Below are positions 1-64,000 of a DNA stretch of 64,000 bases, one piece after another. The position numbers were made by a program, and so were the translations under genes. Source of the stretch: a virus. Its lineage: Duplodnaviria > Caudoviricetes. The stretch is from positions 11,866 to 75,865 of IMG/VR virus record IMGVR_UViG_2874444136_000005; one strand, written 5' to 3'. The notes beneath the pieces were generated by a model. The model worked only from the letters and a program-made list of their open reading frames with translations. It did no database searches and had not been told where the DNA came from. Every line of letters starts with the position of its first letter. Positions within the stretch are counted from its first letter, which is position 1.

Positions 1-63
1 GATTACAGCCTGAACATGGCCAGCTTCGTTATCGGCAGCCATAAAGATGCTCATGCGATCCAT
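1..63 (-). CDS. 5' part of small head gene following coat (Sf6 gp6-like), runs off window edge
   Basis: ATG at 63 with GGAGG RBS; MDRMSIFMAADNEAGHVQAVI; position after coat. Confidence 0.6.
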   Translation of the reverse strand, partial: MDRMSIFMAADNEAGHVQAVI

Positions 64-72
64 TTCGCCTCC

Positions 73-100
73 AAAAAATAAAGGGGCCGAAGCCCCTCTT
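73..100 (-). terminator. Intrinsic terminator after coat gene
   Basis: AGGGGC-TTCG-GCCCCT hairpin followed by T-rich tract on minus strand. Confidence 0.75.
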
Positions 101-102
101 GA

Positions 103-1377
103 TTACGGATTGCCGAAGAACTGGCCGCCCATGTGTGGGTTGAAGCACACGTAGGCTGGCAGCAGGTCGAAACGCATTTTCTGCACGTTGGCGTCGCCGT
201 CCGAGTATTTGTGTACTCGGATAGAGAAGCCTTCGTAAGTTGCTACTGCAGAGTCGATGCTGTTCAGTTTTGGCAGAGGAATGGTGCCCAGGCCGCAGAA
301 GAACTTGTTGTAGAACAGGTTCGGCTTCATGGTCTGGCTTGCGGTACCGATTACAGTCACCGAGTCACCCGCTGCAACCTGACGGCTTACTGCGTTGTAC
401 TGTGAGTTGGTGGTGTCGTAAATCGGAACGCCGGACAGCGTAACTGTAACCGCGCCGCCTGCGGTGGAGTTTGCATCGGCCAGAACGGTTGCAGTGAAGC
501 TGATAGGTGCAGAGCCGTTATAAAGCACTTGCTTGCTCTGCTGCTGCAGCCAGTAGGTGTTAGTGAACTTAATCTGGTCGCCAGCTTTCAGGAAGCCGGT
601 TACAGATGCGGTTGCGCCGGTCAATGTCACCTGGAACTGGTAGGTGTCTTTCACCGCGTTATAGGTCACGGTCGGAGCGGTTTGCACTGTCAGCGTGCCA
701 CCGAATGCACCTTGCGTGCGGGATGCCAGGCCATTAGACATCAGCGCGCGAATTCCGCCGAAGTTAGTGGAGATCTGCGCGTTTTCCCAGGCCGTACGAA
801 CCAATTGGTCGGCAGCGTGCAGACCAGATTGCGCGTCGGCCAGGCGCTGTGCAGACCACGGATCCATTACCGCATAGTTCTCACCCTCAACCACACCCAA
901 ATCCTTCAGGAATGATGCGGTTTGAGCCACATCAGACCATTTGTTGATCGGGGTGTTGGGGCTGCCCAGAGCCAGTGCGCCGTTGTTCATCATGAACTTG
1001 GCCAGCTCAGTCTCCAGGTCAGTTACGATGCGCTGGCGAACCGGAGCCAGGATTTCTTCCAGCTGGTTCAGCTTGATAGCTTCTTCCAGTTGCTGATACT
1101 CGACGGCAACAGTGATGTAGTTGCCGACGCGGCCAGTTGCTTTGCCGGAGATCAGGTTGTTCTTCGATTGACCGGAAATGTCACCGGTAGGAGTGCGCAG
1201 CGATGAGAACTGATGGGGACGTTTGAAGCTTACGCTGTCGCCGGTATTGGAGTTGATTTCTCCAGCCAGCAATTGACGGTCTACGGTTTTTGCCAATACC
1301 AGGTCGGACATGAAACCAGGCAGGAATTTTTTCAGGACGATTTGACTGACGTTACTGTTTAAATCATTGGTAGCCAT
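103..1377 (-). CDS. Major capsid protein, Sf6/P22-family
   Basis: NVSQIVLKKFLPGFMSDLVLAKTVDRQ...NPHMGGQFFGNP closely resembles Sf6 coat; follows scaffold. Confidence 0.95.
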   Translation of the reverse strand: MATNDLNSNVSQIVLKKFLPGFMSDLVLAKTVDRQLLAGEINSNTGDSVSFKRPHQFSSLRTPTGDISGQSKNNLISGKATGRVGNYITVAVEYQQLEEAIKLNQLEEILAPVRQRIVTDLETELAKFMMNNGALALGSPNTPINKWSDVAQTASFLKDLGVVEGENYAVMDPWSAQRLADAQSGLHAADQLVRTAWENAQISTNFGGIRALMSNGLASRTQGAFGGTLTVQTAPTVTYNAVKDTYQFQVTLTGATASVTGFLKAGDQIKFTNTYWLQQQSKQVLYNGSAPISFTATVLADANSTAGGAVTVTLSGVPIYDTTNSQYNAVSRQVAAGDSVTVIGTASQTMKPNLFYNKFFCGLGTIPLPKLNSIDSAVATYEGFSIRVHKYSDGDANVQKMRFDLLPAYVCFNPHMGGQFFGNP

Positions 1378-1388
1378 TTAGCTGTTCC

Positions 1389-2276
1389 TTATTCGATTTT
1401 AGCGCCGGGGCAGAGTTTGTTGAAATCATCTTGTTTCGCATCAGCGCCGCCACCACGAACCTCCGGCTCTGGCTTGATGGCTTTCTTAGGCTTCGGTGCC
1501 AACTTCACTTGCTGGCTAATCTGGCCTAAGAGGAATGCTGCGCGAATTGGGTCTGTCTCAGCGGCTACACGCTGGCGTAGTTGTTGGTTCTTGCCCAATG
1601 CATAAGCAACGAGCTCAGAACCTTCGTCGGCGGCATGAATCAGGATTTCCTGTTGAATAACCGGAATCTCCTGGCGAACGATATCTTCCATCTCGCGATA
1701 GTCTTTCACCGGAAGCTTTGCTGCTCGCTCCTGATGCTTCGTAAGGCGCTCTGTTAGTCGTTGCTGCAATTCCTGCTGCTGACGTTGCTGCTGTTGTTTA
1801 ACCTGCTCAGCACGGCCTTTCTTCTCATGCCAATCAGTCATCGCCTGCTCAAACGCTTCTTCGTCGTACTCGCACGACTCAAGGGTCGGCTTTGGAGGAA
1901 TAACGTCTGATTGTGGTTGCTGCGCCTCTGCTGGCTTGGATTGAATCTGCTCAAGCTGGCGGCGTAGCTCCCGATTTTCTTTCTGTGTTTCTTTAAAGCC
2001 CTTGCGAAGCTCCTTCACCCATTGAGGCGCTGGTTGCCCATCAATGTGATCGTCTTCTTCATGGTTGAGGCTAATTTCCTCATCACCGATTTGCAGTGAG
2101 TAATCATCTGGCTGCTCTTCGGGCTGCTCACTTTCGGCCTTTTTCTCTTTCTGCTCTGGTTCTTCCTGTGATTTCTCCTCAGGATTTCCCTTTGCTTCAG
2201 TGATTACTTCTTCGGCTTCTTCCTGTTTTTCAGACCGGTCAATAACCTGACCGTCGATGATCAGTTCGCTTTCCAT
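1389..2276 (-). CDS. Scaffolding protein (Sf6 gp4-like)
   Basis: Acidic/coiled-coil 295 aa between portal and coat; C-terminal FNKLCPGAKIE. Confidence 0.9.
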   Translation of the reverse strand: MESELIIDGQVIDRSEKQEEAEEVITEAKGNPEEKSQEEPEQKEKKAESEQPEEQPDDYSLQIGDEEISLNHEEDDHIDGQPAPQWVKELRKGFKETQKENRELRRQLEQIQSKPAEAQQPQSDVIPPKPTLESCEYDEEAFEQAMTDWHEKKGRAEQVKQQQQRQQQELQQRLTERLTKHQERAAKLPVKDYREMEDIVRQEIPVIQQEILIHAADEGSELVAYALGKNQQLRQRVAAETDPIRAAFLLGQISQQVKLAPKPKKAIKPEPEVRGGGADAKQDDFNKLCPGAKIE

Positions 2277-2289
2277 TGATTACTCCTGG

Positions 2290-2634
2290 TTAACTCGGCA
2301 TTGAGTCTGCCGGTGACTGTGGTGATGTGGGGATTCGTTCTTGCTGGGATTTAAGAAGGTCGTTCAGGAGCTGAATTGCATCCATAACCCCTTTCTTGTT
2401 GATGTTCTGTGCCTGAGAAAGCTTGTAGACAACGTTAGCCTGACTTTCCTGAGCATCCTGCTGAGCTGTGAACGCCTTAATGACGGTTTCACGCGTCGCG
2501 TTATCAGCCTTCTTGTTCTCTGCCTCGGCCGCAACCATTTGAGCCTGTGCCAGAACCATTTCAGGGTTAGGCTGACTCTGAGCTGCCATCTGCGCCTGCT
2601 GGACGATCTGCTGCTCTTCCTGATTTCGCGGCTT
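2290..2634 (-). pseudogene. 3' fragment of outer-phage portal gene (C-terminal helical barrel), separated by Mu-like insertion
   Basis: KPRNQEEQQIVQQAQMAAQSQPNPEM...SPADSMPS continues in frame from GIAK at 38727. Confidence 0.92.
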
Positions 2635-2724
2635 TGTAGCGCGGCGAAAAATTTCGGACTGTTTAGCGTTTAGTCCTGGACTTCGGAATCGCGCAAAATT
2701 TCAGGGTTTTGGACAGTCCAGAAT
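2635..2724. repeat. Distal end of Mu-like element with putative transposase-binding repeats
   Basis: GGACTGT at nt 22-28 from terminus, as at the other end; further CTGGACT / AGTCCAGAA copies at ~2676 and ~2715. Confidence 0.75.
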
Positions 2725-2749
2725 ACACCGCAACGGCATAAAACGGGCA

Positions 2750-2776
2750 TAAAAAAGCCCGCCAAAAAGGCGGGCT
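2750..2776 (-). terminator. Intrinsic terminator at end of Mu-like late region
   Basis: AGCCCGCC-N5-GGCGGGCT followed by T run on minus strand. Confidence 0.85.
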
Positions 2777-2891
2777 GTTGTCCCCTGGTGAGGCTCAAAA
2801 ATCATTGCCTGTTCATGATGCCCTTTTGACCGGAGATTAGATAAACGTTTGTACAGATCAATAATCATTTATTGATCGTCACAGCCGATCG

Positions 2892-3800
2892 TCACATACC
2901 AAAACGAGACGCTAAAACGGCATCCGGTTCTGATGCCGTATGCAGGAACAACATATCAAGCAGCGAGCCATAGCATGGAGATACGGTGCCGGATGCCATA
3001 CCGCCACCAACAACGATCGGCGCAGTATAGTTCACCAGGTCTGCCAACTTGCCCGTGGTGGCCGTAGCCGTCTTGTCCAGCTTCCCGCGTGTATACCCGT
3101 AAACAACCCCCTCATCGACTTTGAACAGGCCTGCAGCAGGCACATAATCCGCATACGTCGTTGCTGCCGCACCAACAGCCCCACCGGCAACAGGCCCCGT
3201 CCAGGCACTGTCACGGGTGCCAAAACGCCAGGCCTCCGTGATAGCCTGCTGGTTTGTTATCATCGTGCGCATGTACGCCAGCGGCAGGTTTGATAACGAG
3301 ATGCCGATAGTCATCCCGAGCACATCGGCATTGCTCGCGTCACTGAGCCGACCGGCAATCATATAGCTGCGGCCAATCTGAACACGGACATTCTCGCGTG
3401 TGCGCAGATAGGTGCCGCCGCTGGAGGTGATCCGTACCGTGGCCGTCTTATTCGTTGAGTCATACCGAACGGCATTACCGGTTCCCTGGGCAACCGGAAT
3501 CAGGTCGGTGCTTTCGCCCAGCAGGCTGTAAACGGTCAGAACATCGTTGCCATCTGTGCCGCCCAGTTTGACGCCAAAGGCGGGAGCGGCACACATCACG
3601 GCATTCTCATACATGCCGTTATTGACCAAAAACTCAAAGCGTTCCTTGCAGCCCGCCGCATTCGGAATAATGCCACCATCGGCCTGCACGCGGGCTTTGT
3701 AGGCATTAAATAACGCGGTGGCATCAAGAATGTCCGCCGACAAATCGAGAGGCTCCCGAAAGCCTGCATAAACTTTACCGGTGTTGAGAGCGATAGCCAT
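2892..3800 (-). CDS. Tail-fibre-associated protein (beta-rich, possible LamG/lectin-like)
   Basis: ATG at 3800 with AGGAG RBS, immediately after fibre gene; fold is a guess. Confidence 0.55.
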   Translation of the reverse strand: MAIALNTGKVYAGFREPLDLSADILDATALFNAYKARVQADGGIIPNAAGCKERFEFLVNNGMYENAVMCAAPAFGVKLGGTDGNDVLTVYSLLGESTDLIPVAQGTGNAVRYDSTNKTATVRITSSGGTYLRTRENVRVQIGRSYMIAGRLSDASNADVLGMTIGISLSNLPLAYMRTMITNQQAITEAWRFGTRDSAWTGPVAGGAVGAAATTYADYVPAAGLFKVDEGVVYGYTRGKLDKTATATTGKLADLVNYTAPIVVGGGMASGTVSPCYGSLLDMLFLHTASEPDAVLASRFGM

Positions 3801-3802
3801 AA

Positions 3803-6145
3803 TTACTCCTGGGTTAGCGGGATGCGGTCGAGGCACATCCAGTTGTAGAGGGGGAATGGTGAACCGTTGCGCGTCACCCACCGCGACACGCGCGGCGAGG
3901 AGTCACGGAAACAGGTCAACGGATAAACAGAGTCGTTTTCTGGTGAATGTTCTGCGGTGTTGGTGAACCCCATCAGCAGTGCATCCGTTGCCGCCGGTGC
4001 CTGGTCAAATACGACACGAATGATATTGCCATCGACGATAGTGATGCTTTGCACGGTGGCTGAGTTATTTTCGAGGCTAATCCCTTTATTCAGGCAGTCG
4101 GCAATAAAGTCAGCGTCGATAACAATCGGCGCAAACGGCACGTCACAAAGTAAATCAGCGATATTATCCGTCAGCGTGACGCTTTTAATTTTTAGCCCCG
4201 TCCAGGTGCCTTTACGCGCGGGGTCATATAAGTGCCAGAAGATGGCCTGCTCTTGATATTCGCCCTGCAGGACTTTCCCCCAGTTGTCCAGGTGACTCAG
4301 CGAGCCGTCCGAATACAACCAATTCAGCGGATATTTCGGGCCGTACATGATCGCGTTGGTCGGGTTATTTTTAACGAACTGGAGCTGGTCAACCGCGACC
4401 ACAGAGAACGGCTTAACAACCACGCTTTCGCCCGTGGGGTTCCCTTGTTCATCGACGCCACCGGCTTTCGTGTTGATACGGCTGCCGACCTGGCCGATAA
4501 CCGCAAGAATCTCGGTGGTTTGCCCTGTCAGCGCCTTGTAATCAGCACGGCGCAGCGCGTAATACGCCTCCATGCGCACCCGATAATCCCCGACATTTTG
4601 CGAAGTGCCGTTGTCGTTATCCGTCTCACCATGCTCCAGCGACACCACATCAACGCTGGCGGGTTTACCCAGCGCCTGGGCAATTTTCACATACCGTTCA
4701 ACCATCGCCAGGCCGTTACTGTAAGGCACGGTGCCTTTCCAGATTTGCGCAAATGCCTTGCCGCCGCTGTTGGCGACCGCGCTAAACATGACCGGCAGAT
4801 TCAAGCCGGCGTTTTCATGCGAATAGAGCAGCGCATAGACAAACGGCAGCTGTTGCCCCTGGCGGTAAAGCGGGTAAACCAGATTGGCCAGCAAATCCAG
4901 CATGGCTTCGGTGATCGGCGTGTCCTGGCTGCCCTCGGGTTTGCCCCCGGCGATGGCCAGCGCATAGGCGCGCCATTTCGGGTCGTAGTTAACCTTGTTC
5001 CAGGTATTCGGATTCGGCCGGTTACCGGCATCACTCGGCACACCCAGTGACTGGCCATCACTGCATAAGATGAGCGCTTTCATTGCCTCCGGCGAGATTT
5101 CAGCGCCACCCCGGTAATACATCATCCCGTAACCTTTGGTGATTTGGCCGCCGGGGATGTAAGTCATCGACAGGCCGGTTGCCGACACCTGGTTTACGCT
5201 CAGAACGGGACGTTCATGCCACAGCAACGCATCATTCCAGTACACGGCAGGCAAGCCCTGATACGGCGTAATACGTGCAGGTTGTTGACCCAGGTTATCC
5301 TGCAGCGCACCTTTGATGCCTGGAATATGCACGCCGCCATCGTCATCAATCGCAAACAGCGCAGACTTGAGGTCAGATGAAAAAATAACGAACTGGAACC
5401 CGTTAATCCGTCGTGCAAATGTCGATGAGCACAGCGCGGCCAGACGCTCTTGCAAAACGTCATCGATACCGAGCACGCGCACATCGCCATTATCATCAAT
5501 CGAAACAATCCCTTTTTTCCCGGTCACATCCGTGAACATTAATTGATAGCCCGGATAGCGATTCGCAATTGACGACGGGATTAACTGCTGTACATATTGC
5601 TGCAATTCCGCTTTCAACCCAGGAAGCCATAGCCCCATATCCCTGTCGAGTGCAAGTCCGGTAGATACCGGGCCTTCGGCGGTATTGACCGAAAAGGTAT
5701 ATTTAGTGGAAATGTATTTACGCAGCGGGGCCGTCAGTAGCGTTAATCGCGCAATAAGCGCGTTAGCCTCATCAAGGGACACGCTTAATTCATCAACGGC
5801 CTGGCTACTTGGCAAGCGAATGCCGGTTGGCGTTGCCACGCCATTGACATTTTCATAACGCTCAACCCAGTTATTATCAAACAACATCACGTTAAAATAA
5901 CGGCGTGTTTCGCTACCACTATCGATGGCGGCCTGTGCCTCGGCAACAGAGATATAATCCCCTGTTGCCGATTGCAGGCGGTCATCAATCATGTCGGTGC
6001 GCTGTTTGAGGTAGGCAGTGCGGTTAGCCAGTTGTTGAGCCTGCCAGTTGTCAGGCCCGCCATCCCCGCCGAGCACGGGGGTGTCTAATTCTACCTGGTA
6101 AATACCGTCTACCCACTCAGGGCTTTCAGGTAACGTCTTCGGCAT
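3803..6145 (-). CDS. Tail fibre/spike with SGNH (sialate O-acetylesterase-like) domain
   Basis: N-terminal LPESPEWVDGIYQVE..PVLGGDGGPDNWQAQQLANRTAYLK fibre motif; GQS, HGETD and DGSLSH esterase blocks. Confidence 0.75.
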   Translation of the reverse strand: MPKTLPESPEWVDGIYQVELDTPVLGGDGGPDNWQAQQLANRTAYLKQRTDMIDDRLQSATGDYISVAEAQAAIDSGSETRRYFNVMLFDNNWVERYENVNGVATPTGIRLPSSQAVDELSVSLDEANALIARLTLLTAPLRKYISTKYTFSVNTAEGPVSTGLALDRDMGLWLPGLKAELQQYVQQLIPSSIANRYPGYQLMFTDVTGKKGIVSIDDNGDVRVLGIDDVLQERLAALCSSTFARRINGFQFVIFSSDLKSALFAIDDDGGVHIPGIKGALQDNLGQQPARITPYQGLPAVYWNDALLWHERPVLSVNQVSATGLSMTYIPGGQITKGYGMMYYRGGAEISPEAMKALILCSDGQSLGVPSDAGNRPNPNTWNKVNYDPKWRAYALAIAGGKPEGSQDTPITEAMLDLLANLVYPLYRQGQQLPFVYALLYSHENAGLNLPVMFSAVANSGGKAFAQIWKGTVPYSNGLAMVERYVKIAQALGKPASVDVVSLEHGETDNDNGTSQNVGDYRVRMEAYYALRRADYKALTGQTTEILAVIGQVGSRINTKAGGVDEQGNPTGESVVVKPFSVVAVDQLQFVKNNPTNAIMYGPKYPLNWLYSDGSLSHLDNWGKVLQGEYQEQAIFWHLYDPARKGTWTGLKIKSVTLTDNIADLLCDVPFAPIVIDADFIADCLNKGISLENNSATVQSITIVDGNIIRVVFDQAPAATDALLMGFTNTAEHSPENDSVYPLTCFRDSSPRVSRWVTRNGSPFPLYNWMCLDRIPLTQE

Positions 6146-6146
6146 T

Positions 6147-6947
6147 TTAATTTCCCCCGTGGGTATAAAAACCATTGTGTAAAATGGTGCCGTTGTGGGT
6201 GATCCCATTTGTTTTTCTAAACTTAACAATTCGCCCCAACTGCCCTAAGTTTGGGTCAATCATTTTTGAGGCATCGAGCAACGTCGTGGCACTGGTTTCC
6301 AATGCTGCTAAATCTTGCTCGTTGTTGATTAAATCCATCTTTTCAACCGGGTCGAATTTAACGCGATATAATTCAACCAAAATATTTTCGTTTTCCTCGG
6401 CAAGGTTGATGCCCTCATAACGCAGACAAAACTCCGGCTCATCATCATTCAGTAATGGGATTGTGGCGTAACCGATATGAGCATAGTCGGCAATAACCGG
6501 TTGCTGGGCGGGGGTTTTGATAAAGCGAACAACCCCCCACAGCGGATCAATTAAATAGTCCACGCCAGCGACAAGCGAATGCAGGACAACGCTGAATACA
6601 TTCTGATGGCGTAATGAAATGGTATCTCCCGCCTTAATGTCGGTAGGTAAAAGTTCGCCCGTCACAATTGCGGATGCCTGGTTAGACCCATTGGAAAGAA
6701 AGAGCAATTGCAAGTTTTCTGTCGAATACTCATGCCATGTTGATGTCACTTTGGCGCTTGCAGAGGTGATATAGCGCTGCGAGTCAATCAACCGACCACC
6801 CAGCGACATTTTGGTTTTCTTCTCATCAAACTCTATTTCAATAGCCAGCGTCGAAACATCACCGACCCATCGCCACGATAAAGCCTGGCCCGCCGTATTC
6901 CGGCGAGCCAGGTAAAGTTTCCCTTGACCGTAATAAAAATCACTCAT
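6147..6947 (-). CDS. Second, diverged paralog of the major tail tube protein
   Basis: Colinear with 16078..16824 (YYGQGK, RWxGDV, LRYEGINLAE, VELYRVxxDP, LETxATxLLD). Confidence 0.85.
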   Translation of the reverse strand: MSDFYYGQGKLYLARRNTAGQALSWRWVGDVSTLAIEIEFDEKKTKMSLGGRLIDSQRYITSASAKVTSTWHEYSTENLQLLFLSNGSNQASAIVTGELLPTDIKAGDTISLRHQNVFSVVLHSLVAGVDYLIDPLWGVVRFIKTPAQQPVIADYAHIGYATIPLLNDDEPEFCLRYEGINLAEENENILVELYRVKFDPVEKMDLINNEQDLAALETSATTLLDASKMIDPNLGQLGRIVKFRKTNGITHNGTILHNGFYTHGGN

Positions 6948-6958
6948 TGGTTACCGCC

Positions 6959-9244
6959 TTATGCCGCAGGTTCTTCCGGTTGCGGCTCCGGCTCCGGAGT
7001 AGGTTCAACATAGTGGCCTGTTGGTAATGTGATGATCCAATTGCTCAGCGATGCAATATCGCCGCGCCTGGCTTCTATACTGACCGTGTGAACCCGATTT
7101 AATGGGGAGGTTGCGGACGAATACGGTAGCGTCAATGTTGCTTCAACAGTATTTGTCGTCCAAACAATATCCCCCGTATCAGGGCGAACGAGTGTAATTA
7201 CATAAACCACCCCCGACTCTGGGCCAATACTGCTATCGAGATAATCAATTAACCGGTCAGCTTGTAATTGCCTGTCACGGTGAGACCAGGTTAAAATATA
7301 TTCCGCTGCCGGTTCTGCAACGAGGGGATAAGGTTCGTCATTTAAACGAATATTTGCCGGCAAATAGGGTTTTGCCTGGCGAGCCTGTAGCGTCAAATGG
7401 TTAACAGGTGCAGCGCCGGCAGCGAGTGTTTCTTGTGCCGTTCGCGTCAACAAACGAACGTCTATCGTTTCTCCCTCCAGATATTCCAACCCATCACTTT
7501 CAATCGCATCCTGGAAGAAACGCAGCTGCGCGCCGGCCAGATGGCCAGCCGGCAACGTATCGGCACAGCCACGCCCGACGGTCAACGCCCCGGTCGCCAG
7601 ATCGGCGGCATCGATACGAACAATCTCATCACCGATAATTGCTCCGGCCCCCACTGCCGGCAGCGTGGTTAATGACGCCTTAAAGGTGGTATCAAAGCGA
7701 CCTGCAGGCTGTGTGAGCGTAACGGCCGGTGTCCAGTCGCCGTTAAGATTACCGCGCCAGTTCACGCCGTCGGCGCGCGTCTGAAGCAGGTAGTTGATGG
7801 AGGCGCTGCTGGGCGCACTGGCCATCACGCCCAGGTAACCGGCCTCCGGGGGAATGGCCGCCAGCTCCGCCGGCCCGACGGTGGCAGCCAGGACGATATA
7901 GGGCAGCTCAATGAGCTGGCTATCAGTAACGGGGCGTGCCGTCTTGTCCGGCGGTGACCAGTTGCTGCCTTGTTCGCCGCTACTGTACGACGTGCTCGGC
8001 ATCCCGAACACATCCTGAATGGCCGTCACCTTCAACTCACCGGTGTCCTGTTCTTCAATCTTTCCAACCCGCATCACCATGTTGCCGATGTTGCGCTCTG
8101 GCAAGCTGATGCGAAAAACGCCGGCCGGCGTCAGCACGCCGCCGCGTCGGTCGAAATTGATTATCAGCCTGGTCAATCCGGCAGCGCGGGTTTCAAGGTC
8201 ACGCTGCGCCAACCTCGCGCCCAGCGCATGGGTCGGCACCGCTTTGTATTCAACGCTCTCCGATATCAACCCCACGTTCTGGATCGCCCCGAGGTTCTGC
8301 GCGCGCACTTCGCCTTCGCTGTTGGTCACCGGGTCGCGGTACGTCACCACAATTTCATTCGGGGCCGCATCGGCGCTGGTGCTGTCGTCGTCCTGCACGC
8401 CCACGATGCCGTTGTCGTAGGTAAACAGCGGCAAGGTATTGGGGTCGTAGTCATCACGTAGCAGCTTGAGCGTCAGTTTGCCCGTGCTCAGGTCACCGTA
8501 TTGGGCTGCGCCGATGTGATCCAGGACTTGCTGCACAAACGTGTTCAGGTCGTCCTGGCGGTTGTAGCGAAAACAGAGGCCAAATCCTTCGTCATAGAGC
8601 CGGTCAGCCGCAATGCGATAGCTGTCAATGTCTAGGTCACCCAGCACCAGCCCGCGTCCCCAGTCACGATTGAGCGCGCATTCAACCAGGATGTGCGCCG
8701 GGTTCATGGCGTGGATCGCACGCAGGTTGGCAATCTGTTCAGTGGTCAGGTCGGCCTCGTCATCAAGCTGCCCCTCGGTGTTCTGCAGCAGAATAAGCGC
8801 CTTCTCCGGATACCACACCGGCCCATCCCAGCCCTGCGTGGTGCGGCGAACGCGGTAAGACCACGGCTTAGGTGAGGCGCTGTAGCAACTGACCAACCCG
8901 CTAAAGAAGGTGGTGACCAGCCCCCGAAAACCCGGCACTAACCCCGTGAGCAACGTCAATAATGAGGGAGACGGCACCTGGTCAGGGCCGCCCATCATCA
9001 CCTCAAGTGTTCCCTGGATACCGCCTTCACCGCCGGTGTCTTCACCCCCGAACAGATTAGGCTTGTCGATGTACAGCGACGTGTTGCCGGCAACCTGGCC
9101 GGGCGTGCCGGCAAACACCGTTTTCTTGTCGGCGCTGATGGCCACAATCTCATTCACCGGGCCACGGCCAATCCCAGCCTGGATATCCCAGGAATATCTG
9201 TAGCCCACCGTGACTTTCTTCGACCCCTTGCCACCGCCGCCCAT
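6959..9244 (-). CDS. Tail tip / central tail protein (phage-tail_3-like)
   Basis: MGGGGKGSKKVTVGYRY, MNPAHIL, NEIVVTYRDP motifs; D3112/B3-like tail synteny. Confidence 0.8.
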   Translation of the reverse strand: MGGGGKGSKKVTVGYRYSWDIQAGIGRGPVNEIVAISADKKTVFAGTPGQVAGNTSLYIDKPNLFGGEDTGGEGGIQGTLEVMMGGPDQVPSPSLLTLLTGLVPGFRGLVTTFFSGLVSCYSASPKPWSYRVRRTTQGWDGPVWYPEKALILLQNTEGQLDDEADLTTEQIANLRAIHAMNPAHILVECALNRDWGRGLVLGDLDIDSYRIAADRLYDEGFGLCFRYNRQDDLNTFVQQVLDHIGAAQYGDLSTGKLTLKLLRDDYDPNTLPLFTYDNGIVGVQDDDSTSADAAPNEIVVTYRDPVTNSEGEVRAQNLGAIQNVGLISESVEYKAVPTHALGARLAQRDLETRAAGLTRLIINFDRRGGVLTPAGVFRISLPERNIGNMVMRVGKIEEQDTGELKVTAIQDVFGMPSTSYSSGEQGSNWSPPDKTARPVTDSQLIELPYIVLAATVGPAELAAIPPEAGYLGVMASAPSSASINYLLQTRADGVNWRGNLNGDWTPAVTLTQPAGRFDTTFKASLTTLPAVGAGAIIGDEIVRIDAADLATGALTVGRGCADTLPAGHLAGAQLRFFQDAIESDGLEYLEGETIDVRLLTRTAQETLAAGAAPVNHLTLQARQAKPYLPANIRLNDEPYPLVAEPAAEYILTWSHRDRQLQADRLIDYLDSSIGPESGVVYVITLVRPDTGDIVWTTNTVEATLTLPYSSATSPLNRVHTVSIEARRGDIASLSNWIITLPTGHYVEPTPEPEPQPEEPAA

Positions 9245-9447
9245 CAGTTGGCCTCCGGCTCAGCTTTGGATTGCGCCAGGCGCACAATCTTGATGGCCAG
9301 GGCGTCGCCGGTGCCGGCCAGCAGCTCGGCATCGATACCGCCATCACGGATGAAGGCTTTCAGGTCTAGCCCATAGCGGGCAAAGAAGGCGCGCAGACCA
9401 GGCGCACAACCGCCGCCGGCGCGAATATCTTCCATCGTAATCAACAT
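9244..9447 (-). CDS. Small tail assembly protein
   Basis: GGCAPGLRAFFARYGLD motif; TGA/ATG coupling to tail tip gene. Confidence 0.7.
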   Translation of the reverse strand: MLITMEDIRAGGGCAPGLRAFFARYGLDLKAFIRDGGIDAELLAGTGDALAIKIVRLAQSKAEPEAN

Positions 9448-9457
9448 GGCGTTCCCC

Positions 9458-9703
9458 TTATTTCTTAATGGCTTCATAGCGGTAATTGCCATAGGCCAGA
9501 ACAAACCAGTCCTCGCTCCAGCAATCGCCAAAGAAGATGCATTGCGGTGTGCCTTCGGTCGGCTGAGGCAGATTCCAGTCATCCTCTGTCGCCGCTTCCG
9601 GGGCGTTGTTCTTTTGCCTCGGTGCCAACGCCGTATTCAGCACATAGGACGCAACAATGACCCCGACGAACTTGGCAACCGCCATCCAACTAGCCGGATC
9701 CAT
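9458..9703 (-). CDS. Small tail assembly protein
   Basis: Hydrophobic N-terminus, PQPTEGTPQCIFFGD motif; GGAGG RBS. Confidence 0.7.
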   Translation of the reverse strand: MDPASWMAVAKFVGVIVASYVLNTALAPRQKNNAPEAATEDDWNLPQPTEGTPQCIFFGDCWSEDWFVLAYGNYRYEAIKK

Positions 9704-9714
9704 AGATCCTCCTT

Positions 9715-10530
9715 TCAAAAAAGTTTGATGATCTGATACGGCGATTTGCCCGGCATGTGAGGCTGGCCGCCGTAGTTCAGAACGTTGTTAAACTTGTCGT
9801 TACAGGTCGCGATAGTGCGATCGCATCCTGGAAAAACCGCCACCACCTGGCCAACGCTTAGCCCAGCAGAGCCGCCGAACAGGCCCAGCACGTTGCCACT
9901 CTGCGCGCGCAACCCGCGCCGCTCTGTCACGCCATCCGCCAGCCACTCCAGATAGCCACCAGAAAACCAGCCGTCTGGAGAGCCGGCCGGCAGATTGACG
10001 GTGATGCTCACGCCATCGAGCGCGCTGATAACCAGACCGCTGACGCCAAACGCCGCCGGCGATACCTTGCAATTGTGGTCATACAGCGAATACGGACAGG
10101 CGCGCCCCCAGGTCAGGCGCAGGCCGCTGCGGGTGAAGGTGCTGGCCAGACTGGCGGTGACCAGCCGGGTGCGGTCTATCGCCTCGCGCTTGACCTCGGT
10201 AATGGTGCCGATCCAGACGGTGCGGAACTCGCCCTGGCTGTCGCCGACGTGCCAGCGATGAATGCGAACGCGTACCGGCTGGGACGGCGGCAGGCCACGA
10301 AAGAGCATGGCCACCGGATTGGCGGTAGGTAACGTGATATCCATCCCATCGCCGGCACCGACGCTCAGACCGCCATCACTGATCGCCTGCTGCTGCCAGA
10401 CGGCACCGGCGGCGGTGATATCCTGATCGGCGTTGGTGTACCGGAAAAACTGCGTATCGCCCCGCACGAACTCATAGAGCGTGACCGGCTGGCCGTTGGC
10501 GGTGGAATACTCAAAATCACTCCAGCTCAT
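9715..10530 (-). CDS. BR0599/DUF2163-family tail protein (gpL-like, Cys cluster)
   Basis: CPYSLYDHNC and PGCDRTIATCNDKFNNVLNYGG motifs. Confidence 0.85.
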   Translation of the reverse strand: MSWSDFEYSTANGQPVTLYEFVRGDTQFFRYTNADQDITAAGAVWQQQAISDGGLSVGAGDGMDITLPTANPVAMLFRGLPPSQPVRVRIHRWHVGDSQGEFRTVWIGTITEVKREAIDRTRLVTASLASTFTRSGLRLTWGRACPYSLYDHNCKVSPAAFGVSGLVISALDGVSITVNLPAGSPDGWFSGGYLEWLADGVTERRGLRAQSGNVLGLFGGSAGLSVGQVVAVFPGCDRTIATCNDKFNNVLNYGGQPHMPGKSPYQIIKLF

Positions 10531-11692
10531 CGCGAAGCCCTCGGAATGTGGTTGATACCTGGGCAAACCCGTCCGCATCGGTCGAGTGTTCCCAGGTGAT
10601 GTCGTCAGTGTTCTGGCGGCAAAGCGCCATCAATGACACCTGGCTGATGGAATCCGCCAGCGGAACGTCACCGTCCAGCGCCAGCAGCTCGTAATCACTC
10701 TGGCGCGAGGCGGTGAGGATACGGCGGTAAACGCGGGTGCCATCGACCAACTGCAGACGCAGATCACTCCGGCCAGGCACCACACCAAACTCACTAAAGC
10801 CGGCAACCGCCACAACCAGCGCATTGCCGACAGTCTGCACAGGGATGAAGTCCTGCGCCTGGCTGGCGACCCAAATCGCACGCTGGCGACCGCGCAGGTA
10901 ATAGAGCTGGCCACGCAGCCTTGCCTGGGCCTGGCGACCAATTTCAGACCACACATGCTGCTGCATGATAAAGGCCCGGCCTGCGGTGTCGGTGCGGTAG
11001 GGAATGCCGACCTCGTTGTCCAGCTCCAGGAGCTGGCGCTGATACTCGGCCGTCAGGTCATCAACCCAATCAGCGTCTTGTTCAAGCACGGGATGCCCGC
11101 GATAGATTGCGGCATTCATCGCCGGCGCAAACGGGTTATGTGCCGCCAGGCGAAAGCGCAGCTGCAGACGCATCAGGCTGTCACTGTGACGGGTGATTGC
11201 CGGCGTATCGGTCAAGACGGCCGGTCGTAGCGGATAAACCCATGTGCCGGCTGGCCACGCCCCTAACGGGGCCGTAACGGTGACGCTGCCGGCATCGATG
11301 CTCTGGATCTGCGCGACGGCCTGGTTGGCCAACATCCCGAAACCTTGTTTAAGCAGCAGGTTATCGCCCACGACAAAATCACGGCCGGCCGCTGGCAGCG
11401 CGATAACCTGGCTACCGGCCGAGATGGGGGCCGACAAAACCGCAACGTCAGGAAACACCGGCATATCCCAGGTGACGCCGCCGGCATGAAAAAGCTGGGT
11501 CTCCAGCGCGCGGGCGTCGGCATTGCCGGCAAGCACGGTAAACTCATACAGCCGGCGCGGCGAGAGACGTCGGGCAATGCGCTGTTCTGCCCCGGACGGG
11601 GAGATCAGGACGTCCGTTTTCCAGGACAGGGTTTCACTGACGCCTTCGGCCCAATCAGGCTCCATCAACCACGGGAGACGAACGGCCATCAT
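10517..11692 (-). CDS. Tail structural protein
   Basis: PDWAEGVSETLSWKTDVL..SGAEQR..R..PRR motif of D3112-like tail proteins. Confidence 0.75.
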   Translation of the reverse strand: MMAVRLPWLMEPDWAEGVSETLSWKTDVLISPSGAEQRIARRLSPRRLYEFTVLAGNADARALETQLFHAGGVTWDMPVFPDVAVLSAPISAGSQVIALPAAGRDFVVGDNLLLKQGFGMLANQAVAQIQSIDAGSVTVTAPLGAWPAGTWVYPLRPAVLTDTPAITRHSDSLMRLQLRFRLAAHNPFAPAMNAAIYRGHPVLEQDADWVDDLTAEYQRQLLELDNEVGIPYRTDTAGRAFIMQQHVWSEIGRQAQARLRGQLYYLRGRQRAIWVASQAQDFIPVQTVGNALVVAVAGFSEFGVVPGRSDLRLQLVDGTRVYRRILTASRQSDYELLALDGDVPLADSISQVSLMALCRQNTDDITWEHSTDADGFAQVSTTFRGLRDELE

Positions 11693-14600
11693 TTACCCCC
11701 AATCATCTGTTTGAGCGTGGGCAACTGGCTCTTCACCCACGTCATCATGATCCGGTTTCCACCTGGTTTCTTCATGGCTTCCCCCATCACTTCAATGGGA
11801 TCGAGCACCAGGTACTGCTGCAGGTTGGTCGTACCGCCGCCGGCACCCTGCGCACCTGGTGCATCAGGGTTAACGGATTGATTCACCCCGGCCGCGCGGC
11901 TAAAACCGGGGTCGGAGACCAGCCCGCCATCGGCGAACGCGCCGAGGCGGCCCTGGTTAACCGCGTGCATGAAGTCCACGCCATAGCGCTGGACAGCGGC
12001 GGTTTTCATGACAAACTCGCCGTTTGACAAGCGAGCCGCGATGCTGTCGGAGGTGCCGGTACCGGGGCCGGTGATCTGGCCACCGGTCGCGGCCGCCACG
12101 CTGGCAGCCGCACCCAGGCCGGAGGACGCGCTGCCGGCGGCGCTGGCGGATGCAATGGCCGAGGCCAGTGTGGCCGCGCCGGTCGTGAATGCCGTCGTCA
12201 ACGCCGTGGTGAGTGCCGTGATGCCGGTGGTCAGCGCCGTGGTGAAACCGCCCGTCAGCGCCGTGCTGCCGGCAGTGATTGAGGTGCCCATGGCGGTGGC
12301 CCCCGCCGTGGAGGCGGTGGTGATGGCCGTCGCGTAGGTGGTCGCACCGGCGGCATCGGTCGCGGTATCGGTGGCTGCATTAACAGCGGTGCCAGCGGCA
12401 CTACCGGCCGTACTGGCCCCGAGACCCAGCAGCCCCTTGAGGCTGTCGGTCACGCTGCCGAGGCCTTCCATCGCCATGCCGGCCAGGTTGCGTGATGCGA
12501 CTTGCGCCATGGCATTGGCGACCGATTTAGCCAGGTTTAACACCGCATCACTGAGGTTTAGCGTGCCATCTGCCAGCCCGTTGAGCGTGCTCTCCATGCC
12601 ATCCTGCAGCCCGTCTTTAAACGCGGCCGTCAGGTCGTCCGTTGTGGATTTCAGCGTTATCAGCTCGTTTTCCAGGTTGGCCAGCAGGTCGCGCATCTGC
12701 TCGCCGGCTTCACCAGGCAATGCCGCCATTTCACGCAGCTGCGGCAGGCTCTCGGTGATTTTGCTGCCGACTTCCTGATGCAATGCAACCAGTTGCCGGC
12801 GGCCCTGCAGTTCTGAGATGAGGCCCGCTTGCACCTGCGCCTGGATGCTGCTCTCTTTCTGGCTGCGGTAGGTCTGCAGGTCATCCAGACTCTTTTTGAG
12901 CGCGTCCGCCCGCACCTTGGCTTCCTGTACCGGCAGCAACTTGTCCAGCCAGGCCAGCCCCTCGGTGTTGCCGGTCTGGGTGAACTCCTTGCGCATCTCG
13001 GCGATGTTGGCCCGCACTTCCGCCAGGCCGCCGCCGAGCACGTCGCCGGTGGCTTTCAGATATTGCGCCTGCAGCTGGGCGTTCTTGGTGGCGTTGGCGT
13101 CCGATTTCTCTTTCTGCTCGCCGGCTGCGATAACCGCCAGCGCCGCTTCTGCCCGCGCTTTCAGCGCCCCGGACAGGCCTTTTTCTGCCAGTTCGTAAGC
13201 CGCGACCTGTGATTTTGTCTTGCCGACGGCAAAGGCCTGTTTCTCCAGCCCCTTGACGTAGGACTCATTGGCCGAGGCGGCCGACTTGGCCGAACGCGCA
13301 GCCGCGTCTGAGTTCTTCTTGTTCTCCTTGGCCTGGTCGGTCTGCTTCTGCAGGTTGACCAGCTTTTCCAGGCTTTCGCGCAGCTTGTCGATATCTTCCG
13401 GTGCCTTGCCGGCCGCCAGCGCCGCCGCAATGGTTTTGTCTCGCAGTTGCTCCAGCTGCTGGGCGGCCGTGTAGGTCGCATCGGCCAGCTCTTTCTCCAG
13501 CTTCGGCCGCAGCTTGTCGGCTTCGGCGCTCAGCGCGGTAAAGGATTCCTCGCTTTGCGCCATCTGCGCCACGGCCTCATCCATCCAACGAATGGGGCCT
13601 GCGTTCTGCAGATCGGTCAACACATCACGCAGCGTCTTGCCGCTTGCGGTCGGCGCATCCATCGCGCGCGCCAGGCGGTTTTCCAGCTCATCGGACAGCT
13701 TGTCTTGCACGTCGCTGAGGTTGTCGAACTTCGGCGTCAGCGCATCGATTTGCTTTTGCACCTCAGCCAGTTTGTCAGTCAGATAAACGATGCCGATCCC
13801 GCTCGGGGCCGGGCTGCTCAGCAGGCCGTCAATCTGCTGTTTAAGCGATGCCGCCTGGCTCTGCAGGTCGCTGAGTTTCTTGCTGTCCTGGGTAAGCACA
13901 TCGGCGTTGGTGCGTTGCTGCGTCAGCGCATCGCCCGTGCTGACCGAATCTTTCAGGCGGCCCTGGGCGCTTATCAGCGCCTCGGTTTTCTGGCGCTGGT
14001 CTTCCAGGGTCTGGATGGTCTGCTGGTGCTGCTGCGCCAGCGCGGCTTCATGCTCCTGGTTGGCCGCATAGGCCGCGCTCAGGCCGCCGACGGCCAGCGT
14101 CACGCCGGTGATGGCCAGCCCCATTGGGCCACCCAGCAGCCCCATCAAACCCGTTCCCAGGCGACCAAAGGTCGATGCAGAGGCGCGGGCGACGCCCAGC
14201 GCTTTCTCTGCAGCAGTCTGACGAACCAGTGACGCAGTCACCAGGTCTTCCGCTTTGGCGCGTGCGCCAGGTGCGGTAATGCCGGAGACTTTGGCGCGGG
14301 CGGCCTGCGCCTGCGCAGCAGCCACGGCGGCTTTGGCTTCGGCATATTCCGCCTCGGCAAGCTGCAGCGTCTCGATGCGGTCGGCACGCGCGGCCGTGGT
14401 CGCTGCAACCAGCGCGGCGACCTTACGGCCGCCCATCACCACCGCCAGGGCAATGGCGGCAGTGGTCAACGTGGACATGTTGCTGGCCAGACCGGAAATG
14501 ACGGCCGCAATCGCTTTGGATGCGCCCAGCGCATCGTTGGTGCCGCCGACGAACTCGACCCAGGCGTTGGCCATTTCCGTGGCGGCGCGGCCGATGGTCA

Positions 14601-15405
14601 GCGGCATCTGCGCAAACTCGCGGTCAACATCGCCGGCACCGTCTTTCAGCGCCTTGAAGACCACCTGCGTGGTGAGCATCCCTTGCTCGGCCATCGCGCG
14701 CAGTTCGCCACGGGTTTTGCCCAGGGATTTCTCCAGCATTTCCATGATGCGCGGCATCTGTTCGGACACCGAGTTGAATTCTTCCCCGCGTAAGGTGCCG
14801 GATGCCAACCCCTGGCTAAGTTGGATGATGGCGTTCGTGGACTCTTCGGCTGTCGCACCGGAGACGATCGCCGCTTTGTTGATGGTGCTGGTCACCTGCA
14901 GCAGTTCGGTCTGGGTCGCACTGCCTTTAAGCGAGCGGGCCATGCGGGTATAGAGTTCGGCGGTCGAGGCGATGCGTTGACCGGTTTCATTTGCCACACC
15001 GATTACCGATTTAAAGGTCGTGGCCGCCTGTTCGTTGGACGTGGAGACCAGGCGAATACGCGCCGCCAGGTTGGTGTATTCATCAGACGTGCTGGCCAGG
15101 TTGGCTATCAGACCGCCGCCAAGCGCAATACCGATGGCCGCCGCCAGCGGCTTGAGCCGGGTCAGCTGGTTGCTCAGGCCATCAACGTTAGCGGCGGTTT
15201 TATCGAGCTTTCGGTTGGCGCTGTCGGCAGCACCACCGACTCGATCGAGACCGGACGCCGCCGAGCCGCCGGCACTGCCCAGCCGGGTGCCGCTTTGGCT
15301 GGCGCTGTCCAGGGAGGACTGCAGTTGCTTGAGGGAGGCCTGGGCGCTTTTTAAATCCGCCTGAATACGCAGGCGCAATTCCAGGTTGCCGTTTCCGCTT
15401 GCCAT
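11689..15405 (-). CDS. Tail tape measure protein
   Basis: 1238 aa Ala-rich; QLSQGLASGTLRGEEFNSV; C-terminal GPGTGTSDSIAARLSNGEFV. Confidence 0.95.
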   Translation of the reverse strand: MASGNGNLELRLRIQADLKSAQASLKQLQSSLDSASQSGTRLGSAGGSAASGLDRVGGAADSANRKLDKTAANVDGLSNQLTRLKPLAAAIGIALGGGLIANLASTSDEYTNLAARIRLVSTSNEQAATTFKSVIGVANETGQRIASTAELYTRMARSLKGSATQTELLQVTSTINKAAIVSGATAEESTNAIIQLSQGLASGTLRGEEFNSVSEQMPRIMEMLEKSLGKTRGELRAMAEQGMLTTQVVFKALKDGAGDVDREFAQMPLTIGRAATEMANAWVEFVGGTNDALGASKAIAAVISGLASNMSTLTTAAIALAVVMGGRKVAALVAATTAARADRIETLQLAEAEYAEAKAAVAAAQAQAARAKVSGITAPGARAKAEDLVTASLVRQTAAEKALGVARASASTFGRLGTGLMGLLGGPMGLAITGVTLAVGGLSAAYAANQEHEAALAQQHQQTIQTLEDQRQKTEALISAQGRLKDSVSTGDALTQQRTNADVLTQDSKKLSDLQSQAASLKQQIDGLLSSPAPSGIGIVYLTDKLAEVQKQIDALTPKFDNLSDVQDKLSDELENRLARAMDAPTASGKTLRDVLTDLQNAGPIRWMDEAVAQMAQSEESFTALSAEADKLRPKLEKELADATYTAAQQLEQLRDKTIAAALAAGKAPEDIDKLRESLEKLVNLQKQTDQAKENKKNSDAAARSAKSAASANESYVKGLEKQAFAVGKTKSQVAAYELAEKGLSGALKARAEAALAVIAAGEQKEKSDANATKNAQLQAQYLKATGDVLGGGLAEVRANIAEMRKEFTQTGNTEGLAWLDKLLPVQEAKVRADALKKSLDDLQTYRSQKESSIQAQVQAGLISELQGRRQLVALHQEVGSKITESLPQLREMAALPGEAGEQMRDLLANLENELITLKSTTDDLTAAFKDGLQDGMESTLNGLADGTLNLSDAVLNLAKSVANAMAQVASRNLAGMAMEGLGSVTDSLKGLLGLGASTAGSAAGTAVNAATDTATDAAGATTYATAITTASTAGATAMGTSITAGSTALTGGFTTALTTGITALTTALTTAFTTGAATLASAIASASAAGSASSGLGAAASVAAATGGQITGPGTGTSDSIAARLSNGEFVMKTAAVQRYGVDFMHAVNQGRLGAFADGGLVSDPGFSRAAGVNQSVNPDAPGAQGAGGGTTNLQQYLVLDPIEVMGEAMKKPGGNRIMMTWVKSQLPTLKQMIGGK

Positions 15406-15428
15406 GCTTGATCACCGTCGGTATGAGT

Positions 15429-15452
15429 AAAACCCCGCCGGTCAGCGGGGTG
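15429..15452 (-). terminator. Terminator-like hairpin between chaperone and tape measure genes
   Basis: ACCCCGC-N5-GCGGGGT followed by TTT on minus strand. Confidence 0.5.
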
Positions 15453-15464
15453 GAAGGAGGGAAA

Positions 15465-15752
15465 TTAACGCCGTTTTAAAGCCTGTTTGAACTTGTCGAT
15501 ATACCCCTTTAACGTCTTTCCCCCCGCGAAACTGGCGCTGCCGTCAAGGGTGTGGTGCATTCGCTCCGTCAGCTCTCGCTTTAGTGCCTGCTCATGAAAC
15601 AGCTTTAACTGGCGGGCGGTGTAGTGTCTGAGTTCGCCGAATCGGTGGCCGTGGTCGATGAGGCAACTGAAGACCTCTCCCCAGGGGGCGGGTTTTGCAG
15701 CTGCTGCACCAGCCTGGTGAGCGCCGGGCGAATGGCGTTGCGGGTAAAAAAA
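15465..15752 (-). CDS. -1 frameshift extension of tail assembly chaperone (gpGT-like)
   Basis: T TTT TTT heptamer at 15746..15752; -1 frame open to 15465. Confidence 0.7.
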   Translation of the reverse strand, partial: FFYPQRHSPGAHQAGAAAAKPAPWGEVFSCLIDHGHRFGELRHYTARQLKLFHEQALKRELTERMHHTLDGSASFAGGKTLKGYIDKFKQALKRR

Positions 15753-16078
15753 GCCGCGTTGACGCCCCACCAAATCAACAGCAGCCTTTCGCTGTCTTCC
15801 CCAGTCAGACCCGCGACCCATTCGACGCTGCGGCCACAGGAGACCGCTACCGCCTGCAGCACCGCATCCCAGTTCGCCCCGAGTACGTCGTACAGCTCAT
15901 CAATCGACACCTCGGCATCCGGCTTGGCGTTCATCGCATCCATGAACCCTTCGCTGATTGCCTTGAGCGGTTGACGGTGCTGCAGCTGCTCTGCCAGCGT
16001 GTACTCATGCACCGTGACCTGGACGCCGCAGATAGTCAGCGTCCGGTCAGGTATCAGGATGTTCAGCTCATCCGTCAT
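15605..16078 (-). CDS. Tail assembly chaperone (gpG-like)
   Basis: Between tail tube and tape measure genes; WWGVNAAFF then slippery site. Confidence 0.8.
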   Translation of the reverse strand: MTDELNILIPDRTLTICGVQVTVHEYTLAEQLQHRQPLKAISEGFMDAMNAKPDAEVSIDELYDVLGANWDAVLQAVAVSCGRSVEWVAGLTGEDSERLLLIWWGVNAAFFTRNAIRPALTRLVQQLQNPPPGERSSVASSTTATDSANSDTTPPAS

Positions 16079-16824
16079 CAGACGCTCCCGACGTGGATAA
16101 CGCGCCCATAGCGGCCAAACTGGGCATCATCCGGCCGCTCAGTGTCCAACAGGACGGTCGCGGTGGTTTCCAGCCCAGGCAACGAGGTGTCGGTATTGAT
16201 GAGGCTCAACGCCGACGCCGGGTCGTATTGTACGCGGTACAGCTCAACGACGACGGCCGCGCCGTTCTCTGCCAGGTTGATCCCCTCGTAACGCAGGAAC
16301 AATTCATCGGGCGTTTGGGTGAATACCGAGGTGTTAACGCTGCTGGCGTGCGTATAGTTGACGCTAAGCGGCTGCGTGGCTGGCGTGGTCAGGAACTCCA
16401 GCGCGCCAAACTTGGCGTCGAGCTTGTAATCCGTCCCCTCGACCAAATCGGCAATCGTCACGGCGCTGACGTTCTGATGGGTCAGTGGGATGCGGTCGCC
16501 GGCCTGAATCCCTGCCGGCAGCGCTTCGCCGGTGATGGTGCCGGCCGGGACGGCCACTTTCTCGCCGTACAGCAGAATGGCCAGGTTATCCGGCGAATGC
16601 TCATACCAGGTGGCGGTGACCGTGCCATCCTTGCCGGTGCTGATGCGGCGCACGGGCGCACGCTGGCCCGTATAGGACTCTTTGTGGGTGAAGGAGTCCG
16701 TGGTGAGCGCAATCTGCAGCTCGCCCACGTCACCAATCCAGCGCAGCGATACCGCCTGGCCCTGCGCATTGCGACGGCCGAGGAACACCTTGCCCTGGCC
16801 GTAGTAGTAAGTTTCTGGGGTCAT
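16078..16824 (-). CDS. Major tail tube protein
   Basis: Position upstream of chaperone and tape measure; YYYGQGKVFLG...HKESYTGQR motif. Confidence 0.85.
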   Translation of the reverse strand: MTPETYYYGQGKVFLGRRNAQGQAVSLRWIGDVGELQIALTTDSFTHKESYTGQRAPVRRISTGKDGTVTATWYEHSPDNLAILLYGEKVAVPAGTITGEALPAGIQAGDRIPLTHQNVSAVTIADLVEGTDYKLDAKFGALEFLTTPATQPLSVNYTHASSVNTSVFTQTPDELFLRYEGINLAENGAAVVVELYRVQYDPASALSLINTDTSLPGLETTATVLLDTERPDDAQFGRYGRVIHVGSV

Positions 16825-17018
16825 TGTTCCTGTTCCTCGGTCGGTGAGTCGGCGGAGCCGGTCTCGGTTTTGGTTTTGCGGTTCACGCCCGCTTTTTTCG
16901 CGCCGGCGTGCTCAATCAGCCACTGCGCCGTTGCGTCGTCCACTTCAATCTCGGTGCCGGCAGCAAGCGCCACGCCCTGATGGGTGTGCGGGCCGGTCAG
17001 TACAATTCGCCTGGTCAT
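16821..17018 (-). CDS. Small virion-region protein
   Basis: MTRRIVLTGPHTHQG..GTEIEVD; GGAGG RBS, ATGA overlaps. Confidence 0.65.
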   Translation of the reverse strand: MTRRIVLTGPHTHQGVALAAGTEIEVDDATAQWLIEHAGAKKAGVNRKTKTETGSADSPTEEQEQ

Positions 17019-17482
17019 TGATAGCCTCCAATCGCGGCGGGAACGTCCACCTGAAACACCAGAGGGTAATAGCCATAGCCGGACTCGTACTGTGCCGGCA
17101 GGCTCTGATTGCTCCTGGCCAGCTGCCGAGTAACCCCTTCGAGCGGTGACCACCCGGCCAAGGCCTCGACGGTTTTCAACATCAGCGGGCCGGCTTCGCT
17201 GCTGATATCAGCGCCGAGGCCGCGACCGTCGGCGAAATACACGCAGACCACCACGGCCCAGAGCTGCGTCACGAACTGCAGCCGGCGCTGGCCGCCACCG
17301 GTGGCGGCCGTCGAAGTGTTGACGGTATCGCCCAGGTACATCACATACGCCATCGGGCATATCGGGTTGTCATCGTTCATCTGAGACAGCCCGGCGACGC
17401 CCGTCACTTCGACAAACTCCGGTACGGCAGCACGCAGCCGGCCAATCAGCAACGGCTCGCAAAAGAGATAGTCGGTTACCAC
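17015..17482 (-). CDS. Tail terminator/completion protein
   Basis: Position after gp36-like gene; QLWAVVV, ALAGWSP motifs. Confidence 0.7.
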   Translation of the reverse strand: MVTDYLFCEPLLIGRLRAAVPEFVEVTGVAGLSQMNDDNPICPMAYVMYLGDTVNTSTAATGGGQRRLQFVTQLWAVVVCVYFADGRGLGADISSEAGPLMLKTVEALAGWSPLEGVTRQLARSNQSLPAQYESGYGYYPLVFQVDVPAAIGGYQ

Positions 17483-17898
17483 AGGCCATCCCTCCGGAAC
17501 ATGTTGCGCCCTGGCTCAAACATCACGGTATCTTCCGGCTCCATCACCTTGCCGGCGGCATCCAGACCCAGAGACAAGCGACCGGCCGCGACCTTTTCCA
17601 ACTGGCGAATACGCTGGTTGTAACGGGTGACAACCGGCGATTCGTCCTTCGGGTTCTGATACAGGTAATAGCGGGTGATATCGCTGGCGATACGCCGCAG
17701 CGTGTCCGGCACGCTGGGGAGCGGCAGCAGGCCGCGCCCTTCCAGGTACATGTTGATCTCGGCATCGGCATCCGCAATCGCCTTCTCCACCACGGCAGGG
17801 TCAATTTGGCCGGTTGCCGGCCGAGCGCGGTCGGAGATGCGGATGATTTCCTGCTCGCCGAAATCGTTCACCAGGTCAGCCTGCGTGCAGTACCCCAT
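17476..17898 (-). CDS. Mu gp36-like head-tail adaptor (DUF1320)
   Basis: YCTQADL..FGEQEI, AIADADAEINMYL, DITRYYLY. Confidence 0.88.
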   Translation of the reverse strand: MGYCTQADLVNDFGEQEIIRISDRARPATGQIDPAVVEKAIADADAEINMYLEGRGLLPLPSVPDTLRRIASDITRYYLYQNPKDESPVVTRYNQRIRQLEKVAAGRLSLGLDAAGKVMEPEDTVMFEPGRNMFRRDGLW

Positions 17899-17900
17899 GG

Positions 17901-18443
17901 TTATTCCCCAGTCGGCGCAATCGGCTTGATGCGCAGGAATGTGTCCGCCGAGATCGCCGCGATCTGCTCATCGCTCAACAGCGAGAAATCGTAAGGTTTT
18001 GGCTCGGAGGTGAACTCAATGCCGGCGCGGAATCGCTTACCGCTCGGTGAACGCACCACCTGAACGGTGAACCAATGGGGTTTTGCGTCCGTGCTGACCT
18101 CTGTTTTTTCCACCGAAGAGCGGATGAAGTCGAGCATGGCCTTTTCACCTGAAACGGTGTTGATAAGGCCTGAGAAACCTCCGGCGTCAGCGGCATCACC
18201 TGCAGCGGCATCAGTGCCGGCATTGGCGATATCACCTGCAGCGGTATCGGTGCTGGCGTCGGCGGCATCACCTGCAGAGGTATCGGTGTCAGTGTTGGTG
18301 TCATCAGCTGCAGCGGCATCGGTGCCGGCATTGATGGCATCACCTGCAACGGCATCGGTGCCAGCGTTGGCGATATCACCTGCAGCAGTACCATCCTTGA
18401 TGAATTTCTCTTCCGGTTTGTCTTTATTTTTCGGGGTAGCCAT
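17901..18443 (-). CDS. HI1506/Mu gp35-like protein with 12-aa acidic repeats
   Basis: C-terminal RFRAGIEFT..LSDEQIAAISAD..L; position after major head gene. Confidence 0.7.
   Translation of the reverse strand: MATPKNKDKPEEKFIKDGTAAGDIANAGTDAVAGDAINAGTDAAAADDTNTDTDTSAGDAADASTDTAAGDIANAGTDAAAGDAADAGGFSGLINTVSGEKAMLDFIRSSVEKTEVSTDAKPHWFTVQVVRSPSGKRFRAGIEFTSEPKPYDFSLLSDEQIAAISADTFLRIKPIAPTGE
18180..18391 (-). repeat. Six imperfect 36-nt tandem repeats (xAAGDxANAGTD)
   Basis: ATCACCTGCA recurs at 36-nt period. Confidence 0.85.
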
Positions 18444-18456
18444 AGCAACGTTCTCC

Positions 18457-18480
18457 CGCTACGCCCCACAGGGCGTAGCG
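18457..18480. other. Stable hairpin after major head gene
   Basis: CGCTACGCCC-CACA-GGGCGTAGCG perfect 10-bp stem, no U-tract. Confidence 0.6.
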
Positions 18481-18502
18481 TCATCAGAAAGTGACGGGCG
18501 GC

Positions 18503-19429
18503 TTAAATCAGCCAGGCAGTGTCCAGGATATCGGACAGCTTGTAGTTCGGGTTGTCTTCGCCGCCGTTGATGGTGGCCACGCCAACAATCTTGCGCGCCG
18601 CTTCCGCCAGGGTCGGCGGAACAACGAGCAGATCGCCTTTGATGTTCAGCGGGCGACCGCCATCAGCCACCATGTTGCGCAGCAGCGTGTAGGCCTCCTG
18701 GTAGTTCTCCGCCGTCAACGGCTTGGTGGACTTGACGCAGAACTGCCAGAAACCGAAGCCCACCGCCGACCGCGCACGGACGCCATACAGGAACTCATCG
18801 TTCATGAAGACATAGTCGCTGTTGGTGTCGCTGGTTTTCGCCTGCAGGTCGGGCTTGATGCGCTCCTGGAAAATCAGCGGTTTCAATGCGCGCTTGGTAC
18901 ACATCAGATACCACGGGGCCGGACTGGCCGGGTCACCGCTAGCCGGGGTCAACAGGTTGCTGACCGGGGTGATCGCGCCGGTGCCGTCCACGTTCGCCGC
19001 AACAGGGTGCTCGGTATCAAAGAAGTTCTGGCCGTCGTAACAGAGCGAGGTCTCACCAGCCTTGAGCAGCGCAAAGATATGCTCATCCGGGTAAATCCCC
19101 GCAGCCCGGCCGGCTTCGGTCATCACCGGCTGATAGACGCCCACGCTGTCATCTTCAATCGCTGAGCGCGGGACGCCAACAGTGGCTTCATACAGCTTGT
19201 TGGTGATGCCGTAGCCGTCGGTTTTCATGTCCTTGATGATGCGAGCGCCAACCCATTCACGCATCTGCGGGAATTGACCCAGCCAGGCGTAAATGTTGGT
19301 CGCCGTGGTGGACTTGATCACCGTGGCAATTTTGGTGTAGTCGGAATCGGCCGCTTTCAGACCGTCCTGGAATGCCTTGTTAAAGGCGACAAAAAGCGAC
19401 TTAACCAGCGCGGGTGTGATAATGGCCAT
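18503..19429 (-). CDS. T: Mu-like major head protein T
   Basis: YAWLGQFPQMREWVG, CYDGQNFFDTEHPV, GVRARSAVGFGFWQ. Confidence 0.95.
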   Translation of the reverse strand: MAIITPALVKSLFVAFNKAFQDGLKAADSDYTKIATVIKSTTATNIYAWLGQFPQMREWVGARIIKDMKTDGYGITNKLYEATVGVPRSAIEDDSVGVYQPVMTEAGRAAGIYPDEHIFALLKAGETSLCYDGQNFFDTEHPVAANVDGTGAITPVSNLLTPASGDPASPAPWYLMCTKRALKPLIFQERIKPDLQAKTSDTNSDYVFMNDEFLYGVRARSAVGFGFWQFCVKSTKPLTAENYQEAYTLLRNMVADGGRPLNIKGDLLVVPPTLAEAARKIVGVATINGGEDNPNYKLSDILDTAWLI

Positions 19430-20568
19430 TATTGAACGTCCTTCTTAGCAGCAGCGAATTCCGCCGGAGTAAAACCGGTTAATGCAGCCACTTCCAGCTC
19501 AACTGCAGTTAACCCGTGAGTGTCACCACTTGGCGGCTTACCGCCGTTCTGCAGCGTGGTAAGTGCTGCAATGGGGGCGGCCGCATCGAGATAGCCACGT
19601 AACGCAGCAATGTCTTTCTTGCCCATGTCACGCGCCCAGGTTTCCATGGTCGGCAGCAACTTTCCGGACGACAGTGCAGCGGTGATCAAACCGTCCAGGT
19701 CGCCACCGTCCAGACGCGCAGTCAGTGCGGCCATCTGGGTCGTCAGGTCGGTGACCACCGCAATGGGCACGTACTTGGTTGGATCAACGCCTTTATCCTT
19801 AGAGGCGGCGCTGACAGCCACGGTAAGTGCAGCAATCTTGTTGTCCTTTTCCGTCACCTGGCTGGTTAGCGCGGTGAACATCTCCAACAGTTTGCTGAGG
19901 CTTGCGGCAGCCGCATCACCTTCATTTTCTTTCGGCATATCGCCGGCCGCCTGCTGCAGCGCGGCCAGGATATCGGCCTCGGTTGCATCATCGGCAAGGC
20001 CAAGCAGCTTGCGCAGCAGCTTTAACAGCTCTTCGTTCATGGTCTTCTCCGGGGAGGGTTGAGTTGATGCCTGCACGATGAGACGAGAGGCGGCCGCCAG
20101 GGCGACTTGATTCATGCCGTCCAGGGCGGGGTTATTGGTGAGCGCTGCATTCAACACCTGCAGCACCGCACCGGTTTTCTTGTCGTAGGCAAAGACGGGG
20201 CTGATATAGCGGTATTCACCGCCGGCAATCATTTTGCGGGCGGTTTCCGTCCATTCGACGTTCTGGGCGAACATGCCGGCATCCGTCCAGACGGTATCGG
20301 TGCCTTTCCACCAACCGGCAGCGGGTGCCGGTTGACCGTTGCTTTCAGTCCGCAGGGTCTGGTGTTCGTAGTCGATGACGATTTTGTTTTGGCGTGACGA
20401 CAGGTGCTCGATGACCTGGCGCGCCAGGCTCTCGTTGAGTACCCAGTTGGCACATTCTGCGGGGCGGCCATCATTTGCGCGGAACTCGCCGGCCGGGAAC
20501 AACTGGATCGTGTTTCCGGTCAGGTTCAGCTCAAAGGCCAGGGATGCGACAGCAACGTTTCGTTTCAT
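19429..20568 (-). CDS. I: Mu-like prohead protease I (likely internal scaffold Z start at ~20040)
   Basis: IDYEHQT, APAAGW, YRYISPVF, AALTNNPALDGM. Confidence 0.93.
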   Translation of the reverse strand: MKRNVAVASLAFELNLTGNTIQLFPAGEFRANDGRPAECANWVLNESLARQVIEHLSSRQNKIVIDYEHQTLRTESNGQPAPAAGWWKGTDTVWTDAGMFAQNVEWTETARKMIAGGEYRYISPVFAYDKKTGAVLQVLNAALTNNPALDGMNQVALAAASRLIVQASTQPSPEKTMNEELLKLLRKLLGLADDATEADILAALQQAAGDMPKENEGDAAAASLSKLLEMFTALTSQVTEKDNKIAALTVAVSAASKDKGVDPTKYVPIAVVTDLTTQMAALTARLDGGDLDGLITAALSSGKLLPTMETWARDMGKKDIAALRGYLDAAAPIAALTTLQNGGKPPSGDTHGLTAVELEVAALTGFTPAEFAAAKKDVQ

Positions 20569-20574
20569 GCTGCC

Positions 20575-20621
20575 AATGTAACGGGATGGGAAAAACGGAT
20601 TCAGGGGACGGGGTTCGTCAC
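20575..20621 (-). promoter_or_regulatory. Late promoter (P_I-like) with putative C/Mor activator site
   Basis: GTGACGAACCCCGTCCCC, 23 nt, -10 TACATT; same architecture at 29208..29254. Confidence 0.7.
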
Positions 20622-20775
20622 ACTGTTTTTGAAGGGGAAAAGCGGTCTAGGCATCATACACCAATGCAACCCTTTTTAGACCCCTTTTAAAAACCTTCTG
20701 GAGCTGTTAGGGAATTTTTTGCGAGCCGTTGCACCTCAATCGGTGAACGGCCCGCAAAAAGCCGCTGAGGCGTTT

Positions 20776-21357
20776 TTAGCGGGACTTCATAAAGGCATCA
20801 TTCAGCACGCCCATCACCGCCTCAAAGGCCGGCTTGTTGAGCTGCTGATTATCCGTCACCGGCAGGAACGGACGCGGACGGATCACGATGCTGTAATTGA
20901 CGGCGCGCGCGACGGCTTGCTTGTGGCTGCGCCTGGCGAACGTCGCCAGGTTGCCGCGCTTCATCAGGTTGCCCTGGCGGTCGGTGCGCAGCCGCACCTG
21001 GCCCTGGCGCTTGATGGTGCCGCCAAGGTGCTGAATGGCGGCGTACACCAGGTTAGAGCCAATCTGCGCAAAGTCGTCACCGGATGCCGGTGTGACCGAT
21101 GCCGCCAGGCGGCCGGTCACCTGCAGGATTTTCCCTGGCCAGTGGCCGGCGCGGGAACGCGAGCGGATGGTGCTGGGCTTGAGTGAGGGCCAACTGTTGG
21201 CCGGAAAACCCTGCTGCTCGAACATCGCCATGCTTTGGTCATGGAGCGTTTCGGCAACCTGCAGCATCAGTGGCCGGGGCTTCTCGACCACCGCCAGCAG
21301 TTGCTGCAGACGTTGGCTTACCGCCTTGTCATCGACGGTGACTTTGATATTGGCCAT
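20776..21357 (-). CDS. Virion morphogenesis protein (Mu gpG-like)
   Basis: WPSLKPST, ILQVTGRLAAS, GSNLVYAAIQHLGG, IRPRPFL. Confidence 0.9.
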   Translation of the reverse strand: MANIKVTVDDKAVSQRLQQLLAVVEKPRPLMLQVAETLHDQSMAMFEQQGFPANSWPSLKPSTIRSRSRAGHWPGKILQVTGRLAASVTPASGDDFAQIGSNLVYAAIQHLGGTIKRQGQVRLRTDRQGNLMKRGNLATFARRSHKQAVARAVNYSIVIRPRPFLPVTDNQQLNKPAFEAVMGVLNDAFMKSR

Positions 21358-22589
21358 CAGCGTAAATCCTTCAGTACCGTTCCCTGGCGAAGTGCAGAAG
21401 CTATCGCTGATTCACCTACGGGAACAAAGTTATTCACCACCAGACCCGCATCCAGCGTCGCCTGCCACCATTGCCCCTCGAACGGGCGGAACAGGTGCAG
21501 CAGCTCGCCGGCACGCACCGCGACGGTGGATGACTCGATAACCGTCTGCACGCCGGCCCATTGCTGTTGAGTCGGCAACGTGCCGGCACCAGCCTGGGCG
21601 GCAAGCTGGTGCTCTGCCAACCAGGCGGTGCGGCCGGCGGTGCCCAGCGTCGCCATCTCGCCAGCATCCAGCACGCCGGCAGCCAGTATCTCGCCGGTGC
21701 GGTTACCTAGAGCTACATCGCTCAGCATGTGCGTCAACTCCGGGCCAGCCAATCCCGCGCTGACATACGGGCGCGACAGCTCCACATCGTACTTGTCCAG
21801 GTTGGCTTTCCACACCTCTTTGCCGGGGTTGATATCAAAACCCACGTCCGGGAAGAAAGTCACCGCCTGGCCGTCCGGGCCACTGAACCGCACGCCATTC
21901 ACCGGGGTGAAGGTTGGGCGCCCATTCTCGTCTTCGCCGGTCATCACCTGCTGGACAACTTCGCTGTCGGTGTGCGAAATCACATAGCCCCGTTGCCTCA
22001 CGTCGCGCTCGGTCAGCGCTTCAGCGCGGCAGCGGCAGTTAAAGCCGTTCGGCGGGAAGATGTACTGCCAAATCGGATCGAGGTAATGAAAGACGCGGTT
22101 ATGCAGTCGGGCATGGCTGGGGCGGGTCTTCGCATCCATCACCGCCACATACCGCCAGTAGGGGCGGTTTTCTGCGTTGGCCAGCATGGACTCATGGCGC
22201 GCCGACATGTAGGCCGCCTGGGTGTTGGTTCGATAGATGGTATTGAGCCGGGCCGGGTTACCGAGCTGGCGGGTCGTGATTTCGCCGGTATCGGTATCGA
22301 TATTTTCCTCGCTGCCCCACCAACCCTTTTTACGCAGTACCGGCTCCAGATTCTTGACGAACCATTCCGGCGTCTGGCCGGCGGCCAGGCCTTCGCGCAA
22401 CCCGTTCACCAAATCCTGGGCAATATCCAGGCGCGCCAGATTGGCAAAGCCGAATGCGTGCGCATGATCCACCGCCTGCATGGCGTCGGCATCAGTTCGG
22501 ATGCGCAATCCCTTGTTTTCGAGGTAACGCAGCGCGGCTTCCGGCTTCATGCCGAACAGCGCGCTGATTTCTGCCTTTGATATTGGCAT
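21357..22589 (-). CDS. Minor head protein (Mu gpF/gp30)
   Basis: RLNTIYRTN, YVAVMDAKTRPSH, PPNGFNCRC. Confidence 0.92.
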   Translation of the reverse strand: MPISKAEISALFGMKPEAALRYLENKGLRIRTDADAMQAVDHAHAFGFANLARLDIAQDLVNGLREGLAAGQTPEWFVKNLEPVLRKKGWWGSEENIDTDTGEITTRQLGNPARLNTIYRTNTQAAYMSARHESMLANAENRPYWRYVAVMDAKTRPSHARLHNRVFHYLDPIWQYIFPPNGFNCRCRAEALTERDVRQRGYVISHTDSEVVQQVMTGEDENGRPTFTPVNGVRFSGPDGQAVTFFPDVGFDINPGKEVWKANLDKYDVELSRPYVSAGLAGPELTHMLSDVALGNRTGEILAAGVLDAGEMATLGTAGRTAWLAEHQLAAQAGAGTLPTQQQWAGVQTVIESSTVAVRAGELLHLFRPFEGQWWQATLDAGLVVNNFVPVGESAIASALRQGTVLKDLR

Positions 22590-24115
22590 TACTGCCCCTC
22601 CTGCTGGGCATACAGGCCAATCAGGCGCGCGATGGTCTGCGTATCACCGAGGTTAGCCTGCAGTAAGGTCGGATCGAGCTGAGGGAACGCATCAGCCAGC
22701 GCACCCAACAGGCTTTGTTCGTCCAGTTCCCCGGACAACGCAGCGATAGCCGGCTGCAACATGGCAATCAGCCCCTCAGCAGGCTTATTGCCGCTTAACA
22801 GTGCCGTTAATGCCTCATCAATCCCTGTTTGCGTGTCATCCGCACCGGGTTTGCGGGTCAACGCGGCCACTAACGCGGCAATGACCTGGGAATTATAACT
22901 GCGTGCCGGCGTCGGCGCTGCCGGTGCACCCAAATTAACCTGCACGGTGCGACTTGCGCCGATGGGTTCGGGGGGCTGGGGTTCTGGCACCTTGAACTTG
23001 ATGCGCGGCGTGCGGCGCGGGTCGGCGTTCGCTCGGCGATTGAGCACCAGCAGCGGCCAAAACAGATCGCTGCGCAGCGTCATGGCCAACTGACGGCCAT
23101 CGGAAGCCAGCAGGTCATGGCGCACCTCATTGTGAACCACGCCCAGGGCATTGGTGGAGGTTTTGCCGTCGGCCTGCGTGGTCAGTGTCCCGCCCAGAAT
23201 GGCCTTGGACATGGCTTTTTCCGCCCATTCGGCCAGTGCCATAAACGGCTCATGCGAGCTGTTCGACGCCTGATGCAGGGTGATTTCCATTTCCTTGGGG
23301 ATAATACCGCCGGCATAGCGTCCCAGCTCGGTAACGGCCCGCATCAGCTCACGCCTTTCTTTTTCACCGACCCCCTCCGGGTATTTACCGATACGCAGCG
23401 GGATACCGTAGATCTCCAGCAGCTCCGCCAGGCTCTGAGTGCCGAAGTTGCGGCACACATACGGCCAGGACAGGGTGCGCAGCAGCCCGGCACGCGCAAC
23501 ATAGCCACTGCGGGACTTATGGCGGTGCTGTATCCAGCCGAACGGCTGCAGCGGCGCGCCCATGCCGTCATCGGTACGCAGCAACAGCTGATCCTGATTG
23601 TCCCGCGCCAGTTCGAACCAGGACGCCGGGCGGTGGTGAAACGCCTTCGGAAACCACTCGCGGCCGACAGGCTCCCACTCGATCTCGATATTGCTGAACC
23701 CCTGGCCGATGGCGTCGAGCATATCGATGATCAAATCCTCCCAGCCGTCTTGCTCGGTGATGTATTCCGCCAGCCAGGCCGCATCTGCTTGCTCTGCCGG
23801 TGTGGCATTGGGCGGCGGCGTGATTTCGTGCGGGATGGTCAGCAGCGCGCGCTTGCGCTTTTGCATCTCGGCAAACAAATGGGCGTCCCGTTCTTCCATA
23901 TCGGTGAACAGGTCGGCCTGGGCCTGCAGGTTGCCCAGCTCGGCCTCGTTGAGAATTTGCTCCAGGCGCTGGGGCGTCAGCCGCTGGCTGGGGTGCTCGG
24001 CATACAGGCCGGCCAGCGCGGCCACGTGGGAGGACTGCGGCTCACGCAATACCTCACGTCGGATGGGGTTGCCGTACATATCGAGCAGTTGGGGTTGTGC
24101 CATTGTCATCACCAT
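22589..24115 (-). CDS. Portal protein (Mu gp29, DUF935)
   Basis: DLFTDMEERDAHL, EIYGIPLRIGKY, SKAILGGTLT, ALGVVHNEVR. Confidence 0.93.
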   Translation of the reverse strand: MVMTMAQPQLLDMYGNPIRREVLREPQSSHVAALAGLYAEHPSQRLTPQRLEQILNEAELGNLQAQADLFTDMEERDAHLFAEMQKRKRALLTIPHEITPPPNATPAEQADAAWLAEYITEQDGWEDLIIDMLDAIGQGFSNIEIEWEPVGREWFPKAFHHRPASWFELARDNQDQLLLRTDDGMGAPLQPFGWIQHRHKSRSGYVARAGLLRTLSWPYVCRNFGTQSLAELLEIYGIPLRIGKYPEGVGEKERRELMRAVTELGRYAGGIIPKEMEITLHQASNSSHEPFMALAEWAEKAMSKAILGGTLTTQADGKTSTNALGVVHNEVRHDLLASDGRQLAMTLRSDLFWPLLVLNRRANADPRRTPRIKFKVPEPQPPEPIGASRTVQVNLGAPAAPTPARSYNSQVIAALVAALTRKPGADDTQTGIDEALTALLSGNKPAEGLIAMLQPAIAALSGELDEQSLLGALADAFPQLDPTLLQANLGDTQTIARLIGLYAQQEGQ

Positions 24116-25896
24116 AAACCGCGACCGCCGAAGTCCGGCTCGTCGTCATCATCATCAAGAAAGCGATCGCCGCTATACCGCGCCGCCTCACGGCGGGGTA
24201 TCGGCTCCCAGGCATACGAACCCGCGCCACGGGAAACGGCAATCATCCAAAGCAGCTGCAGCGCCGACAGCCCGTCATAGTGGTGACCGGTCTGCGCCTC
24301 TGGCCAGGTTTCCAGCTCGGACAGCAACAGCGTCAGGCCTGGATTGAACAAAATAGAGGGGTTGAGCTGGTCGTTGATGTACGGCTCCAGCCCTTCGACG
24401 CGCACTTCCAGCGGCACCTTGGCCGTCACGCCAACCAGCGGCAGCGCGACCCCTTCACGTAGAGCGTTCTTGATGAACGTCGAGCGCGAGTGCTCGTAGG
24501 CGTTGTTGTTCTCAAAGCCGATGGCCAGGCACCTGAATTGTCGCTGCATCGCTATCAGGTCGGCTTCCAGTTTGGACGGCACGCGCCGCTTGATCTCCGC
24601 CTCCATCACATGCAGGCGGCTGCGCTGCTTGTCCCAGCCGCCAACAAGAATTGCCGAGGGGTCGCTGGTCTCACCCTGGCCCATAGAGGGGTCACAGGCA
24701 CCGAAAATCAGCCAGTCGCGCCAGCGCTGGGTAAAGAACTGGATGTTGATAAACGTCCGGTCTTCATCCGTGCGCGGGTCGCCCTGCATTTCGGTGGCAA
24801 ATGCCTTGCCGTTCTTGGCGCGCTGGCGCATCAACCAATAGAGGGTACGCACCGCCGGCCAGCTCGTGACCGCGCCATCATCCATCTGTACCTGGTGCGC
24901 CAGGTAGAACTTGTAAGACGGCAGCTTGTCCTGGGGAAGATCAAGCCCCAGCTCGGCCGCCTGTTCCTCGGCGCGCTTGTCGTCGTTGAGCATCTTCTCC
25001 TGGCACTGTTCCCACAAATCCATGTGCGTGGGCAGCGTCACGATGGCGCGGAAGTGGTGAACCACATGGCCAATGGTGCGCTTGGCGCGGCTGATAGGGT
25101 CATCTTTATTAAGCACAGTACCGACACCCAGGTATTTTACCGAGCCGTCCGGCGGCCCCAGGTACTCGATCGCTTTTGAAATCCAGTTCCAGCGGTTTTC
25201 GCGCTCGGTCGGGGATTTGGCCTCGGCATCGGTGATCAGGTCATCGCCCAGCAGCAATTTGGGACGGCTGGCCCCGTGGAACGTACCACGGATAGCCTGC
25301 TCGGCACCGAACGCCTCGACCTTCACGCCGGTGCGGGTGGTGAACTCGCCAATCTTCCATTGCCCGCTGCGGCCGCAGACCTCCGGGAAATCCAGCATCA
25401 GCGCCGCGTTCATGGTCAGTTCGGTTTTGACCACCTCCAGCAGCTTGGTCGGCAGTTTGGTCTCCGCACCAAGCAAGATGATGTAGTCGATGAAGGCCGG
25501 CCGCTCGTCGGTGAAGCCGAGCGCCGCGCGAACGTCGTCATGCTGATGCAACCCCTGAACGGCGCACCAGACCGGGCCGATTTTGGTCAGCAGCGAGGAT
25601 TTGGCTTCACCACGCGGGGCAATCCACCATTCGACTGCGCCGCCGGGGCGCGTCAGCAGCTGCGGGAAGCGCGTGCAAAAATGCGCATGGAACAGGGATT
25701 GCTCGCCCCGGATGTGATGCGGGAAATAGGTATAGGCAAAAAACGTGAAGTCACCCGACAACACCCTGCGCCGGCGGGCGTTAATGGCCTCCGGCGAGGT
25801 GTCCAGCCCGGTGCTGTGTGCCTGGATATCAGCTCGCAATGCGTGCTTGAGCATCGCCAGCTCTTTGAGAAAGTCACGCCCGCTTAATTGGCTCAT
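24109..25896 (-). CDS. Terminase large subunit of Mu-like phage
   Basis: APRGEAKS Walker A, LLLGDDL Walker B, ACDPS and HYDGLSAL nuclease motifs. Confidence 0.93.
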   Translation of the reverse strand: MSQLSGRDFLKELAMLKHALRADIQAHSTGLDTSPEAINARRRRVLSGDFTFFAYTYFPHHIRGEQSLFHAHFCTRFPQLLTRPGGAVEWWIAPRGEAKSSLLTKIGPVWCAVQGLHQHDDVRAALGFTDERPAFIDYIILLGAETKLPTKLLEVVKTELTMNAALMLDFPEVCGRSGQWKIGEFTTRTGVKVEAFGAEQAIRGTFHGASRPKLLLGDDLITDAEAKSPTERENRWNWISKAIEYLGPPDGSVKYLGVGTVLNKDDPISRAKRTIGHVVHHFRAIVTLPTHMDLWEQCQEKMLNDDKRAEEQAAELGLDLPQDKLPSYKFYLAHQVQMDDGAVTSWPAVRTLYWLMRQRAKNGKAFATEMQGDPRTDEDRTFINIQFFTQRWRDWLIFGACDPSMGQGETSDPSAILVGGWDKQRSRLHVMEAEIKRRVPSKLEADLIAMQRQFRCLAIGFENNNAYEHSRSTFIKNALREGVALPLVGVTAKVPLEVRVEGLEPYINDQLNPSILFNPGLTLLLSELETWPEAQTGHHYDGLSALQLLWMIAVSRGAGSYAWEPIPRREAARYSGDRFLDDDDDEPDFGGRGLW

Positions 25897-25978
25897 ATTA
25901 CCTCTGGTGGGTGAGGCTCCGATAAGTGCTAAGATCCGTTGGCCACAACATCACTTTTTACCCTCGGAGCCTCAAATC

Positions 25979-26479
25979 ATGGATCTAACGTCTTTTATGT
26001 CTCTTTACGAGTCTGTCAAAGCAGTTAAAGACGTCGTTAAAGCCGCTTCTGACCTCAAAACCGACGTCGCCATTAACGAAAAAGCGACGGAAATCTACAG
26101 TTACCTCAACGACGTTCAAGAAAAACTAATGGCGCTGCAGGTAGAACACATGTCGATGTCGCGCCTCAAAGACGATCTCGAACGTCAGGTTATAGAGCTG
26201 ACGCAATGGAATGAGGACAAATCCCGCTATGCGCTTACCAAACTGTCTTCCGGAGCATTCGTGTATCAGCTCAAGACGGCGGATAAGGGCGATGAGCCGG
26301 TGCATCAGCTTTGTGCCAACTGCTATCAGCAGCAGATCAAATCGATTCTTCAATTTCATGGGTATCATAAATTCCATTCAATCCTGCATTGCCCGCGCTG
26401 CTCATCGGAATATCTGAATGAGCGACAGGAAATGAGCAGTCATGTTGTTAGCGACTATGACCCTTACGATGAAGACTAA
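25979..26479 (+). CDS. Hypothetical coiled-coil + Zn-ribbon protein (opposite-strand insert)
   Basis: ATG at 25979 with GGAG RBS; CANC...CPRC. Confidence 0.7.
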   Translation: MDLTSFMSLYESVKAVKDVVKAASDLKTDVAINEKATEIYSYLNDVQEKLMALQVEHMSMSRLKDDLERQVIELTQWNEDKSRYALTKLSSGAFVYQLKTADKGDEPVHQLCANCYQQQIKSILQFHGYHKFHSILHCPRCSSEYLNERQEMSSHVVSDYDPYDED

Positions 26480-26691
26480 TCCTCATCGTGACTCTCACAA
26501 TGAGCCAGATTAACTTCGTCAACCAACTGCGCCAGACGCGCCCACGCGGTCTGGCTATGCCTCTGTTCAGCCAGGGCTATGCGACCGTCACTTAACAGCA
26601 CTTTGACCTGGCGATTAGTGTCTACATGCATATCGCTAATGACGTTGTAAGCAACGTAATGGTCGCTTGCCAGGCGGATCATCCTAGCCAT
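26476..26691 (-). CDS. Hypothetical protein
   Basis: GAGG RBS; overlaps end of terS. Confidence 0.55.
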   Translation of the reverse strand: MARMIRLASDHYVAYNVISDMHVDTNRQVKVLLSDGRIALAEQRHSQTAWARLAQLVDEVNLAHCESHDED

Positions 26692-27187
26692 AAATCCTCT
26701 CTATCTCTTTGCCGAACCCCTCCAGCAGGTCGCCGAACGGCTGCAACTGCTGAGGGTGATTGTCTTTGATGTACGCGGCCAACAGCTGGATCACTTCAAG
26801 CGCGATGGCCAGGCGGGACACCTCCGGCATGGCGCGCTTGCTGCTGGCGACAGCCTTGTTAAACGCATCCGACAGGCTGGCCAGCAGCTTCACGCGGTCT
26901 TCGGGTTTAATGTCCACATCGTCATAGGCCAGCTTGTCCATGGTGGTTTTGAACTGCACCACCAGGCCGGTGAACATGGCCAGAGTCAGTTCTTCCAGGC
27001 CACCGCCGGCGAGCATACGCGCGCCGCGCAGCGTCTCCCAATCGTCGCCGGCGGCTTTGCTGTCGTTCTTCCAGCGTTGCGCCGTCCCGTAAGAGACACC
27101 GCACTGCACGGCCGCCACCTCCAGTGAGAGGCCGTCGAATACATAGGCCCGGCGTAACCGGTCGCGCGTCTCTGGCGGGTATGCCAT
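26684..27187 (-). CDS. Terminase small subunit (DUF1804)
   Basis: MAYPPETRDRLRRAYV HTH, GDDWE motif. Confidence 0.88.
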   Translation of the reverse strand: MAYPPETRDRLRRAYVFDGLSLEVAAVQCGVSYGTAQRWKNDSKAAGDDWETLRGARMLAGGGLEELTLAMFTGLVVQFKTTMDKLAYDDVDIKPEDRVKLLASLSDAFNKAVASSKRAMPEVSRLAIALEVIQLLAAYIKDNHPQQLQPFGDLLEGFGKEIERIYG

Positions 27188-27414
27188 CAGCCAACCCCCA
27201 GTTTTGCCTTGATCAACATAATCGTGGTGTACACGAGGCCGCCGCTGACGCTGCCGGTGATCGCACCGGCGATAGCGCCCTGGCGAATGGCCGAGGACTT
27301 GACGTCATCCAGGCTGCTCTCCATTCGCGCCAGACGCTGATTGATTTCAGACAGCAACGCCATTTCGGCAGACGTTGCCGGCCCCCGGCGGTAGCGCGAT
27401 GCGCGTCGGCCCAT
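27187..27414 (-). CDS. Small membrane protein (Mu gp26-like)
   Basis: C-terminal GAIAGAITG TM segment, coupled to terS. Confidence 0.7.
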   Translation of the reverse strand: MGRRASRYRRGPATSAEMALLSEINQRLARMESSLDDVKSSAIRQGAIAGAITGSVSGGLVYTTIMLIKAKLGVG

Positions 27415-27416
27415 GG

Positions 27417-27665
27417 TTAGCTCCTTTTATCCGCTTTGCGGTCTAGTTTCTGGTCGATGTGCTCGACACTGCGTTTTACATCCTTCAACAAGTCCAGTAA
27501 CTGGTCATTGTTTCGCTGTGCATCGTCCCGGCGCTGGTATTCCGTGCGGATGGCCTGGAGGCCATTCCGCAGGTCTTTCAGCTCGGCAAACAGATATTTA
27601 AAAAGAAAACCGAACAGCCCCATCAACAGGGTCATTGCGATGTTAAACGCCATTTCAAGGGTCAT
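27417..27665 (-). CDS. Small membrane/coiled-coil protein (Mu gp25-like)
   Basis: N-terminal TM, IRTEYQRRDD..IDQKLD. Confidence 0.7.
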   Translation of the reverse strand: MTLEMAFNIAMTLLMGLFGFLFKYLFAELKDLRNGLQAIRTEYQRRDDAQRNNDQLLDLLKDVKRSVEHIDQKLDRKADKRS

Positions 27666-28282
27666 TGTTCCCTCCCGCCGTACCATTGATTAAGTTGCTG
27701 CAACTGAGCCTCTAAGGACTGACACCAGGCGCCATAATCGGCGCTGTGCCGGATGAGACCACCGGCGGAGAGTCCGCCTGCGCTGCCGGGGGCTTCGGCG
27801 GAATGGCCAGCAAGGCCGCCGGCGGTGTTGGGCAACTGCTGACCACAATCGGCATAGCCGAGGGCGGCGTTGTAGAGGCACAGCCCGCGAGGGCCAATGC
27901 CGGTAAAACCCACATCGTTTTTAACCGCATCGTCGATCGCCTTCTTGAGTTTGTCCTTCGTTGCCTGCAGGTGAGATTGGCTCTGCTGCAGCTCGCGTGA
28001 AAGTTTGTCGCCGAGCTGCTGCGCCGCCTGCAGCTCTCGCAGCGCTTTAGCCATGGCCAGGGCGTGCTGCTCGGCCTGCTGGCGCAGCGTTTCATTCAGC
28101 GCAGACTTGTCCGCAGCCAACTGACCGATGGTTTTGTTGGCTTTCGTCAGGTCGCCCTGCAGTTGAGCGCGGCCGACAGATTGCCCCAGGTAATACGCAC
28201 CTGCACCGATACATACCGGTAGCAGGTAGGCAAGCAAATAGGATTTAAGGTGACTAAACACCAGACTGAGAGTTAACGGCAT
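27662..28282 (-). CDS. Inner-membrane spanin (Rz-like)
   Basis: N-terminal TM + coiled coil; embedded lipoprotein gene. Confidence 0.75.
   Translation of the reverse strand: MPLTLSLVFSHLKSYLLAYLLPVCIGAGAYYLGQSVGRAQLQGDLTKANKTIGQLAADKSALNETLRQQAEQHALAMAKALRELQAAQQLGDKLSRELQQSQSHLQATKDKLKKAIDDAVKNDVGFTGIGPRGLCLYNAALGYADCGQQLPNTAGGLAGHSAEAPGSAGGLSAGGLIRHSADYGAWCQSLEAQLQQLNQWYGGREQ
27712..27930 (-). CDS. Outer-membrane spanin lipoprotein (Rz1-like), embedded
   Basis: MRLKTMWVLPALALAG-C lipobox, Pro-rich. Confidence 0.75.
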   Translation of the reverse strand: MRLKTMWVLPALALAGCASTTPPSAMPIVVSSCPTPPAALLAIPPKPPAAQADSPPVVSSGTAPIMAPGVSP

Positions 28283-28538
28283 CGCCCACCTCCAGCTTGG
28301 CCTTGTCTCGCTTGATGGCGACGAATTTCGACGCCTGAGACTGGAAAACGAACGCGCCCAGGTAGGCAGCCAGGTGCCACTCTTCCAAGTGACCGGTCAC
28401 CGTAACCCAGACGATAACGAACGACGCCACCAGGAACGCGCCCAGCACCATGGTGTCCGAGGTGGACAAGCGGCCCGTGGCCGGATTGGTGATGAGTTCG
28501 CCCAGGCGGCGCAACAGCGTGCTTATCAGCGCGGACAT
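28254..28538 (-). CDS. Putative holin (DUF2644-like)
   Basis: ELITNPATGRLSTSDT motif, two TM segments, lysis cassette. Confidence 0.7.
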   Translation of the reverse strand: MSALISTLLRRLGELITNPATGRLSTSDTMVLGAFLVASFVIVWVTVTGHLEEWHLAAYLGAFVFQSQASKFVAIKRDKAKLEVGDAVNSQSGV

Positions 28539-29176
28539 AAGGCGGCCTCGGCATCTTTCAGTCGGGCCAGGCGGTCATCCACCCCCAACATCCCGCTGTT
28601 GATCCGGCGCGTCAGCCCTTTGAAATCACCGCTGTCGGCGTAGTTGTTGAGATTGTTCGACCACCAGAAGAACGCGGCAGAACGGGCCGCCGGCAGCGGC
28701 TGCAGCAGCAAGTCAGGACTGCCGAGCAGATCAAGCCCCAGGGCATTGCCGGCGGCGCGGTAATTGTTCTTGAAGGTGGTTTGAATCAGCCCACGGCCAC
28801 GATAGCGCCAGCCGTCCCCGGATGACTCCGGGCCATTGCCGCCCCGGTTGGCGTAGGCCCGGTTGGCCAGCTTCTCCGGGCGGCGAACGTAGCCGCGCGC
28901 AAACTCGATTTCGTCCGGGTCAACCACACCGTCGCCATCGAGATCAAAGCCGGTGCGAAAGAGGGTCGCAATGCGGCGGGCGTCGGTGTAGTAAAGGCTT
29001 TCGGACAGCGAGGTGAAACTGTTGCTCTCATGGCCAACCTGCGCCAGAAACGCCGCCTGGCGTTTGGGGGTATCGATGCCAAACTCCGCCATCGCTGACG
29101 TGATAGGCGCGTGCCAGCGTGACACATTGGCGGGGGTTAACCTGGCTGCACGGCGTAACTGTTCGGGGGTAATCAT
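28526..29176 (-). CDS. Endolysin, glycoside hydrolase family 19
   Basis: AAFLAQVGHES, GDGWRYRGRGLIQ, SAAFFW, TRRIN. Confidence 0.92.
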   Translation of the reverse strand: MITPEQLRRAARLTPANVSRWHAPITSAMAEFGIDTPKRQAAFLAQVGHESNSFTSLSESLYYTDARRIATLFRTGFDLDGDGVVDPDEIEFARGYVRRPEKLANRAYANRGGNGPESSGDGWRYRGRGLIQTTFKNNYRAAGNALGLDLLGSPDLLLQPLPAARSAAFFWWSNNLNNYADSGDFKGLTRRINSGMLGVDDRLARLKDAEAALCPR

Positions 29177-29206
29177 AAAAAAGCACCATCCGGTGAAAGA
29201 TGGTGC
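29177..29206 (-). terminator. Terminator-like hairpin immediately upstream of endolysin
   Basis: GCACCATC-N8-GATGGTGC followed by TTTTTT. Confidence 0.7.
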
Positions 29207-29207
29207 C

Positions 29208-29254
29208 AGTATGATTAAAACGGAGTTTTTCAAAGCGGGGACGCTGTTCGTCAC
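29208..29254 (-). promoter_or_regulatory. Late promoter (P_lys-like) with putative C/Mor activator site
   Basis: GTGACGAACAGCGTCCCC, 23 nt, -10 CATACT. Confidence 0.7.
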
Positions 29255-29276
29255 CCTTTGATATCAGGCAAATTTA

Positions 29277-29726
29277 CTATAACAGATCTAATTGCTGTGA
29301 CGATACCTGTCGCTCAGCCAGCAGCTTTTGCGCCCACCGGTCAGTCACACCGTATTTGGGGCAAAGCGTGATGCGCGCAAAGCGGGAGCTTTCACCGGCC
29401 GCCACCAGAGCGTTGTGCTCGTCGATGAAACGGCGATTACGCCACTCACGCAACGCGCTGTCACAGCGCGGAATATACAGCGGTTCACTGCCGAAGTGTT
29501 TTTCGATGATAGCGGCCGTCTCCTTGCCGAGCAGCTCGATCAGCAGTTCGCCGCGCCGGTTACCCTTTTTACGCACGGACTTGCCGACCTTGAAGGTGAT
29601 GCCGCCAAGATGGCTTATCATTTCCTCGGTCTTGGCGTAGCCAATCAGTGAGATCAGCTCAATGACCACCGACGGTAACAGCGCTTCAACCTGGCTTAAA
29701 TCGGGCTTGATCTCGTTAAATTTCAT
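29277..29726 (-). CDS. Mor/C-family transcription activator
   Basis: LPSVVIELISLIG, FGSEPLYIPRC, RNRRF, KYGVTDRW. Confidence 0.88.
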   Translation of the reverse strand: MKFNEIKPDLSQVEALLPSVVIELISLIGYAKTEEMISHLGGITFKVGKSVRKKGNRRGELLIELLGKETAAIIEKHFGSEPLYIPRCDSALREWRNRRFIDEHNALVAAGESSRFARITLCPKYGVTDRWAQKLLAERQVSSQQLDLL

Positions 29727-30145
29727 GATGGCTTACTCCGGTTTTTGCGGCGTTTGGCGTCGATGATGAGCGCCTTCATCACTGCAGACAGCTGCTCGAC
29801 GGTCAGCCACTCCAGCACATGCTGCTGGTACATGTGCGCCGCCAGCCCCTCGGCGTAGTTCCAGGGGCGCTTGGCCTCGGCCAGTAGCGCCTCAATCTTG
29901 GCCAGGATAGCCTCTTTCGTGTGCGCCACTTTGGGCCGGCGTCCGTGCCGGGCGGTTTTGCGGGGGAACCCCTGCTGATGAAGGTACTCCCGGACGCGCT
30001 GCAGCTCGTCCAGCGAGCACTGCCGGCAGGAGGTTTTACCGTCGGTAACCCTGGCAATCATCTGACGATAGGTGTCGTCATCCATCCCCAGAAACGCCTG
30101 TCCGGCCTTGATGGCCCCGATGAGGCCTTTCGCGTTAGGTGTCAT
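29723..30145 (-). CDS. gemA: GemA / Mu gp16 family protein
   Basis: LGMDDDTYRQM, KIEALL, WNYAEGLA. Confidence 0.88.
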   Translation of the reverse strand: MTPNAKGLIGAIKAGQAFLGMDDDTYRQMIARVTDGKTSCRQCSLDELQRVREYLHQQGFPRKTARHGRRPKVAHTKEAILAKIEALLAEAKRPWNYAEGLAAHMYQQHVLEWLTVEQLSAVMKALIIDAKRRKNRSKPS

Positions 30146-30339
30146 ATCAAACTCCCGTACACTTTGGGGCGGTCAACCGTCGCCCACTGGATCTCTTTCT
30201 CGTCGTAGACCTGGTAAGCGCCGCCGTCCCACTGCACGCCGTAACGAAATCGCTCATCCGGCATTGGAAACACGTTGAGAACAACGCCCCGGCCAGGCCG
30301 GGGCGGCAACTTAACCACGCTGCCCTTGGGGTACTTCAT
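30142..30339 (-). CDS. Hypothetical SH3-like small protein
   Basis: MKYPKGSVVK..GVV..YGVQWD; GGAGG RBS. Confidence 0.55.
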   Translation of the reverse strand: MKYPKGSVVKLPPRPGRGVVLNVFPMPDERFRYGVQWDGGAYQVYDEKEIQWATVDRPKVYGSLI

Positions 30340-30559
30340 GAAAGGCCTCCAGAGGCTCCAGACGGTAGACGGAGACGCCGCCAATCTTGCCCTCGACCCG
30401 CACCACGGTCTTACCGTTCTGCAGGTGCCAGGCCACCGAGCGCGTCACCACTTCTTCGCAGTCAGGCACGCCGACAACGGGGTAGTAGCGAAACCGCGAA
30501 CCCACCGGAAAACGCCGGTTAAAGTCTTTGGCGCTGGTTTTGCGCAGGATGTTTTTCAT
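30311..30559 (-). CDS. Hypothetical early protein
   Basis: FNRRFPVGSRFRYYP..TRSVAW; GGAGG RBS. Confidence 0.65.
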   Translation of the reverse strand: MKNILRKTSAKDFNRRFPVGSRFRYYPVVGVPDCEEVVTRSVAWHLQNGKTVVRVEGKIGGVSVYRLEPLEAFHEVPQGQRG

Positions 30560-31334
30560 GTGGCCTCCACTGGCGGCTTGTCAGCTCGATATAACGGCGT
30601 ACGAAAAGATCACTCGCCTTGCGAGGTGATAATGGAGAAATAATGAATTGGTCGGTCGGCTCAATGCCTTTGATAATGTCCCACTGATCGCCATCATCAA
30701 TGTCAAAATCACGACGTTCGGTAGCCAGCATGACCAAATCCGCCTGTTTGACTTCGGCACTTTTCTCGCGAGGCAGGCCGAACTTGTCACGGATGGCGCT
30801 ATCAACCATCGCCTCGACATCACGATAATCCGGTAGTAATGCCTTGAGCGGAGCCGGAATATCCTGGCAATAGGCTTCGCTGGCGTCGTGCAGCAATGCT
30901 TCCAGAGCGAATTCCGGCGGCACCAGGTGACTCACCAAGACTGAATGTTGTGCAACACTATAAAACTGCCATAAGTGACCACAAAACCTACATAAATGAG
31001 ATAAAGCCTGGGCAATATCGTTAATGTGAATCATGTCTGGTGTAATACTTTCGTAGCAGAAATGGCGACCACTAAAGGTGCGAATATAATGCTGCTGTGC
31101 CGGCTGCTGTAGGTTGATTTCAACGCAGTTCGTCAACAGTTCGGCATCCAGCATTTCATCCGCTATCCGGTAGGCTGATTTGGCCATATCGGCGTAATCG
31201 GCCCAGGCTCCGGTATTTAGGCCGCTAATTACCAGCGCCTGCATAGCTGCGCTGGCGTACTGCTGGCGAATATTCAGGGTTTCATTTTTCATCGGTAATT
31301 CTCCGGATATAGAGTGCATTAACTTAGAGTTCAC
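30519..31334 (-). CDS. HD-domain 5'-deoxynucleotidase (YfdR/YfbR-like) with N-terminal extra module
   Basis: DIAQALSHLCRFCGH, YSVAQHS, ALLHDASEAYCQD, ADLVMLATERRD. Confidence 0.85.
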   Translation of the reverse strand: MNSKLMHSISGELPMKNETLNIRQQYASAAMQALVISGLNTGAWADYADMAKSAYRIADEMLDAELLTNCVEINLQQPAQQHYIRTFSGRHFCYESITPDMIHINDIAQALSHLCRFCGHLWQFYSVAQHSVLVSHLVPPEFALEALLHDASEAYCQDIPAPLKALLPDYRDVEAMVDSAIRDKFGLPREKSAEVKQADLVMLATERRDFDIDDGDQWDIIKGIEPTDQFIISPLSPRKASDLFVRRYIELTSRQWRPHEKHPAQNQRQRL

Positions 31335-31870
31335 AATGCCCCCTCATAATGTTTTCTTTTTTCGAAGTTCACCCAACTGCGAACTGTTCTGTCATTGAGT
31401 TCTAATTTTTCGGCTATCATTTTTGACGTTAGCCCTACGTCAGATAGTTTTCGTGCCAGCTCTACCTCGTCCTTCCCATATCGGCAAAATAAGTGGCGCT
31501 CACCGAAAGGACGGCCCGGTTGTATTCCATTGCTGCGCATAGTTACACGAATGGTATCTTCCGTTCGCCCCAAAAACTCAGCGATTTCCCTTTGTGACAT
31601 TACTTGCCTTTTATCCCGCATGAACTTTATTTCCCACTCATCAAATTTTTTGTGGCATTGATAAAGTTCGACTCCGTACTTAATGGCCTTTCTTCTTAAC
31701 GTGCTGACGTGGCATTGCAGCAGCGCCGCCAATTTGGGCGCGGGCATTTTTGGGCCTAACCTGAACAAAAGAGCAACTCGGATTGGATGCCATTGTTTGA
31801 TTCTTACCTTATACATCGTCCATTGATGCGCCTCGAGTTTGTATATAAAACTCGTTTGTGGGATGTTCAT
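31331..31870 (-). CDS. Multi-HTH DNA-binding protein
   Basis: SQREIAEFLGRT and TSKMIAEKLELNDRTVRSW. Confidence 0.65.
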   Translation of the reverse strand: MNIPQTSFIYKLEAHQWTMYKVRIKQWHPIRVALLFRLGPKMPAPKLAALLQCHVSTLRRKAIKYGVELYQCHKKFDEWEIKFMRDKRQVMSQREIAEFLGRTEDTIRVTMRSNGIQPGRPFGERHLFCRYGKDEVELARKLSDVGLTSKMIAEKLELNDRTVRSWVNFEKRKHYEGAL

Positions 31871-32097
31871 TGGAACCTCCAGAGTTTTTTATGGCGCTCT
31901 ACTGCTTGTTTCATCGCGACACGCTCACCATTGGTGTGAACCTTGTTGCCGCGCGGGTCATAGAACTGAAAGCGCGAACGTACAGGCAAACGCGGATATT
32001 CGATCACCGTGGCTTTATTGGTAAGGTGATAAACACGCTTGGCGCCACCATCCTGGTGCTGGCAGCCAGAAACCGACAAAAAGGTCGTTAGTGTCAT
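31867..32097 (-). CDS. Hypothetical protein
   Basis: ATGA-coupled ORF in early operon. Confidence 0.55.
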   Translation of the reverse strand: MTLTTFLSVSGCQHQDGGAKRVYHLTNKATVIEYPRLPVRSRFQFYDPRGNKVHTNGERVAMKQAVERHKKLWRFQ

Positions 32098-32312
32098 GCG
32101 CCAATCCCTCCCCAATTACGATGAATATTACCGGCGGCTTTAATGGGGTCATTGTTCCACCACGCACCGGACATGTACCTACGCACTTCCTGCCTCCCAG
32201 CCAGCACGCCAATTACAATTCCTGGCCGCACGTTCTTGAATAAGGCCCGGGCGAAAAGGTATTTATTGGCAATGGCTGATGGTTTTAATGGTTTACGTTT
32301 GGGGAATATCAT
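32094..32312 (-). CDS. Hypothetical protein
   Basis: ATGA-coupled ORF in early operon. Confidence 0.55.
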   Translation of the reverse strand: MIFPKRKPLKPSAIANKYLFARALFKNVRPGIVIGVLAGRQEVRRYMSGAWWNNDPIKAAGNIHRNWGGIGA

Positions 32313-32695
32313 TGGCCATCCCTCTTTACGGTAAAACCAGCGGCCTGGATGGCTTCGACGGCTTCATCAACCTTTATCATCTTGCCGGATAACTTGCCGT
32401 CGCTGACAAGGTAGACCGTTGGCAACCGCACTGGCACAGCCAGCTTGGTCTCCAATAATCGGGCATAATCGCTAATATCCTTTGCCGTCCAACCGCCATC
32501 AATAGCTGCCTGCGGCAACCCTTGAAGCACCAATTCCAATTCATAAACCCGAGCAGCCAAATTATCCCGCTGCGTTTTTACGGCGAGGTGGTCTTGATAC
32601 TCCACATATTCGCCGTCTGGTGTCTCACGCATAAACGCCATTTCGTGTGACATATGCATTGAACAATCTGGGGTATATCGTTTCATTTCGCTCAC
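32309..32695 (-). CDS. Ead/Ea22-like hypothetical protein
   Basis: C-terminus PVRLP...AIQAAGFTV resembles that of 59776..60363. Confidence 0.6.
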   Translation of the reverse strand: MSEMKRYTPDCSMHMSHEMAFMRETPDGEYVEYQDHLAVKTQRDNLAARVYELELVLQGLPQAAIDGGWTAKDISDYARLLETKLAVPVRLPTVYLVSDGKLSGKMIKVDEAVEAIQAAGFTVKRDGQ

Positions 32696-32820
32696 CCCTT
32701 AAAGAGAAAGTAAATACCAATACCGCCAGTGATAAGGAGAACCCAAAAAACCACACATCCCCAAAATAGGGTCTCCCAGATATCTTTTGCACATGCATCC
32801 ACAATTGATTTCTTATCCAT
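32692..32820 (-). CDS. Small membrane peptide (42 aa)
   Basis: MDKKSIVDACAKDIWETLFWGCVVFWVLLITGGIGIYFLFKG; GAGG RBS; stop overlaps next start. Confidence 0.5.
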   Translation of the reverse strand: MDKKSIVDACAKDIWETLFWGCVVFWVLLITGGIGIYFLFKG

Positions 32821-32901
32821 TATGCAAGCCTCATATTTTAGGCGTAAGCGCGCCCCTGCGGGTTTACGCCATAATTAAAAGTCAGTTATTTACGTTTAAA
32901 T

Positions 32902-33099
32902 TCAGTCGGTCGGTGTTAACGATTCAATATTGACGAAATATGGTGCAACATTGATTTCCACAACCGTTGCCGATTTAAGGTCTCGGGCTGCTTCCACAGT
33001 CCTGACCACCGGGCCACCACATAGCACCCGGTTAGGCTGATAAATAAACGTACTGCCGATTTTGTGCTGCTGGTTAAATAACTTTGCTTTTGAACCCAT
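32902..33099 (-). CDS. Hypothetical early protein (resembles 30311..30559)
   Basis: FNQQHKIGSTFIYQP..VRTVEAA. Confidence 0.6.
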   Translation of the reverse strand: MGSKAKLFNQQHKIGSTFIYQPNRVLCGGPVVRTVEAARDLKSATVVEINVAPYFVNIESLTPTD

Positions 33100-33100
33100 A

Positions 33101-33730
33101 TCACACCGCCGCGATATTAATAGGGATGCTATTCAGCTCACCGCTACTGTCTTTTTTGAAGAACCGAATATAGGTCTTACTGACCGCCACCTGCAGGGAC
33201 TCAGAAATGCAGTCCATCGCTTTAAGCCAGCGTGGATCATCAATCTTGATGCGACGCAGCGATAAGATGCGGCCGGTGTTGAGCTTGCCTTCCTGGTCAA
33301 CGGCGAACGCATCATTCACGATGGCTTTCAGATTTTTATTGGCACCCTCTGACCACTCGCTCAGGCACTCATCAATAATGTCCTTAGCCACCTGCAGCTC
33401 CGGCCCGAACGTCAGCGAGTCCTGCACGGCAATGCGGATTTGTTGGCTACCGTCGAACGAGGAGAACGTGACGTTGCCTTTCAGGCCGCCGCGCTGACGG
33501 TCGTACTTTTCCGCAACCAGATCGAGCCAGGCATAGCAGTCATCAAAAGACTTATTTTTAAACGCCTTGATGCGCTCGCTTTCATCCTCTGCCTCTTTGA
33601 CCTGGGCACGAACAAAGGCGTCCATTTCGATATCAAAAGGGGATACCTGCTCAACAGGAACCAGGCGACCCTTACGGTCTGCCATGTAGCCTTCAGGAAT
33701 TGTGTTATTTGATGCGACTGCAGTAGTCAT
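33101..33730 (-). CDS. DUF3164 family protein
   Basis: GYMADRKGRLVP, KGNVTFSSFDG, FGPELQVAK, SKTYIRF. Confidence 0.85.
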   Translation of the reverse strand: MTTAVASNNTIPEGYMADRKGRLVPVEQVSPFDIEMDAFVRAQVKEAEDESERIKAFKNKSFDDCYAWLDLVAEKYDRQRGGLKGNVTFSSFDGSQQIRIAVQDSLTFGPELQVAKDIIDECLSEWSEGANKNLKAIVNDAFAVDQEGKLNTGRILSLRRIKIDDPRWLKAMDCISESLQVAVSKTYIRFFKKDSSGELNSIPINIAAV

Positions 33731-33767
33731 ATAAACCTCTTTATTAATAGTCCGAAATAAAACGCAA

Positions 33768-34001
33768 TTAACACCAGATGATGTGTGCGCCATGCCATAT
33801 CGTCATTTTGACAGTACGCTTAATTCCGTTTCGTGTTTCCGTGATTTCCACGGCACCCTTTACCCAATCTTGCAGTGGTGCTTCAACTTCAATAACCGGG
33901 CGGCGAAAATTAACATGGCACTCAACAACCTTTAACCCCACACGCGCCAGACAATTCAACTTCGCCGCAATCTTCTTATTGTTTACCGTTAATTGTTCCA
34001 T
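33768..34001 (-). CDS. Hypothetical early protein
   Basis: GAGG RBS, follows B. Confidence 0.6.
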   Translation of the reverse strand: MEQLTVNNKKIAAKLNCLARVGLKVVECHVNFRRPVIEVEAPLQDWVKGAVEITETRNGIKRTVKMTIWHGAHIIWC

Positions 34002-34013
34002 GCTAATGCCTCA

Positions 34014-34910
34014 TTAACTAATTAACATGCCGGCGACTTTATCAACCATTGCCTCATCAATCGGCGTGGCGTTAATTTCGCTGGCGCGGATGGTGCCGCG
34101 TGCCAATTTGAACAACCGGCGCGCATTACCTTTTGATGCCCTGTAAAAGGCGGAAAAAACACTGTCGCTGTTCGCTTCCTCGACCATGTTGGTGAGGATA
34201 AGCTGCAGGTCTGCCTGCGGCAGCTTTTCCTGCAGATCAAGAGCAAAGCCAACACGGCTATAGAGCTGCGCATACTCGCCGCGCTTGCCTTTCAGGTTGA
34301 GGATCAAACGTGGCATACCGGCCAGAACGACGCCTACACCGGCCTTGTCATGAATGCGGCGGATGACCTCCAGCGCACGGTACGGCAGGTTCTCGGCCTC
34401 ATCGATAAGCACAGCACGTCCTGTGCCGCTCAGTGCGGTGATGCAGCTCTCGCTCAGCTCATGGATGGTGCCGCGCTTGCTGAGGCCCAGGCGGTCGCAC
34501 AGCTCCTGCAGGAGCACCAACGCGGTATAGCCGGGGTCGGCCTCAATCAAGATGGCATCACGATAGCGGCGAGCGTACTCCTTCAACATCATGGTTTTGC
34601 CCAAACCGGCCGCGCCGTAGATTACGTTGATATCGTTTTCCAGGTGCGCCATGCGAATGACCTCAAGGCCGCTTTTGGCGGTAATAGTCGGCACGAAATC
34701 AATATTCAGATGGTGCAGGCGGTCTTTATCAGACTCACGCTGAATAAAGCCGGACAGTTCAGATTCCAGGGTTTTAATATCGCCGCTGTATTTCCCACTC
34801 AGGAACGTGCTGATCGCCGCCGGGCTGCGACCAATGGCGCGCGCTACATGGGATTGCGTGTAGCCCTTACGGCTCATAATTTCTTCAAGCTGTACGCTTA
34901 TTTTTGACAT
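34014..34910 (-). CDS. B: Transposition ATPase MuB-like
   Basis: N-terminal HTH; GAAGLGKT; VLIDEAE; QLYSRVG. Confidence 0.93.
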   Translation of the reverse strand: MSKISVQLEEIMSRKGYTQSHVARAIGRSPAAISTFLSGKYSGDIKTLESELSGFIQRESDKDRLHHLNIDFVPTITAKSGLEVIRMAHLENDINVIYGAAGLGKTMMLKEYARRYRDAILIEADPGYTALVLLQELCDRLGLSKRGTIHELSESCITALSGTGRAVLIDEAENLPYRALEVIRRIHDKAGVGVVLAGMPRLILNLKGKRGEYAQLYSRVGFALDLQEKLPQADLQLILTNMVEEANSDSVFSAFYRASKGNARRLFKLARGTIRASEINATPIDEAMVDKVAGMLIS

Positions 34911-34925
34911 GTTTTATTCTCCAGT

Positions 34926-36971
34926 TCAGCGGGAATTGGTTTTCTTAAAATATTCTTCGCGTTCTGTTTCTAATAAGAACAGCGGCTTGTTATCTCGCGG
35001 TGCGGTATCCACAAACAGACTGCTAAAGTCATTCCGTTGAACTTCCAAGACCGGCCGCAGCTCGTCGTTGGCATCCTGAATAATCTTCCCAGCCCGTTTA
35101 ATCATGCGTTTAGCGCGTTTCTCTTTGGCCTGCTCAACGCGAGACTGAGGAACAGGGGAATGAGAGTTGCCATTCCAAATGGCCGTGCAAACATAGGTGC
35201 CATCCATTTGGCGAATAATAACTACCTCCGGGTCGTGAATATCCATACCCACGCGCACTGACTGGCGATCGACGTCGATAAGGTCTTTGGAGAAATATTG
35301 GTTATTCCCGACACTGACCCATCCGCGCTGCGCCACGCGCTCAACCTCTGGCATAAACATCTCGCGCAGCTCGCCTTCGGTGATGTACTCGATTTCATCA
35401 CCTTCCTGCTGCAACACCTGGGCGCGATAGGCCGCCGGTGTCATGTGAGCACCGTCAACCTTTGGTAACTCACTGTGTTCATGGTGATTGTTGTAGTTAT
35501 CAATTTCGTCCTGTACGGCGTCCATCAACCACTGCCACGATGGCAGGTCGCGGAACGTCCGCTGCTGCTGGGTGGTCAGCTCGTTGCCGTTGCGCAGGGC
35601 ATCCGACAGGCTGATGAGATTTTTCCCCTGTATCCTGGCGGCGTTCGGGTCAACCGATCGCCCGTTATAGGTCATCGTCCGTTTGGCGATACGCTCCGGA
35701 ATGACGGCGTTGAGGCGTTCGATGATGCCGCGTGCCTGCGGGTTGCCCGGTATACCAGTCATATGCTCAATACCCAGGCGCGGGAATATCCCGGTAATAT
35801 CGGCGTCCAGCATTTTGTTTTTCTGCCCGCCGCCATTATCCGAATAAACAAATAACGGCTTACCGAAATGCTTCATGCCAAAGCGGTATGCATCCGCAAC
35901 ACCCATCGCGTTCTCTGACAGCGATAAACTCCAGCCGACGACAAAACGTGTCCGGCCATCAATAACCATGGTCAGCTCTGGCGTGAATGGTCGCCCGTGA
36001 ATCGGGTGGGCCACCTTCATATCCATGGATTTACCATCGCTGATCCAGATGCCATTGACCGGCATCTGCGCCCAGTCGCGCTTGGAATACACTTCGTAAG
36101 CCTTTTTGGCTGAGCCGGAAACACGTCCCTGGACGCGAGAGCACAGCGGCAACTGGTTAACCCGGCGCAAAACGGCGTAGTAAGACGGTATCGCTTTACG
36201 CATGGCCGGCTCCGCGTGGTAGACCTCGTGCCATTCCCGACGGAAAGAGCGGTAAGCCTCGCGCACGCTGGGGCCGTTCCTGTTGGCGTAGTGAGGCCAG
36301 AACATGCCGTAAAACCATGATGCATCCTCGGGCTTTTTGCGCTTGTTTTGCCCTGGTGCCAGCATGGCCAGACGCTCCAGGCCGGGCTGCGTCGCCTGAA
36401 AAATGGAGACCCACTCCTGTAGGCTGCTGCGGCTAATGCCAACCCGCGAACCCTTGCGGGCGTTGGCCAGGTCTGCCGCCGCCATCAAGTTCTCTGGCAG
36501 TGAGCCATCGCGCGAACCACCCACGATGTAATTCACAGCAGAGAGGCGGGACAGGCCGGCATTGCGCAACCGCTCCACCTCAGACGCCAGCAGCGCACGG
36601 GCATCCGCGATGGCTTTCTGGTCATCAGTCAGGCCGCAAACCTCGCGCTCTATCAGCGCAGGGCATTGGCGCATCAGCTCCAGTTCCTGGCGCGGTTTGA
36701 TACGAGAATTGAGTTTCGAGCTTGCTAGCAAAGCCGGTACTTCTGCTCGAGTTTGTATCAAATCATTGTAATGACGTTCGCGTAAGGCCAGTTGCAACTC
36801 ATTGGGTAAACAATCCAATTGAAATTCGTAAGCAACACCTTTAACCCCACTTTTTTGTCTGGAAGTCCAATTCTCTTTTTTGGCTCTCCGGAGTACGGAG
36901 CTTATAGCGGAAGGAAACCCCGGTAATCCGGCGATCTCCTTTGCTGTAACCCAGTTGCGAAGAGAAGCCAT
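34926..36971 (-). CDS. A: DDE transposase MuA-like
   Basis: Mu I-alpha domain; WISDG, YSDNGGG, ARGIIER DDE motifs. Confidence 0.95.
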   Translation of the reverse strand: MASLRNWVTAKEIAGLPGFPSAISSVLRRAKKENWTSRQKSGVKGVAYEFQLDCLPNELQLALRERHYNDLIQTRAEVPALLASSKLNSRIKPRQELELMRQCPALIEREVCGLTDDQKAIADARALLASEVERLRNAGLSRLSAVNYIVGGSRDGSLPENLMAAADLANARKGSRVGISRSSLQEWVSIFQATQPGLERLAMLAPGQNKRKKPEDASWFYGMFWPHYANRNGPSVREAYRSFRREWHEVYHAEPAMRKAIPSYYAVLRRVNQLPLCSRVQGRVSGSAKKAYEVYSKRDWAQMPVNGIWISDGKSMDMKVAHPIHGRPFTPELTMVIDGRTRFVVGWSLSLSENAMGVADAYRFGMKHFGKPLFVYSDNGGGQKNKMLDADITGIFPRLGIEHMTGIPGNPQARGIIERLNAVIPERIAKRTMTYNGRSVDPNAARIQGKNLISLSDALRNGNELTTQQQRTFRDLPSWQWLMDAVQDEIDNYNNHHEHSELPKVDGAHMTPAAYRAQVLQQEGDEIEYITEGELREMFMPEVERVAQRGWVSVGNNQYFSKDLIDVDRQSVRVGMDIHDPEVVIIRQMDGTYVCTAIWNGNSHSPVPQSRVEQAKEKRAKRMIKRAGKIIQDANDELRPVLEVQRNDFSSLFVDTAPRDNKPLFLLETEREEYFKKTNSR

Positions 36972-36972
36972 A

Positions 36973-37185
36973 TCAATATCTCCCTGGCCAGATTTCTTGT
37001 GGAGTCATTCCGATCGCTTCAGCGATTATTTTTTCAGCTTTTGGATAGGGCTTATCCAAGGCGTTCTTCAATGTGTATGGGGATAAGTTGTGAACGCGTC
37101 CCAAACTTGAAAGTGACAGGTTCTTTTTACGAAGCGCCGCCACTATGTCAGCCCTGTGCATGTTTGCTCTTTTTTCAATTTTCAT
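36973..37185 (-). CDS. ner: Ner-like regulator
   Basis: HRADIVAALRK..SLSSL..PYPKAEKIIAEAIG..PQEIWPGRY. Confidence 0.93.
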   Translation of the reverse strand: MKIEKRANMHRADIVAALRKKNLSLSSLGRVHNLSPYTLKNALDKPYPKAEKIIAEAIGMTPQEIWPGRY

Positions 37186-37405
37186 TTCATGCCATCCTTA
37201 AAAGTTAACTAACTAGGTAGCACTGATAGTACCCATCTAGCTACAGGTAAAAGATACTTTCATTGCGTTGTCGTTGCAAGTTGCGCGACGAAATAAAATT
37301 AATGGAAATTCTTAAATTTCAATTATCCAGTTGATTTTTATGTGATTAATTTTTTCGTTGCATCATTAGCAATGCCACGAAAAACGCAACAAAACGGGGT
37401 GTTTT
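37186..37405. promoter_or_regulatory. Divergent c/ner control region (operators/enhancer, possible IHF site)
   Basis: AT-rich; repeated GTTGC/GCAAC-like motifs at ~37263-37290 and ~37355-37392; AATCAACTGGATA near 37324. Confidence 0.55.
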
Positions 37406-37807
37406 GTGATGGCGGTTAACGAGTGGTTTTCAGCGAGTGAATTGGCAGGGTTACCAGGGCTACCCGGTGACAAGAGTAGTGTTAACAGAAAAGCTAATAA
37501 GGAGGACTGGAAGAGGCGTCAGAGGAAAGGGGTCAAGGGGGTGGCGTTTGAGTTTCACATTACCTCACTCCCACCTGAGACCCAGGAAGCGTTAGGAGTT
37601 GAGGCCACCATCGATTCCGAAGGTGAAATCGACACAGAAGCGCTATCGAAAATCATTGAAGCGATCGAGATTTTATTGAGCAGTAGGACTAAGCAGATTT
37701 CACCGGCAACAAAAGCCAAAGTCATCGCCATTCTTTATCGCGCATTTAAATCAAGCAATATCATTGACATAAAGTTAATCAGAGAAACTTTAGAGCTTGT
37801 AGCCTAA
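37406..37807 (+). CDS. c: Mu-type repressor c
   Basis: N-terminus homologous to transposase I-alpha domain (ELAGLPGLP..GVKGVAFEF). Confidence 0.88.
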   Translation: MMAVNEWFSASELAGLPGLPGDKSSVNRKANKEDWKRRQRKGVKGVAFEFHITSLPPETQEALGVEATIDSEGEIDTEALSKIIEAIEILLSSRTKQISPATKAKVIAILYRAFKSSNIIDIKLIRETLELVA

Positions 37808-37823
37808 CATCTGGAGCCACCTT

Positions 37824-38474
37824 ATGAAGGATGACAAAATTGTACACTTGGGCAAGAGAAGAAAGTCTCTTGAGGACGAGCTTCTCGAAATTGCGAAAAC
37901 TATTAGTAATGATACTCCCCCTGATGAAGTAGGTGAACTAACTGATAAATCAATCATTTATGTTAATGGTGCGGGTAATGTGGTTGGTAGCGGCAATACA
38001 GTAAATAACGTATTTAATCTTGATCGAACTATAAAAAAGCAAGTTCATGTAAAAACAGGTGACGGCGTTGTTAACGCCAATCAGAAGCATGACATAAAAA
38101 GTCTTGTTTATGAGTGGGTTGATATGCATAACTCGATAAAAAAATCACCACTTTCTTACAACGTCGCATGGTCTCGTCTAAATAAGCACCTTAAAGTTAA
38201 CAGCTATCACGAAATAAGATCTGATGATTTCTCCAAAGCTATCAAGTACCTACGTACTCAGATGGGCATTCTTAGGCGGATGGCATCTGCTCCTAAAAAA
38301 GTGTCTGACTGGAGGAAGGAAATTATTAAATCTATTCAGGCAAGATGCACGGAAAAGGGGTGGCAAGAATGGCGAAAACTGCATATGGATAAAAAATTCA
38401 GCAAGTCATCCATGACAGAACTCACTGATGCTGAGCTGCAGCAACTTTACCAAACGGTCTGGAGTAAAAAGTAA
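37824..38474 (+). CDS. ORF6C-domain accessory protein downstream of repressor
   Basis: WSRLNKHLKVNSYHEIRSDDFSKAIKYL motif; AT-rich; GGAG RBS. Confidence 0.65.
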   Translation: MKDDKIVHLGKRRKSLEDELLEIAKTISNDTPPDEVGELTDKSIIYVNGAGNVVGSGNTVNNVFNLDRTIKKQVHVKTGDGVVNANQKHDIKSLVYEWVDMHNSIKKSPLSYNVAWSRLNKHLKVNSYHEIRSDDFSKAIKYLRTQMGILRRMASAPKKVSDWRKEIIKSIQARCTEKGWQEWRKLHMDKKFSKSSMTELTDAELQQLYQTVWSKK

Positions 38475-38569
38475 CCTGGTTAGTGGCGTTTACAGGGCTA
38501 ATTGTTACTGCTTTAATAAACGTTCTAAAGGCTTTTAAACGCCACTAAAGATCCAAACAAAGCTGGATC

Positions 38570-38725
38570 ACAATAGTCCAGTTTTTATTGCAATAATCTT
38601 CTTTTTTTACCATTTTCATTCTAAGAGTCCAGAATCTTCAGAATCCTTCGAAATGCCCGCCGTGCAAGGTTTCCCGGCTCACCAGATGTCCCCTTAGACA
38701 GTCCAGAAACGATCACCACCCCACA
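38570..38725. repeat. Repressor-proximal end of Mu-like element with transposase-binding repeats
   Basis: AGTCCAG copies at ~38575, 38626 and 38700; terminal ACA. Confidence 0.75.
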
Positions 38726-40511
38726 GCTTGGCGATACCAGAGGTGAGAAGCTGTTTGCGGTTGAACTCTTTGAAGTCTTCCAGCCCTTCTCCGTCCAGGT
38801 TATCCATGATGATTCCTTGGATAGCTGGTCGAAGCGGATCGGTTGGCAACATGGAGTTGAGAACGTTTGTCAGCACGGAAACCGTGGCATCACGTCTTGC
38901 CGTATAGCTTGGGCCGACATCAACGGTAACGTCATAGCGGCCGGTAGATAGGTCATTCAGCGCAACCACTCGGCCAGTTTGGCGATCAACAACCTGCGCA
39001 TTCATCAGCGCAATATCATCGGTGCCGTCTTCGTTAACCACGCGAACTTCACGCTCTGAGCCGTAAACCTCTCGAGCCATAGACAGCCATACTTCACCGG
39101 CGCGCTTCAGGCTCTTGGCCATGTTGTCCAGGTAGATGAACGATGCCATGTCGGCGCGGTTCATCAGGTTGTTAACAGTTTCCTGAGCCACATTGCTCGG
39201 CATCTGTTGCATCGCCTGGCTGCCGCCGGTCACTTCCTGAATGTCAGCGCTGGTCTGCTGCAATAGCGCTGCCAATGCCTGGTTCATCACTGCTGGTTGC
39301 GTGTAACCTGCTGGCGTAGCTGCGGCGATGATATTACCTGCCTTATCCTTTACCTCGCGCAGAGGAAGGAACGCTGGCCGCTTCTTGTTACGCGCTTCCC
39401 AGTGTTTTTCTAGCCCTCTGATTTGCTCCATGCCGACGATAGGAATCTGGCCTGGGTCTTGTGCTGCAGTGTCGGCCAGCATCGAAACCTGCAGGTTGTA
39501 AAGTCGCTGTGGGTCCATCGCTTTGGCAATGTGACCTTCAACGCGCTCAATATCGTCGATGAACCAACGCTTGCCATATACCGGGATTAACGGAATATGC
39601 TCACCAGGTATGCGGCGCGGCTTCTCAAGGAAGTTCTGGCCGTCAACCACTGACACATAGACGCGACGACGCTTCACGGAGCGGCGTGCAACCACCACGA
39701 ATCCAGCCTCGGCAAGCTCATCCTCGATATCTTCGATTTGATCGCTGTCGTAAGTAGCAATTTCCCCAGTCAGCGGCTGCTGGTAGCTGATAACATCAAC
39801 CGATTCCTTGCGCACTTCGTAATACTTGGCGATGTAAACCACTTCCGGCTGAAACCAGTCATAGTTCCATAGTGAGGCCGTAGAAATATCGAGGGATGCG
39901 GGCGGAGTCTTGCCATATTCCGCCTCGTACTTTTCCGGAGAAAGCGAGTACATGCAGAACGCCCAAAGAGCATCTGACTTGTCGTATTTCTTCGCGTCAG
40001 GGTCAAACCATACTGAGCGAGATGGGTCGTATATCGGCTCAATGGCAATACGCTGGCGATCGTCCATTGGGTCGTATTCATTGACCAGCATCGATGTGAG
40101 GCGGAAGCAGCCAAAGCCACCGGTAGCTGCATCATCAAATGCGTTATCGCAAGCCTCGCCGCCATCTGTTTCTTCGTAGTCCGCGCGAAACAGTCCATTC
40201 AGCTTGTTGGCCAGCTCTTCGCTTGCCTCGCGATCGCCAGGGCGAAACTTCACCGTGATGCGGTTGTTCCGATACTCGGCAATGATGCGGTTAAGCTCAG
40301 TGGCCACCTTGTTGATTTCGAACTTCGGGTATTTCTCAAACTGGTCGTCAAGCTTGGTTCCCGCAGCTGTTGCTCCTTCCCATTGACCGCCAGGGACACG
40401 AGCAAATCGCGTAGCTTCGATGCACTTTTCGCGCACGTCTTGCTGCGGCGTATAGGCGCGGTCAAACCTGAGCATGACACGCTCATGTTTTTTCTCTAAT
40501 GTCTCTGCCAT
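38726..40511 (-). pseudogene. 5' part (595 codons) of Sf6/P22-type portal gene, interrupted; reads 10 codons into Mu end (stop at 38694)
   Basis: MAETLEKKHERVMLRFDRAY..KQLLTSGIAK. Confidence 0.93.
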
Positions 40512-40513
40512 GT

Positions 40514-41974
40514 TTACCAACCGGAGGATGAGGGAACGTAGACATCCTCTTCAACTGGAGGATTCTTTATGTCTGCATAACGAATTGCATAGCGACGCAT
40601 CATGTAGGCGTAACGGACAGCATCAAGGATGTCGTCGCGTACCTTCACAATCTTTCCTTTCTCGTCGCGGTGATAGAAGTTGTACTCTTCGAAGAAATCA
40701 CGGAGGCCAGAGAACACCCTGAATTTACCTCTGCGCATTAAGTCGTATAGTTCGAATAACCCGGGCTCTACAGATCTGCTTCCATCTTCCCATTGGGCAT
40801 GTTCAGGAAGCATCTGGAATCCAGCCTCTTCATAATATGACTTCTGCTGAAGTCCAGAGCCCTTCTCCGTCTGAAGCCCATCTGGAGGCCATGCTATTGG
40901 CACGTTATCAGCCCAAGACTTCACTGCGCTGAACGCTTCTGCTGGAGAAACCTGACGCGCCTTGTATGCGCGCGTGAGATAGAATGATTCGTTCTCAATA
41001 TCCCATGCCAACTGGACATGCGCCTGCGGGTGATCCCAACCAAAGTCCATGCCGTTGATGACTAGCCAGTGATCTGGGATAGGGAAAGGGTCGCACTTTA
41101 CAAAATCTTCGCCGAGGTCATAGATTCGCCCATGCCCAAGCATTGGGATACCCTTGGTGCGCATATCCCTTTGATGCGGCGGGTACGACTCAAGCAGGTC
41201 TTTCTTCACTTTCTCGCTTAAGTGTGGCGCATCATCCCAGCCTACATTCATGCAGTGCTGACCAGATGACGGGCTATCCATGAAGGCTATAACCAAATCG
41301 GTTCGACCGTTCTCTGGGGTAAACGTCAGAATCCCACGCCCGCCATTACCTTTATCCCCAGTTGCTGTACGAGTAAGCACCTGCGGATAGATCGTCGCGT
41401 CTTTTGGCTCTTCGTCGATATGGAACCAGTCAACGGCATCCCCCATCAGAGCATGCTGGCCTTGTGAGTACGACCAGAATTGAATCTTTGATAGCTGACC
41501 TGATTTGTGCCTGATGTAAGCAGAGCGAACAGCATTAGGTGTACCCTGCATCGGCTCTGTATCGACAATCAATTCGCCGGGGATTAATCCGCCATCCCAC
41601 CCATTGTCAGTGCGACGACCAAGGATAGGTGTCTGCAATAGGTCTCGGCATTTCTCACCAGAATACCCAAGACACCAGATTAACGGTGCATGTTCGAACC
41701 TGTGTCCATCCCACCCTTCAGGGTAATCACCCATTGCGTGGATAGCATCAATACCCGTGCCGGTATCCGTCTTGCCAGTACGGTTAGCAGCGATCAGTGC
41801 AACCTGGGTGAACTGAGATGTTGCGGCAATGAATTTCTTTTGCCAGGGGTAGCGAGATTTGTAGAAGCGCTTATAGCGATAGACATTCTCGCGGCGCTGT
41901 TTTTCTTCGATTAACTGGATTAGCTCAATCTTCTGGCTCTTCGTCATTCCGTTCAGCAGAGGCAGCTTGTCCAT
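40514..41974 (-). CDS. Terminase large subunit (P22-like)
   Basis: AANRTGKT, FHIDEEP, LTFTP, GMDFGWDHP, DDILDAVRYA. Confidence 0.93.
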   Translation of the reverse strand: MDKLPLLNGMTKSQKIELIQLIEEKQRRENVYRYKRFYKSRYPWQKKFIAATSQFTQVALIAANRTGKTDTGTGIDAIHAMGDYPEGWDGHRFEHAPLIWCLGYSGEKCRDLLQTPILGRRTDNGWDGGLIPGELIVDTEPMQGTPNAVRSAYIRHKSGQLSKIQFWSYSQGQHALMGDAVDWFHIDEEPKDATIYPQVLTRTATGDKGNGGRGILTFTPENGRTDLVIAFMDSPSSGQHCMNVGWDDAPHLSEKVKKDLLESYPPHQRDMRTKGIPMLGHGRIYDLGEDFVKCDPFPIPDHWLVINGMDFGWDHPQAHVQLAWDIENESFYLTRAYKARQVSPAEAFSAVKSWADNVPIAWPPDGLQTEKGSGLQQKSYYEEAGFQMLPEHAQWEDGSRSVEPGLFELYDLMRRGKFRVFSGLRDFFEEYNFYHRDEKGKIVKVRDDILDAVRYAYMMRRYAIRYADIKNPPVEEDVYVPSSSGW

Positions 41975-42446
41975 TCATTAGCTCCCTTATTCGCTTATCA
42001 ATATCATCGTCTGAACGGTCAGCCATTGTGATCGTCTGGTCATGCTGGATTCTTTCACCATATTTCTTTGGCATGATCTTCGATAGATACCATTTGCGCG
42101 TATCTATGCGCAGCCTTGAACGCTGCACATGCTCGCCATTAAGTTGGTATCCGATCGCGTTGCCTTCCTTATCGAGCTTTTCCATCCAGTCGTTACTGCC
42201 ATCATCAGCAATATCGAACAGCTCTTCGGCAATAGCCTCTGCGCCTTCCTCTTTCGCTCGCACGTATTGGGCGCGAAACTCAGGGATTCGGCTAATCCAT
42301 CTCAGCACTGTTTGCTTGCATGGCATCCCATCATCACGACAGACGGAGCGAAGCGATTCGCCCTCCGCCAGTCTTAGGCAGATGCTTTCCGCTAACTCTT
42401 CTGTGTAATCTGATGGGCGACCGCCTTTGTTTATTTCATCGCCCAT
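41925..42446 (-). CDS. Terminase small subunit (Sf6-like; pac site expected within)
   Basis: GRPSDY..ICLRLAEGESLRSVC, RLRIDTRKW..K..PKKYG. Confidence 0.92.
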   Translation of the reverse strand: MGDEINKGGRPSDYTEELAESICLRLAEGESLRSVCRDDGMPCKQTVLRWISRIPEFRAQYVRAKEEGAEAIAEELFDIADDGSNDWMEKLDKEGNAIGYQLNGEHVQRSRLRIDTRKWYLSKIMPKKYGERIQHDQTITMADRSDDDIDKRIRELMNGQAASAERNDEEPED

Positions 42447-42454
42447 AAATCACC

Positions 42455-42787
42455 TTATGGTTTAGTGAATGCCTGAGCGTACTCAACCATACGGCCAGGG
42501 GTTAACTGGATAACGCTCATGTCACCCAATGGCAGGAAGCCAGCGGCGATCTTCGCGTTGCACTTAATGGTGAAGTCGGCGCGGTCAGAGCTAACCACGA
42601 TGTCGTAGTCAGTTGCTGTAGTTCCGCCGGCGGCGACAACCTGGAAATATTCGGTCTTGGTCGGAGTGGCATGAGCGCCAACCAAGCCGCCTTGAGGGAA
42701 GCGTGATGCTGAGATATGCGATTTAACCACTGGAATCAGGTTTGCTACCGAACCGGCGGTTGCTGTCTGCATGGATGTGATTGCCAT
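42455..42787 (-). CDS. Hypothetical protein with two DUF1737-like repeats
   Basis: FPQGGLV..YFQVV and GFLPLGDMSV..YAQAFTK halves. Confidence 0.55.
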   Translation of the reverse strand: MAITSMQTATAGSVANLIPVVKSHISASRFPQGGLVGAHATPTKTEYFQVVAAGGTTATDYDIVVSSDRADFTIKCNAKIAAGFLPLGDMSVIQLTPGRMVEYAQAFTKP

Positions 42788-42936
42788 TACTTAGCCCCTT
42801 TCTTTGGTTTCTTCTTGCCTTTACCGGCTTTGCTCATAGCAATGGCGATAGCCTGGTCAGGCTTCTTTCCTGACTTTATTTCGTTAGCGATATTCTCGCT
42901 GATGACCTTTTTCGACTTACCTTTCTTCAGTGGCAT
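42787..42936 (-). CDS. Small basic protein (49 aa)
   Basis: [38 protein letters not shown]; AGGAG RBS; TAATG coupling. Confidence 0.65.
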
Positions 42937-42937
42937 C

Positions 42938-43180
42938 TCAAACTCCTGTCGGGAATAAATCCAAAGCCTCTGTGGCTTTTCTGATGGCTATCTCAGTACG
43001 AGATACAACGCCTGAATCGCTCGCCGCGTTCGAATAGCCATCACGGAATAGCTCGTACTTCAGTCTTTCTCCGCCGACAAAGGAGATTGCTTTTCCTGCT
43101 GCGGTGGTGTCACCCATAACAAGCCGAAGAAGCTCAAGGTTCATGGCTTGCACGTCAGTCATTCCTACAATATCCGCCAT
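42938..43180 (-). CDS. DUF2560 family (P22 orf80-like) protein
   Basis: [19 protein letters not shown]...ATEALDLF; position before terS. Confidence 0.7.
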
Positions 43181-43245
43181 GATTGGCTCCAGTTGTTTGG
43201 TAAAAGCCATTATCGAAGCCACTCGGGAATGGCTTCTGTAATCGC

Positions 43246-43488
43246 TTAAATTGGCTGCTGAGGTTTAGAGCCGCATCCGCGGTTGATAACCTCTACCGTC
43301 TTGCCTTCAATGGTAGTGATATAGGCGTCTACGTCCGGGCCAATTTCGAAGCAAAATCTTTCATCCTCCCCAGTAACAGAGCCGATGGCATCATTACTGG
43401 TCAATGGAGAATATCTCTGGATGGTAAACCTATTGCCGAGAGCAATAACCTTAGTGCTTTCAGATGTGTGTTGTTTCAGTGCGTACAT
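43246..43488 (-). CDS. Hypothetical protein
   Basis: AAGGA RBS; AYITTIEGKTVEVI. Confidence 0.6.
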   Translation of the reverse strand: MYALKQHTSESTKVIALGNRFTIQRYSPLTSNDAIGSVTGEDERFCFEIGPDVDAYITTIEGKTVEVINRGCGSKPQQPI

Positions 43489-43638
43489 AGTGATTCCTTA
43501 TTAATTTATGCGTAGATTTCGCAGCATTAGCCACACCTCTCGGAGTTGCCTCGCCACTTCCGTCTTTCCGGCTGCCAAGACGTGATCACCTCCTGCTAGG
43601 TAACACAGTCTTATTCCTCGTCGGGTGGAATTCTTCGC

Positions 43639-43926
43639 TTAATATTCTTGCTCGCTGGCGTTATTAACACTGTCTAGCAGTTGATTAACGATGTAGGCAG
43701 AGCGGCTTAGTCCACCTAGCAGAGAATGGTAATTGCCGAGCACATGACGCCCTTGCACTACCGAGCCGTCGTCGGTAATGGCGACCAGCACCAGCGTGCG
43801 CAGCGTTTCGGTATCTACCTTATCCAGAACATCGAGCAGGATGCGCCGGATTTTCTCTTTATCACGTTCGATGGCTGGGTCAGTCTCGCCGGGCTTAATC
43901 AGGTTAAGCTTGGTTACGTTGTCCAT
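43639..43926 (-). CDS. Hypothetical protein downstream of Rz
   Basis: GAGG RBS, 95 aa ORF. Confidence 0.6.
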   Translation of the reverse strand: MDNVTKLNLIKPGETDPAIERDKEKIRRILLDVLDKVDTETLRTLVLVAITDDGSVVQGRHVLGNYHSLLGGLSRSAYIVNQLLDSVNNASEQEY

Positions 43927-43932
43927 GCGTCC

Positions 43933-44379
43933 TCATTTAGCCAAGCAAACCTGATTGATGTAATCCTGCAATCCGGCGATCTGCTTGTTGGCTATTTCTA
44001 TTCGCTCTCTGATGGTGAAATAATCCCGTTGAGCGGAGTCAGTAAGTCTGGGGCTGGCTGCATCATCCACGCCGGAGGGCTTGGCGGGTTGGCATGAGGC
44101 GGAGATGCGCAGCTTGCGAGCGCCAGTGGCAACATCACGCTGCAAATCAGCAATTTTGCTTTTCGCATCTTCAAGCTCCTGCGTTCTCTGCAGATCGATA
44201 TCGGCTACTGCTTTCTGTGTTTTGTTCTGCCACTCGAGCTGGCCAGATAGCTGCTGCTTTTCTTTCTGCAGTGATTCTTTGTCATGGCGTAGTGCCTGGT
44301 TGCTAATAGCGAAGTAAGCCAGGAGTCCAAGCACTAATGAGATGATTGCTGCTTGCCAGTGCTTAAGCGGCCAAGTCAT
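43933..44379 (-). CDS. Rz: Rz i-spanin
   Basis: TM + coiled coil; RDYFTIRERI..QIAGLQDYINQVC. Confidence 0.92.
   Translation of the reverse strand: MTWPLKHWQAAIISLVLGLLAYFAISNQALRHDKESLQKEKQQLSGQLEWQNKTQKAVADIDLQRTQELEDAKSKIADLQRDVATGARKLRISASCQPAKPSGVDDAASPRLTDSAQRDYFTIRERIEIANKQIAGLQDYINQVCLAK
43998..44168 (-). CDS. Rz1: Rz1 o-spanin lipoprotein (embedded)
   Basis: MRKAKLLICSVMLPLALAS-C..PPAWMMQPAPDLLTPLNGIISPSESE. Confidence 0.88.
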   Translation of the reverse strand: MRKAKLLICSVMLPLALASCASPPHANPPSPPAWMMQPAPDLLTPLNGIISPSESE

Positions 44380-44810
44380 GACAGAAACAGCGAGCGTTCA
44401 CGCTGCCTGCGCGGAAGGAGAATGTCCGGATCGTTGCCTGCTCGTTTCCATGCCAAGAACTGATCTGCAGCGCCAGCATAATCGCCAGCCTTAAGCTTGC
44501 GTAGCAGTGTCGAGCCGTTGAATGCTGCTGCGCCGATGTTGAACACCAGACTGCAAAGAGCGTCGTATTGATTCTGGTTCAGCGTGACATTCGCCGAGTT
44601 GATAGTTCGCTCAGTCCACTGCAGGTCAAAGCGAAGCAGGTCGGATGATTTCTCTTTCGAGATGGTCATACCCATTGCAACAGGCTTGCCATCAACCAGA
44701 CCAGTATGACCGACGCCGATCGTGGGGATCCCGCGCGTGTCTTTGTATGCGGAGAGCTTTTCACCCTCTTGGCGCTTCAGGAAGTCGATACCGTTATTGC
44801 TGATTTTCAT
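44376..44810 (-). CDS. Lysozyme GH24 (P22 gp19-like)
   Basis: EGEKLSAYKDTRGIPTIGVGHT, NQNQYDALCSLVFNIG, RRQRERSLFL. Confidence 0.93.
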   Translation of the reverse strand: MKISNNGIDFLKRQEGEKLSAYKDTRGIPTIGVGHTGLVDGKPVAMGMTISKEKSSDLLRFDLQWTERTINSANVTLNQNQYDALCSLVFNIGAAAFNGSTLLRKLKAGDYAGAADQFLAWKRAGNDPDILLPRRQRERSLFLS

Positions 44811-45126
44811 CACTAGCACCTACTCGCTTGCTGATAGCGCTGATGGCGATATTGCGGAGCTTTTCGACACCGATGAATCCAACCATGCCGCCAATGAAAG
44901 GAGACATGCTTACCGGCAATCCGAATACGTCCAGAGCACTGGAGATGCAAAGAGAAAGGGCGCCACATAGGACGCCCTCAATCCAGCGATTCTTTCGCTC
45001 TACACCATCGTAAATTAATCGGCCATAGCAAATTAACCCGGCCATCATTGAACCAAGAATTTGCGGCCATGCGTTTTTAAGGCCGTTCAGAACGTCGGCC
45101 CAGAATCCAGGGTCACGTTCATTCAT
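44794..45126 (-). CDS. Holin, lambda family
   Basis: Three TM segments, EGVLCGAL, IGGMVGFIGVEKLR. Confidence 0.88.
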   Translation of the reverse strand: MNERDPGFWADVLNGLKNAWPQILGSMMAGLICYGRLIYDGVERKNRWIEGVLCGALSLCISSALDVFGLPVSMSPFIGGMVGFIGVEKLRNIAISAISKRVGASDENQQ

Positions 45127-45449
45127 TTGACGATCCTGCATACTCTAGCCCCTACACTCTCCCCGCCGAGCGAGTCAACGAATGCACGGTCGTTATCACA
45201 GAGAACGCGGAGAGCGCCGATTTGAGCGCCCCATGCATCCTTCTTCCACAGTTCAACAGTGGAGATAACTTCATCATCGGTCTTTGCGCTTGCGAGGCCA
45301 TATGAAACGACAGATCGCGGGTACGCGTAGGCCGCCGAGTTAATCCTCGAATTAACCTCTGCAGCGAGATAAGAAAGGAGAATTAAGCCCAGCAACCAAG
45401 GAGACGAACTCACGAAACCAGCCCGGACGAGCTCAGGTAATTTGAGCAT
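45123..45449 (-). CDS. Hypothetical single-TM protein coupled to holin
   Basis: AAGGA RBS, N-terminal hydrophobic stretch, ATGA overlap with holin. Confidence 0.6.
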   Translation of the reverse strand: MLKLPELVRAGFVSSSPWLLGLILLSYLAAEVNSRINSAAYAYPRSVVSYGLASAKTDDEVISTVELWKKDAWGAQIGALRVLCDNDRAFVDSLGGESVGARVCRIVK

Positions 45450-45593
45450 GGTGGGTTCCTTACATTGCTATGCTGTAGTCAAAGGTTCAGCCCGCAGCCG
45501 TAGACGATCAGCTACAAAGAGGATGCCATGGAGTGTGTCGCTGTTGGCTGGGGCTGAAATGCAAAAAGCCCCGCACGATGGCGAGGCTAAAAT

Positions 45594-45671
45594 TGGTTCA
45601 CCAAGGCGGATTTGAACCGCTCCTTCCTCCGGTTATGAGCCGGGCGCATTTACCTATTATGCTATTGGTGA
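45594..45671 (-). tRNA. tRNA with CAT anticodon (Ile2/Met)
   Basis: TCACCAA/TTGGTGA acceptor stem, CCGG-CTCATAA-CCGG anticodon arm, GGTTCAAATCC T-arm, encoded CCA. Confidence 0.85.
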
Positions 45672-45685
45672 TTAGCAGGTTGTCA

Positions 45686-45766
45686 TGGTGGCCGGTGCTG
45701 GTCTCCGGCATAACTACCGTTTCAATGAGTAGCTGTTGCACGCGCATCAGCCTGCGCATTCACCAC
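45686..45766 (-). ncRNA. C4-antisense-like structured RNA in late leader
   Basis: GTGGTGAATGCGCAGGCTGATGCGC...GCCGGAGACCAGCACCGGCCACCA; second copy at 54080; family recalled, not searched. Confidence 0.6.
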
Positions 45767-45846
45767 AACGGAAAGAGCACTCGGATGCGCTACCATCACT
45801 CCAAATATTCTGGGACTATTTGGCGCTGAATGCTCTTACCTGTTGC
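45764..45846 (-). other. Long hairpin of lambdoid late leader (likely RNase III substrate)
   Basis: CAACAGGTAAGAGCA...TGCTCTTTCCGTTG arms as downstream of lambda tR'. Confidence 0.55.
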
Positions 45847-45850
45847 GATC

Positions 45851-45931
45851 AAAAAAAGCCGCCGCAGCAACTTAAGAGTCACTAACGGCAGCTTATGCGT
45901 TTAATATTGCTCATTTGCTCAATTATGTCAA
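45851..45931 (-). promoter_or_regulatory. pR' late promoter and tR' terminator
   Basis: TTGACA at 45926-45931 just after Q; GCTGCCG...CGGCGGC hairpin + T7. Confidence 0.8.
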
Positions 45932-45937
45932 CACGTT

Positions 45938-46426
45938 TTAAGCAACTCTTTTGATTTTCTCCACACGTTTACGAATTTTAAAGGCACGTTCGAGTGGGGC
46001 ATGTAATACAAACAGGGATGCATTTAATATTTCATCCACTTCTCGCCTGCATGTAGCTAATGATGGCCTTGCTAGTCTTTCTCCACCACGCCGCATCATT
46101 TTGCGAGGGCTTGCGACTTTGTGATAGTAAGATGCGATTGAGTACTTCGATGAACCATGAGCGTAGTAGCTGAGCAGGATGCCAAAGGCCTTCTTGTCGA
46201 TAAACATGACGGAATCTACGACCTGAGAAATCAACATTCCGTCATCGTCATTGCACATCGGCCTGCTTGGATTTTTGATTGGCTCTACGCTTTCCATGAA
46301 CTTGGCGATCATGTTGCTCATGCGTCGCTCAAGTCGGCCGGAGTAAATCCATGCGCCCCACAGCTCAAGCCAGCCATTGACCCACTGGTGCTGCTCATCT
46401 GATAGCGATAGCTGCTTTACCGGCAT
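45938..46426 (-). CDS. Q: Late antiterminator Q (phage 21-type)
   Basis: WLELWGAW, RPMCNDDDGMLISQVVD. Confidence 0.9.
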   Translation of the reverse strand: MPVKQLSLSDEQHQWVNGWLELWGAWIYSGRLERRMSNMIAKFMESVEPIKNPSRPMCNDDDGMLISQVVDSVMFIDKKAFGILLSYYAHGSSKYSIASYYHKVASPRKMMRRGGERLARPSLATCRREVDEILNASLFVLHAPLERAFKIRKRVEKIKRVA

Positions 46427-46581
46427 ATCTTCCCCCAGGTTTTTGCTGATTTGATGCTTTGGATATTTTGCTTTGAGGTGTGAAACTGCTCTGCGATTGT
46501 TTTGGTGCTGATGCCGATACCGATGAGCGTTCTTATTGATATGACATCATCCAGACTCAGGGATGATCGTTGCCTTGCCAT
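46417..46581 (-). CDS. Small HTH protein (54 aa)
   Basis: ISTKTIAEQFHTSKQNIQSIKSAKTW; GGAGG RBS, coupled to ninG. Confidence 0.55.
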   Translation of the reverse strand: MARQRSSLSLDDVISIRTLIGIGISTKTIAEQFHTSKQNIQSIKSAKTWGKICR

Positions 46582-47165
46582 CAGACTGCCTCCTGGAGTT
46601 TTTTCAGTTCCCGCAATTTCGCTCTGTAACGCGATCTAATCGCCTCTAGCTCTTCGCGGGTGTATCGGTGTGGGTTGTTGTTGTTTTCAAGCGTCATGAC
46701 TCGATCAGCGCCGATTTTTGTGATGAGACTGATTCGGTATTGAGTGATTGCGCCGGAGTGATGGACGTTGCAGGATGCGCACTGCAGATGGCAGTTATCT
46801 TCGTTAAACCGGAGCTGACCGGCCGCCGCTGTCGTTCTGAAGTGACCCGCGTGATATTCCGTTGCCGTTGTACTGCCGCAGCTAATGCAGCCACTCCCCT
46901 CATCCCTGGCTCGTATGTAGTCATTGAAGGCTCGTTGCGTCATGGCTATCCAATGACTCAACGGCTTCGCGTCAGCCTTGCGCTTGTTCCACTCACGGCG
47001 TGCAGATGCCTCAGATTGCTTTTGCTTGCGCTCTGATTGCTGCTTTGCGTGTTGGATTGCACATGGAGTGCTACAGACGATTTGAAGGGAGTTTCGAGGA
47101 GTGAACTTTGTGGGGCATATTCTGCATTTCTTCGGCTTTGGCGGCTTGATGCCTTTAGCCATCAC
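46581..47165 (-). CDS. ninG: NinG/Rap endonuclease
   Basis: FNDYIRARD..CISCG..HAGHFRT..LRFNEDNCHLQC. Confidence 0.92.
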   Translation of the reverse strand: MMAKGIKPPKPKKCRICPTKFTPRNSLQIVCSTPCAIQHAKQQSERKQKQSEASARREWNKRKADAKPLSHWIAMTQRAFNDYIRARDEGSGCISCGSTTATEYHAGHFRTTAAAGQLRFNEDNCHLQCASCNVHHSGAITQYRISLITKIGADRVMTLENNNNPHRYTREELEAIRSRYRAKLRELKKLQEAV

Positions 47166-47316
47166 CTTCCTCCGCGTTTCCGATTACCTCATCAGCCTGA
47201 CGGTCTATCTCGTCGTTGCACTGCTGGCAGATGTAGATTTCCCCAGCCTCTAGTGTTCTCCCGCAGCCATTAACGCATGCGATGTAGAACTTGAGAATTG
47301 GCGTATCTATTGCCAT
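47155..47316 (-). CDS. NinF-like Cys protein (53 aa)
   Basis: CVNGCGRTL..EIYICQQC; position before ninG. Confidence 0.55.
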   Translation of the reverse strand: MAIDTPILKFYIACVNGCGRTLEAGEIYICQQCNDEIDRQADEVIGNAEEGDG

Positions 47317-47406
47317 GCTTCACCTCGTTTTTTATCTTGAAATATGCACTTTCGAATCCTATCCATACGCACCAATACCTAAACCTTTCATGCATGAGCG
47401 GGTCAC

Positions 47407-47574
47407 TCATCGCACGCACCTCATCAGCAGAAACAGAACAGCATTACCCGGCCATGCGAGGCTTAGTAGCAGCATCTTTGTGGTAGATAGGGTTGGCTCG
47501 TATTTACAGAAGAACTCGAAGCTACGGCCAGCGATGAAGCAGTAAGCGCTGGCCAATATGGCTATGATAAGCAT
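47407..47574 (-). CDS. Small membrane protein (55 aa)
   Basis: Two hydrophobic segments, LAWP motif; GGAGG RBS. Confidence 0.45.
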   Translation of the reverse strand: MLIIAILASAYCFIAGRSFEFFCKYEPTLSTTKMLLLSLAWPGNAVLFLLMRCVR

Positions 47575-47900
47575 TTATCCGCCTCCTTTATCATTAGGAA
47601 AACAATCATTGCCAGCCTTAAAGGTTGATAAGGATGCGTTTTCCAAGATTCGTAATTAACTTCAGATAGGGCTGAGTGCGCTTCCCATGAGATTCCGTCA
47701 AAGCAGATGCTGATGTAGTTAGCCTCGATTATTGGCCACGCATCTGATGGTCTGTTGCATGGGTCAAATGATGAAGATATTTTTTCTCCGTCGACCATAA
47801 CCAGCTGCTGGCCGTTAACTGGGTCTCCTACTTTTTCTCCTAATGCTATCGCTACCAACTCGTTAATTTGCTGGTCACTCATTGCGCTATAATCGATCAT
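47562..47900 (-). CDS. ninX: NinX family protein
   Basis: DYSAMSD..IN..VA, FDPCNRPSDAWPII, PLRLAMIVFL. Confidence 0.85.
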   Translation of the reverse strand: MIDYSAMSDQQINELVAIALGEKVGDPVNGQQLVMVDGEKISSSFDPCNRPSDAWPIIEANYISICFDGISWEAHSALSEVNYESWKTHPYQPLRLAMIVFLMIKEADKCLS

Positions 47901-48027
47901 GCCTATTACTCCTATAACTTGCTTAAGAATTTAATCCATCCCCAGAAAGCAATCCCGCCACCTACGAATCCGAACCCGGCGACCGTGCTGCACATGAAAA
48001 TTACCATTAGTGTCTCAATAAACTTCT

Positions 48028-48198
48028 TCATGGCTTTCTCCGGGCGCGGCGACGCAGCCACATGCTGTCGGCTAAGGTCGCGGTGTAATTGAAGGTTGTG
48101 GTTAACTCTGGATTGGTGCGGGGCTTTCTGGTCTTGCGGTGGTCAGTCTTGAATATCAGGTTATCCATTATGATTTGCGTTGGACTTCGCTGTGTCAT
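48028..48198 (-). CDS. ninE: NinE family protein
   Basis: RSPTQIIMDNLIFK..TFNYTATL...WLRRRAR. Confidence 0.75.
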   Translation of the reverse strand: MTQRSPTQIIMDNLIFKTDHRKTRKPRTNPELTTTFNYTATLADSMWLRRRARRKP

Positions 48199-48632
48199 GC
48201 GGCTCTGTCTCCATATCGATTAGCCCACTCGATAGCGAGCCGGGATTCATCGCTGAACTTGACGCCATGCTCAGCACCAAACGCGTTTATCAGCTCGATT
48301 AGGTCGCGCATCTCGCCGACTGTCATCTTGCTTGTTGATTGCCCCAGAACGACAAAGCCGCCGTCTATGCCAGGAACCGTTTCTTGCTTCTTCAGTGCAG
48401 CGGTGAAAACACACTTCCAGCTCTCAGAGCCCATCTTTCGCCCATACCAAACGACCTGATCGCTGATGTCGCGCAGGGTTGCCCAGAGCTTGGCGTTCTG
48501 GTCTAGGCTTCTGGTTGGCTCTTGGATGGTTACTGCGAGGGGTTTGTCTGGATTTAGTGGTAGGCTGTCGATGAAGTTTTTCAGGTTCTGGCGTATCTGT
48601 TGGTTTCTTAGGTAGAAGGCCTGCTTAGCCAT
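48195..48632 (-). CDS. ninB: NinB/Orf recombination protein
   Basis: RSLDQNAKLWATL.DIS.QV.W, GQSTSKM. Confidence 0.93.
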   Translation of the reverse strand: MAKQAFYLRNQQIRQNLKNFIDSLPLNPDKPLAVTIQEPTRSLDQNAKLWATLRDISDQVVWYGRKMGSESWKCVFTAALKKQETVPGIDGGFVVLGQSTSKMTVGEMRDLIELINAFGAEHGVKFSDESRLAIEWANRYGDRAA

Positions 48633-48816
48633 TTTTACCTCCTGTTCGGATCCTCAGCATCCTATCCTGCTCGATTAATTTTCCAATCATGGCTAAGACA
48701 AATGCTATTTTTTGATCGGCACCGGATGTTTCGTACCGCTGCATGAGTGTAAACTCAGGCCTATCTGCTGACCGCAAGGTCTTTTGAATTTCATTGGATA
48801 AAAAGGATGTATTCAT
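48625..48816 (-). CDS. Hypothetical protein (start uncertain)
   Basis: Stop overlaps ninB start and carries its RBS. Confidence 0.4.
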   Translation of the reverse strand: MNTSFLSNEIQKTLRSADRPEFTLMQRYETSGADQKIAFVLAMIGKLIEQDRMLRIRTGGKNG

Positions 48817-49486
48817 GGGTGTGGTTACCTTGGAATCTTCTTGCCCGCATTGCTTAAGAGAACGAGCTACGCTTGAAGCAGTTTCCGAACATAGACAGAG
48901 CACAGCATCAAGATGTGCCGTCGTATTTATGTGCAAGAGCTGCGAGGATTTTACTACTGTCATCTTGGAGGTCTATGGATCTCATAGCCCTATGGCTAGC
49001 GCTAAGTTTAATGGCAGAAATTTGACAATATATACAGACCATATTCGCGCCATGCAGAATGGGTTTCCTTTTGTGAAAATGTATCCATCTGAGCTTTCGC
49101 ATAACGCGCCAGATCACTCTCCAGATAGATGCGCCAAGTTTTTTATTGAAGCTAAAGAGAACTTGCAACGCGGGAATTACGAAACTTCCATAATGCTTTG
49201 TCGCAAGGTTATTGACATTGCCACTCGAGAGATACTTGGCGAGGATTCGAAGAAAGAGCAGCTATCCCAACGAATATCTATGCTTCATGGCAAAGGTAAA
49301 ATCACGGAGCAGATGAAAGACTGGGCTCACATCGTTCGTATTGACTCCAACGGTGCCGTCCACTCTGACGAGGAATTTACCCAAGAAGAAGCTGAAGAGA
49401 TGATCGGCTTCACTGAAGTGTTCTTGATCTACTCATTCACTCTTCCTGAGATGGTGAGGGCGAAGCAACACAAGCCTGAAGAGTGA
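48815..49486 (+). CDS. Zn-ribbon + DUF4145 (HEPN-like) protein, opposite-strand insert
   Basis: CPHC/CKSC; MLCRKVID..LSQRI..WAHIVRIDSNGAVH. Confidence 0.8.
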   Translation: MGVVTLESSCPHCLRERATLEAVSEHRQSTASRCAVVFMCKSCEDFTTVILEVYGSHSPMASAKFNGRNLTIYTDHIRAMQNGFPFVKMYPSELSHNAPDHSPDRCAKFFIEAKENLQRGNYETSIMLCRKVIDIATREILGEDSKKEQLSQRISMLHGKGKITEQMKDWAHIVRIDSNGAVHSDEEFTQEEAEEMIGFTEVFLIYSFTLPEMVRAKQHKPEE

Positions 49487-49525
49487 TTAATGGGCTGGCG
49501 TGAGCTGGCCTTTTCTTTGCGTGGC

Positions 49526-49858
49526 TTATCCATGGTTATCTCCTTTGCCATAACTGCCGTACCACCAACCGTCATCGCCCAGAGTGAGATAAATTCTTTC
49601 GTTTCCAACTTCATCGAAAACAAGTGATGAGCAAGAGAAAGTGCCAACTTTCTTGGCCACGCAATACCCTTCAGGATGCTCCGAGATTCTTAGTTTTTTA
49701 CTCTCGTAATCGATTTCAATATCTACCGATTTTCCATGCAGCTGCACCGATTTGTTAAAACAGCCTCCAGTAGAACCAGATGCGTTTTTCCTAAATTTCA
49801 CAAACGGGGAATTCGTTTTTCGTGGCTTGTGTTTGTTAAGTAATGATACAAATGTCAT
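49526..49858 (-). CDS. Hypothetical protein
   Basis: GGAG RBS; C-terminal DDGWWYG. Confidence 0.6.
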   Translation of the reverse strand: MTFVSLLNKHKPRKTNSPFVKFRKNASGSTGGCFNKSVQLHGKSVDIEIDYESKKLRISEHPEGYCVAKKVGTFSCSSLVFDEVGNERIYLTLGDDGWWYGSYGKGDNHG

Positions 49859-49882
49859 TAGTTATCTCCTTTGCTTGGCAGG

Positions 49883-51220
49883 TCAGCGCCAGCCAGATGC
49901 TTCTTTGGTTTGTTGTTCGTTCTGCGCATAGCGTATCGCGGCTTCTTCCTGGTCGATGTTGACGAAGTGACCATTCTTCCAGCCCATATAAAACGTCTTT
50001 GGTTGGCCGGAGCGATATTTCCCGATGATGATTTCAGCAATGCCTTTCATGTTGCTGTGCTCATCGTAAACTTCGTCGCGGTACGGGAAGATAATCACGT
50101 CTGCATCCTGCTCAATTGAGCTTGAGTCCTTCAGGTCTGCCATGCTTGGTCGTTTGTCTGCCCGGTTTTCAGGGCCGCGGTTAAGCTGCGCCAGGAGAAT
50201 TACAGGCACCTTGCTGCGTAGACAGAACTGCTTCAGCTTGCGCGTCATTTCCCCGATGGCAATGTCGTTACGCTCTGCTTTTGGTTTTGTGATAAGTCCG
50301 AGATAATCGATGGCGAGGAAGCTTAACCCGCCGTCCATGTTCATCCGCTCTGCATGGGCAATGGCCGCGTCAACGGTGAAAGCACCGTCGATGACATAGT
50401 TGTTTTCGTCCATTAGCGTGCCGGTAGCGCCGGTGAGCTTCGTGTATTGCTCTTGAATCATGTTCAGCGGATTGCGTAGCGTGCTGATAGATAATCCTGC
50501 GCGATCCGCGACATGACGCTCTACCACCTGCATGTCAGACATCTCCATCGACACCAGCAAGCCCTTACCCTTCTGCCGACCAATCGAGTTAGCAATGTTG
50601 ATTGCCAGCTCCGTCTTGCCCATGCCAGGGCGGCCTGCGATGATGATTAAGTCTGTGCGGTCGAATCCGCCATACTCATCATCCAGCGGGTCGATTCCCG
50701 TTTTCAGGTACATCCCGGAATCAGCGCCCTGCATTCGCTTTTCTAGCACGTCCATGTAGTCAGGCAGCAAATCACCGATGCGGCGAGGAAGCTTGTCATT
50801 GGTCTCGAATTGCACCTTTGACAGAACGCTAGCCACTTCTGCAGTTCGCTCGTTGATATCATGAGCGCCGACGCTTTGCAGGATTGAGATTGCTTGCTGC
50901 AGGTCGCTAATGCCTTTGCGGATCATCCAGCATTGACGGACACGTTTTGCCCAGGCCCTGATGTTAGCTGCAGACTTGCATCGCGCAGCCACGCTCAACA
51001 CTAAGTCCTTGCTTGAATCGGAAAGGCTATCTTGAACGGTGAACTGGTCGATTGGTTCGGCCTGATTCAGGAGGGTGACGATTACTTGATACATCTGGCG
51101 TAGGTGGAAATTTTCAAAGGCTTCTGCAGGTAACTTCCCGGCGACTTCCCGGCAGTCGATATGGTCGCCCTTGATCATCATCGAGCCGACCAACTGCTCT
51201 TCAAACTCGTAGCTTTCCAT
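49883..51220 (-). CDS. Replicative helicase, DnaB-like (P22 gp12 type)
   Basis: AGRPGMGKT, IDYLGL, LAQLNR, DLKDSSSIEQDAD. Confidence 0.95.
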   Translation of the reverse strand: MESYEFEEQLVGSMMIKGDHIDCREVAGKLPAEAFENFHLRQMYQVIVTLLNQAEPIDQFTVQDSLSDSSKDLVLSVAARCKSAANIRAWAKRVRQCWMIRKGISDLQQAISILQSVGAHDINERTAEVASVLSKVQFETNDKLPRRIGDLLPDYMDVLEKRMQGADSGMYLKTGIDPLDDEYGGFDRTDLIIIAGRPGMGKTELAINIANSIGRQKGKGLLVSMEMSDMQVVERHVADRAGLSISTLRNPLNMIQEQYTKLTGATGTLMDENNYVIDGAFTVDAAIAHAERMNMDGGLSFLAIDYLGLITKPKAERNDIAIGEMTRKLKQFCLRSKVPVILLAQLNRGPENRADKRPSMADLKDSSSIEQDADVIIFPYRDEVYDEHSNMKGIAEIIIGKYRSGQPKTFYMGWKNGHFVNIDQEEAAIRYAQNEQQTKEASGWR

Positions 51221-52110
51221 CAGTCCTCCCGGGAAAGAATTTCGTCAATCTTCTCTTGGCGAAGTGCGGTCTCAATGCCGTATCGCTTGCCTTCAGGATT
51301 ATCGCCGCAAGCCCATTTCGTTGGCGTGTAGCCATGAGCTAGATAGCCATTCAGGAACGTGTTGATCTCTGTTGGCTGGCTGCCAATCTCCTTGCACTGC
51401 TTCAGGTAGGACTGCCAGAGGCGCTTCAATCCGCTCTCGACTGTGGTCGATATATTGCGAATTTTGGGGAGCCCATGTTTATCGGCTTTGCAGTTCCAGG
51501 TGTCGCGCAGTCTTTCACGATCGAAAGCTGGCATAGCAGAGCGAGGATTTGTTCCCTTGGCTCGCGGATTGGTTCCCTTCTGTCGTGGGGTTAATTTCTC
51601 TTCCGACGACAATCCCACTGCGTGGGTTTGGGTAATGTTTCTTTCTTTCTTTTGAATAGTTTCTTTTGTGTTTAGCTGAGTTGGCGAATGCTCGTTAGCT
51701 GACTTGGCTAAACTTTTATTAGCCGTTTTAGCTAATGTTTCGCTGACTTGGCTAATGTCGCAATTCCAGTCAGAAACTACCTTGTTTATCCCGATTTGCG
51801 TTCCGCTGGTTACGATGATGTTCATCATGATCATCTCGTTTTTTGCGGTGCAAACATGGGTGTGATGGATGCCTGTCAAGCTGGCAATTTGTGTGTTTGT
51901 GATCCGGTCTGTTTTCTTTCCGAATCCATAGGTCTTGCGGATAATCGCAAACGCAATCTTGAGCTGGCGAGCGGTTAAATTCGCTCTCAGGATGGCCTCT
52001 AGCAGCTCGTTAGCTATGCGGGTATACCCATCATCGGTATCGGCCACGCGTTGCTCCATGACCTCTTGATGAGGTTTACGGTAGTCGGATAATTTTCTAA
52101 CGACGCCCAT
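51220..52110 (-). CDS. O: Replication initiator O
   Basis: ADTDDGYTRIANELLEA, IIRKTYGFGKK.DRI. Confidence 0.92.
   Translation of the reverse strand: MGVVRKLSDYRKPHQEVMEQRVADTDDGYTRIANELLEAILRANLTARQLKIAFAIIRKTYGFGKKTDRITNTQIASLTGIHHTHVCTAKNEMIMMNIIVTSGTQIGINKVVSDWNCDISQVSETLAKTANKSLAKSANEHSPTQLNTKETIQKKERNITQTHAVGLSSEEKLTPRQKGTNPRAKGTNPRSAMPAFDRERLRDTWNCKADKHGLPKIRNISTTVESGLKRLWQSYLKQCKEIGSQPTEINTFLNGYLAHGYTPTKWACGDNPEGKRYGIETALRQEKIDEILSRED
51630..51760. repeat. Probable replication origin: iterons plus AT-rich tract inside O
   Basis: About seven TT(A/G)GC repeats at 9/15-nt spacing next to a T-rich segment. Confidence 0.7.
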
Positions 52111-52261
52111 TCTTCTTCACCCCTGCCAATGCAATCCGATATTCACCAATGAACCGAGCAGCAAAGCTCCGATTATTGGCGGCTGCAACAACGATTCCTT
52201 CCGATGAATCAGGATGCCGTCGTTCCTCTTCTGTCTTGTAAATTCGGCGATTTTTTGCCAT
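52097..52261 (-). CDS. Small protein between cII and O (DUF2740/orf48-like)
   Basis: GGAGG RBS; EERRHPDS..AAANNRSFA.RFIG. Confidence 0.6.
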   Translation of the reverse strand: MAKNRRIYKTEEERRHPDSSEGIVVAAANNRSFAARFIGEYRIALAGVKKNGRR

Positions 52262-52295
52262 AATTTCCTCCAGTGGTTATCTCCAAACATCACTA

Positions 52296-52574
52296 TCACG
52301 CCTCGAAAGCTGCAACTTCCGGGGCGTTTTCTTTTGGTGACAGATATCCAGCCAGTCGCTTAGCCAACTCCGCCATTTCTTCGTCTTCCATACCCCACTC
52401 CAGAACGGCCAATAACATCGCCATGCGAGGGATAAGAGACTCTTTCCAGCGTGTGATTTGAGATGGGTTAACACCTACTGCAGCTGCAATACTTGTGACG
52501 CCTTTCAGCGCTATCTTGTTGAGCAATGAGCTTTCAATGCGACGGGCGTCATTGCGTGTTTTTGCAGTGTCCAT
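52296..52574 (-). CDS. cII: CII activator
   Basis: IESSLLNKIA..G...IAAAVGV..SQITRWK..IPRMAMLLAVLEWG. Confidence 0.93.
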   Translation of the reverse strand: MDTAKTRNDARRIESSLLNKIALKGVTSIAAAVGVNPSQITRWKESLIPRMAMLLAVLEWGMEDEEMAELAKRLAGYLSPKENAPEVAAFEA

Positions 52575-52634
52575 ACGTAATACTTCCTTTGTTGATAAAT
52601 GATTAATCACGACTAAGCTCGGCTTAGTCTTCAA

Positions 52635-52677
52635 ATGCTCCACACTGGCGGAGCTGGTCAGGGATGTTAAAGAGCGG
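52635..52677 (-). promoter_or_regulatory. nutR (boxA + boxB-like hairpin)
   Basis: CGCTCTTTAAC boxA then GCTCC..GGAGC hairpin after cro. Confidence 0.7.
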
Positions 52678-52683
52678 TGATGC

Positions 52684-52914
52684 TTATGCAGCTTCTACAG
52701 GTCTTGGGAAAAGCTGCGGTAAATCTGGGCGGATCTCGTAGGCCTTAACTTCACCCTTGGTGGCCGTAACGATCGCCGTTACGTTCTCAGGAGAAACACG
52801 CTTTTTGTTATGTAACCAGCACCATACATTCGGCTGACTTACTCCAACGGAGTCTGCGAGTTTTTTCTGACTACCAAGTAATGAGATGGCCTTGTTGATA
52901 GCTTCATTGACCAT
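52684..52914 (-). CDS. cro: Cro-like regulator
   Basis: GSQKKLADSVGVSQPNVWCW..EIRPDL; divergent from cI. Confidence 0.88.
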   Translation of the reverse strand: MVNEAINKAISLLGSQKKLADSVGVSQPNVWCWLHNKKRVSPENVTAIVTATKGEVKAYEIRPDLPQLFPRPVEAA

Positions 52915-52919
52915 GTTTT

Positions 52920-53015
52920 ATATCCTTGGGTTTACTCACCAAGAATAATAACCATGAGTCTAACAAAATGCAATACCCAAGGATATTTGACGATGGATAA
53001 CCGTGGTTATATGTT
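52920..53015. promoter_or_regulatory. OR operators and PRM
   Basis: 14-bp near-palindromes ATATCCTTGGGTTT, ATAACCATGAGTCT, ATACCCAAGGATAT, ATAACCGTGGTTAT; TTGACG-17-TATGTT 7 nt before ATG 53023 (leaderless as in lambda). Confidence 0.75.
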
Positions 53016-53022
53016 CGAGCGC

Positions 53023-53643
53023 ATGAACATAGATACCCTTTCAGAACGATTAAAACTGGCAATGGAGGAAGGTGGCTTTACGCAAGCTTCGCTTGCAGAG
53101 GCTGCTGGAATCGCTCAGCCTAGTGTTTGGAAAATCGTCACAGGCAAAACTAAAACATCATCCAGAGTTGTTGAGCTGGCTACGGCTTTAGGCGTTCGCC
53201 CTGAGTGGCTAGCTAACGGTATAGGCCCAATGCGGGATGGTAAGTCTTCGGCAAGCGATGGGCAGGATATCGATCCGACAACCAAGCTTCCTGGTGTGTT
53301 TGTTGTTCCCTTCTTTGAAGGAGAGCAAAAGACCAACAATGTCGCGATAGTCCCTGACAGCATTAAATCGAAAAACTGCCGGGCCTACAGGCTTAGCCAT
53401 GACACTGGATTCCCAGAGATGCCTAAGTCTTCGGTAATCGTGATAGATACCGATGAAAAGCCCGGCAACAACGATTTTGTTTACGCAACTACTGGTAATT
53501 CTCAAGCGGTATACCGGTACATGCTGGGAGATAACGACGGATACTTAGTCCCAAGCAACGATAGGCTTCCTGTCATTCCTATCGGAGACAAGGCCAAAAT
53601 CATTGGCGTCGTTGTATACATATCAAGAACCATTAAACGGTAA
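53023..53643 (+). CDS. cI: CI repressor, HTH + degenerate S24 domain
   Basis: TLSERLK..TQASLAEAAGIAQPSV..LGVRPEWL; C-terminal IIGVVV; GDSM and catalytic Lys motifs absent. Confidence 0.88.
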   Translation: MNIDTLSERLKLAMEEGGFTQASLAEAAGIAQPSVWKIVTGKTKTSSRVVELATALGVRPEWLANGIGPMRDGKSSASDGQDIDPTTKLPGVFVVPFFEGEQKTNNVAIVPDSIKSKNCRAYRLSHDTGFPEMPKSSVIVIDTDEKPGNNDFVYATTGNSQAVYRYMLGDNDGYLVPSNDRLPVIPIGDKAKIIGVVVYISRTIKR

Positions 53644-53778
53644 ATCTCGAACTTCCTCCCATGGCTTCGTGTTTCAAACGGAGCCTGCTCATACCTCCCA
53701 GGCCCCAATCTGATGAAAGTCGCAATCATGCGACACCTCACATTAATCATCTGTTATAGATATATTTTTTACATATCA

Positions 53779-53794
53779 CTGTATATATTCACAG
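53779..53794. promoter_or_regulatory. LexA (SOS) box
   Basis: CTGTATATATTCACAG fits CTG-N10-CAG AT-rich consensus. Confidence 0.75.
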
Positions 53795-53927
53795 TAAATA
53801 TACTCTATACCTCGCGAAGAAAAGATCAACCTTCCATACAAAACTTTTAGCTAAACGCTAAATCATTACCAAAGTGATTTTATTTTCTCATGGATATCAT
53901 GATTTTATACCCATTTTGCAATTTATT

Positions 53928-54026
53928 ATACCCAAGGGCATTGACCGTAAATAACCATGGGTATAATATTCATCTCAACAGCAGGACGCTGACCAGCCAA
54001 ACGGAAGATTGGCACCGCTCTTTAAC
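53928..54026 (+). promoter_or_regulatory. OL operators, PL and nutL
   Basis: ATACCCAAGGGCAT and ATAACCATGGGTAT; TTGACC-17-TAATAT; boxA CGCTCTTTAAC at 54016. Confidence 0.75.
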
Positions 54027-54079
54027 AATCATGGGAATTTCTCCTGCCAGTGTAGGAGACCAAAGCGAAGTGGCTTTGG

Positions 54080-54185
54080 GGTGTGGTGAATGCTCAGGCT
54101 GATGAGCGCTGAAGTGCACAGGTGTTGCAGGCAGCGATGATGCTGTAACTGTTTCAAGCCGGGGATCAGCACCGGCCACCACACC
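54080..54185 (+). ncRNA. C4-antisense-like structured RNA in PL leader
   Basis: GTGGTGAATGCTCAGGCTGATGAGC...GCCGGGGATCAGCACCGGCCACCAC, enclosed by AAGTGGCTTTGG/CCAAAGCCACTT stem. Confidence 0.6.
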
Positions 54186-54412
54186 ACCAAAGCCACTTTT
54201 CAAGGCGAGCAGCCGCCAAACTTAGCGCTGCGAATAGCAACAGGAGGACTTATGTAAATGCATAACTTTAAAAACGAGAACTGATTTAAATGATCCGGCG
54301 CGGCCACTGACCTTCGGGTGCCAAGGTGGCCTTTCTAGCCCCTCTTTATGAGGGGCAGAAATGAATTCGAGATGCCAAATATCTCAAATTCTTTTCTAGC
54401 GGAGTAAGTGTC

Positions 54413-54661
54413 ATGACAACAATCATCGTTAAGCCAGCGAAAGAAAACAGCAAGACACGTCGCTATCGCCAGCGTGGTGAAGTGATGGCAAAACGCCGCG
54501 AAGATGCGGATACAGCGAAGAAGTTAAGCAAAGCCTGGGCGAAGCTAACCCGAGTTGAGTTACCGGCACAGAAGCCTGTTTACAGCGGATCATGCTGCTT
54601 GCCAGAGGTGGCGATGTTCGCAGCTGGGCATCGCAAATCAAACAAAATCACAGCGCGTTAA
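54413..54661 (+). CDS. N: Early antiterminator N
   Basis: Arg-rich NSKTRRYRQR; CLPEVAMFAAGHRKS..ITAR C-terminus. Confidence 0.88.
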   Translation: MTTIIVKPAKENSKTRRYRQRGEVMAKRREDADTAKKLSKAWAKLTRVELPAQKPVYSGSCCLPEVAMFAAGHRKSNKITAR

Positions 54662-54678
54662 CAGCAGAGGGTTACACG

Positions 54679-54873
54679 ATGATTTACGAGGTAGTCGAGA
54701 ACGGGCCAGACTCCACAGATTACGTCGTCGCCACTTTTCGAGATACGCCGCGTAAGGATTACGACTCGTTTTACCGTTCAGCGGAAGACCGAGCTAATAC
54801 AGTGGCTGCAAACATGACAGAAAATAATGCTTATCTCGGCTACGGGTACACCGTCCGCCGGGTTGCTGATTAA
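54679..54873 (+). CDS. Hypothetical protein
   Basis: GAGG RBS, 64 aa. Confidence 0.55.
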   Translation: MIYEVVENGPDSTDYVVATFRDTPRKDYDSFYRSAEDRANTVAANMTENNAYLGYGYTVRRVAD

Positions 54874-54906
54874 CACCCACCGCGCCCTACAGGGCGCACT
54901 GAACAC

Positions 54907-54927
54907 AGCCGCCTAGCGGCTTTTTTT
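54907..54927 (+). terminator. tL-type terminator
   Basis: AGCCGC-CTA-GCGGCT followed by T run. Confidence 0.75.
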
Positions 54928-54949
54928 ACGCCTAAAAGTCGAGGTAAGC

Positions 54950-55042
54950 ATGAACTTCAGAGGAAAGGTTTGGTTTTGGATGTTGGTTTCATGCGCCCTA
55001 TTCTGGTGTGGCGTGGTTATTGGATTGATGAGGGTTATGTGA
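54950..55042 (+). CDS. Small membrane peptide (30 aa)
   Basis: GAGGT RBS; WFWMLVSCALFWCGVVIGL. Confidence 0.55.
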   Translation: MNFRGKVWFWMLVSCALFWCGVVIGLMRVM

Positions 55043-55233
55043 TGCGAATAACCATGACGATTGAATCGCGAGATGAACTTGAAGCGGCGATGGCGGCATT
55101 GCGCCACTTCATCAAAGAAAAGCGAGTTGGCGACGGAACGTCTGATTCGTGGGGCATCGGAATCGCAGACTCCAGATACTTCTGTGTTGAATTAAAGAAG
55201 AACGGAAATTACAGCGTCAAGCAATCAAGCTGA
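55042..55233 (+). CDS. Hypothetical protein
   Basis: TGATG-coupled ORF. Confidence 0.55.
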   Translation: MRITMTIESRDELEAAMAALRHFIKEKRVGDGTSDSWGIGIADSRYFCVELKKNGNYSVKQSS

Positions 55234-55308
55234 CCATCACAAAGCTCATTTCACAGTGGGCTTGATGATGTATCAGTAAGAAGACATAACCCCTCTTATC
55301 ATCACTTA

Positions 55309-55334
55309 GGCCGCCATTGTGCGGCCATTTTTTT
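55309..55334 (+). terminator. Terminator
   Basis: GGCCGC-CATTGT-GCGGCC followed by T run. Confidence 0.7.
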
Positions 55335-55402
55335 ACCCATCGCTAAGCCAATTTACGAGTTGGTTCAGCAATGAATACCTATCAATCAACAGGAGCATCA
55401 CC

Positions 55403-55534
55403 ATGCAATATGCCGTTGCAGGGTGGCCTATTGCTGGCTGCCATAACGAAACATTACTCGAAATCATCACCCGCCGTATGCGCTGCATTGGCCGGTGGTT
55501 GAAAGACACACTTAATCAGCGGGGTGAGCCCTAA
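55403..55534 (+). CDS. cIII: CIII FtsH inhibitor
   Basis: MQYAVAGWPIAGC..LLEIITR.. resembles lambda CIII. Confidence 0.88.
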   Translation: MQYAVAGWPIAGCHNETLLEIITRRMRCIGRWLKDTLNQRGEP

Positions 55535-55641
55535 TGGATATGACCAGAACACTGCAGCTTCTCGCTCTCCTAGCCAAGGAGAGGAACGACAACACCCTAT
55601 TCCAGCTTGCTAACTCTCTTTTCTATCGGGGGATGAAATGA
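55534..55641 (+). CDS. Kil-position small protein (35 aa)
   Basis: TAATG-coupled to cIII; helical amphipathic. Confidence 0.45.
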   Translation: MDMTRTLQLLALLAKERNDNTLFQLANSLFYRGMK

Positions 55642-55838
55642 AAATGACATTCGTATGCACCGAGTATCACGCCAAGGCCGGGCAGCGACAAGGTGAGGTT
55701 CGCATTGAGGCGGACGGCGTCGCTTTGTTCGGTCATGTCGATGAGAAGCAGATCATGAGCCAACTCGACCTCAAACCTGTGTTCGAGTGGCTTGCAGAGA
55801 ATGGATATACGGTCACAGAAAATAAGGCGGTTGCATGA
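55638..55838 (+). CDS. Hypothetical protein
   Basis: ATGA-coupled ORF. Confidence 0.6.
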   Translation: MKMTFVCTEYHAKAGQRQGEVRIEADGVALFGHVDEKQIMSQLDLKPVFEWLAENGYTVTENKAVA

Positions 55839-56002
55839 TCAGCGTAGTGCTTGATAGCGATGAGAAATTTATCTCTCACATGACGTCAGAACTGGAGAGG
55901 CAGCTCACCGAATCACAGGTGCAGACAGACACTCGCTGGAATGGCTCGGATCGCCAAAGCCCATCCGTTACTTGGGATGAATTCGCAGGAAACTTTAGCT
56001 AA
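55835..56002 (+). CDS. Hypothetical protein (55 aa)
   Basis: ATGA-coupled; ends VTWDEFAGNFS. Confidence 0.5.
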   Translation: MISVVLDSDEKFISHMTSELERQLTESQVQTDTRWNGSDRQSPSVTWDEFAGNFS

Positions 56003-56011
56003 GAGGCAATT

Positions 56012-56884
56012 ATGAAATTTGAAAAAGCCATGAGAAAGAAAGCCAAGCTACGGCTGGCACTTACCGGGCCAAGTGGTTCAGGGAAGACATATAGCGCGCT
56101 TCTTGTTGCCAAAGGGATTGGCGGAAAGATTGCCGTGCTCGATACCGAGAAAGGAAGCGCTTCACTCTACTCTGACGTTGCTGATTTTGACGTTCTTGAG
56201 CTGGAGCCGCCTTTTGCGCCGGAGCGCTTCATAGAAGCGATTAACGCAGCTGAGCGGGCCGGGTATGACACGTTGGTTCTCGACAGCATCACGCATGAAT
56301 GGAGTGGTGTAGGTGGATGCCTGGAACTGGTAGACACAATCGCCAAAGCGAAGTTTCGCGGAAACTCCTGGTCAGCATGGAGTGAGATAAACCCACGCCA
56401 TCGCCTATTCCTTGATGCAATTCTGCGCTCTCCAATGCACATCATCGCCACCATGCGCAGCAAGACAGAAACGGCTCAGGTAGAAGAGAACGGCCGGAAA
56501 AAGGTCGCGAAGCTTGGCATGAAGTCAGAACAGCGAGATGGGGTCGAGTACGAATTCACAACCGTCCTAGATATAGGTCATGAAACGCATCATGCGATCG
56601 CCAGTAAAGACAGGACGAAGCTATTCAGCAATTCCGACCCAGTAGTTCTAAGTGAACAGACAGGAAAACAGCTCCTTAGCTGGCTTGAGTCAGGCGCCAA
56701 CCCAGCGGAAGAGTCGCTGAAGGCATTCACGCAGTCCGCAGCGAAAGCCGGAAATATTGATGAGCTGAAGGCTTTATTTGAAGAGGCATGGCGCACGCTG
56801 CGCGGGACAGAATATCAGGCAAAAGCCAAAGAAATATATGACATCCGCAAGGCGGAAATTGAGCAGAATAGTGAGGCAGCATAA
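56012..56884 (+). CDS. Sak4-like AAA recombinase
   Basis: [30 protein letters not shown]; adjacent to ssb. Confidence 0.88.
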
Positions 56885-57339
56885 TGGCAAGTCGCGGCGT
56901 TAACAAAATGATTTTACTTGGCAACCTTGGGAAAGATCCAGAGGTTCGCTACACGCAAAATGGTGGCGCTATCGCCAACCTGACGATTGCCACCTCTGAA
57001 TCGTGGCGTGATAAACAATCTGGAGAGCAAATGGAAAAGACTGAATGGCACCGCGTGGTGCTGTTCGGAAAGCTGGCTGAAGTTGCCGGTGAGTATCTTC
57101 GAAAAGGCTCGCAGGTTTATATCGAAGGCAAACTGACAACACGCAAGTGGGCAGATCAGGCTGGCGTTGAGCGCTATACGACAGAGATTCATGTCAATGT
57201 CGGCGGCGTGATGCAGATGATCGGCAGCAAGCAAGAAGCCTCGCAATCCGGAAATCAGCAGTCATCACCTAAGCAGCAAAATAAACCTCAACCATCGAAT
57301 GAGCCACCTATGGACTTCGACGACGATATCCCATTCTAG
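56884..57339 (+). CDS. ssb: Single-stranded DNA-binding protein
   Basis: [19 protein letters not shown]...DFDDDIPF. Confidence 0.96.
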
Positions 57340-57367
57340 GCAACTCCAAAGCCGCAGGTAACCAATC

Positions 57368-57700
57368 ATGAAAGATCAATACGCGGAAATAGTCGCGGGA
57401 TGCCTTACGGCTTTTGATGCCCTAAAGCGCGGAGAAAATCACGAACGCGCCAATAAGATGATGACCAATACAGCCGCGAAAAACGCGGCTTTTTTATTGC
57501 CTGAACTTCGACCGGTAATTAACAAACCTCGGACGGAGAAAGCAGCAAAAGCAACGCAAATGGTTCGCATCGTCGGCACCTGCTGGGAGTTTCCAGACGG
57601 CCAGAGAATTCCTGATTTTTGGAAGGCTGACCAGAAGGCTAAGGCACTCGGAATGTCGCTTGAAAGCAGCCAGAAATGGCGATTTAGCGAAACTGAATAG
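57368..57700 (+). CDS. Hypothetical protein
   Basis: AGGT RBS, 110 aa. Confidence 0.6.
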   Translation: MKDQYAEIVAGCLTAFDALKRGENHERANKMMTNTAAKNAAFLLPELRPVINKPRTEKAAKATQMVRIVGTCWEFPDGQRIPDFWKADQKAKALGMSLESSQKWRFSETE

Positions 57701-57708
57701 GAAGCATC

Positions 57709-57888
57709 ATGTTCGGATTATTTCTTCTCATCTGCTCAGCAGGTGCGGATTCGTGCAGCTATGAATCAGCTGGGTATGTCTACCCGGATTACCAGAACTG
57801 CTCAGCCGACATCGCCGCGCAAAAACTCCCATCTTCTTACGAATGCCTGCCAGTTGATGCTGTGGTGCGGGCTAAGGATGACCTATGA
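57709..57888 (+). CDS. Small secreted Cys protein (DUF1482-like)
   Basis: MFGLFLLIC...C....YVYPDYQNC...YECLPVD. Confidence 0.6.
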   Translation: MFGLFLLICSAGADSCSYESAGYVYPDYQNCSADIAAQKLPSSYECLPVDAVVRAKDDL

Positions 57889-58541
57889 ACAATCAGCAAG
57901 AGTCAAAAAATATAAAGCTTAATAATTCAGACTTTACTTTTCTCGCCGATCAAAAGTCATGGTTAAAAATCCCAGCAGATGGAAGCCCGTTAACGTTCAC
58001 CGGAAACGCAGATGAGGCGGCGAAGGAGTTTTTCAACGCCCTGATTCGAGTGCGTGACGGCTATATCTCAGCATTGAAGGCTGAGCGCGATGCGCAGCAG
58101 AAACGAGCCGATGCGCTGGCTGTTGAGCGCGATGCCGCACGAAATGCGCTGGCCTCAATATACAAGACCGTGACCGGAGAGCTTCCAGAGTGGAGCAACT
58201 GGCACGCATACCTTGACGACATTGTTGAAGAGGTAGGCACTGCTATTGCAGCTAATCAAACCACTGATGCGCTGGCTGTGGAGAATCAGGCGCTGAAGGA
58301 TTCGAACAGAAAATTGATAAACGAGCAACAGGCGTCATGGCCTATTGGTTTGCTTGATTCATTTATTGCTGAACATGACCTGCAAACCCCGGCCACTGAC
58401 GCAGCACTTGCAGCTATCCAGGCGCAGGGAGTGGAGAAGTTTGCCGACTTCCTTGATTCGCCGATCGACGGGCAGCACTGCTATCAGCATGAAGTTGGCC
58501 TGGCGCGTCACTTCGCCAGCACGCTCCGGGAGGCCAAATGA
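57885..58541 (+). CDS. Ea-region coiled-coil protein
   Basis: ALAVEN.ALK, TPATDAALAAIQAQGVE motifs. Confidence 0.7.
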   Translation: MNNQQESKNIKLNNSDFTFLADQKSWLKIPADGSPLTFTGNADEAAKEFFNALIRVRDGYISALKAERDAQQKRADALAVERDAARNALASIYKTVTGELPEWSNWHAYLDDIVEEVGTAIAANQTTDALAVENQALKDSNRKLINEQQASWPIGLLDSFIAEHDLQTPATDAALAAIQAQGVEKFADFLDSPIDGQHCYQHEVGLARHFASTLREAK

Positions 58542-59260
58542 AAGAGCGCCCAGTGATTTTCAACGGCGAGATGGTTCGCGCCATTCTCGACGGCCGCAAG
58601 ACCCAGACGCGGCGGGTTATTGCCAATGTCAGCCTCGATAACTGCATTCCACTGCAGAAGCCTACCAAAACCAAAGACGGGATTTACACGCATGTCATGG
58701 ATGCGCCGGGAAATGGTTTATGCCCATTCGGCCAGATAGGCGATCGGCTGTGGGTACGCGAAACATTCGCCATTCTCGGCAACGAAGACGGCTGTCCTAT
58801 AGATTGGGACGGAAACCTGATTAAGGGCGACGAGAAGCATGCGGCGCGGATTTATAAGGCGTCGTGCTGGCAAGAGCCGGGAAACTACGGACTGTGGTCG
58901 ATACCTGATCGAGACACCCAATACGAAGGCGCATGGCGCCCATCAATCCACATGCCGCGCTGGGCATCCCGCATCACGCTGGAAATCACCGCCGTGCGTG
59001 TTGAGCGCCTGAACGATATCAGCGAAGAGGACGCCAAGGCTGAAGGCGTTCGAGCGCTAGAAAACAACTTCGGCAATGGCCCCGCCTACTGCGATTACTT
59101 GCTGCCTAATTTGGATGACGCTGCTGAGTGGTACAACCGCGCGAGCGACAGCTTCAAAAGCCTGTGGAAGTCCATCTACGGCGCAGAAAGCTGGCGCGCC
59201 AATCCATGGGTGTGGGTAATTGAATTCAAGCAGGTCAGCGAGGAGTCCCAGCATGGCTAA
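58538..59260 (+). CDS. ASCH/PUA-like phage protein
   Basis: MVRAILDGRKTQTRR, GDRLWVRETF, WRPSIHMPRWASRI, NPWVWVIEF. Confidence 0.8.
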   Translation: MKERPVIFNGEMVRAILDGRKTQTRRVIANVSLDNCIPLQKPTKTKDGIYTHVMDAPGNGLCPFGQIGDRLWVRETFAILGNEDGCPIDWDGNLIKGDEKHAARIYKASCWQEPGNYGLWSIPDRDTQYEGAWRPSIHMPRWASRITLEITAVRVERLNDISEEDAKAEGVRALENNFGNGPAYCDYLLPNLDDAAEWYNRASDSFKSLWKSIYGAESWRANPWVWVIEFKQVSEESQHG

Positions 59261-59543
59261 GCGTAAGAGCAACAGAGCGGCGCGTCGGTTGTTGGCGCGG
59301 CACAAATGCCCGAACTCATTCCGCATCAGTAATCGTCGATGGATGGAATTTAGCAGTAACTACCCATTCATATTTGAACGCGCAAAGCCATCCCGTAGCC
59401 AGCGGCGCGCAAAACGCATCGTCGAAGAGGCGCGAATCGAGCGGCACTTCTGGGTGAATGTTAATGCGGGCATGAGCGATGCAGAGGCCTATACCGCAGC
59501 AGTCAAAACGGTTAAGGGCGAGGCCCAGGAGAAAGCATTATGA
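59253..59543 (+). CDS. Hypothetical basic protein
   Basis: GAGGAG RBS; MAKRKSNRAARR. Confidence 0.6.
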   Translation: MAKRKSNRAARRLLARHKCPNSFRISNRRWMEFSSNYPFIFERAKPSRSQRRAKRIVEEARIERHFWVNVNAGMSDAEAYTAAVKTVKGEAQEKAL

Positions 59544-59779
59544 GCACGCTGGTGAAAATACTCATCAATGATGACGGCGAAAAAACGCCTCTCGGAGAGA
59601 GATTCTGGCACCTGTCGATAGAACGATCAGGCGATCCAATGCTGTTGTGCTCCGGTGAATTTTATTCATTTGGCTGCTGCACAAACGTTGTCGCCAAGAC
59701 AAAGGTTGTAGAGCGCGGAGGAATAACCTGCCCGCTTTGCCTGAAATACATCAGAGAAATTAAGGCGGTGAAGCTGTGA
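59540..59779 (+). CDS. Hypothetical Zn-binding protein
   Basis: WHL..LCSGE..GGITCPLC. Confidence 0.6.
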   Translation: MSTLVKILINDDGEKTPLGERFWHLSIERSGDPMLLCSGEFYSFGCCTNVVAKTKVVERGGITCPLCLKYIREIKAVKL

Positions 59780-60363
59780 TGGACAATAAGCTGAGCGAAC
59801 TGAAACGTCGGGCTGAGAAATGCCCCATCAGGCGATTTAAGGCATTCATCGGCAAAGCCAATACGCAAGCAACTCTGTGCGCCGATACAGGCATCGAAAT
59901 TATTGGCTGGAGTGGGTTCGATGCATCTGATCTGAATGCCAAAAGCCACCGAGTGGAATTGGCCCGTTTTATTGCAGCGGCTGACCCAGAAACTATTCTC
60001 GCCCTGCTGGCAGAGCTGGAAGCGAAGGATGAGCGAATTGGCGAACTGGAGGTAATTGCCACCGAGTACGCCGGTAAATTTCAGAAGGCGCAGGATGCGA
60101 ACAAGCATCTGATTATCATGAGCAACGATGACAAGAAGCGCATCGCCGAGCTGGAAGCCCACAACGAGTGTCTGCTCAAGAAGAATGCAGACTTGACGCA
60201 GCAGAATATCAAGCTGGGTGAGCGGCTGGCTACGCCGGTGCGGTTGCCGAACAAGAACGATGACGAGTTTTGGTTCGATAACGTGTTTCAGGTGGCGAAG
60301 TTCGACCGTGCAGTTGAACGGGCTATCCGCGCCGCTGGCTTCACCGTTGAGGGGGATGAGTAG
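59776..60363 (+). CDS. Ead/Ea22-like protein
   Basis: ARFIAAADPETILALLAELE, RIAELE motifs. Confidence 0.8.
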   Translation: MMDNKLSELKRRAEKCPIRRFKAFIGKANTQATLCADTGIEIIGWSGFDASDLNAKSHRVELARFIAAADPETILALLAELEAKDERIGELEVIATEYAGKFQKAQDANKHLIIMSNDDKKRIAELEAHNECLLKKNADLTQQNIKLGERLATPVRLPNKNDDEFWFDNVFQVAKFDRAVERAIRAAGFTVEGDE

Positions 60364-60364
60364 T

Positions 60365-60514
60365 ATGACCTTCGAAGATTGGTTCAAGCAATTAACTGAA
60401 ATCGCCACGGAAAAGGGATTTCTAAATGCGGGCAATCCAGCCAACTGGCAGGAAGAGTTCTCTAACTGACTCACGCCGCAACAGGTGTGGGATGGTAGCT
60501 GGGATTTAGAGTAA
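60365..60514 (+). pseudogene. Small gene with probable internal nonsense codon (TGA 60467-60469)
   Basis: MTFEDWF...WQEEFSN*LTPQQVWDGSWDLE*; frame continues to just before next gene. Confidence 0.45.
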
Positions 60515-60523
60515 GGGGGATGC

Positions 60524-61081
60524 ATGACACTAACGACCACTGAAGAGCTGAAGCATTTGGCTTCCAGCGACAACACCAACGAACTGACGCGTAGACTAGC
60601 CAGGGAGTGCTTGGCTAACCGGGAGGCGCAGCCTGTGGCACTGGTTGACCGTCGCCCAGCTGCAAGAGGAGGCATCTGTTGGCAACACGGCAGCAAAGAC
60701 CTGCCACATGGAACCGAGCTGTTCACCGCCCCGCCAGCGCCAGCCAACGCGCAAGCTGTAGCCTGGGAAATGCGCTACTGGAACAGCGGCCACAACTGCT
60801 GGCACGACTGGGAGCGCATCACAGCAGAACAGCACGCAGAGATGAGCGCAGAACACGCGGCGGACAACGATTACGAGTTCCGCGTTTTGTATGCAGCCCC
60901 GCCAGCGCCAGCAGTGCAGGAGTGCTTCCTAAATGCAGTAGCAGCGCTTGAATCTCTGTACCGAAACGGCCAGAAGCAAAACTGGAATGAACGCTACACG
61001 GCAGACATGGCATATGCCTCAGGTGTTCTTAACGCCTGCCGCGCCGCAATGCTGGCAGCAGCGCAGGAGGGTGGGAATTGA
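60524..61081 (+). CDS. Eaa-like hypothetical protein
   Basis: LARECLANREAQPVA, LYAAPPAP, NACRAAML motifs. Confidence 0.7.
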   Translation: MTLTTTEELKHLASSDNTNELTRRLARECLANREAQPVALVDRRPAARGGICWQHGSKDLPHGTELFTAPPAPANAQAVAWEMRYWNSGHNCWHDWERITAEQHAEMSAEHAADNDYEFRVLYAAPPAPAVQECFLNAVAALESLYRNGQKQNWNERYTADMAYASGVLNACRAAMLAAAQEGGN

Positions 61082-61119
61082 CTCACAGACAACCATAATT
61101 ATACTGTATGTATGAACAG
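61078..61119 (+). promoter_or_regulatory. SOS-controlled promoter with LexA box
   Basis: TTGACT-16-TATACT; CTGTATGTATGAACAG at 61104..61119 overlaps -10. Confidence 0.8.
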
Positions 61120-61138
61120 TTCTTTTATGGTGTGAGTT

Positions 61139-61399
61139 ATGACTACGAAAAACGACAGCGGCTATCAGGTCGTTTACCGCGGCGAAACGCTAGAGCATCC
61201 AAAAGAAGGCGGTTGGGTGTTCTTTCAGAGGTTGAAGGAGTACGGCGGCGGGTACTGGCTAGGACGCACCTATCACGATCGCTTCGTTCTGGAGTATGAT
61301 CGGCCCACTTCACTACATGACGGAATCAAATTTATCCTCGAGATGCGAGCTGCAGAGCTAAACTTTGCAACGTTCGATGATGACTTTGAGCTGATATAG
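61139..61399 (+). CDS. LexA-controlled hypothetical protein (candidate antirepressor)
   Basis: First ORF after LexA box; function inferred only. Confidence 0.65.
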   Translation: MTTKNDSGYQVVYRGETLEHPKEGGWVFFQRLKEYGGGYWLGRTYHDRFVLEYDRPTSLHDGIKFILEMRAAELNFATFDDDFELI

Positions 61400-61408
61400 G
61401 ATTGGGCG

Positions 61409-61663
61409 ATGTCATACAACATAGCGGATAAATCACCGGAAGAGCGCGAGAAGGTTAACGTGGATTTGGCTGCTTCAGGCGTAGCTTACAAAGAGCGTAT
61501 GAATATGCCGATTGTTCCTGCGCAAGTTGAAGAAGAGCAGCCAGCGCATCTGCGTGAATACTTCCGCGAACGACTTCAGCATTACCGTGGCCAGAGTCAC
61601 AAATTCCCTGGGCCGAACGACCCACGCTATCAGCAGATGGCCGAGGCTAACGGCAAGAAGTGA
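61409..61663 (+). CDS. holE: DNA polymerase III theta homolog (P1 Hot-like)
   Basis: [42 protein letters not shown]. Confidence 0.92.
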
Positions 61664-61698
61664 TCGTAAAGGAGGATTGCAATGGAAGTTGATTTTTA

Positions 61699-61974
61699 GT
61701 GTTTGGTCATGGCCATGATGGAGCATTAAGAGAGGCGGAGTACAATGGAGAAGGCCATGTATCGTTGATGGCAGCAGTAAAGGCGCAAGCTATTGTCCAT
61801 GGTGAAAAAATCATTCCTCAGCCGCTAAGAAGAGAGATCTTCAAAGTTGTAGAGCACAGATCAGAAATTGACCATTCAACATATCTATTGGCTGTTGCTG
61901 AAGGATATATACCGCAAAATATTGATGTAAAAATTCTTCATCTTCGTCCGAGAGCAAAACCTCAAGATATTTAA
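61699..61974 (+). CDS. Hypothetical protein, AT-rich (start uncertain)
   Basis: ORF between hot and terminator; best RBS precedes an out-of-frame ATG at 61682. Confidence 0.35.
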   Translation: MFGHGHDGALREAEYNGEGHVSLMAAVKAQAIVHGEKIIPQPLRREIFKVVEHRSEIDHSTYLLAVAEGYIPQNIDVKILHLRPRAKPQDI

Positions 61975-61982
61975 ATCAACAG

Positions 61983-62003
61983 ACCCGCTACGGCGGGTTT
62001 TTT
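61983..62003 (+). terminator. Terminator
   Basis: ACCCGC-TACG-GCGGGT followed by T run. Confidence 0.8.
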
Positions 62004-62033
62004 ATTGCCCCATCTCCAAGCGGAGTAACCACT

Positions 62034-62255
62034 ATGGACACTATCAGCGTCAGGATTCCACGCGCCTATTTCACTGACGGGCGCGTTAGCACGGATGCAT
62101 TGCAGCAGAAACTTCATCAAGCACTGTGGGAGCGTACCGGCGTGATGCCTGCTCCTGTTCGAGTATTCCTGCATGAAGGGCAAGCAATCATGGCATCCGG
62201 CTGTGGCGCTGATGATGTCGAGAACATTTTAGGATTAGGAGTTAAACATGGCTGA
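62034..62255 (+). CDS. Hypothetical protein
   Basis: GGAG RBS, 73 aa. Confidence 0.6.
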   Translation: MDTISVRIPRAYFTDGRVSTDALQQKLHQALWERTGVMPAPVRVFLHEGQAIMASGCGADDVENILGLGVKHG

Positions 62256-62457
62256 CATCATCGACAACGCACAAGAGCAAGAAGAACTGATTATCCTCGC
62301 CGCCTTATCCAACCGGCCCAAACCGTCAATGGTGTTTACTGGCCGCTGTTATTGGTGCGGAGAGACCATCAGCAAAGGTAATTTCTGCCTTGGCGATAGC
62401 TGCGCTGAAGACTACGAACGACGGATAAAAGCAGACAGGCAACGAGGTGTCGCATGA
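62248..62457 (+). CDS. TraR/DksA-like C4 zinc-finger protein
   Basis: MADIIDNAQE..CYWCGE..FC...C. Confidence 0.75.
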   Translation: MADIIDNAQEQEELIILAALSNRPKPSMVFTGRCYWCGETISKGNFCLGDSCAEDYERRIKADRQRGVA

Positions 62458-62645
62458 GAACAAAACAAATCGCCCTGCTCATCTTTGATGGCCGCATGAT
62501 CACCATCTATCTCGGCGCAGCTGATGATGAAGAGTATGCCGGTAAGATGGCGATTCTTGAGCAGATCGTTAAGCCAGGCGTGAAGTTGATCGCCGAGCAA
62601 TCAACGCTCGTTTCACACACTCCGGCAAACATCACAATCCAGTAG
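62454..62645 (+). CDS. Hypothetical protein
   Basis: GAGGT RBS, ATGA-coupled. Confidence 0.6.
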   Translation: MRTKQIALLIFDGRMITIYLGAADDEEYAGKMAILEQIVKPGVKLIAEQSTLVSHTPANITIQ

Positions 62646-62651
62646 GTGCCA

Positions 62652-63023
62652 ATGGACAAATACAGCCTTTCACGCAGTGAGGCCTGTAATTTCCTTGGCA
62701 TCTCAGCCCCCACACTGACAAGCTGGATACGCTCTGGAAGACTGCAGGCAACAAGAAAAGACCCATCAAAAAACAAATCCCCCTATCTAATAACTCGCCA
62801 AGCCTGTATTGCCGCGCTTAACAATCCGATCCACACTGTTCCAGTGAGCGCGGATGATGCACATGAGGAGAAAGCAGCATGTCATTATTCCGCCGAGGGG
62901 AAACCTGGTACGGGAGTTACACGTCGCCAAGCGGCAAAAGAATTAAGGAGTCGCTTGGGACTAAGGACAGACGCCAAGCGCAGGAGTTGCACGACCGCAG
63001 AAAAGCTGAGCTTTGGAGAATAG
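62652..63023 (+). CDS. xis: Excisionase (HTH_17), P22 xis-like
   Basis: [26 protein letters not shown]; overlaps start of int as in P22. Confidence 0.85.
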
Positions 63024-64000
63024 ACCGACTTGGAGATTTCCCTGAGGTCACATTTGAAGAGGCATGCTTACGTTGGCTGGAAGAAAAGGCGCACAAGAAA
63101 TCACTCGATGCAGACAAGGGACGGATTGGATTCTGGCTCATTCATTTTGAAGGGGTATTGCTGAAGGATATAACAGAGGCAAAGATTTACACAGCAGTCA
63201 GCAGGATGACGAACAGGAAGGCAGAAGAACGTTGGGCGTTAAGAGCAGAAGCTCTTGCCAAGAAAGGAGTTGAAATAGAACCACGGAAGGCCGAGCCTGT
63301 CTCAACATCAACCAAAGCCAAGCATCTGGCGCTCATGAAGGCGCTGATGCGTGCTGCAGAGCGAGATTGGAAGTGGATTGAGAAGTCTCCGGTGATCAAG
63401 GTTCCACAGGAAAGAAACAAGCGCGTCAGATGGCTTGAGCCAGCTCAGGCGCAGCGACTTATTGATGAGTGTCCTGAGCCGCTTAAATCCACCGTGGAAT
63501 TCGCTCTGACTACTGGCCTTCGCCGGTCGAACATCATCGAGCTTGCGTGGTCTCAGATCGACATGCAAAGGAAGGTGGCTTGGATTTATCCCGAGGATAG
63601 CAAATCAGGACGGGCAATTGGCGTCGCTCTCAACGACACCGCTTGCGCCGTTCTGCGGAAGCAAATAGGAAATCATCATCGATGGGTGTTCGTTCACAAA
63701 GGCCCGGTGAGGAAGATGCGAGTCGATTCTAACACTGCGTGGCGCGCTGCGTTAAGACGAGCTGGCATTGATGATTTCCGTTTCCATGACTTGCGACACA
63801 CCTGGGCGAGCTGGCTGATACAGTCTGGGGTTCCACTTTCTGCACTTCAGGAAATGGGAGGATGGGAGAGCATAGAAATGGTACAGAGATACGCTCACCT
63901 TGCACCTAACCATCTAACTGAGCATGCGAGGCAAATTGATGCGATTTTCGGAGGGTTAGTCCCAAATCTGTCCCATGATGAAATTGAGAAGACGGGATGA
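62879..64000 (+). CDS. int: Tyrosine integrase, P22-like
   Basis: [29 protein letters not shown]. Confidence 0.96.

What the first reader, a model, noticed from the sequence alone, without database searches (positions are those of the whole stretch)
3803..6947. Second tail-tube gene with a fibre-docking C-terminal motif: candidate fibre-carrying tube ring
Seen: 6147..6947 is colinear over its whole length with the major tail tube 16078..16824 but lies about 9 kb away, after the tail tip gene, and is visibly more AT-rich. It adds a C-terminal tail GITHNGTILHNGFYTHGGN absent from the main copy. The next gene starts 1 nt later with LPESPEWVDGIYQVE-PVLGG-DG-DN-QAQQLANRTAYLK. Recalled knowledge: this fibre N-terminus is typical of contractile-tailed enterobacterial prophages, where the upstream baseplate wedge (gpI-like) protein carries (H/Y)(N/D)G-x3-(H/Y)(N/D)G repeats. 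This phage has no sheath or wedge genes. Inference: a duplicated tube subunit captured the wedge motif so that a myovirus-type fibre can be mounted on a non-contractile tail. I know of no description of this architecture.
Basis: partly seen in the sequence, partly recalled or inferred. Interest (0 to 1): 0.78.

Follow-up and report, generated by a model that had tools for sequence, protein, structure and literature searches.

The report
Tail-tube paralogue that anchors a fibre
A second, diverged copy of the tail-tube protein in a Mu-like long-tailed prophage ends in the same short peptide that contractile-tailed phages use to hold their fibres, so it most likely serves as the socket that mounts a borrowed fibre on a non-contractile tail.

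Summary
Gene 6147..6947 (-) is 43% identical, without gaps, to the main tube gene 16078..16824. It has the JBD30 tube fold and 46% GC against 63%. It ends 1 nt before a fibre gene.

The paralogue is old and conserved, not a recent duplicate. The same hub-paralogue-fibre order occurs in the isolated siphophage VW-6B.

Among 125 distinct tube homologues, 37 carry the (H/Y)(N/D)G tail. Of 36 with a readable next gene, 35 precede this fibre N-terminus. Nine carry a second tail type, which precedes P2 gpH-like fibres. None of 78 tail-less tubes with a readable next gene precedes either fibre type.

The same two peptides end gpI wedge proteins of myoviruses upstream of the matching fibres. One also ends a T4 gp15-like protein. 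A P2 preprint reports gpI's flexible C-terminus holding gpH.

Reading: a portable C-terminal plug on a tube-fold scaffold. Physical binding and the ring position were not tested. T5 p140/p132 is the closest precedent.

The parts
6147..6947 (-). Tube paralogue, 266 aa (P0001): JBD30-type tube fold plus a C-terminal tail
   Evidence: 43% identical to the main tube; phrog_807; NF052337; PDB 8rk3 major tail protein at E 1.6e-31; AF2 model with Foldseek top hit 8rk3_f, E 1.8e-20, TM 0.67/0.70
6150..6209 (-). Coding for the C-terminal tail, residues 247-266 (class A plug: ..GITHNGTILHNGFYTHGGN)
   Evidence: Absent from the main tube. pLDDT below 50 and no secondary structure for residues 250-266. 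The strict motif occurs in 21 of 1992 background ORF ends, and every one is a tube paralogue or an adaptor upstream of a class A fibre
3803..6145 (-). Tail fibre, 780 aa from ATG 6145
   Evidence: phrog_4201, phrog_3100 and phrog_4209, all 'tail fiber protein'; 30% identical and colinear with VW-6B gp45; no Pfam or PDB sequence match for the distal part
5996..6145 (-). Fibre N-terminal adaptor domain, about 50 aa (class A: W..IYQ.E..DPV.GG..G..N....LA.RT.YLK)
   Evidence: The only part conserved among fibres downstream of class A tails. The same domain opens fibres of BcepMu, phiE255, P2-like Klebsiella prophages and others
2892..3800 (-). Third gene of the cassette, about 302 aa from ATG 3800 (mechanical ORF 2892..3881); function unknown
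   Evidence: 36% identical to VW-6B gp46, with the alignment starting at M28 of the ORF; phrog_28256 of unknown function; no Pfam hit
6959..9244 (-). Baseplate hub/tip protein, 761 aa, ending in a Pro/Glu-rich tail
   Evidence: phrog_1101; JBD30 gp53 chain 8rk3_o at E 6.7e-134, residues 8-694 against 5-671; always immediately upstream of the paralogue
16078..16824 (-). Main tail tube gene, 248 aa (P0002), followed by chaperone genes and the tape measure
10517..11692 (-). Distal tail protein, 391 aa, lacking the two N-terminal domains that hold gp47/48 fibres in JBD30
   Evidence: Aligns to JBD30 gp49 residues 175-565 only, E 2.2e-70; domain roles taken from passages of PMC11445458
11689..15405 (-). 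Tape measure protein, 1238 aa
   Evidence: phrog_2335 at 1.3e-257

Best explanation
The 266-aa gene is an old, selectively maintained paralogue of the JBD30-type major tail (tube) protein. It works as the adaptor of an accessory fibre cassette (adaptor, fibre, third gene) at the right end of a Mu-like transposable siphophage.

Its body keeps the whole tube fold, including the Ig-like decoration domain. Its last ~20 residues are a flexible 'plug' peptide. The same peptide ends the gpI/Tail_P2_I wedge subunit of many contractile-tailed phages. There the subunit's C-terminal region tethers the N-terminal adaptor domain of the trimeric fibre. Here the plug would insert into the ~50-residue N-terminal domain of the fibre encoded 1 nt downstream. 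A myovirus-type fibre is thereby mounted on a tail that otherwise ends with the hub and has no fibre socket.

Shown: homology, fold, conservation, and the exact co-variation of plug type with fibre type on unrelated scaffolds.

Inferred: physical docking, by analogy with P2 gpI-gpH. Also inferred is the place in the virion. [quoted passage not shown] That would give six plugs, the same number as six gpI wedges.
For: Homology and fold.

Old and maintained:
- 136 homologues at E<=1e-10; the best 120 were listed.
- I dropped P0003 and P0004 (not tube proteins) and four fragments (P0036, P0052, P0072, P0080). The remaining 118 rows were put on a tree. Tailed class A proteins sit on one side of a branch with SH-aLRT 99 (64 rows). 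This is a quick tree; the careful search did not finish.
- pN/pS is 0.21 against a 97%-identical copy, from 14 synonymous and 10 non-synonymous differences.

Same hub-paralogue-fibre-third gene order in phage VW-6B and in Klebsiella phage Kp4852-3. These are the only 2 of 236 phage records with two copies. A passage of PMC7556043 calls VW-6B a siphovirus.

Co-variation, in 125 distinct tube homologues with a complete C-terminus:
- Class A tail, 37: followed by a class A fibre 35, contig end 1, degenerate class A 1.
- Class B tail, 9: followed by a P2 gpH-like fibre 6, contig end 1, 'other' by regex 2 (both read GDS for GDG and are class B by eye).
- No tail, 79: followed by a non-fibre gene 78, none 1.
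- There is no A-to-B or B-to-A case.

Same peptides on other scaffolds:
- Class A ends the Tail_P2_I proteins of BcepMu, phiE255, PhiKM, KP12, Komp_PAO1_1, Pasteurella AFS-2018a, Pyei1 and Klebsiella P2-like phages.
- Class B ends P2 gpI and pyocin R2 PA0619.
- Three Klebsiella P2-like phages carry B and A in tandem. One of them, 3LV2017, was checked and has both fibre types.
- A T4 gp15-like protein of jumbo phage RsoM2USA ends in class A and precedes a class A fibre.

Specificity: the strict class A pattern in the last 35 aa occurs in 21 of 1992 six-frame ORFs. All 21 are tube paralogues or adaptors upstream of class A fibres.

Mechanistic precedents:
[quoted passage not shown] The flexible region from R153 was modelled between two gpH chains (passages).
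- JBD30: the hub C-terminus docks in the centre of the receptor-binding trimer (passages of PMC11445458).

Tail predicted disordered.

For the ring position:
- The hinge loop, which contacts the disc or distal tail protein below, is the most group-specific region. Identity between paralogue and main tube is 0.15 in 16 same-phage pairs, against 0.44 and 0.55 within each group.
- Other regions give 0.28-0.49. The loops that receive a hinge loop from above give 0.35-0.36 (structural roles from PMC11445458).

Relatives without a paralogue have no fibre cassette after the hub.
Against: Co-variation of adjacent, co-inherited genes is partly expected from linkage. Classes A and B are separate clades, so the independent events are few. 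The real replication comes from the unrelated scaffolds.

In 3 of 16 myovirus-type cases the motif is not at the end of the gene immediately upstream: Bise, ST405-OXA48phi1.1 and ZF40.

Against a T5-like ring specifically:
- The paralogue keeps its decoration domain, whereas p140 lacks it.
- The gene sits after the hub rather than beside the distal tail protein gene.
- Two paralogues only 60% identical serve hubs that are 97.5% identical, so the contact with the rest of the tail is either tolerant or confined to the conserved N-terminus.
- The hinge-loop argument is indirect.

The AF2 model is of moderate confidence (mean pLDDT 72.6).
Confidence: 0.7

Rival explanations
1. Hub-mounted adaptor, not a ring. 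One paralogue per hub subunit (three per virion) hangs from the hub's C-terminal region and carries one fibre each. It would take the place of the JBD30 gp54 tripod.
For: The gene order hub-paralogue-fibre is invariant. In JBD30 the receptor-binding trimers hang on the hub C-terminus. The low-GC stretch runs from the hub's last ~150 codons through the paralogue into the fibre's N-terminal half. The diverged hinge loop could equally be a hub contact.
Against: Hub C-terminal tails vary: Pro/Glu-rich, short, or PVLNEG-type. They do not track the paralogue class. No hub-paralogue fusion was found among longer proteins, which is weak evidence. The paralogue keeps the ring-forming beta-sandwich, with invariant N-terminal residues shared with main tubes. 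Six-fold mounting would match the six gpI wedges that carry these fibres in myoviruses.
Confidence: 0.17
2. Minor tube subunit that co-polymerises with the main tube protein anywhere along the tail, like SPP1 gp17.1*. Fibres would then be displayed along the tail.
For: Full-length colinearity with the main tube without gaps. The loops that accept a hinge loop are about as conserved as the rest of the protein. Tube variants with C-terminal additions are known in SPP1; this is recalled, and I saw only titles and abstracts in the listing.
Against: The hinge loop that must plug into the next disc is the most diverged part, at 0.15 identity. The gene is a separate one in the fibre cassette, 9 kb from the tube gene, and is not a frameshift product. 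Nothing was tested on expression level.
Confidence: 0.08
3. Not a virion part: a fibre assembly factor or decoy that merely binds the fibre N-terminus during folding, or a decaying duplicate.
For: No proteomic evidence places it in particles. The third gene of the cassette is also of unknown function.
Against: pN/pS is 0.21 and the frame is intact across many genera. The complete tube fold is retained. The same peptide sits on structural proteins (gpI wedge, T4 gp15-like) elsewhere. Only one frameshifted copy was seen (L037).
Confidence: 0.05

Closest known systems
Phage T5 p140 with the p132 collar (PMC10038345, passages read)
   Same: A duplicate of the tail tube protein is dedicated to side-fibre anchoring in a siphophage. 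It forms one extra ring between the last tube ring and the distal tail protein, and its C-terminus makes the contact that leads to the fibre.
   Different: p140 is only 9% identical to its tube protein and lacks the Ig-like domain. It needs a separate dodecameric collar protein, p132, and its gene lies among the baseplate genes. Here the paralogue is 43% identical and keeps the decoration domain. No collar gene was recognised. The peptide at its own end is the myovirus gpI plug. The ring position is not shown here.
P2 gpI / Tail_P2_I (BW3) wedge subunit tethering fibre gpH; pyocin R2 PA0619 (bioRxiv 10.64898/2026.09.14.750843, passages; PDB 6u5b by sequence)
   Same: A flexible C-terminal peptide sits directly upstream of the fibre gene. 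Class B tube paralogues end like P2 gpI (..GDVITVYPG). Class A ones end like BcepMu gp51 (..RYNGAAHYDGQYNHGSS). The matching fibre N-terminal domain follows in each case.
   Different: The scaffold is unrelated. There is no Tail_P2_I domain anywhere in the record, and no wedge, sheath or baseplate J genes.
JBD30 (Casadabanvirus) tail: gp44 tube, gp49 distal tail protein, gp53 hub, gp54 receptor-binding tripod (PMC11445458, passages)
   Same: Tube, distal tail protein and hub are clear homologues. The principle of a C-terminal peptide docking in the centre of a trimeric N-terminal domain is the same.
   Different: JBD30 has no tube paralogue. Its fibres gp47/48 are held by distal tail protein domains I-II, which are absent here. 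Its receptor-binding trimers hang on the hub's C-terminus.
Ur-lambda side fibres (PMC12617516, passages) and the other attachment modes listed in PMC13455828 (passages)
   Same: Accessory side fibres added to a siphophage tail tip.
   Different: Lambda's fibre brings its own N-terminal collar domain, which binds gpV/gpM. Monocin uses a distal tail protein domain. F-pyocin uses the central fibre shaft. None uses a tube paralogue carrying a wedge-type plug.
SPP1 gp17.1* (recalled; only titles and abstracts seen in the listing)
   Same: A tube protein variant with a C-terminal addition.
   Different: It is made by frameshifting from the same gene, is spread along the tube, and its addition is a folded domain rather than a fibre tether.

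Membership tests
JBD30/YSD1-type siphophage tail tube protein (NF052337 tail_tube_6XGR, phrog_807) | Sequence match above the curated cut-off | tested here: met
   105.8 bits against a cut-off of 60; phrog_807 at 8.6e-64; PDB 8rk3 major tail protein at 1.6e-31
JBD30/YSD1-type siphophage tail tube protein (NF052337 tail_tube_6XGR, phrog_807) | Tube fold: beta-sandwich, hinge loop and Ig-like decoration domain | tested here: met
   AF2 model with mean pLDDT 72.6, and 92-97 over the 10-residue blocks covering residues 91-160; Foldseek top hits are 8rk3_f, 6xgr_A and 8vhx_G
JBD30/YSD1-type siphophage tail tube protein (NF052337 tail_tube_6XGR, phrog_807) | Is the bulk polymerising subunit, encoded just upstream of the chaperones and the tape measure | tested here: not met
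   That position is held by 16078..16824. The paralogue lies after the hub, 9 kb away
T5 p140-like extra tube ring for fibre anchoring | Duplicate of the phage's own tube protein | tested here: met
   43% identity to the main tube
T5 p140-like extra tube ring for fibre anchoring | Forms one ring between the last tube ring and the distal tail protein | not testable with these tools
   There is only the indirect hinge-loop divergence. Cryo-EM is needed
T5 p140-like extra tube ring for fibre anchoring | Decoration-less ring surrounded by an Ig-like collar protein (p132) | tested here: not met
   The decoration domain is retained. No extra gene lies between hub and fibre. The third cassette gene has no Pfam match. 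p132 itself was not used as a query
gpI / Tail_P2_I baseplate wedge (BW3) | Tail_P2_I domain (PF09684) | tested here: not met
   No match in the whole provirus record, while BcepMu gp51 and others match
gpI / Tail_P2_I baseplate wedge (BW3) | C-terminal peptide directly upstream of, and matched to, the fibre N-terminal adaptor domain | tested here: met
SPP1 gp17.1*-type tube variant | Made from the main tube gene by programmed frameshift | tested here: not met
   It is a separate gene with its own ATG, 11 nt after the hub stop

The most novel reading that the evidence does not exclude
Two ~20-residue C-terminal peptides act as portable, scaffold-independent fibre sockets across tail morphotypes. 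Class A reads (H/Y)(N/D)G-x3-(H/Y)(N/D)G..; class B reads ..G-x-I-T-x-Y-P. The same plug rides on gpI wedges (myoviruses), on a tube paralogue (siphophages) and on a T4 gp15-like tail-completion protein (a jumbo phage). It also occurs in tandem where a phage carries both fibre types.

The scaffolds are either known six-fold assemblies or plausibly six-fold here. The plug alone would then decide which fibre is mounted, and the scaffold would decide where on the virion it sits. Moving 20 codons would suffice to move a fibre between phage architectures.
Probability: 0.45. Interest if true: 0.75.

Novelty: new variant of a known kind. Interest (0 to 1): 0.62.

Why it matters
How side fibres are fixed to non-contractile tails is known for only a few phages. 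A 2026 paper lists four modes: T5, Ur-lambda, monocin and F-pyocin (passages of PMC13455828). JBD30 adds another. Each solution is different.

This would be a further and simpler one, and it links siphophage and myophage fibre attachment through a shared peptide. It explains how fibre cassettes can cross morphotype boundaries. It also gives annotators a rule: a tube homologue after the hub with a ~20-aa tail is a fibre adaptor. In VW-6B both tube genes are labelled 'putative tail sheath protein'.

The idea can be tested directly with a harmless host system, VW-6B on Pseudomonas fluorescens. It also suggests a compact handle for studying fibre exchange in laboratory phages.

Tried and rejected
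- A solved structure of the class A fibre N-terminal domain: no PDB sequence match at E<=10 with a 12-sequence profile. A class B fibre N-terminus gave only chance phycoerythrin hits.
- Fused hub-paralogue or paralogue-fibre proteins: none among 3595 longer candidates, which is weak evidence.
- Single-protein scan of viral contigs: only 2 loci. The alignment-based scans worked.
- Ge et al. 2020 on pyocin R2: not held under its DOI or its PMC id. How PA0619 holds PA0620 is therefore not cited from that paper.
- Mu: its gp48/gp49 pair is a third sequence type, with an internal 'fiber docking loop' rather than this C-terminal peptide. Mu supports the principle only.
- Pam3: fibres are held by disulfides on the wedge. 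It is not a model for this peptide.
- Recent within-genome duplication: rejected by the tree.
- Hub C-terminal tail as the specific paralogue socket: no consistent motif.
- Function of the fibre's distal part: no Pfam or PDB match. A passage of PMC7556043 reports an acetyl-esterase domain, by HHpred, in a Serratia phage fibre that is 26% identical to VW-6B's. I did not test this here.
- Literature searches for a prior description (and 22 with 114) found none in the held library. Subscription papers, including any VW-6B genome paper, and all supplementary files were not visible. These may hold virion proteomics or figures that bear on the claim, for example JBD30 Appendix Fig. S6 and Supplementary Fig. 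8 of the P2 preprint.
Full report
**What is there**

All genes of interest are on the minus strand. ORF 6147..6947 encodes 266 aa (P0001) and ORF 16078..16824 encodes 248 aa (P0002). The two align over 238 residues without a gap at 43% identity, E 1e-71.

Both match PHROG 807, 'major tail protein with Ig-like domain'. Both match NCBIfam NF052337, tail_tube_6XGR, above its cut-off. The paralogue matches the solved major tail protein of Pseudomonas phage JBD30 (8rk3) at E 1.6e-31.

An AlphaFold2 model built from 17 paralogues has mean pLDDT 72.6, with the decoration domain above 90. It finds the JBD30 protein first (Foldseek E 1.8e-20, TM 0.67/0.70). The YSD1 and Chi tube proteins follow.

The paralogue has 46.1% GC against 62.7% for the main copy. 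It carries about 20 extra C-terminal residues..GITHNGTILHNGFYTHGGN. Its TAA is separated by one base from the ATG (6145) of a 780-aa fibre that begins MPKTLPESPEWVDGIYQVELDTPVLGGDGGPDNWQAQQLANRTAYLK.

**Context**

The tail module is that of a JBD30/D3112-like, Mu-type transposable siphophage. In order it holds:
- the main tube, two chaperone ORFs and a 1238-aa tape measure;
- a 391-aa distal tail protein;
- a 287-aa upper-baseplate-like protein and a 112-aa protein;
- a 761-aa hub, then the paralogue, the fibre and a ~302-aa gene.

The distal tail protein aligns only to residues 175-565 of JBD30 gp49. It therefore lacks the two N-terminal domains that hold the pilus-binding gp47/48 fibres in JBD30 (passages of PMC11445458). 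The hub aligns to JBD30 gp53 over residues 8-694.

Transposase A and B genes lie at 34926..36971 and 34014..34910. No sheath, Tail_P2_I or Baseplate_J domain occurs in the whole 75.9-kb provirus record.

The closest named homologue of the paralogue is from Serratia marcescens, at 97% identity.

**The architecture is not unique to this window**

Of 236 phage records that hold a homologue, two hold two copies: Pseudomonas phage VW-6B and Klebsiella phage Kp4852-3. Both show the order hub, paralogue, fibre. VW-6B also has the third gene, and there both tube genes are annotated 'putative tail sheath protein'. A passage of PMC7556043 calls VW-6B a siphovirus.

The three paralogues end THNGxIxHNGxYTH(G/R)G... 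Their fibres share only the first ~50-70 residues. One fibre, in Kp4852-3, is 1191 aa with a GDSL lipase domain.

**Age and selection**

A search of 5.8 billion proteins gave 136 homologues at E<=1e-10, of which 120 were listed. I dropped two non-tube proteins and four fragments and put 118 rows on a tree.

Proteins with the (H/Y)(N/D)G-type tail fall on one side of a branch with SH-aLRT 99. That side holds 64 rows, 5 of them variants that my first regex missed. A second tail type (..TTGxxGGxITTxYP..) forms another group among the tail-less main tubes. This is a quick tree; the careful search did not finish.

Against a 97%-identical copy, pN/pS is 0.21. So this is an old, maintained paralogue and not a recent duplication.

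**Test of the docking idea by co-variation**

I gathered 35 loci from species-representative genomes and 160 from viral contigs. For each tube homologue I read the C-terminus and the start of the next gene. Among 125 distinct homologues with a complete C-terminus:

| Tail | n | Next gene |
|---|---|---|
| Class A | 37 | class A fibre 35; contig end 1; degenerate class A behind an N-terminal extension 1 |
| Class B | 9 | P2 gpH-like N-terminus (..ILTxAG...AVGDGGG..) 6; contig end 1; missed by regex (GDS for GDG) but class B by eye 2 |
| None | 79 | non-fibre gene, by eye the tail chaperone, 78; none 1 |

The 79 'no tail' rows include L213, a degenerate class A tail with a degenerate class A fibre that the regex missed, and L037, a frameshifted copy. 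No A-to-B or B-to-A case exists.

Within class A, sub-types of tail go with sub-types of fibre N-terminus. This is a reading by eye.

Every paralogue locus whose 10 kb upstream flank was held, except L005, also has a tail-less main tube about 9 kb upstream. The hub lies directly before the paralogue.

Linkage alone predicts some of this, and the classes are clades. The number of independent events in this table is therefore small.

**Independent replication on unrelated scaffolds**

I looked at 16 distinct phages that have a class A fibre N-terminus but no tube paralogue.
- In 13, the protein immediately upstream ends in the class A peptide. Examples are BcepMu gp51 ..RYNGAAHYDGQYNHGSS and KP12 ..RYNNTVNYDGSYNHGSS. 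The other 11 are phiE255, PhiKM, Pasteurella AFS-2018a, Komp_PAO1_1, Pyei1, Klebsiella 3LV2017, ST512-KPC3phi13.2, ST437-OXA245phi4.1, ST13-OXA48phi12.1, Mulvp2 and RsoM2USA.
- Three do not: Bise, ST405-OXA48phi1.1 and ZF40.

Of the upstream proteins of eight phages put to Pfam, five are Tail_P2_I (BcepMu, ST437-OXA245phi4.1, Bise, 3LV2017, Pyei1). That of the jumbo phage RsoM2USA is a T4 gp15-like tail-completion protein. That of Mulvp2 has no family, and that of ZF40 is DUF2612.

Class B ends P2 gpI (..GGVAYDGDVITVYPG). It also ends Mannheimia, Aeromonas and C. difficile phage gpI-like proteins and, by alignment, pyocin R2 PA0619.

Three Klebsiella P2-like phages carry class B and class A peptides in tandem. 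One of them, 3LV2017, was checked and has both a class A fibre (gp28) and a class B fibre (gp30).

A strict class A pattern in the last 35 residues occurs in 21 of 1992 six-frame ORFs of at least 100 aa from all loci held at that point. All 21 are tube paralogues or these adaptors.

**Mechanistic precedent**

[quoted passage not shown] The region from R153 is flexible, and multimer models place it between two gpH chains in a rope-like beta interface (passages).
- In Mu, the fibre N-terminus is anchored on a docking loop of the gpI-like BW3 subunit. The sequences there are of a third type.
- In JBD30, the hub's C-terminus docks in the centre of the receptor-binding trimer.
- The paralogue's tail is predicted unstructured, with pLDDT below 50 for residues 250-266.

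I therefore read the tail as a tether that inserts into the fibre's ~50-residue N-terminal domain. That is inferred, not shown.

**Where the paralogue sits**

This remains open.

- In 16 same-phage pairs, the hinge loop (residues 40-64) is 15% identical between paralogue and main tube. It is conserved within each group, at 44% and 55%.
- All other regions are 28-49% identical. The L1 and L2 loops, which accept a hinge loop from the disc above, are 35-36% identical.
- In JBD30 the hinge loop reaches down to the next disc or to the distal tail protein.
- This pattern fits a ring that accepts a normal tube disc above but sits on a different partner below. That is what T5 p140 does. p140 is a tube duplicate between the last tube ring and the distal tail protein, and its C-terminus contacts the p132 collar that holds the side fibres.
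- Six subunits would offer six plugs, as six gpI wedges do.

Evidence that weakens it:
- The paralogue keeps its decoration domain.
- Its gene travels with the fibre rather than with the baseplate genes.
- The window and VW-6B share 97.5%-identical hubs and identical first 33 paralogue residues, but are only about 55-60% identical in the rest of the paralogue.

Alternatives are a hub-mounted, three-copy adaptor, or co-polymerisation along the tube.

Relatives without a paralogue (5 genomes checked) have no fibre cassette. In 4 the hub is the last tail gene before ORFs that do not look phage-like. In 1 a longer hub is followed by a 365-aa ORF. I read these ORFs by eye and did not annotate them. 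So the cassette is an add-on to a tail that otherwise has no socket for such fibres.

**Novelty**

The gene family is already in databases under the name 'phage tail tube protein'. The gene order exists in a sequenced, isolated phage.

I found no description of a tube paralogue as fibre adaptor, or of the shared plug peptides, in the held library. A 2026 paper that lists the known side-fibre attachment modes of siphophage-type tails names monocin, Ur-lambda, T5-like and F-pyocin only. Subscription papers and supplementary files could not be seen.

I rate it a new variant of a known kind. It combines a T5-like use of a tube duplicate with a gpI-like tether.

**Limits**

- There is no physical evidence.
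- The tree is a quick one.
- Several motif assignments (Pyei1, 3LV2017, most class B ends) are by eye.
- Co-variation of neighbouring genes is inflated by linkage.

Noticed in passing
window 2290..2589 and 38694..40520 (both -): The ~36-kb Mu-like prophage (about 2600..38690) is inserted inside the portal gene of a second prophage. The portal's N-terminal part (phrog_156 profile positions 3-570 of 681) lies at 38694..40520. Its C-terminal fragment (positions 587-662) lies at 2290..2589. It is followed by scaffold (1389..2276) and major head (103..1377) genes. A terminase gene is at 40514..41974. I did not look for the exact ends or the target duplication.
   Followed up: partly
L042 (Klebsiella phage 3LV2017), L056 (ST512-KPC3phi13.2), L058 (ST13-OXA48phi12.1): gpI-like proteins end with a class B peptide and a class A peptide in tandem (..GEVITVYPPGYKPDDSIYYDGMTYFDANYRYTEK). 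3LV2017 encodes both a class A fibre (gp28) and a class B 'tail collar' fibre (gp30). One wedge subunit may therefore carry two fibres.
   Followed up: partly
L061 (Ralstonia jumbo phage RsoM2USA, record 274017-277170): A T4 gp15-like 'tail sheath stabiliser' protein (PF16724, 1.2e-40) ends ..PLYYDGEADYDGVYQSGAGSVE and is followed by a class A fibre. This may be a neck-mounted fibre using the same plug.
   Followed up: partly
L060 (Enterobacter phage Mulvp2, record 49316-50754): A 190-aa protein with no Pfam family lies directly after the tape measure gene. It carries the class A motif near its end and precedes a class A fibre, so it is possibly yet another scaffold.
   Followed up: no
L001 (VW-6B gp36 and gp44): Both tube genes of VW-6B are annotated 'putative tail sheath protein'. 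They are tube proteins of a siphophage.
   Followed up: yes
window about 5200..7400: The low-GC stretch (0.40-0.53 in 200-base windows) is not limited to the paralogue. It runs from the hub's last ~150 codons through the paralogue into the fibre's N-terminal half. Yet the hub end is nearly identical in VW-6B, while the paralogue diverges after residue 33. That points to a recombination junction inside the paralogue's N-terminus.
   Followed up: partly
G002 (genome behind L016), four places such as C12:9688-11909: Four copies of the hub gene in one Pasteurellaceae genome each show an in-frame TGA at the same relative place (query position about 360). A related genome, G001, shows one TAA. These could be multiple Mu-like prophages with a split or recoded hub.
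   Followed up: no
window 10517..11692 (-): The distal tail protein lacks JBD30 gp49 domains I-II. No gp47/gp48-like genes lie between the tape measure and the distal tail protein. This phage has therefore lost, or never had, the pilus-binding fibres of its Pseudomonas relatives.
   Followed up: partly
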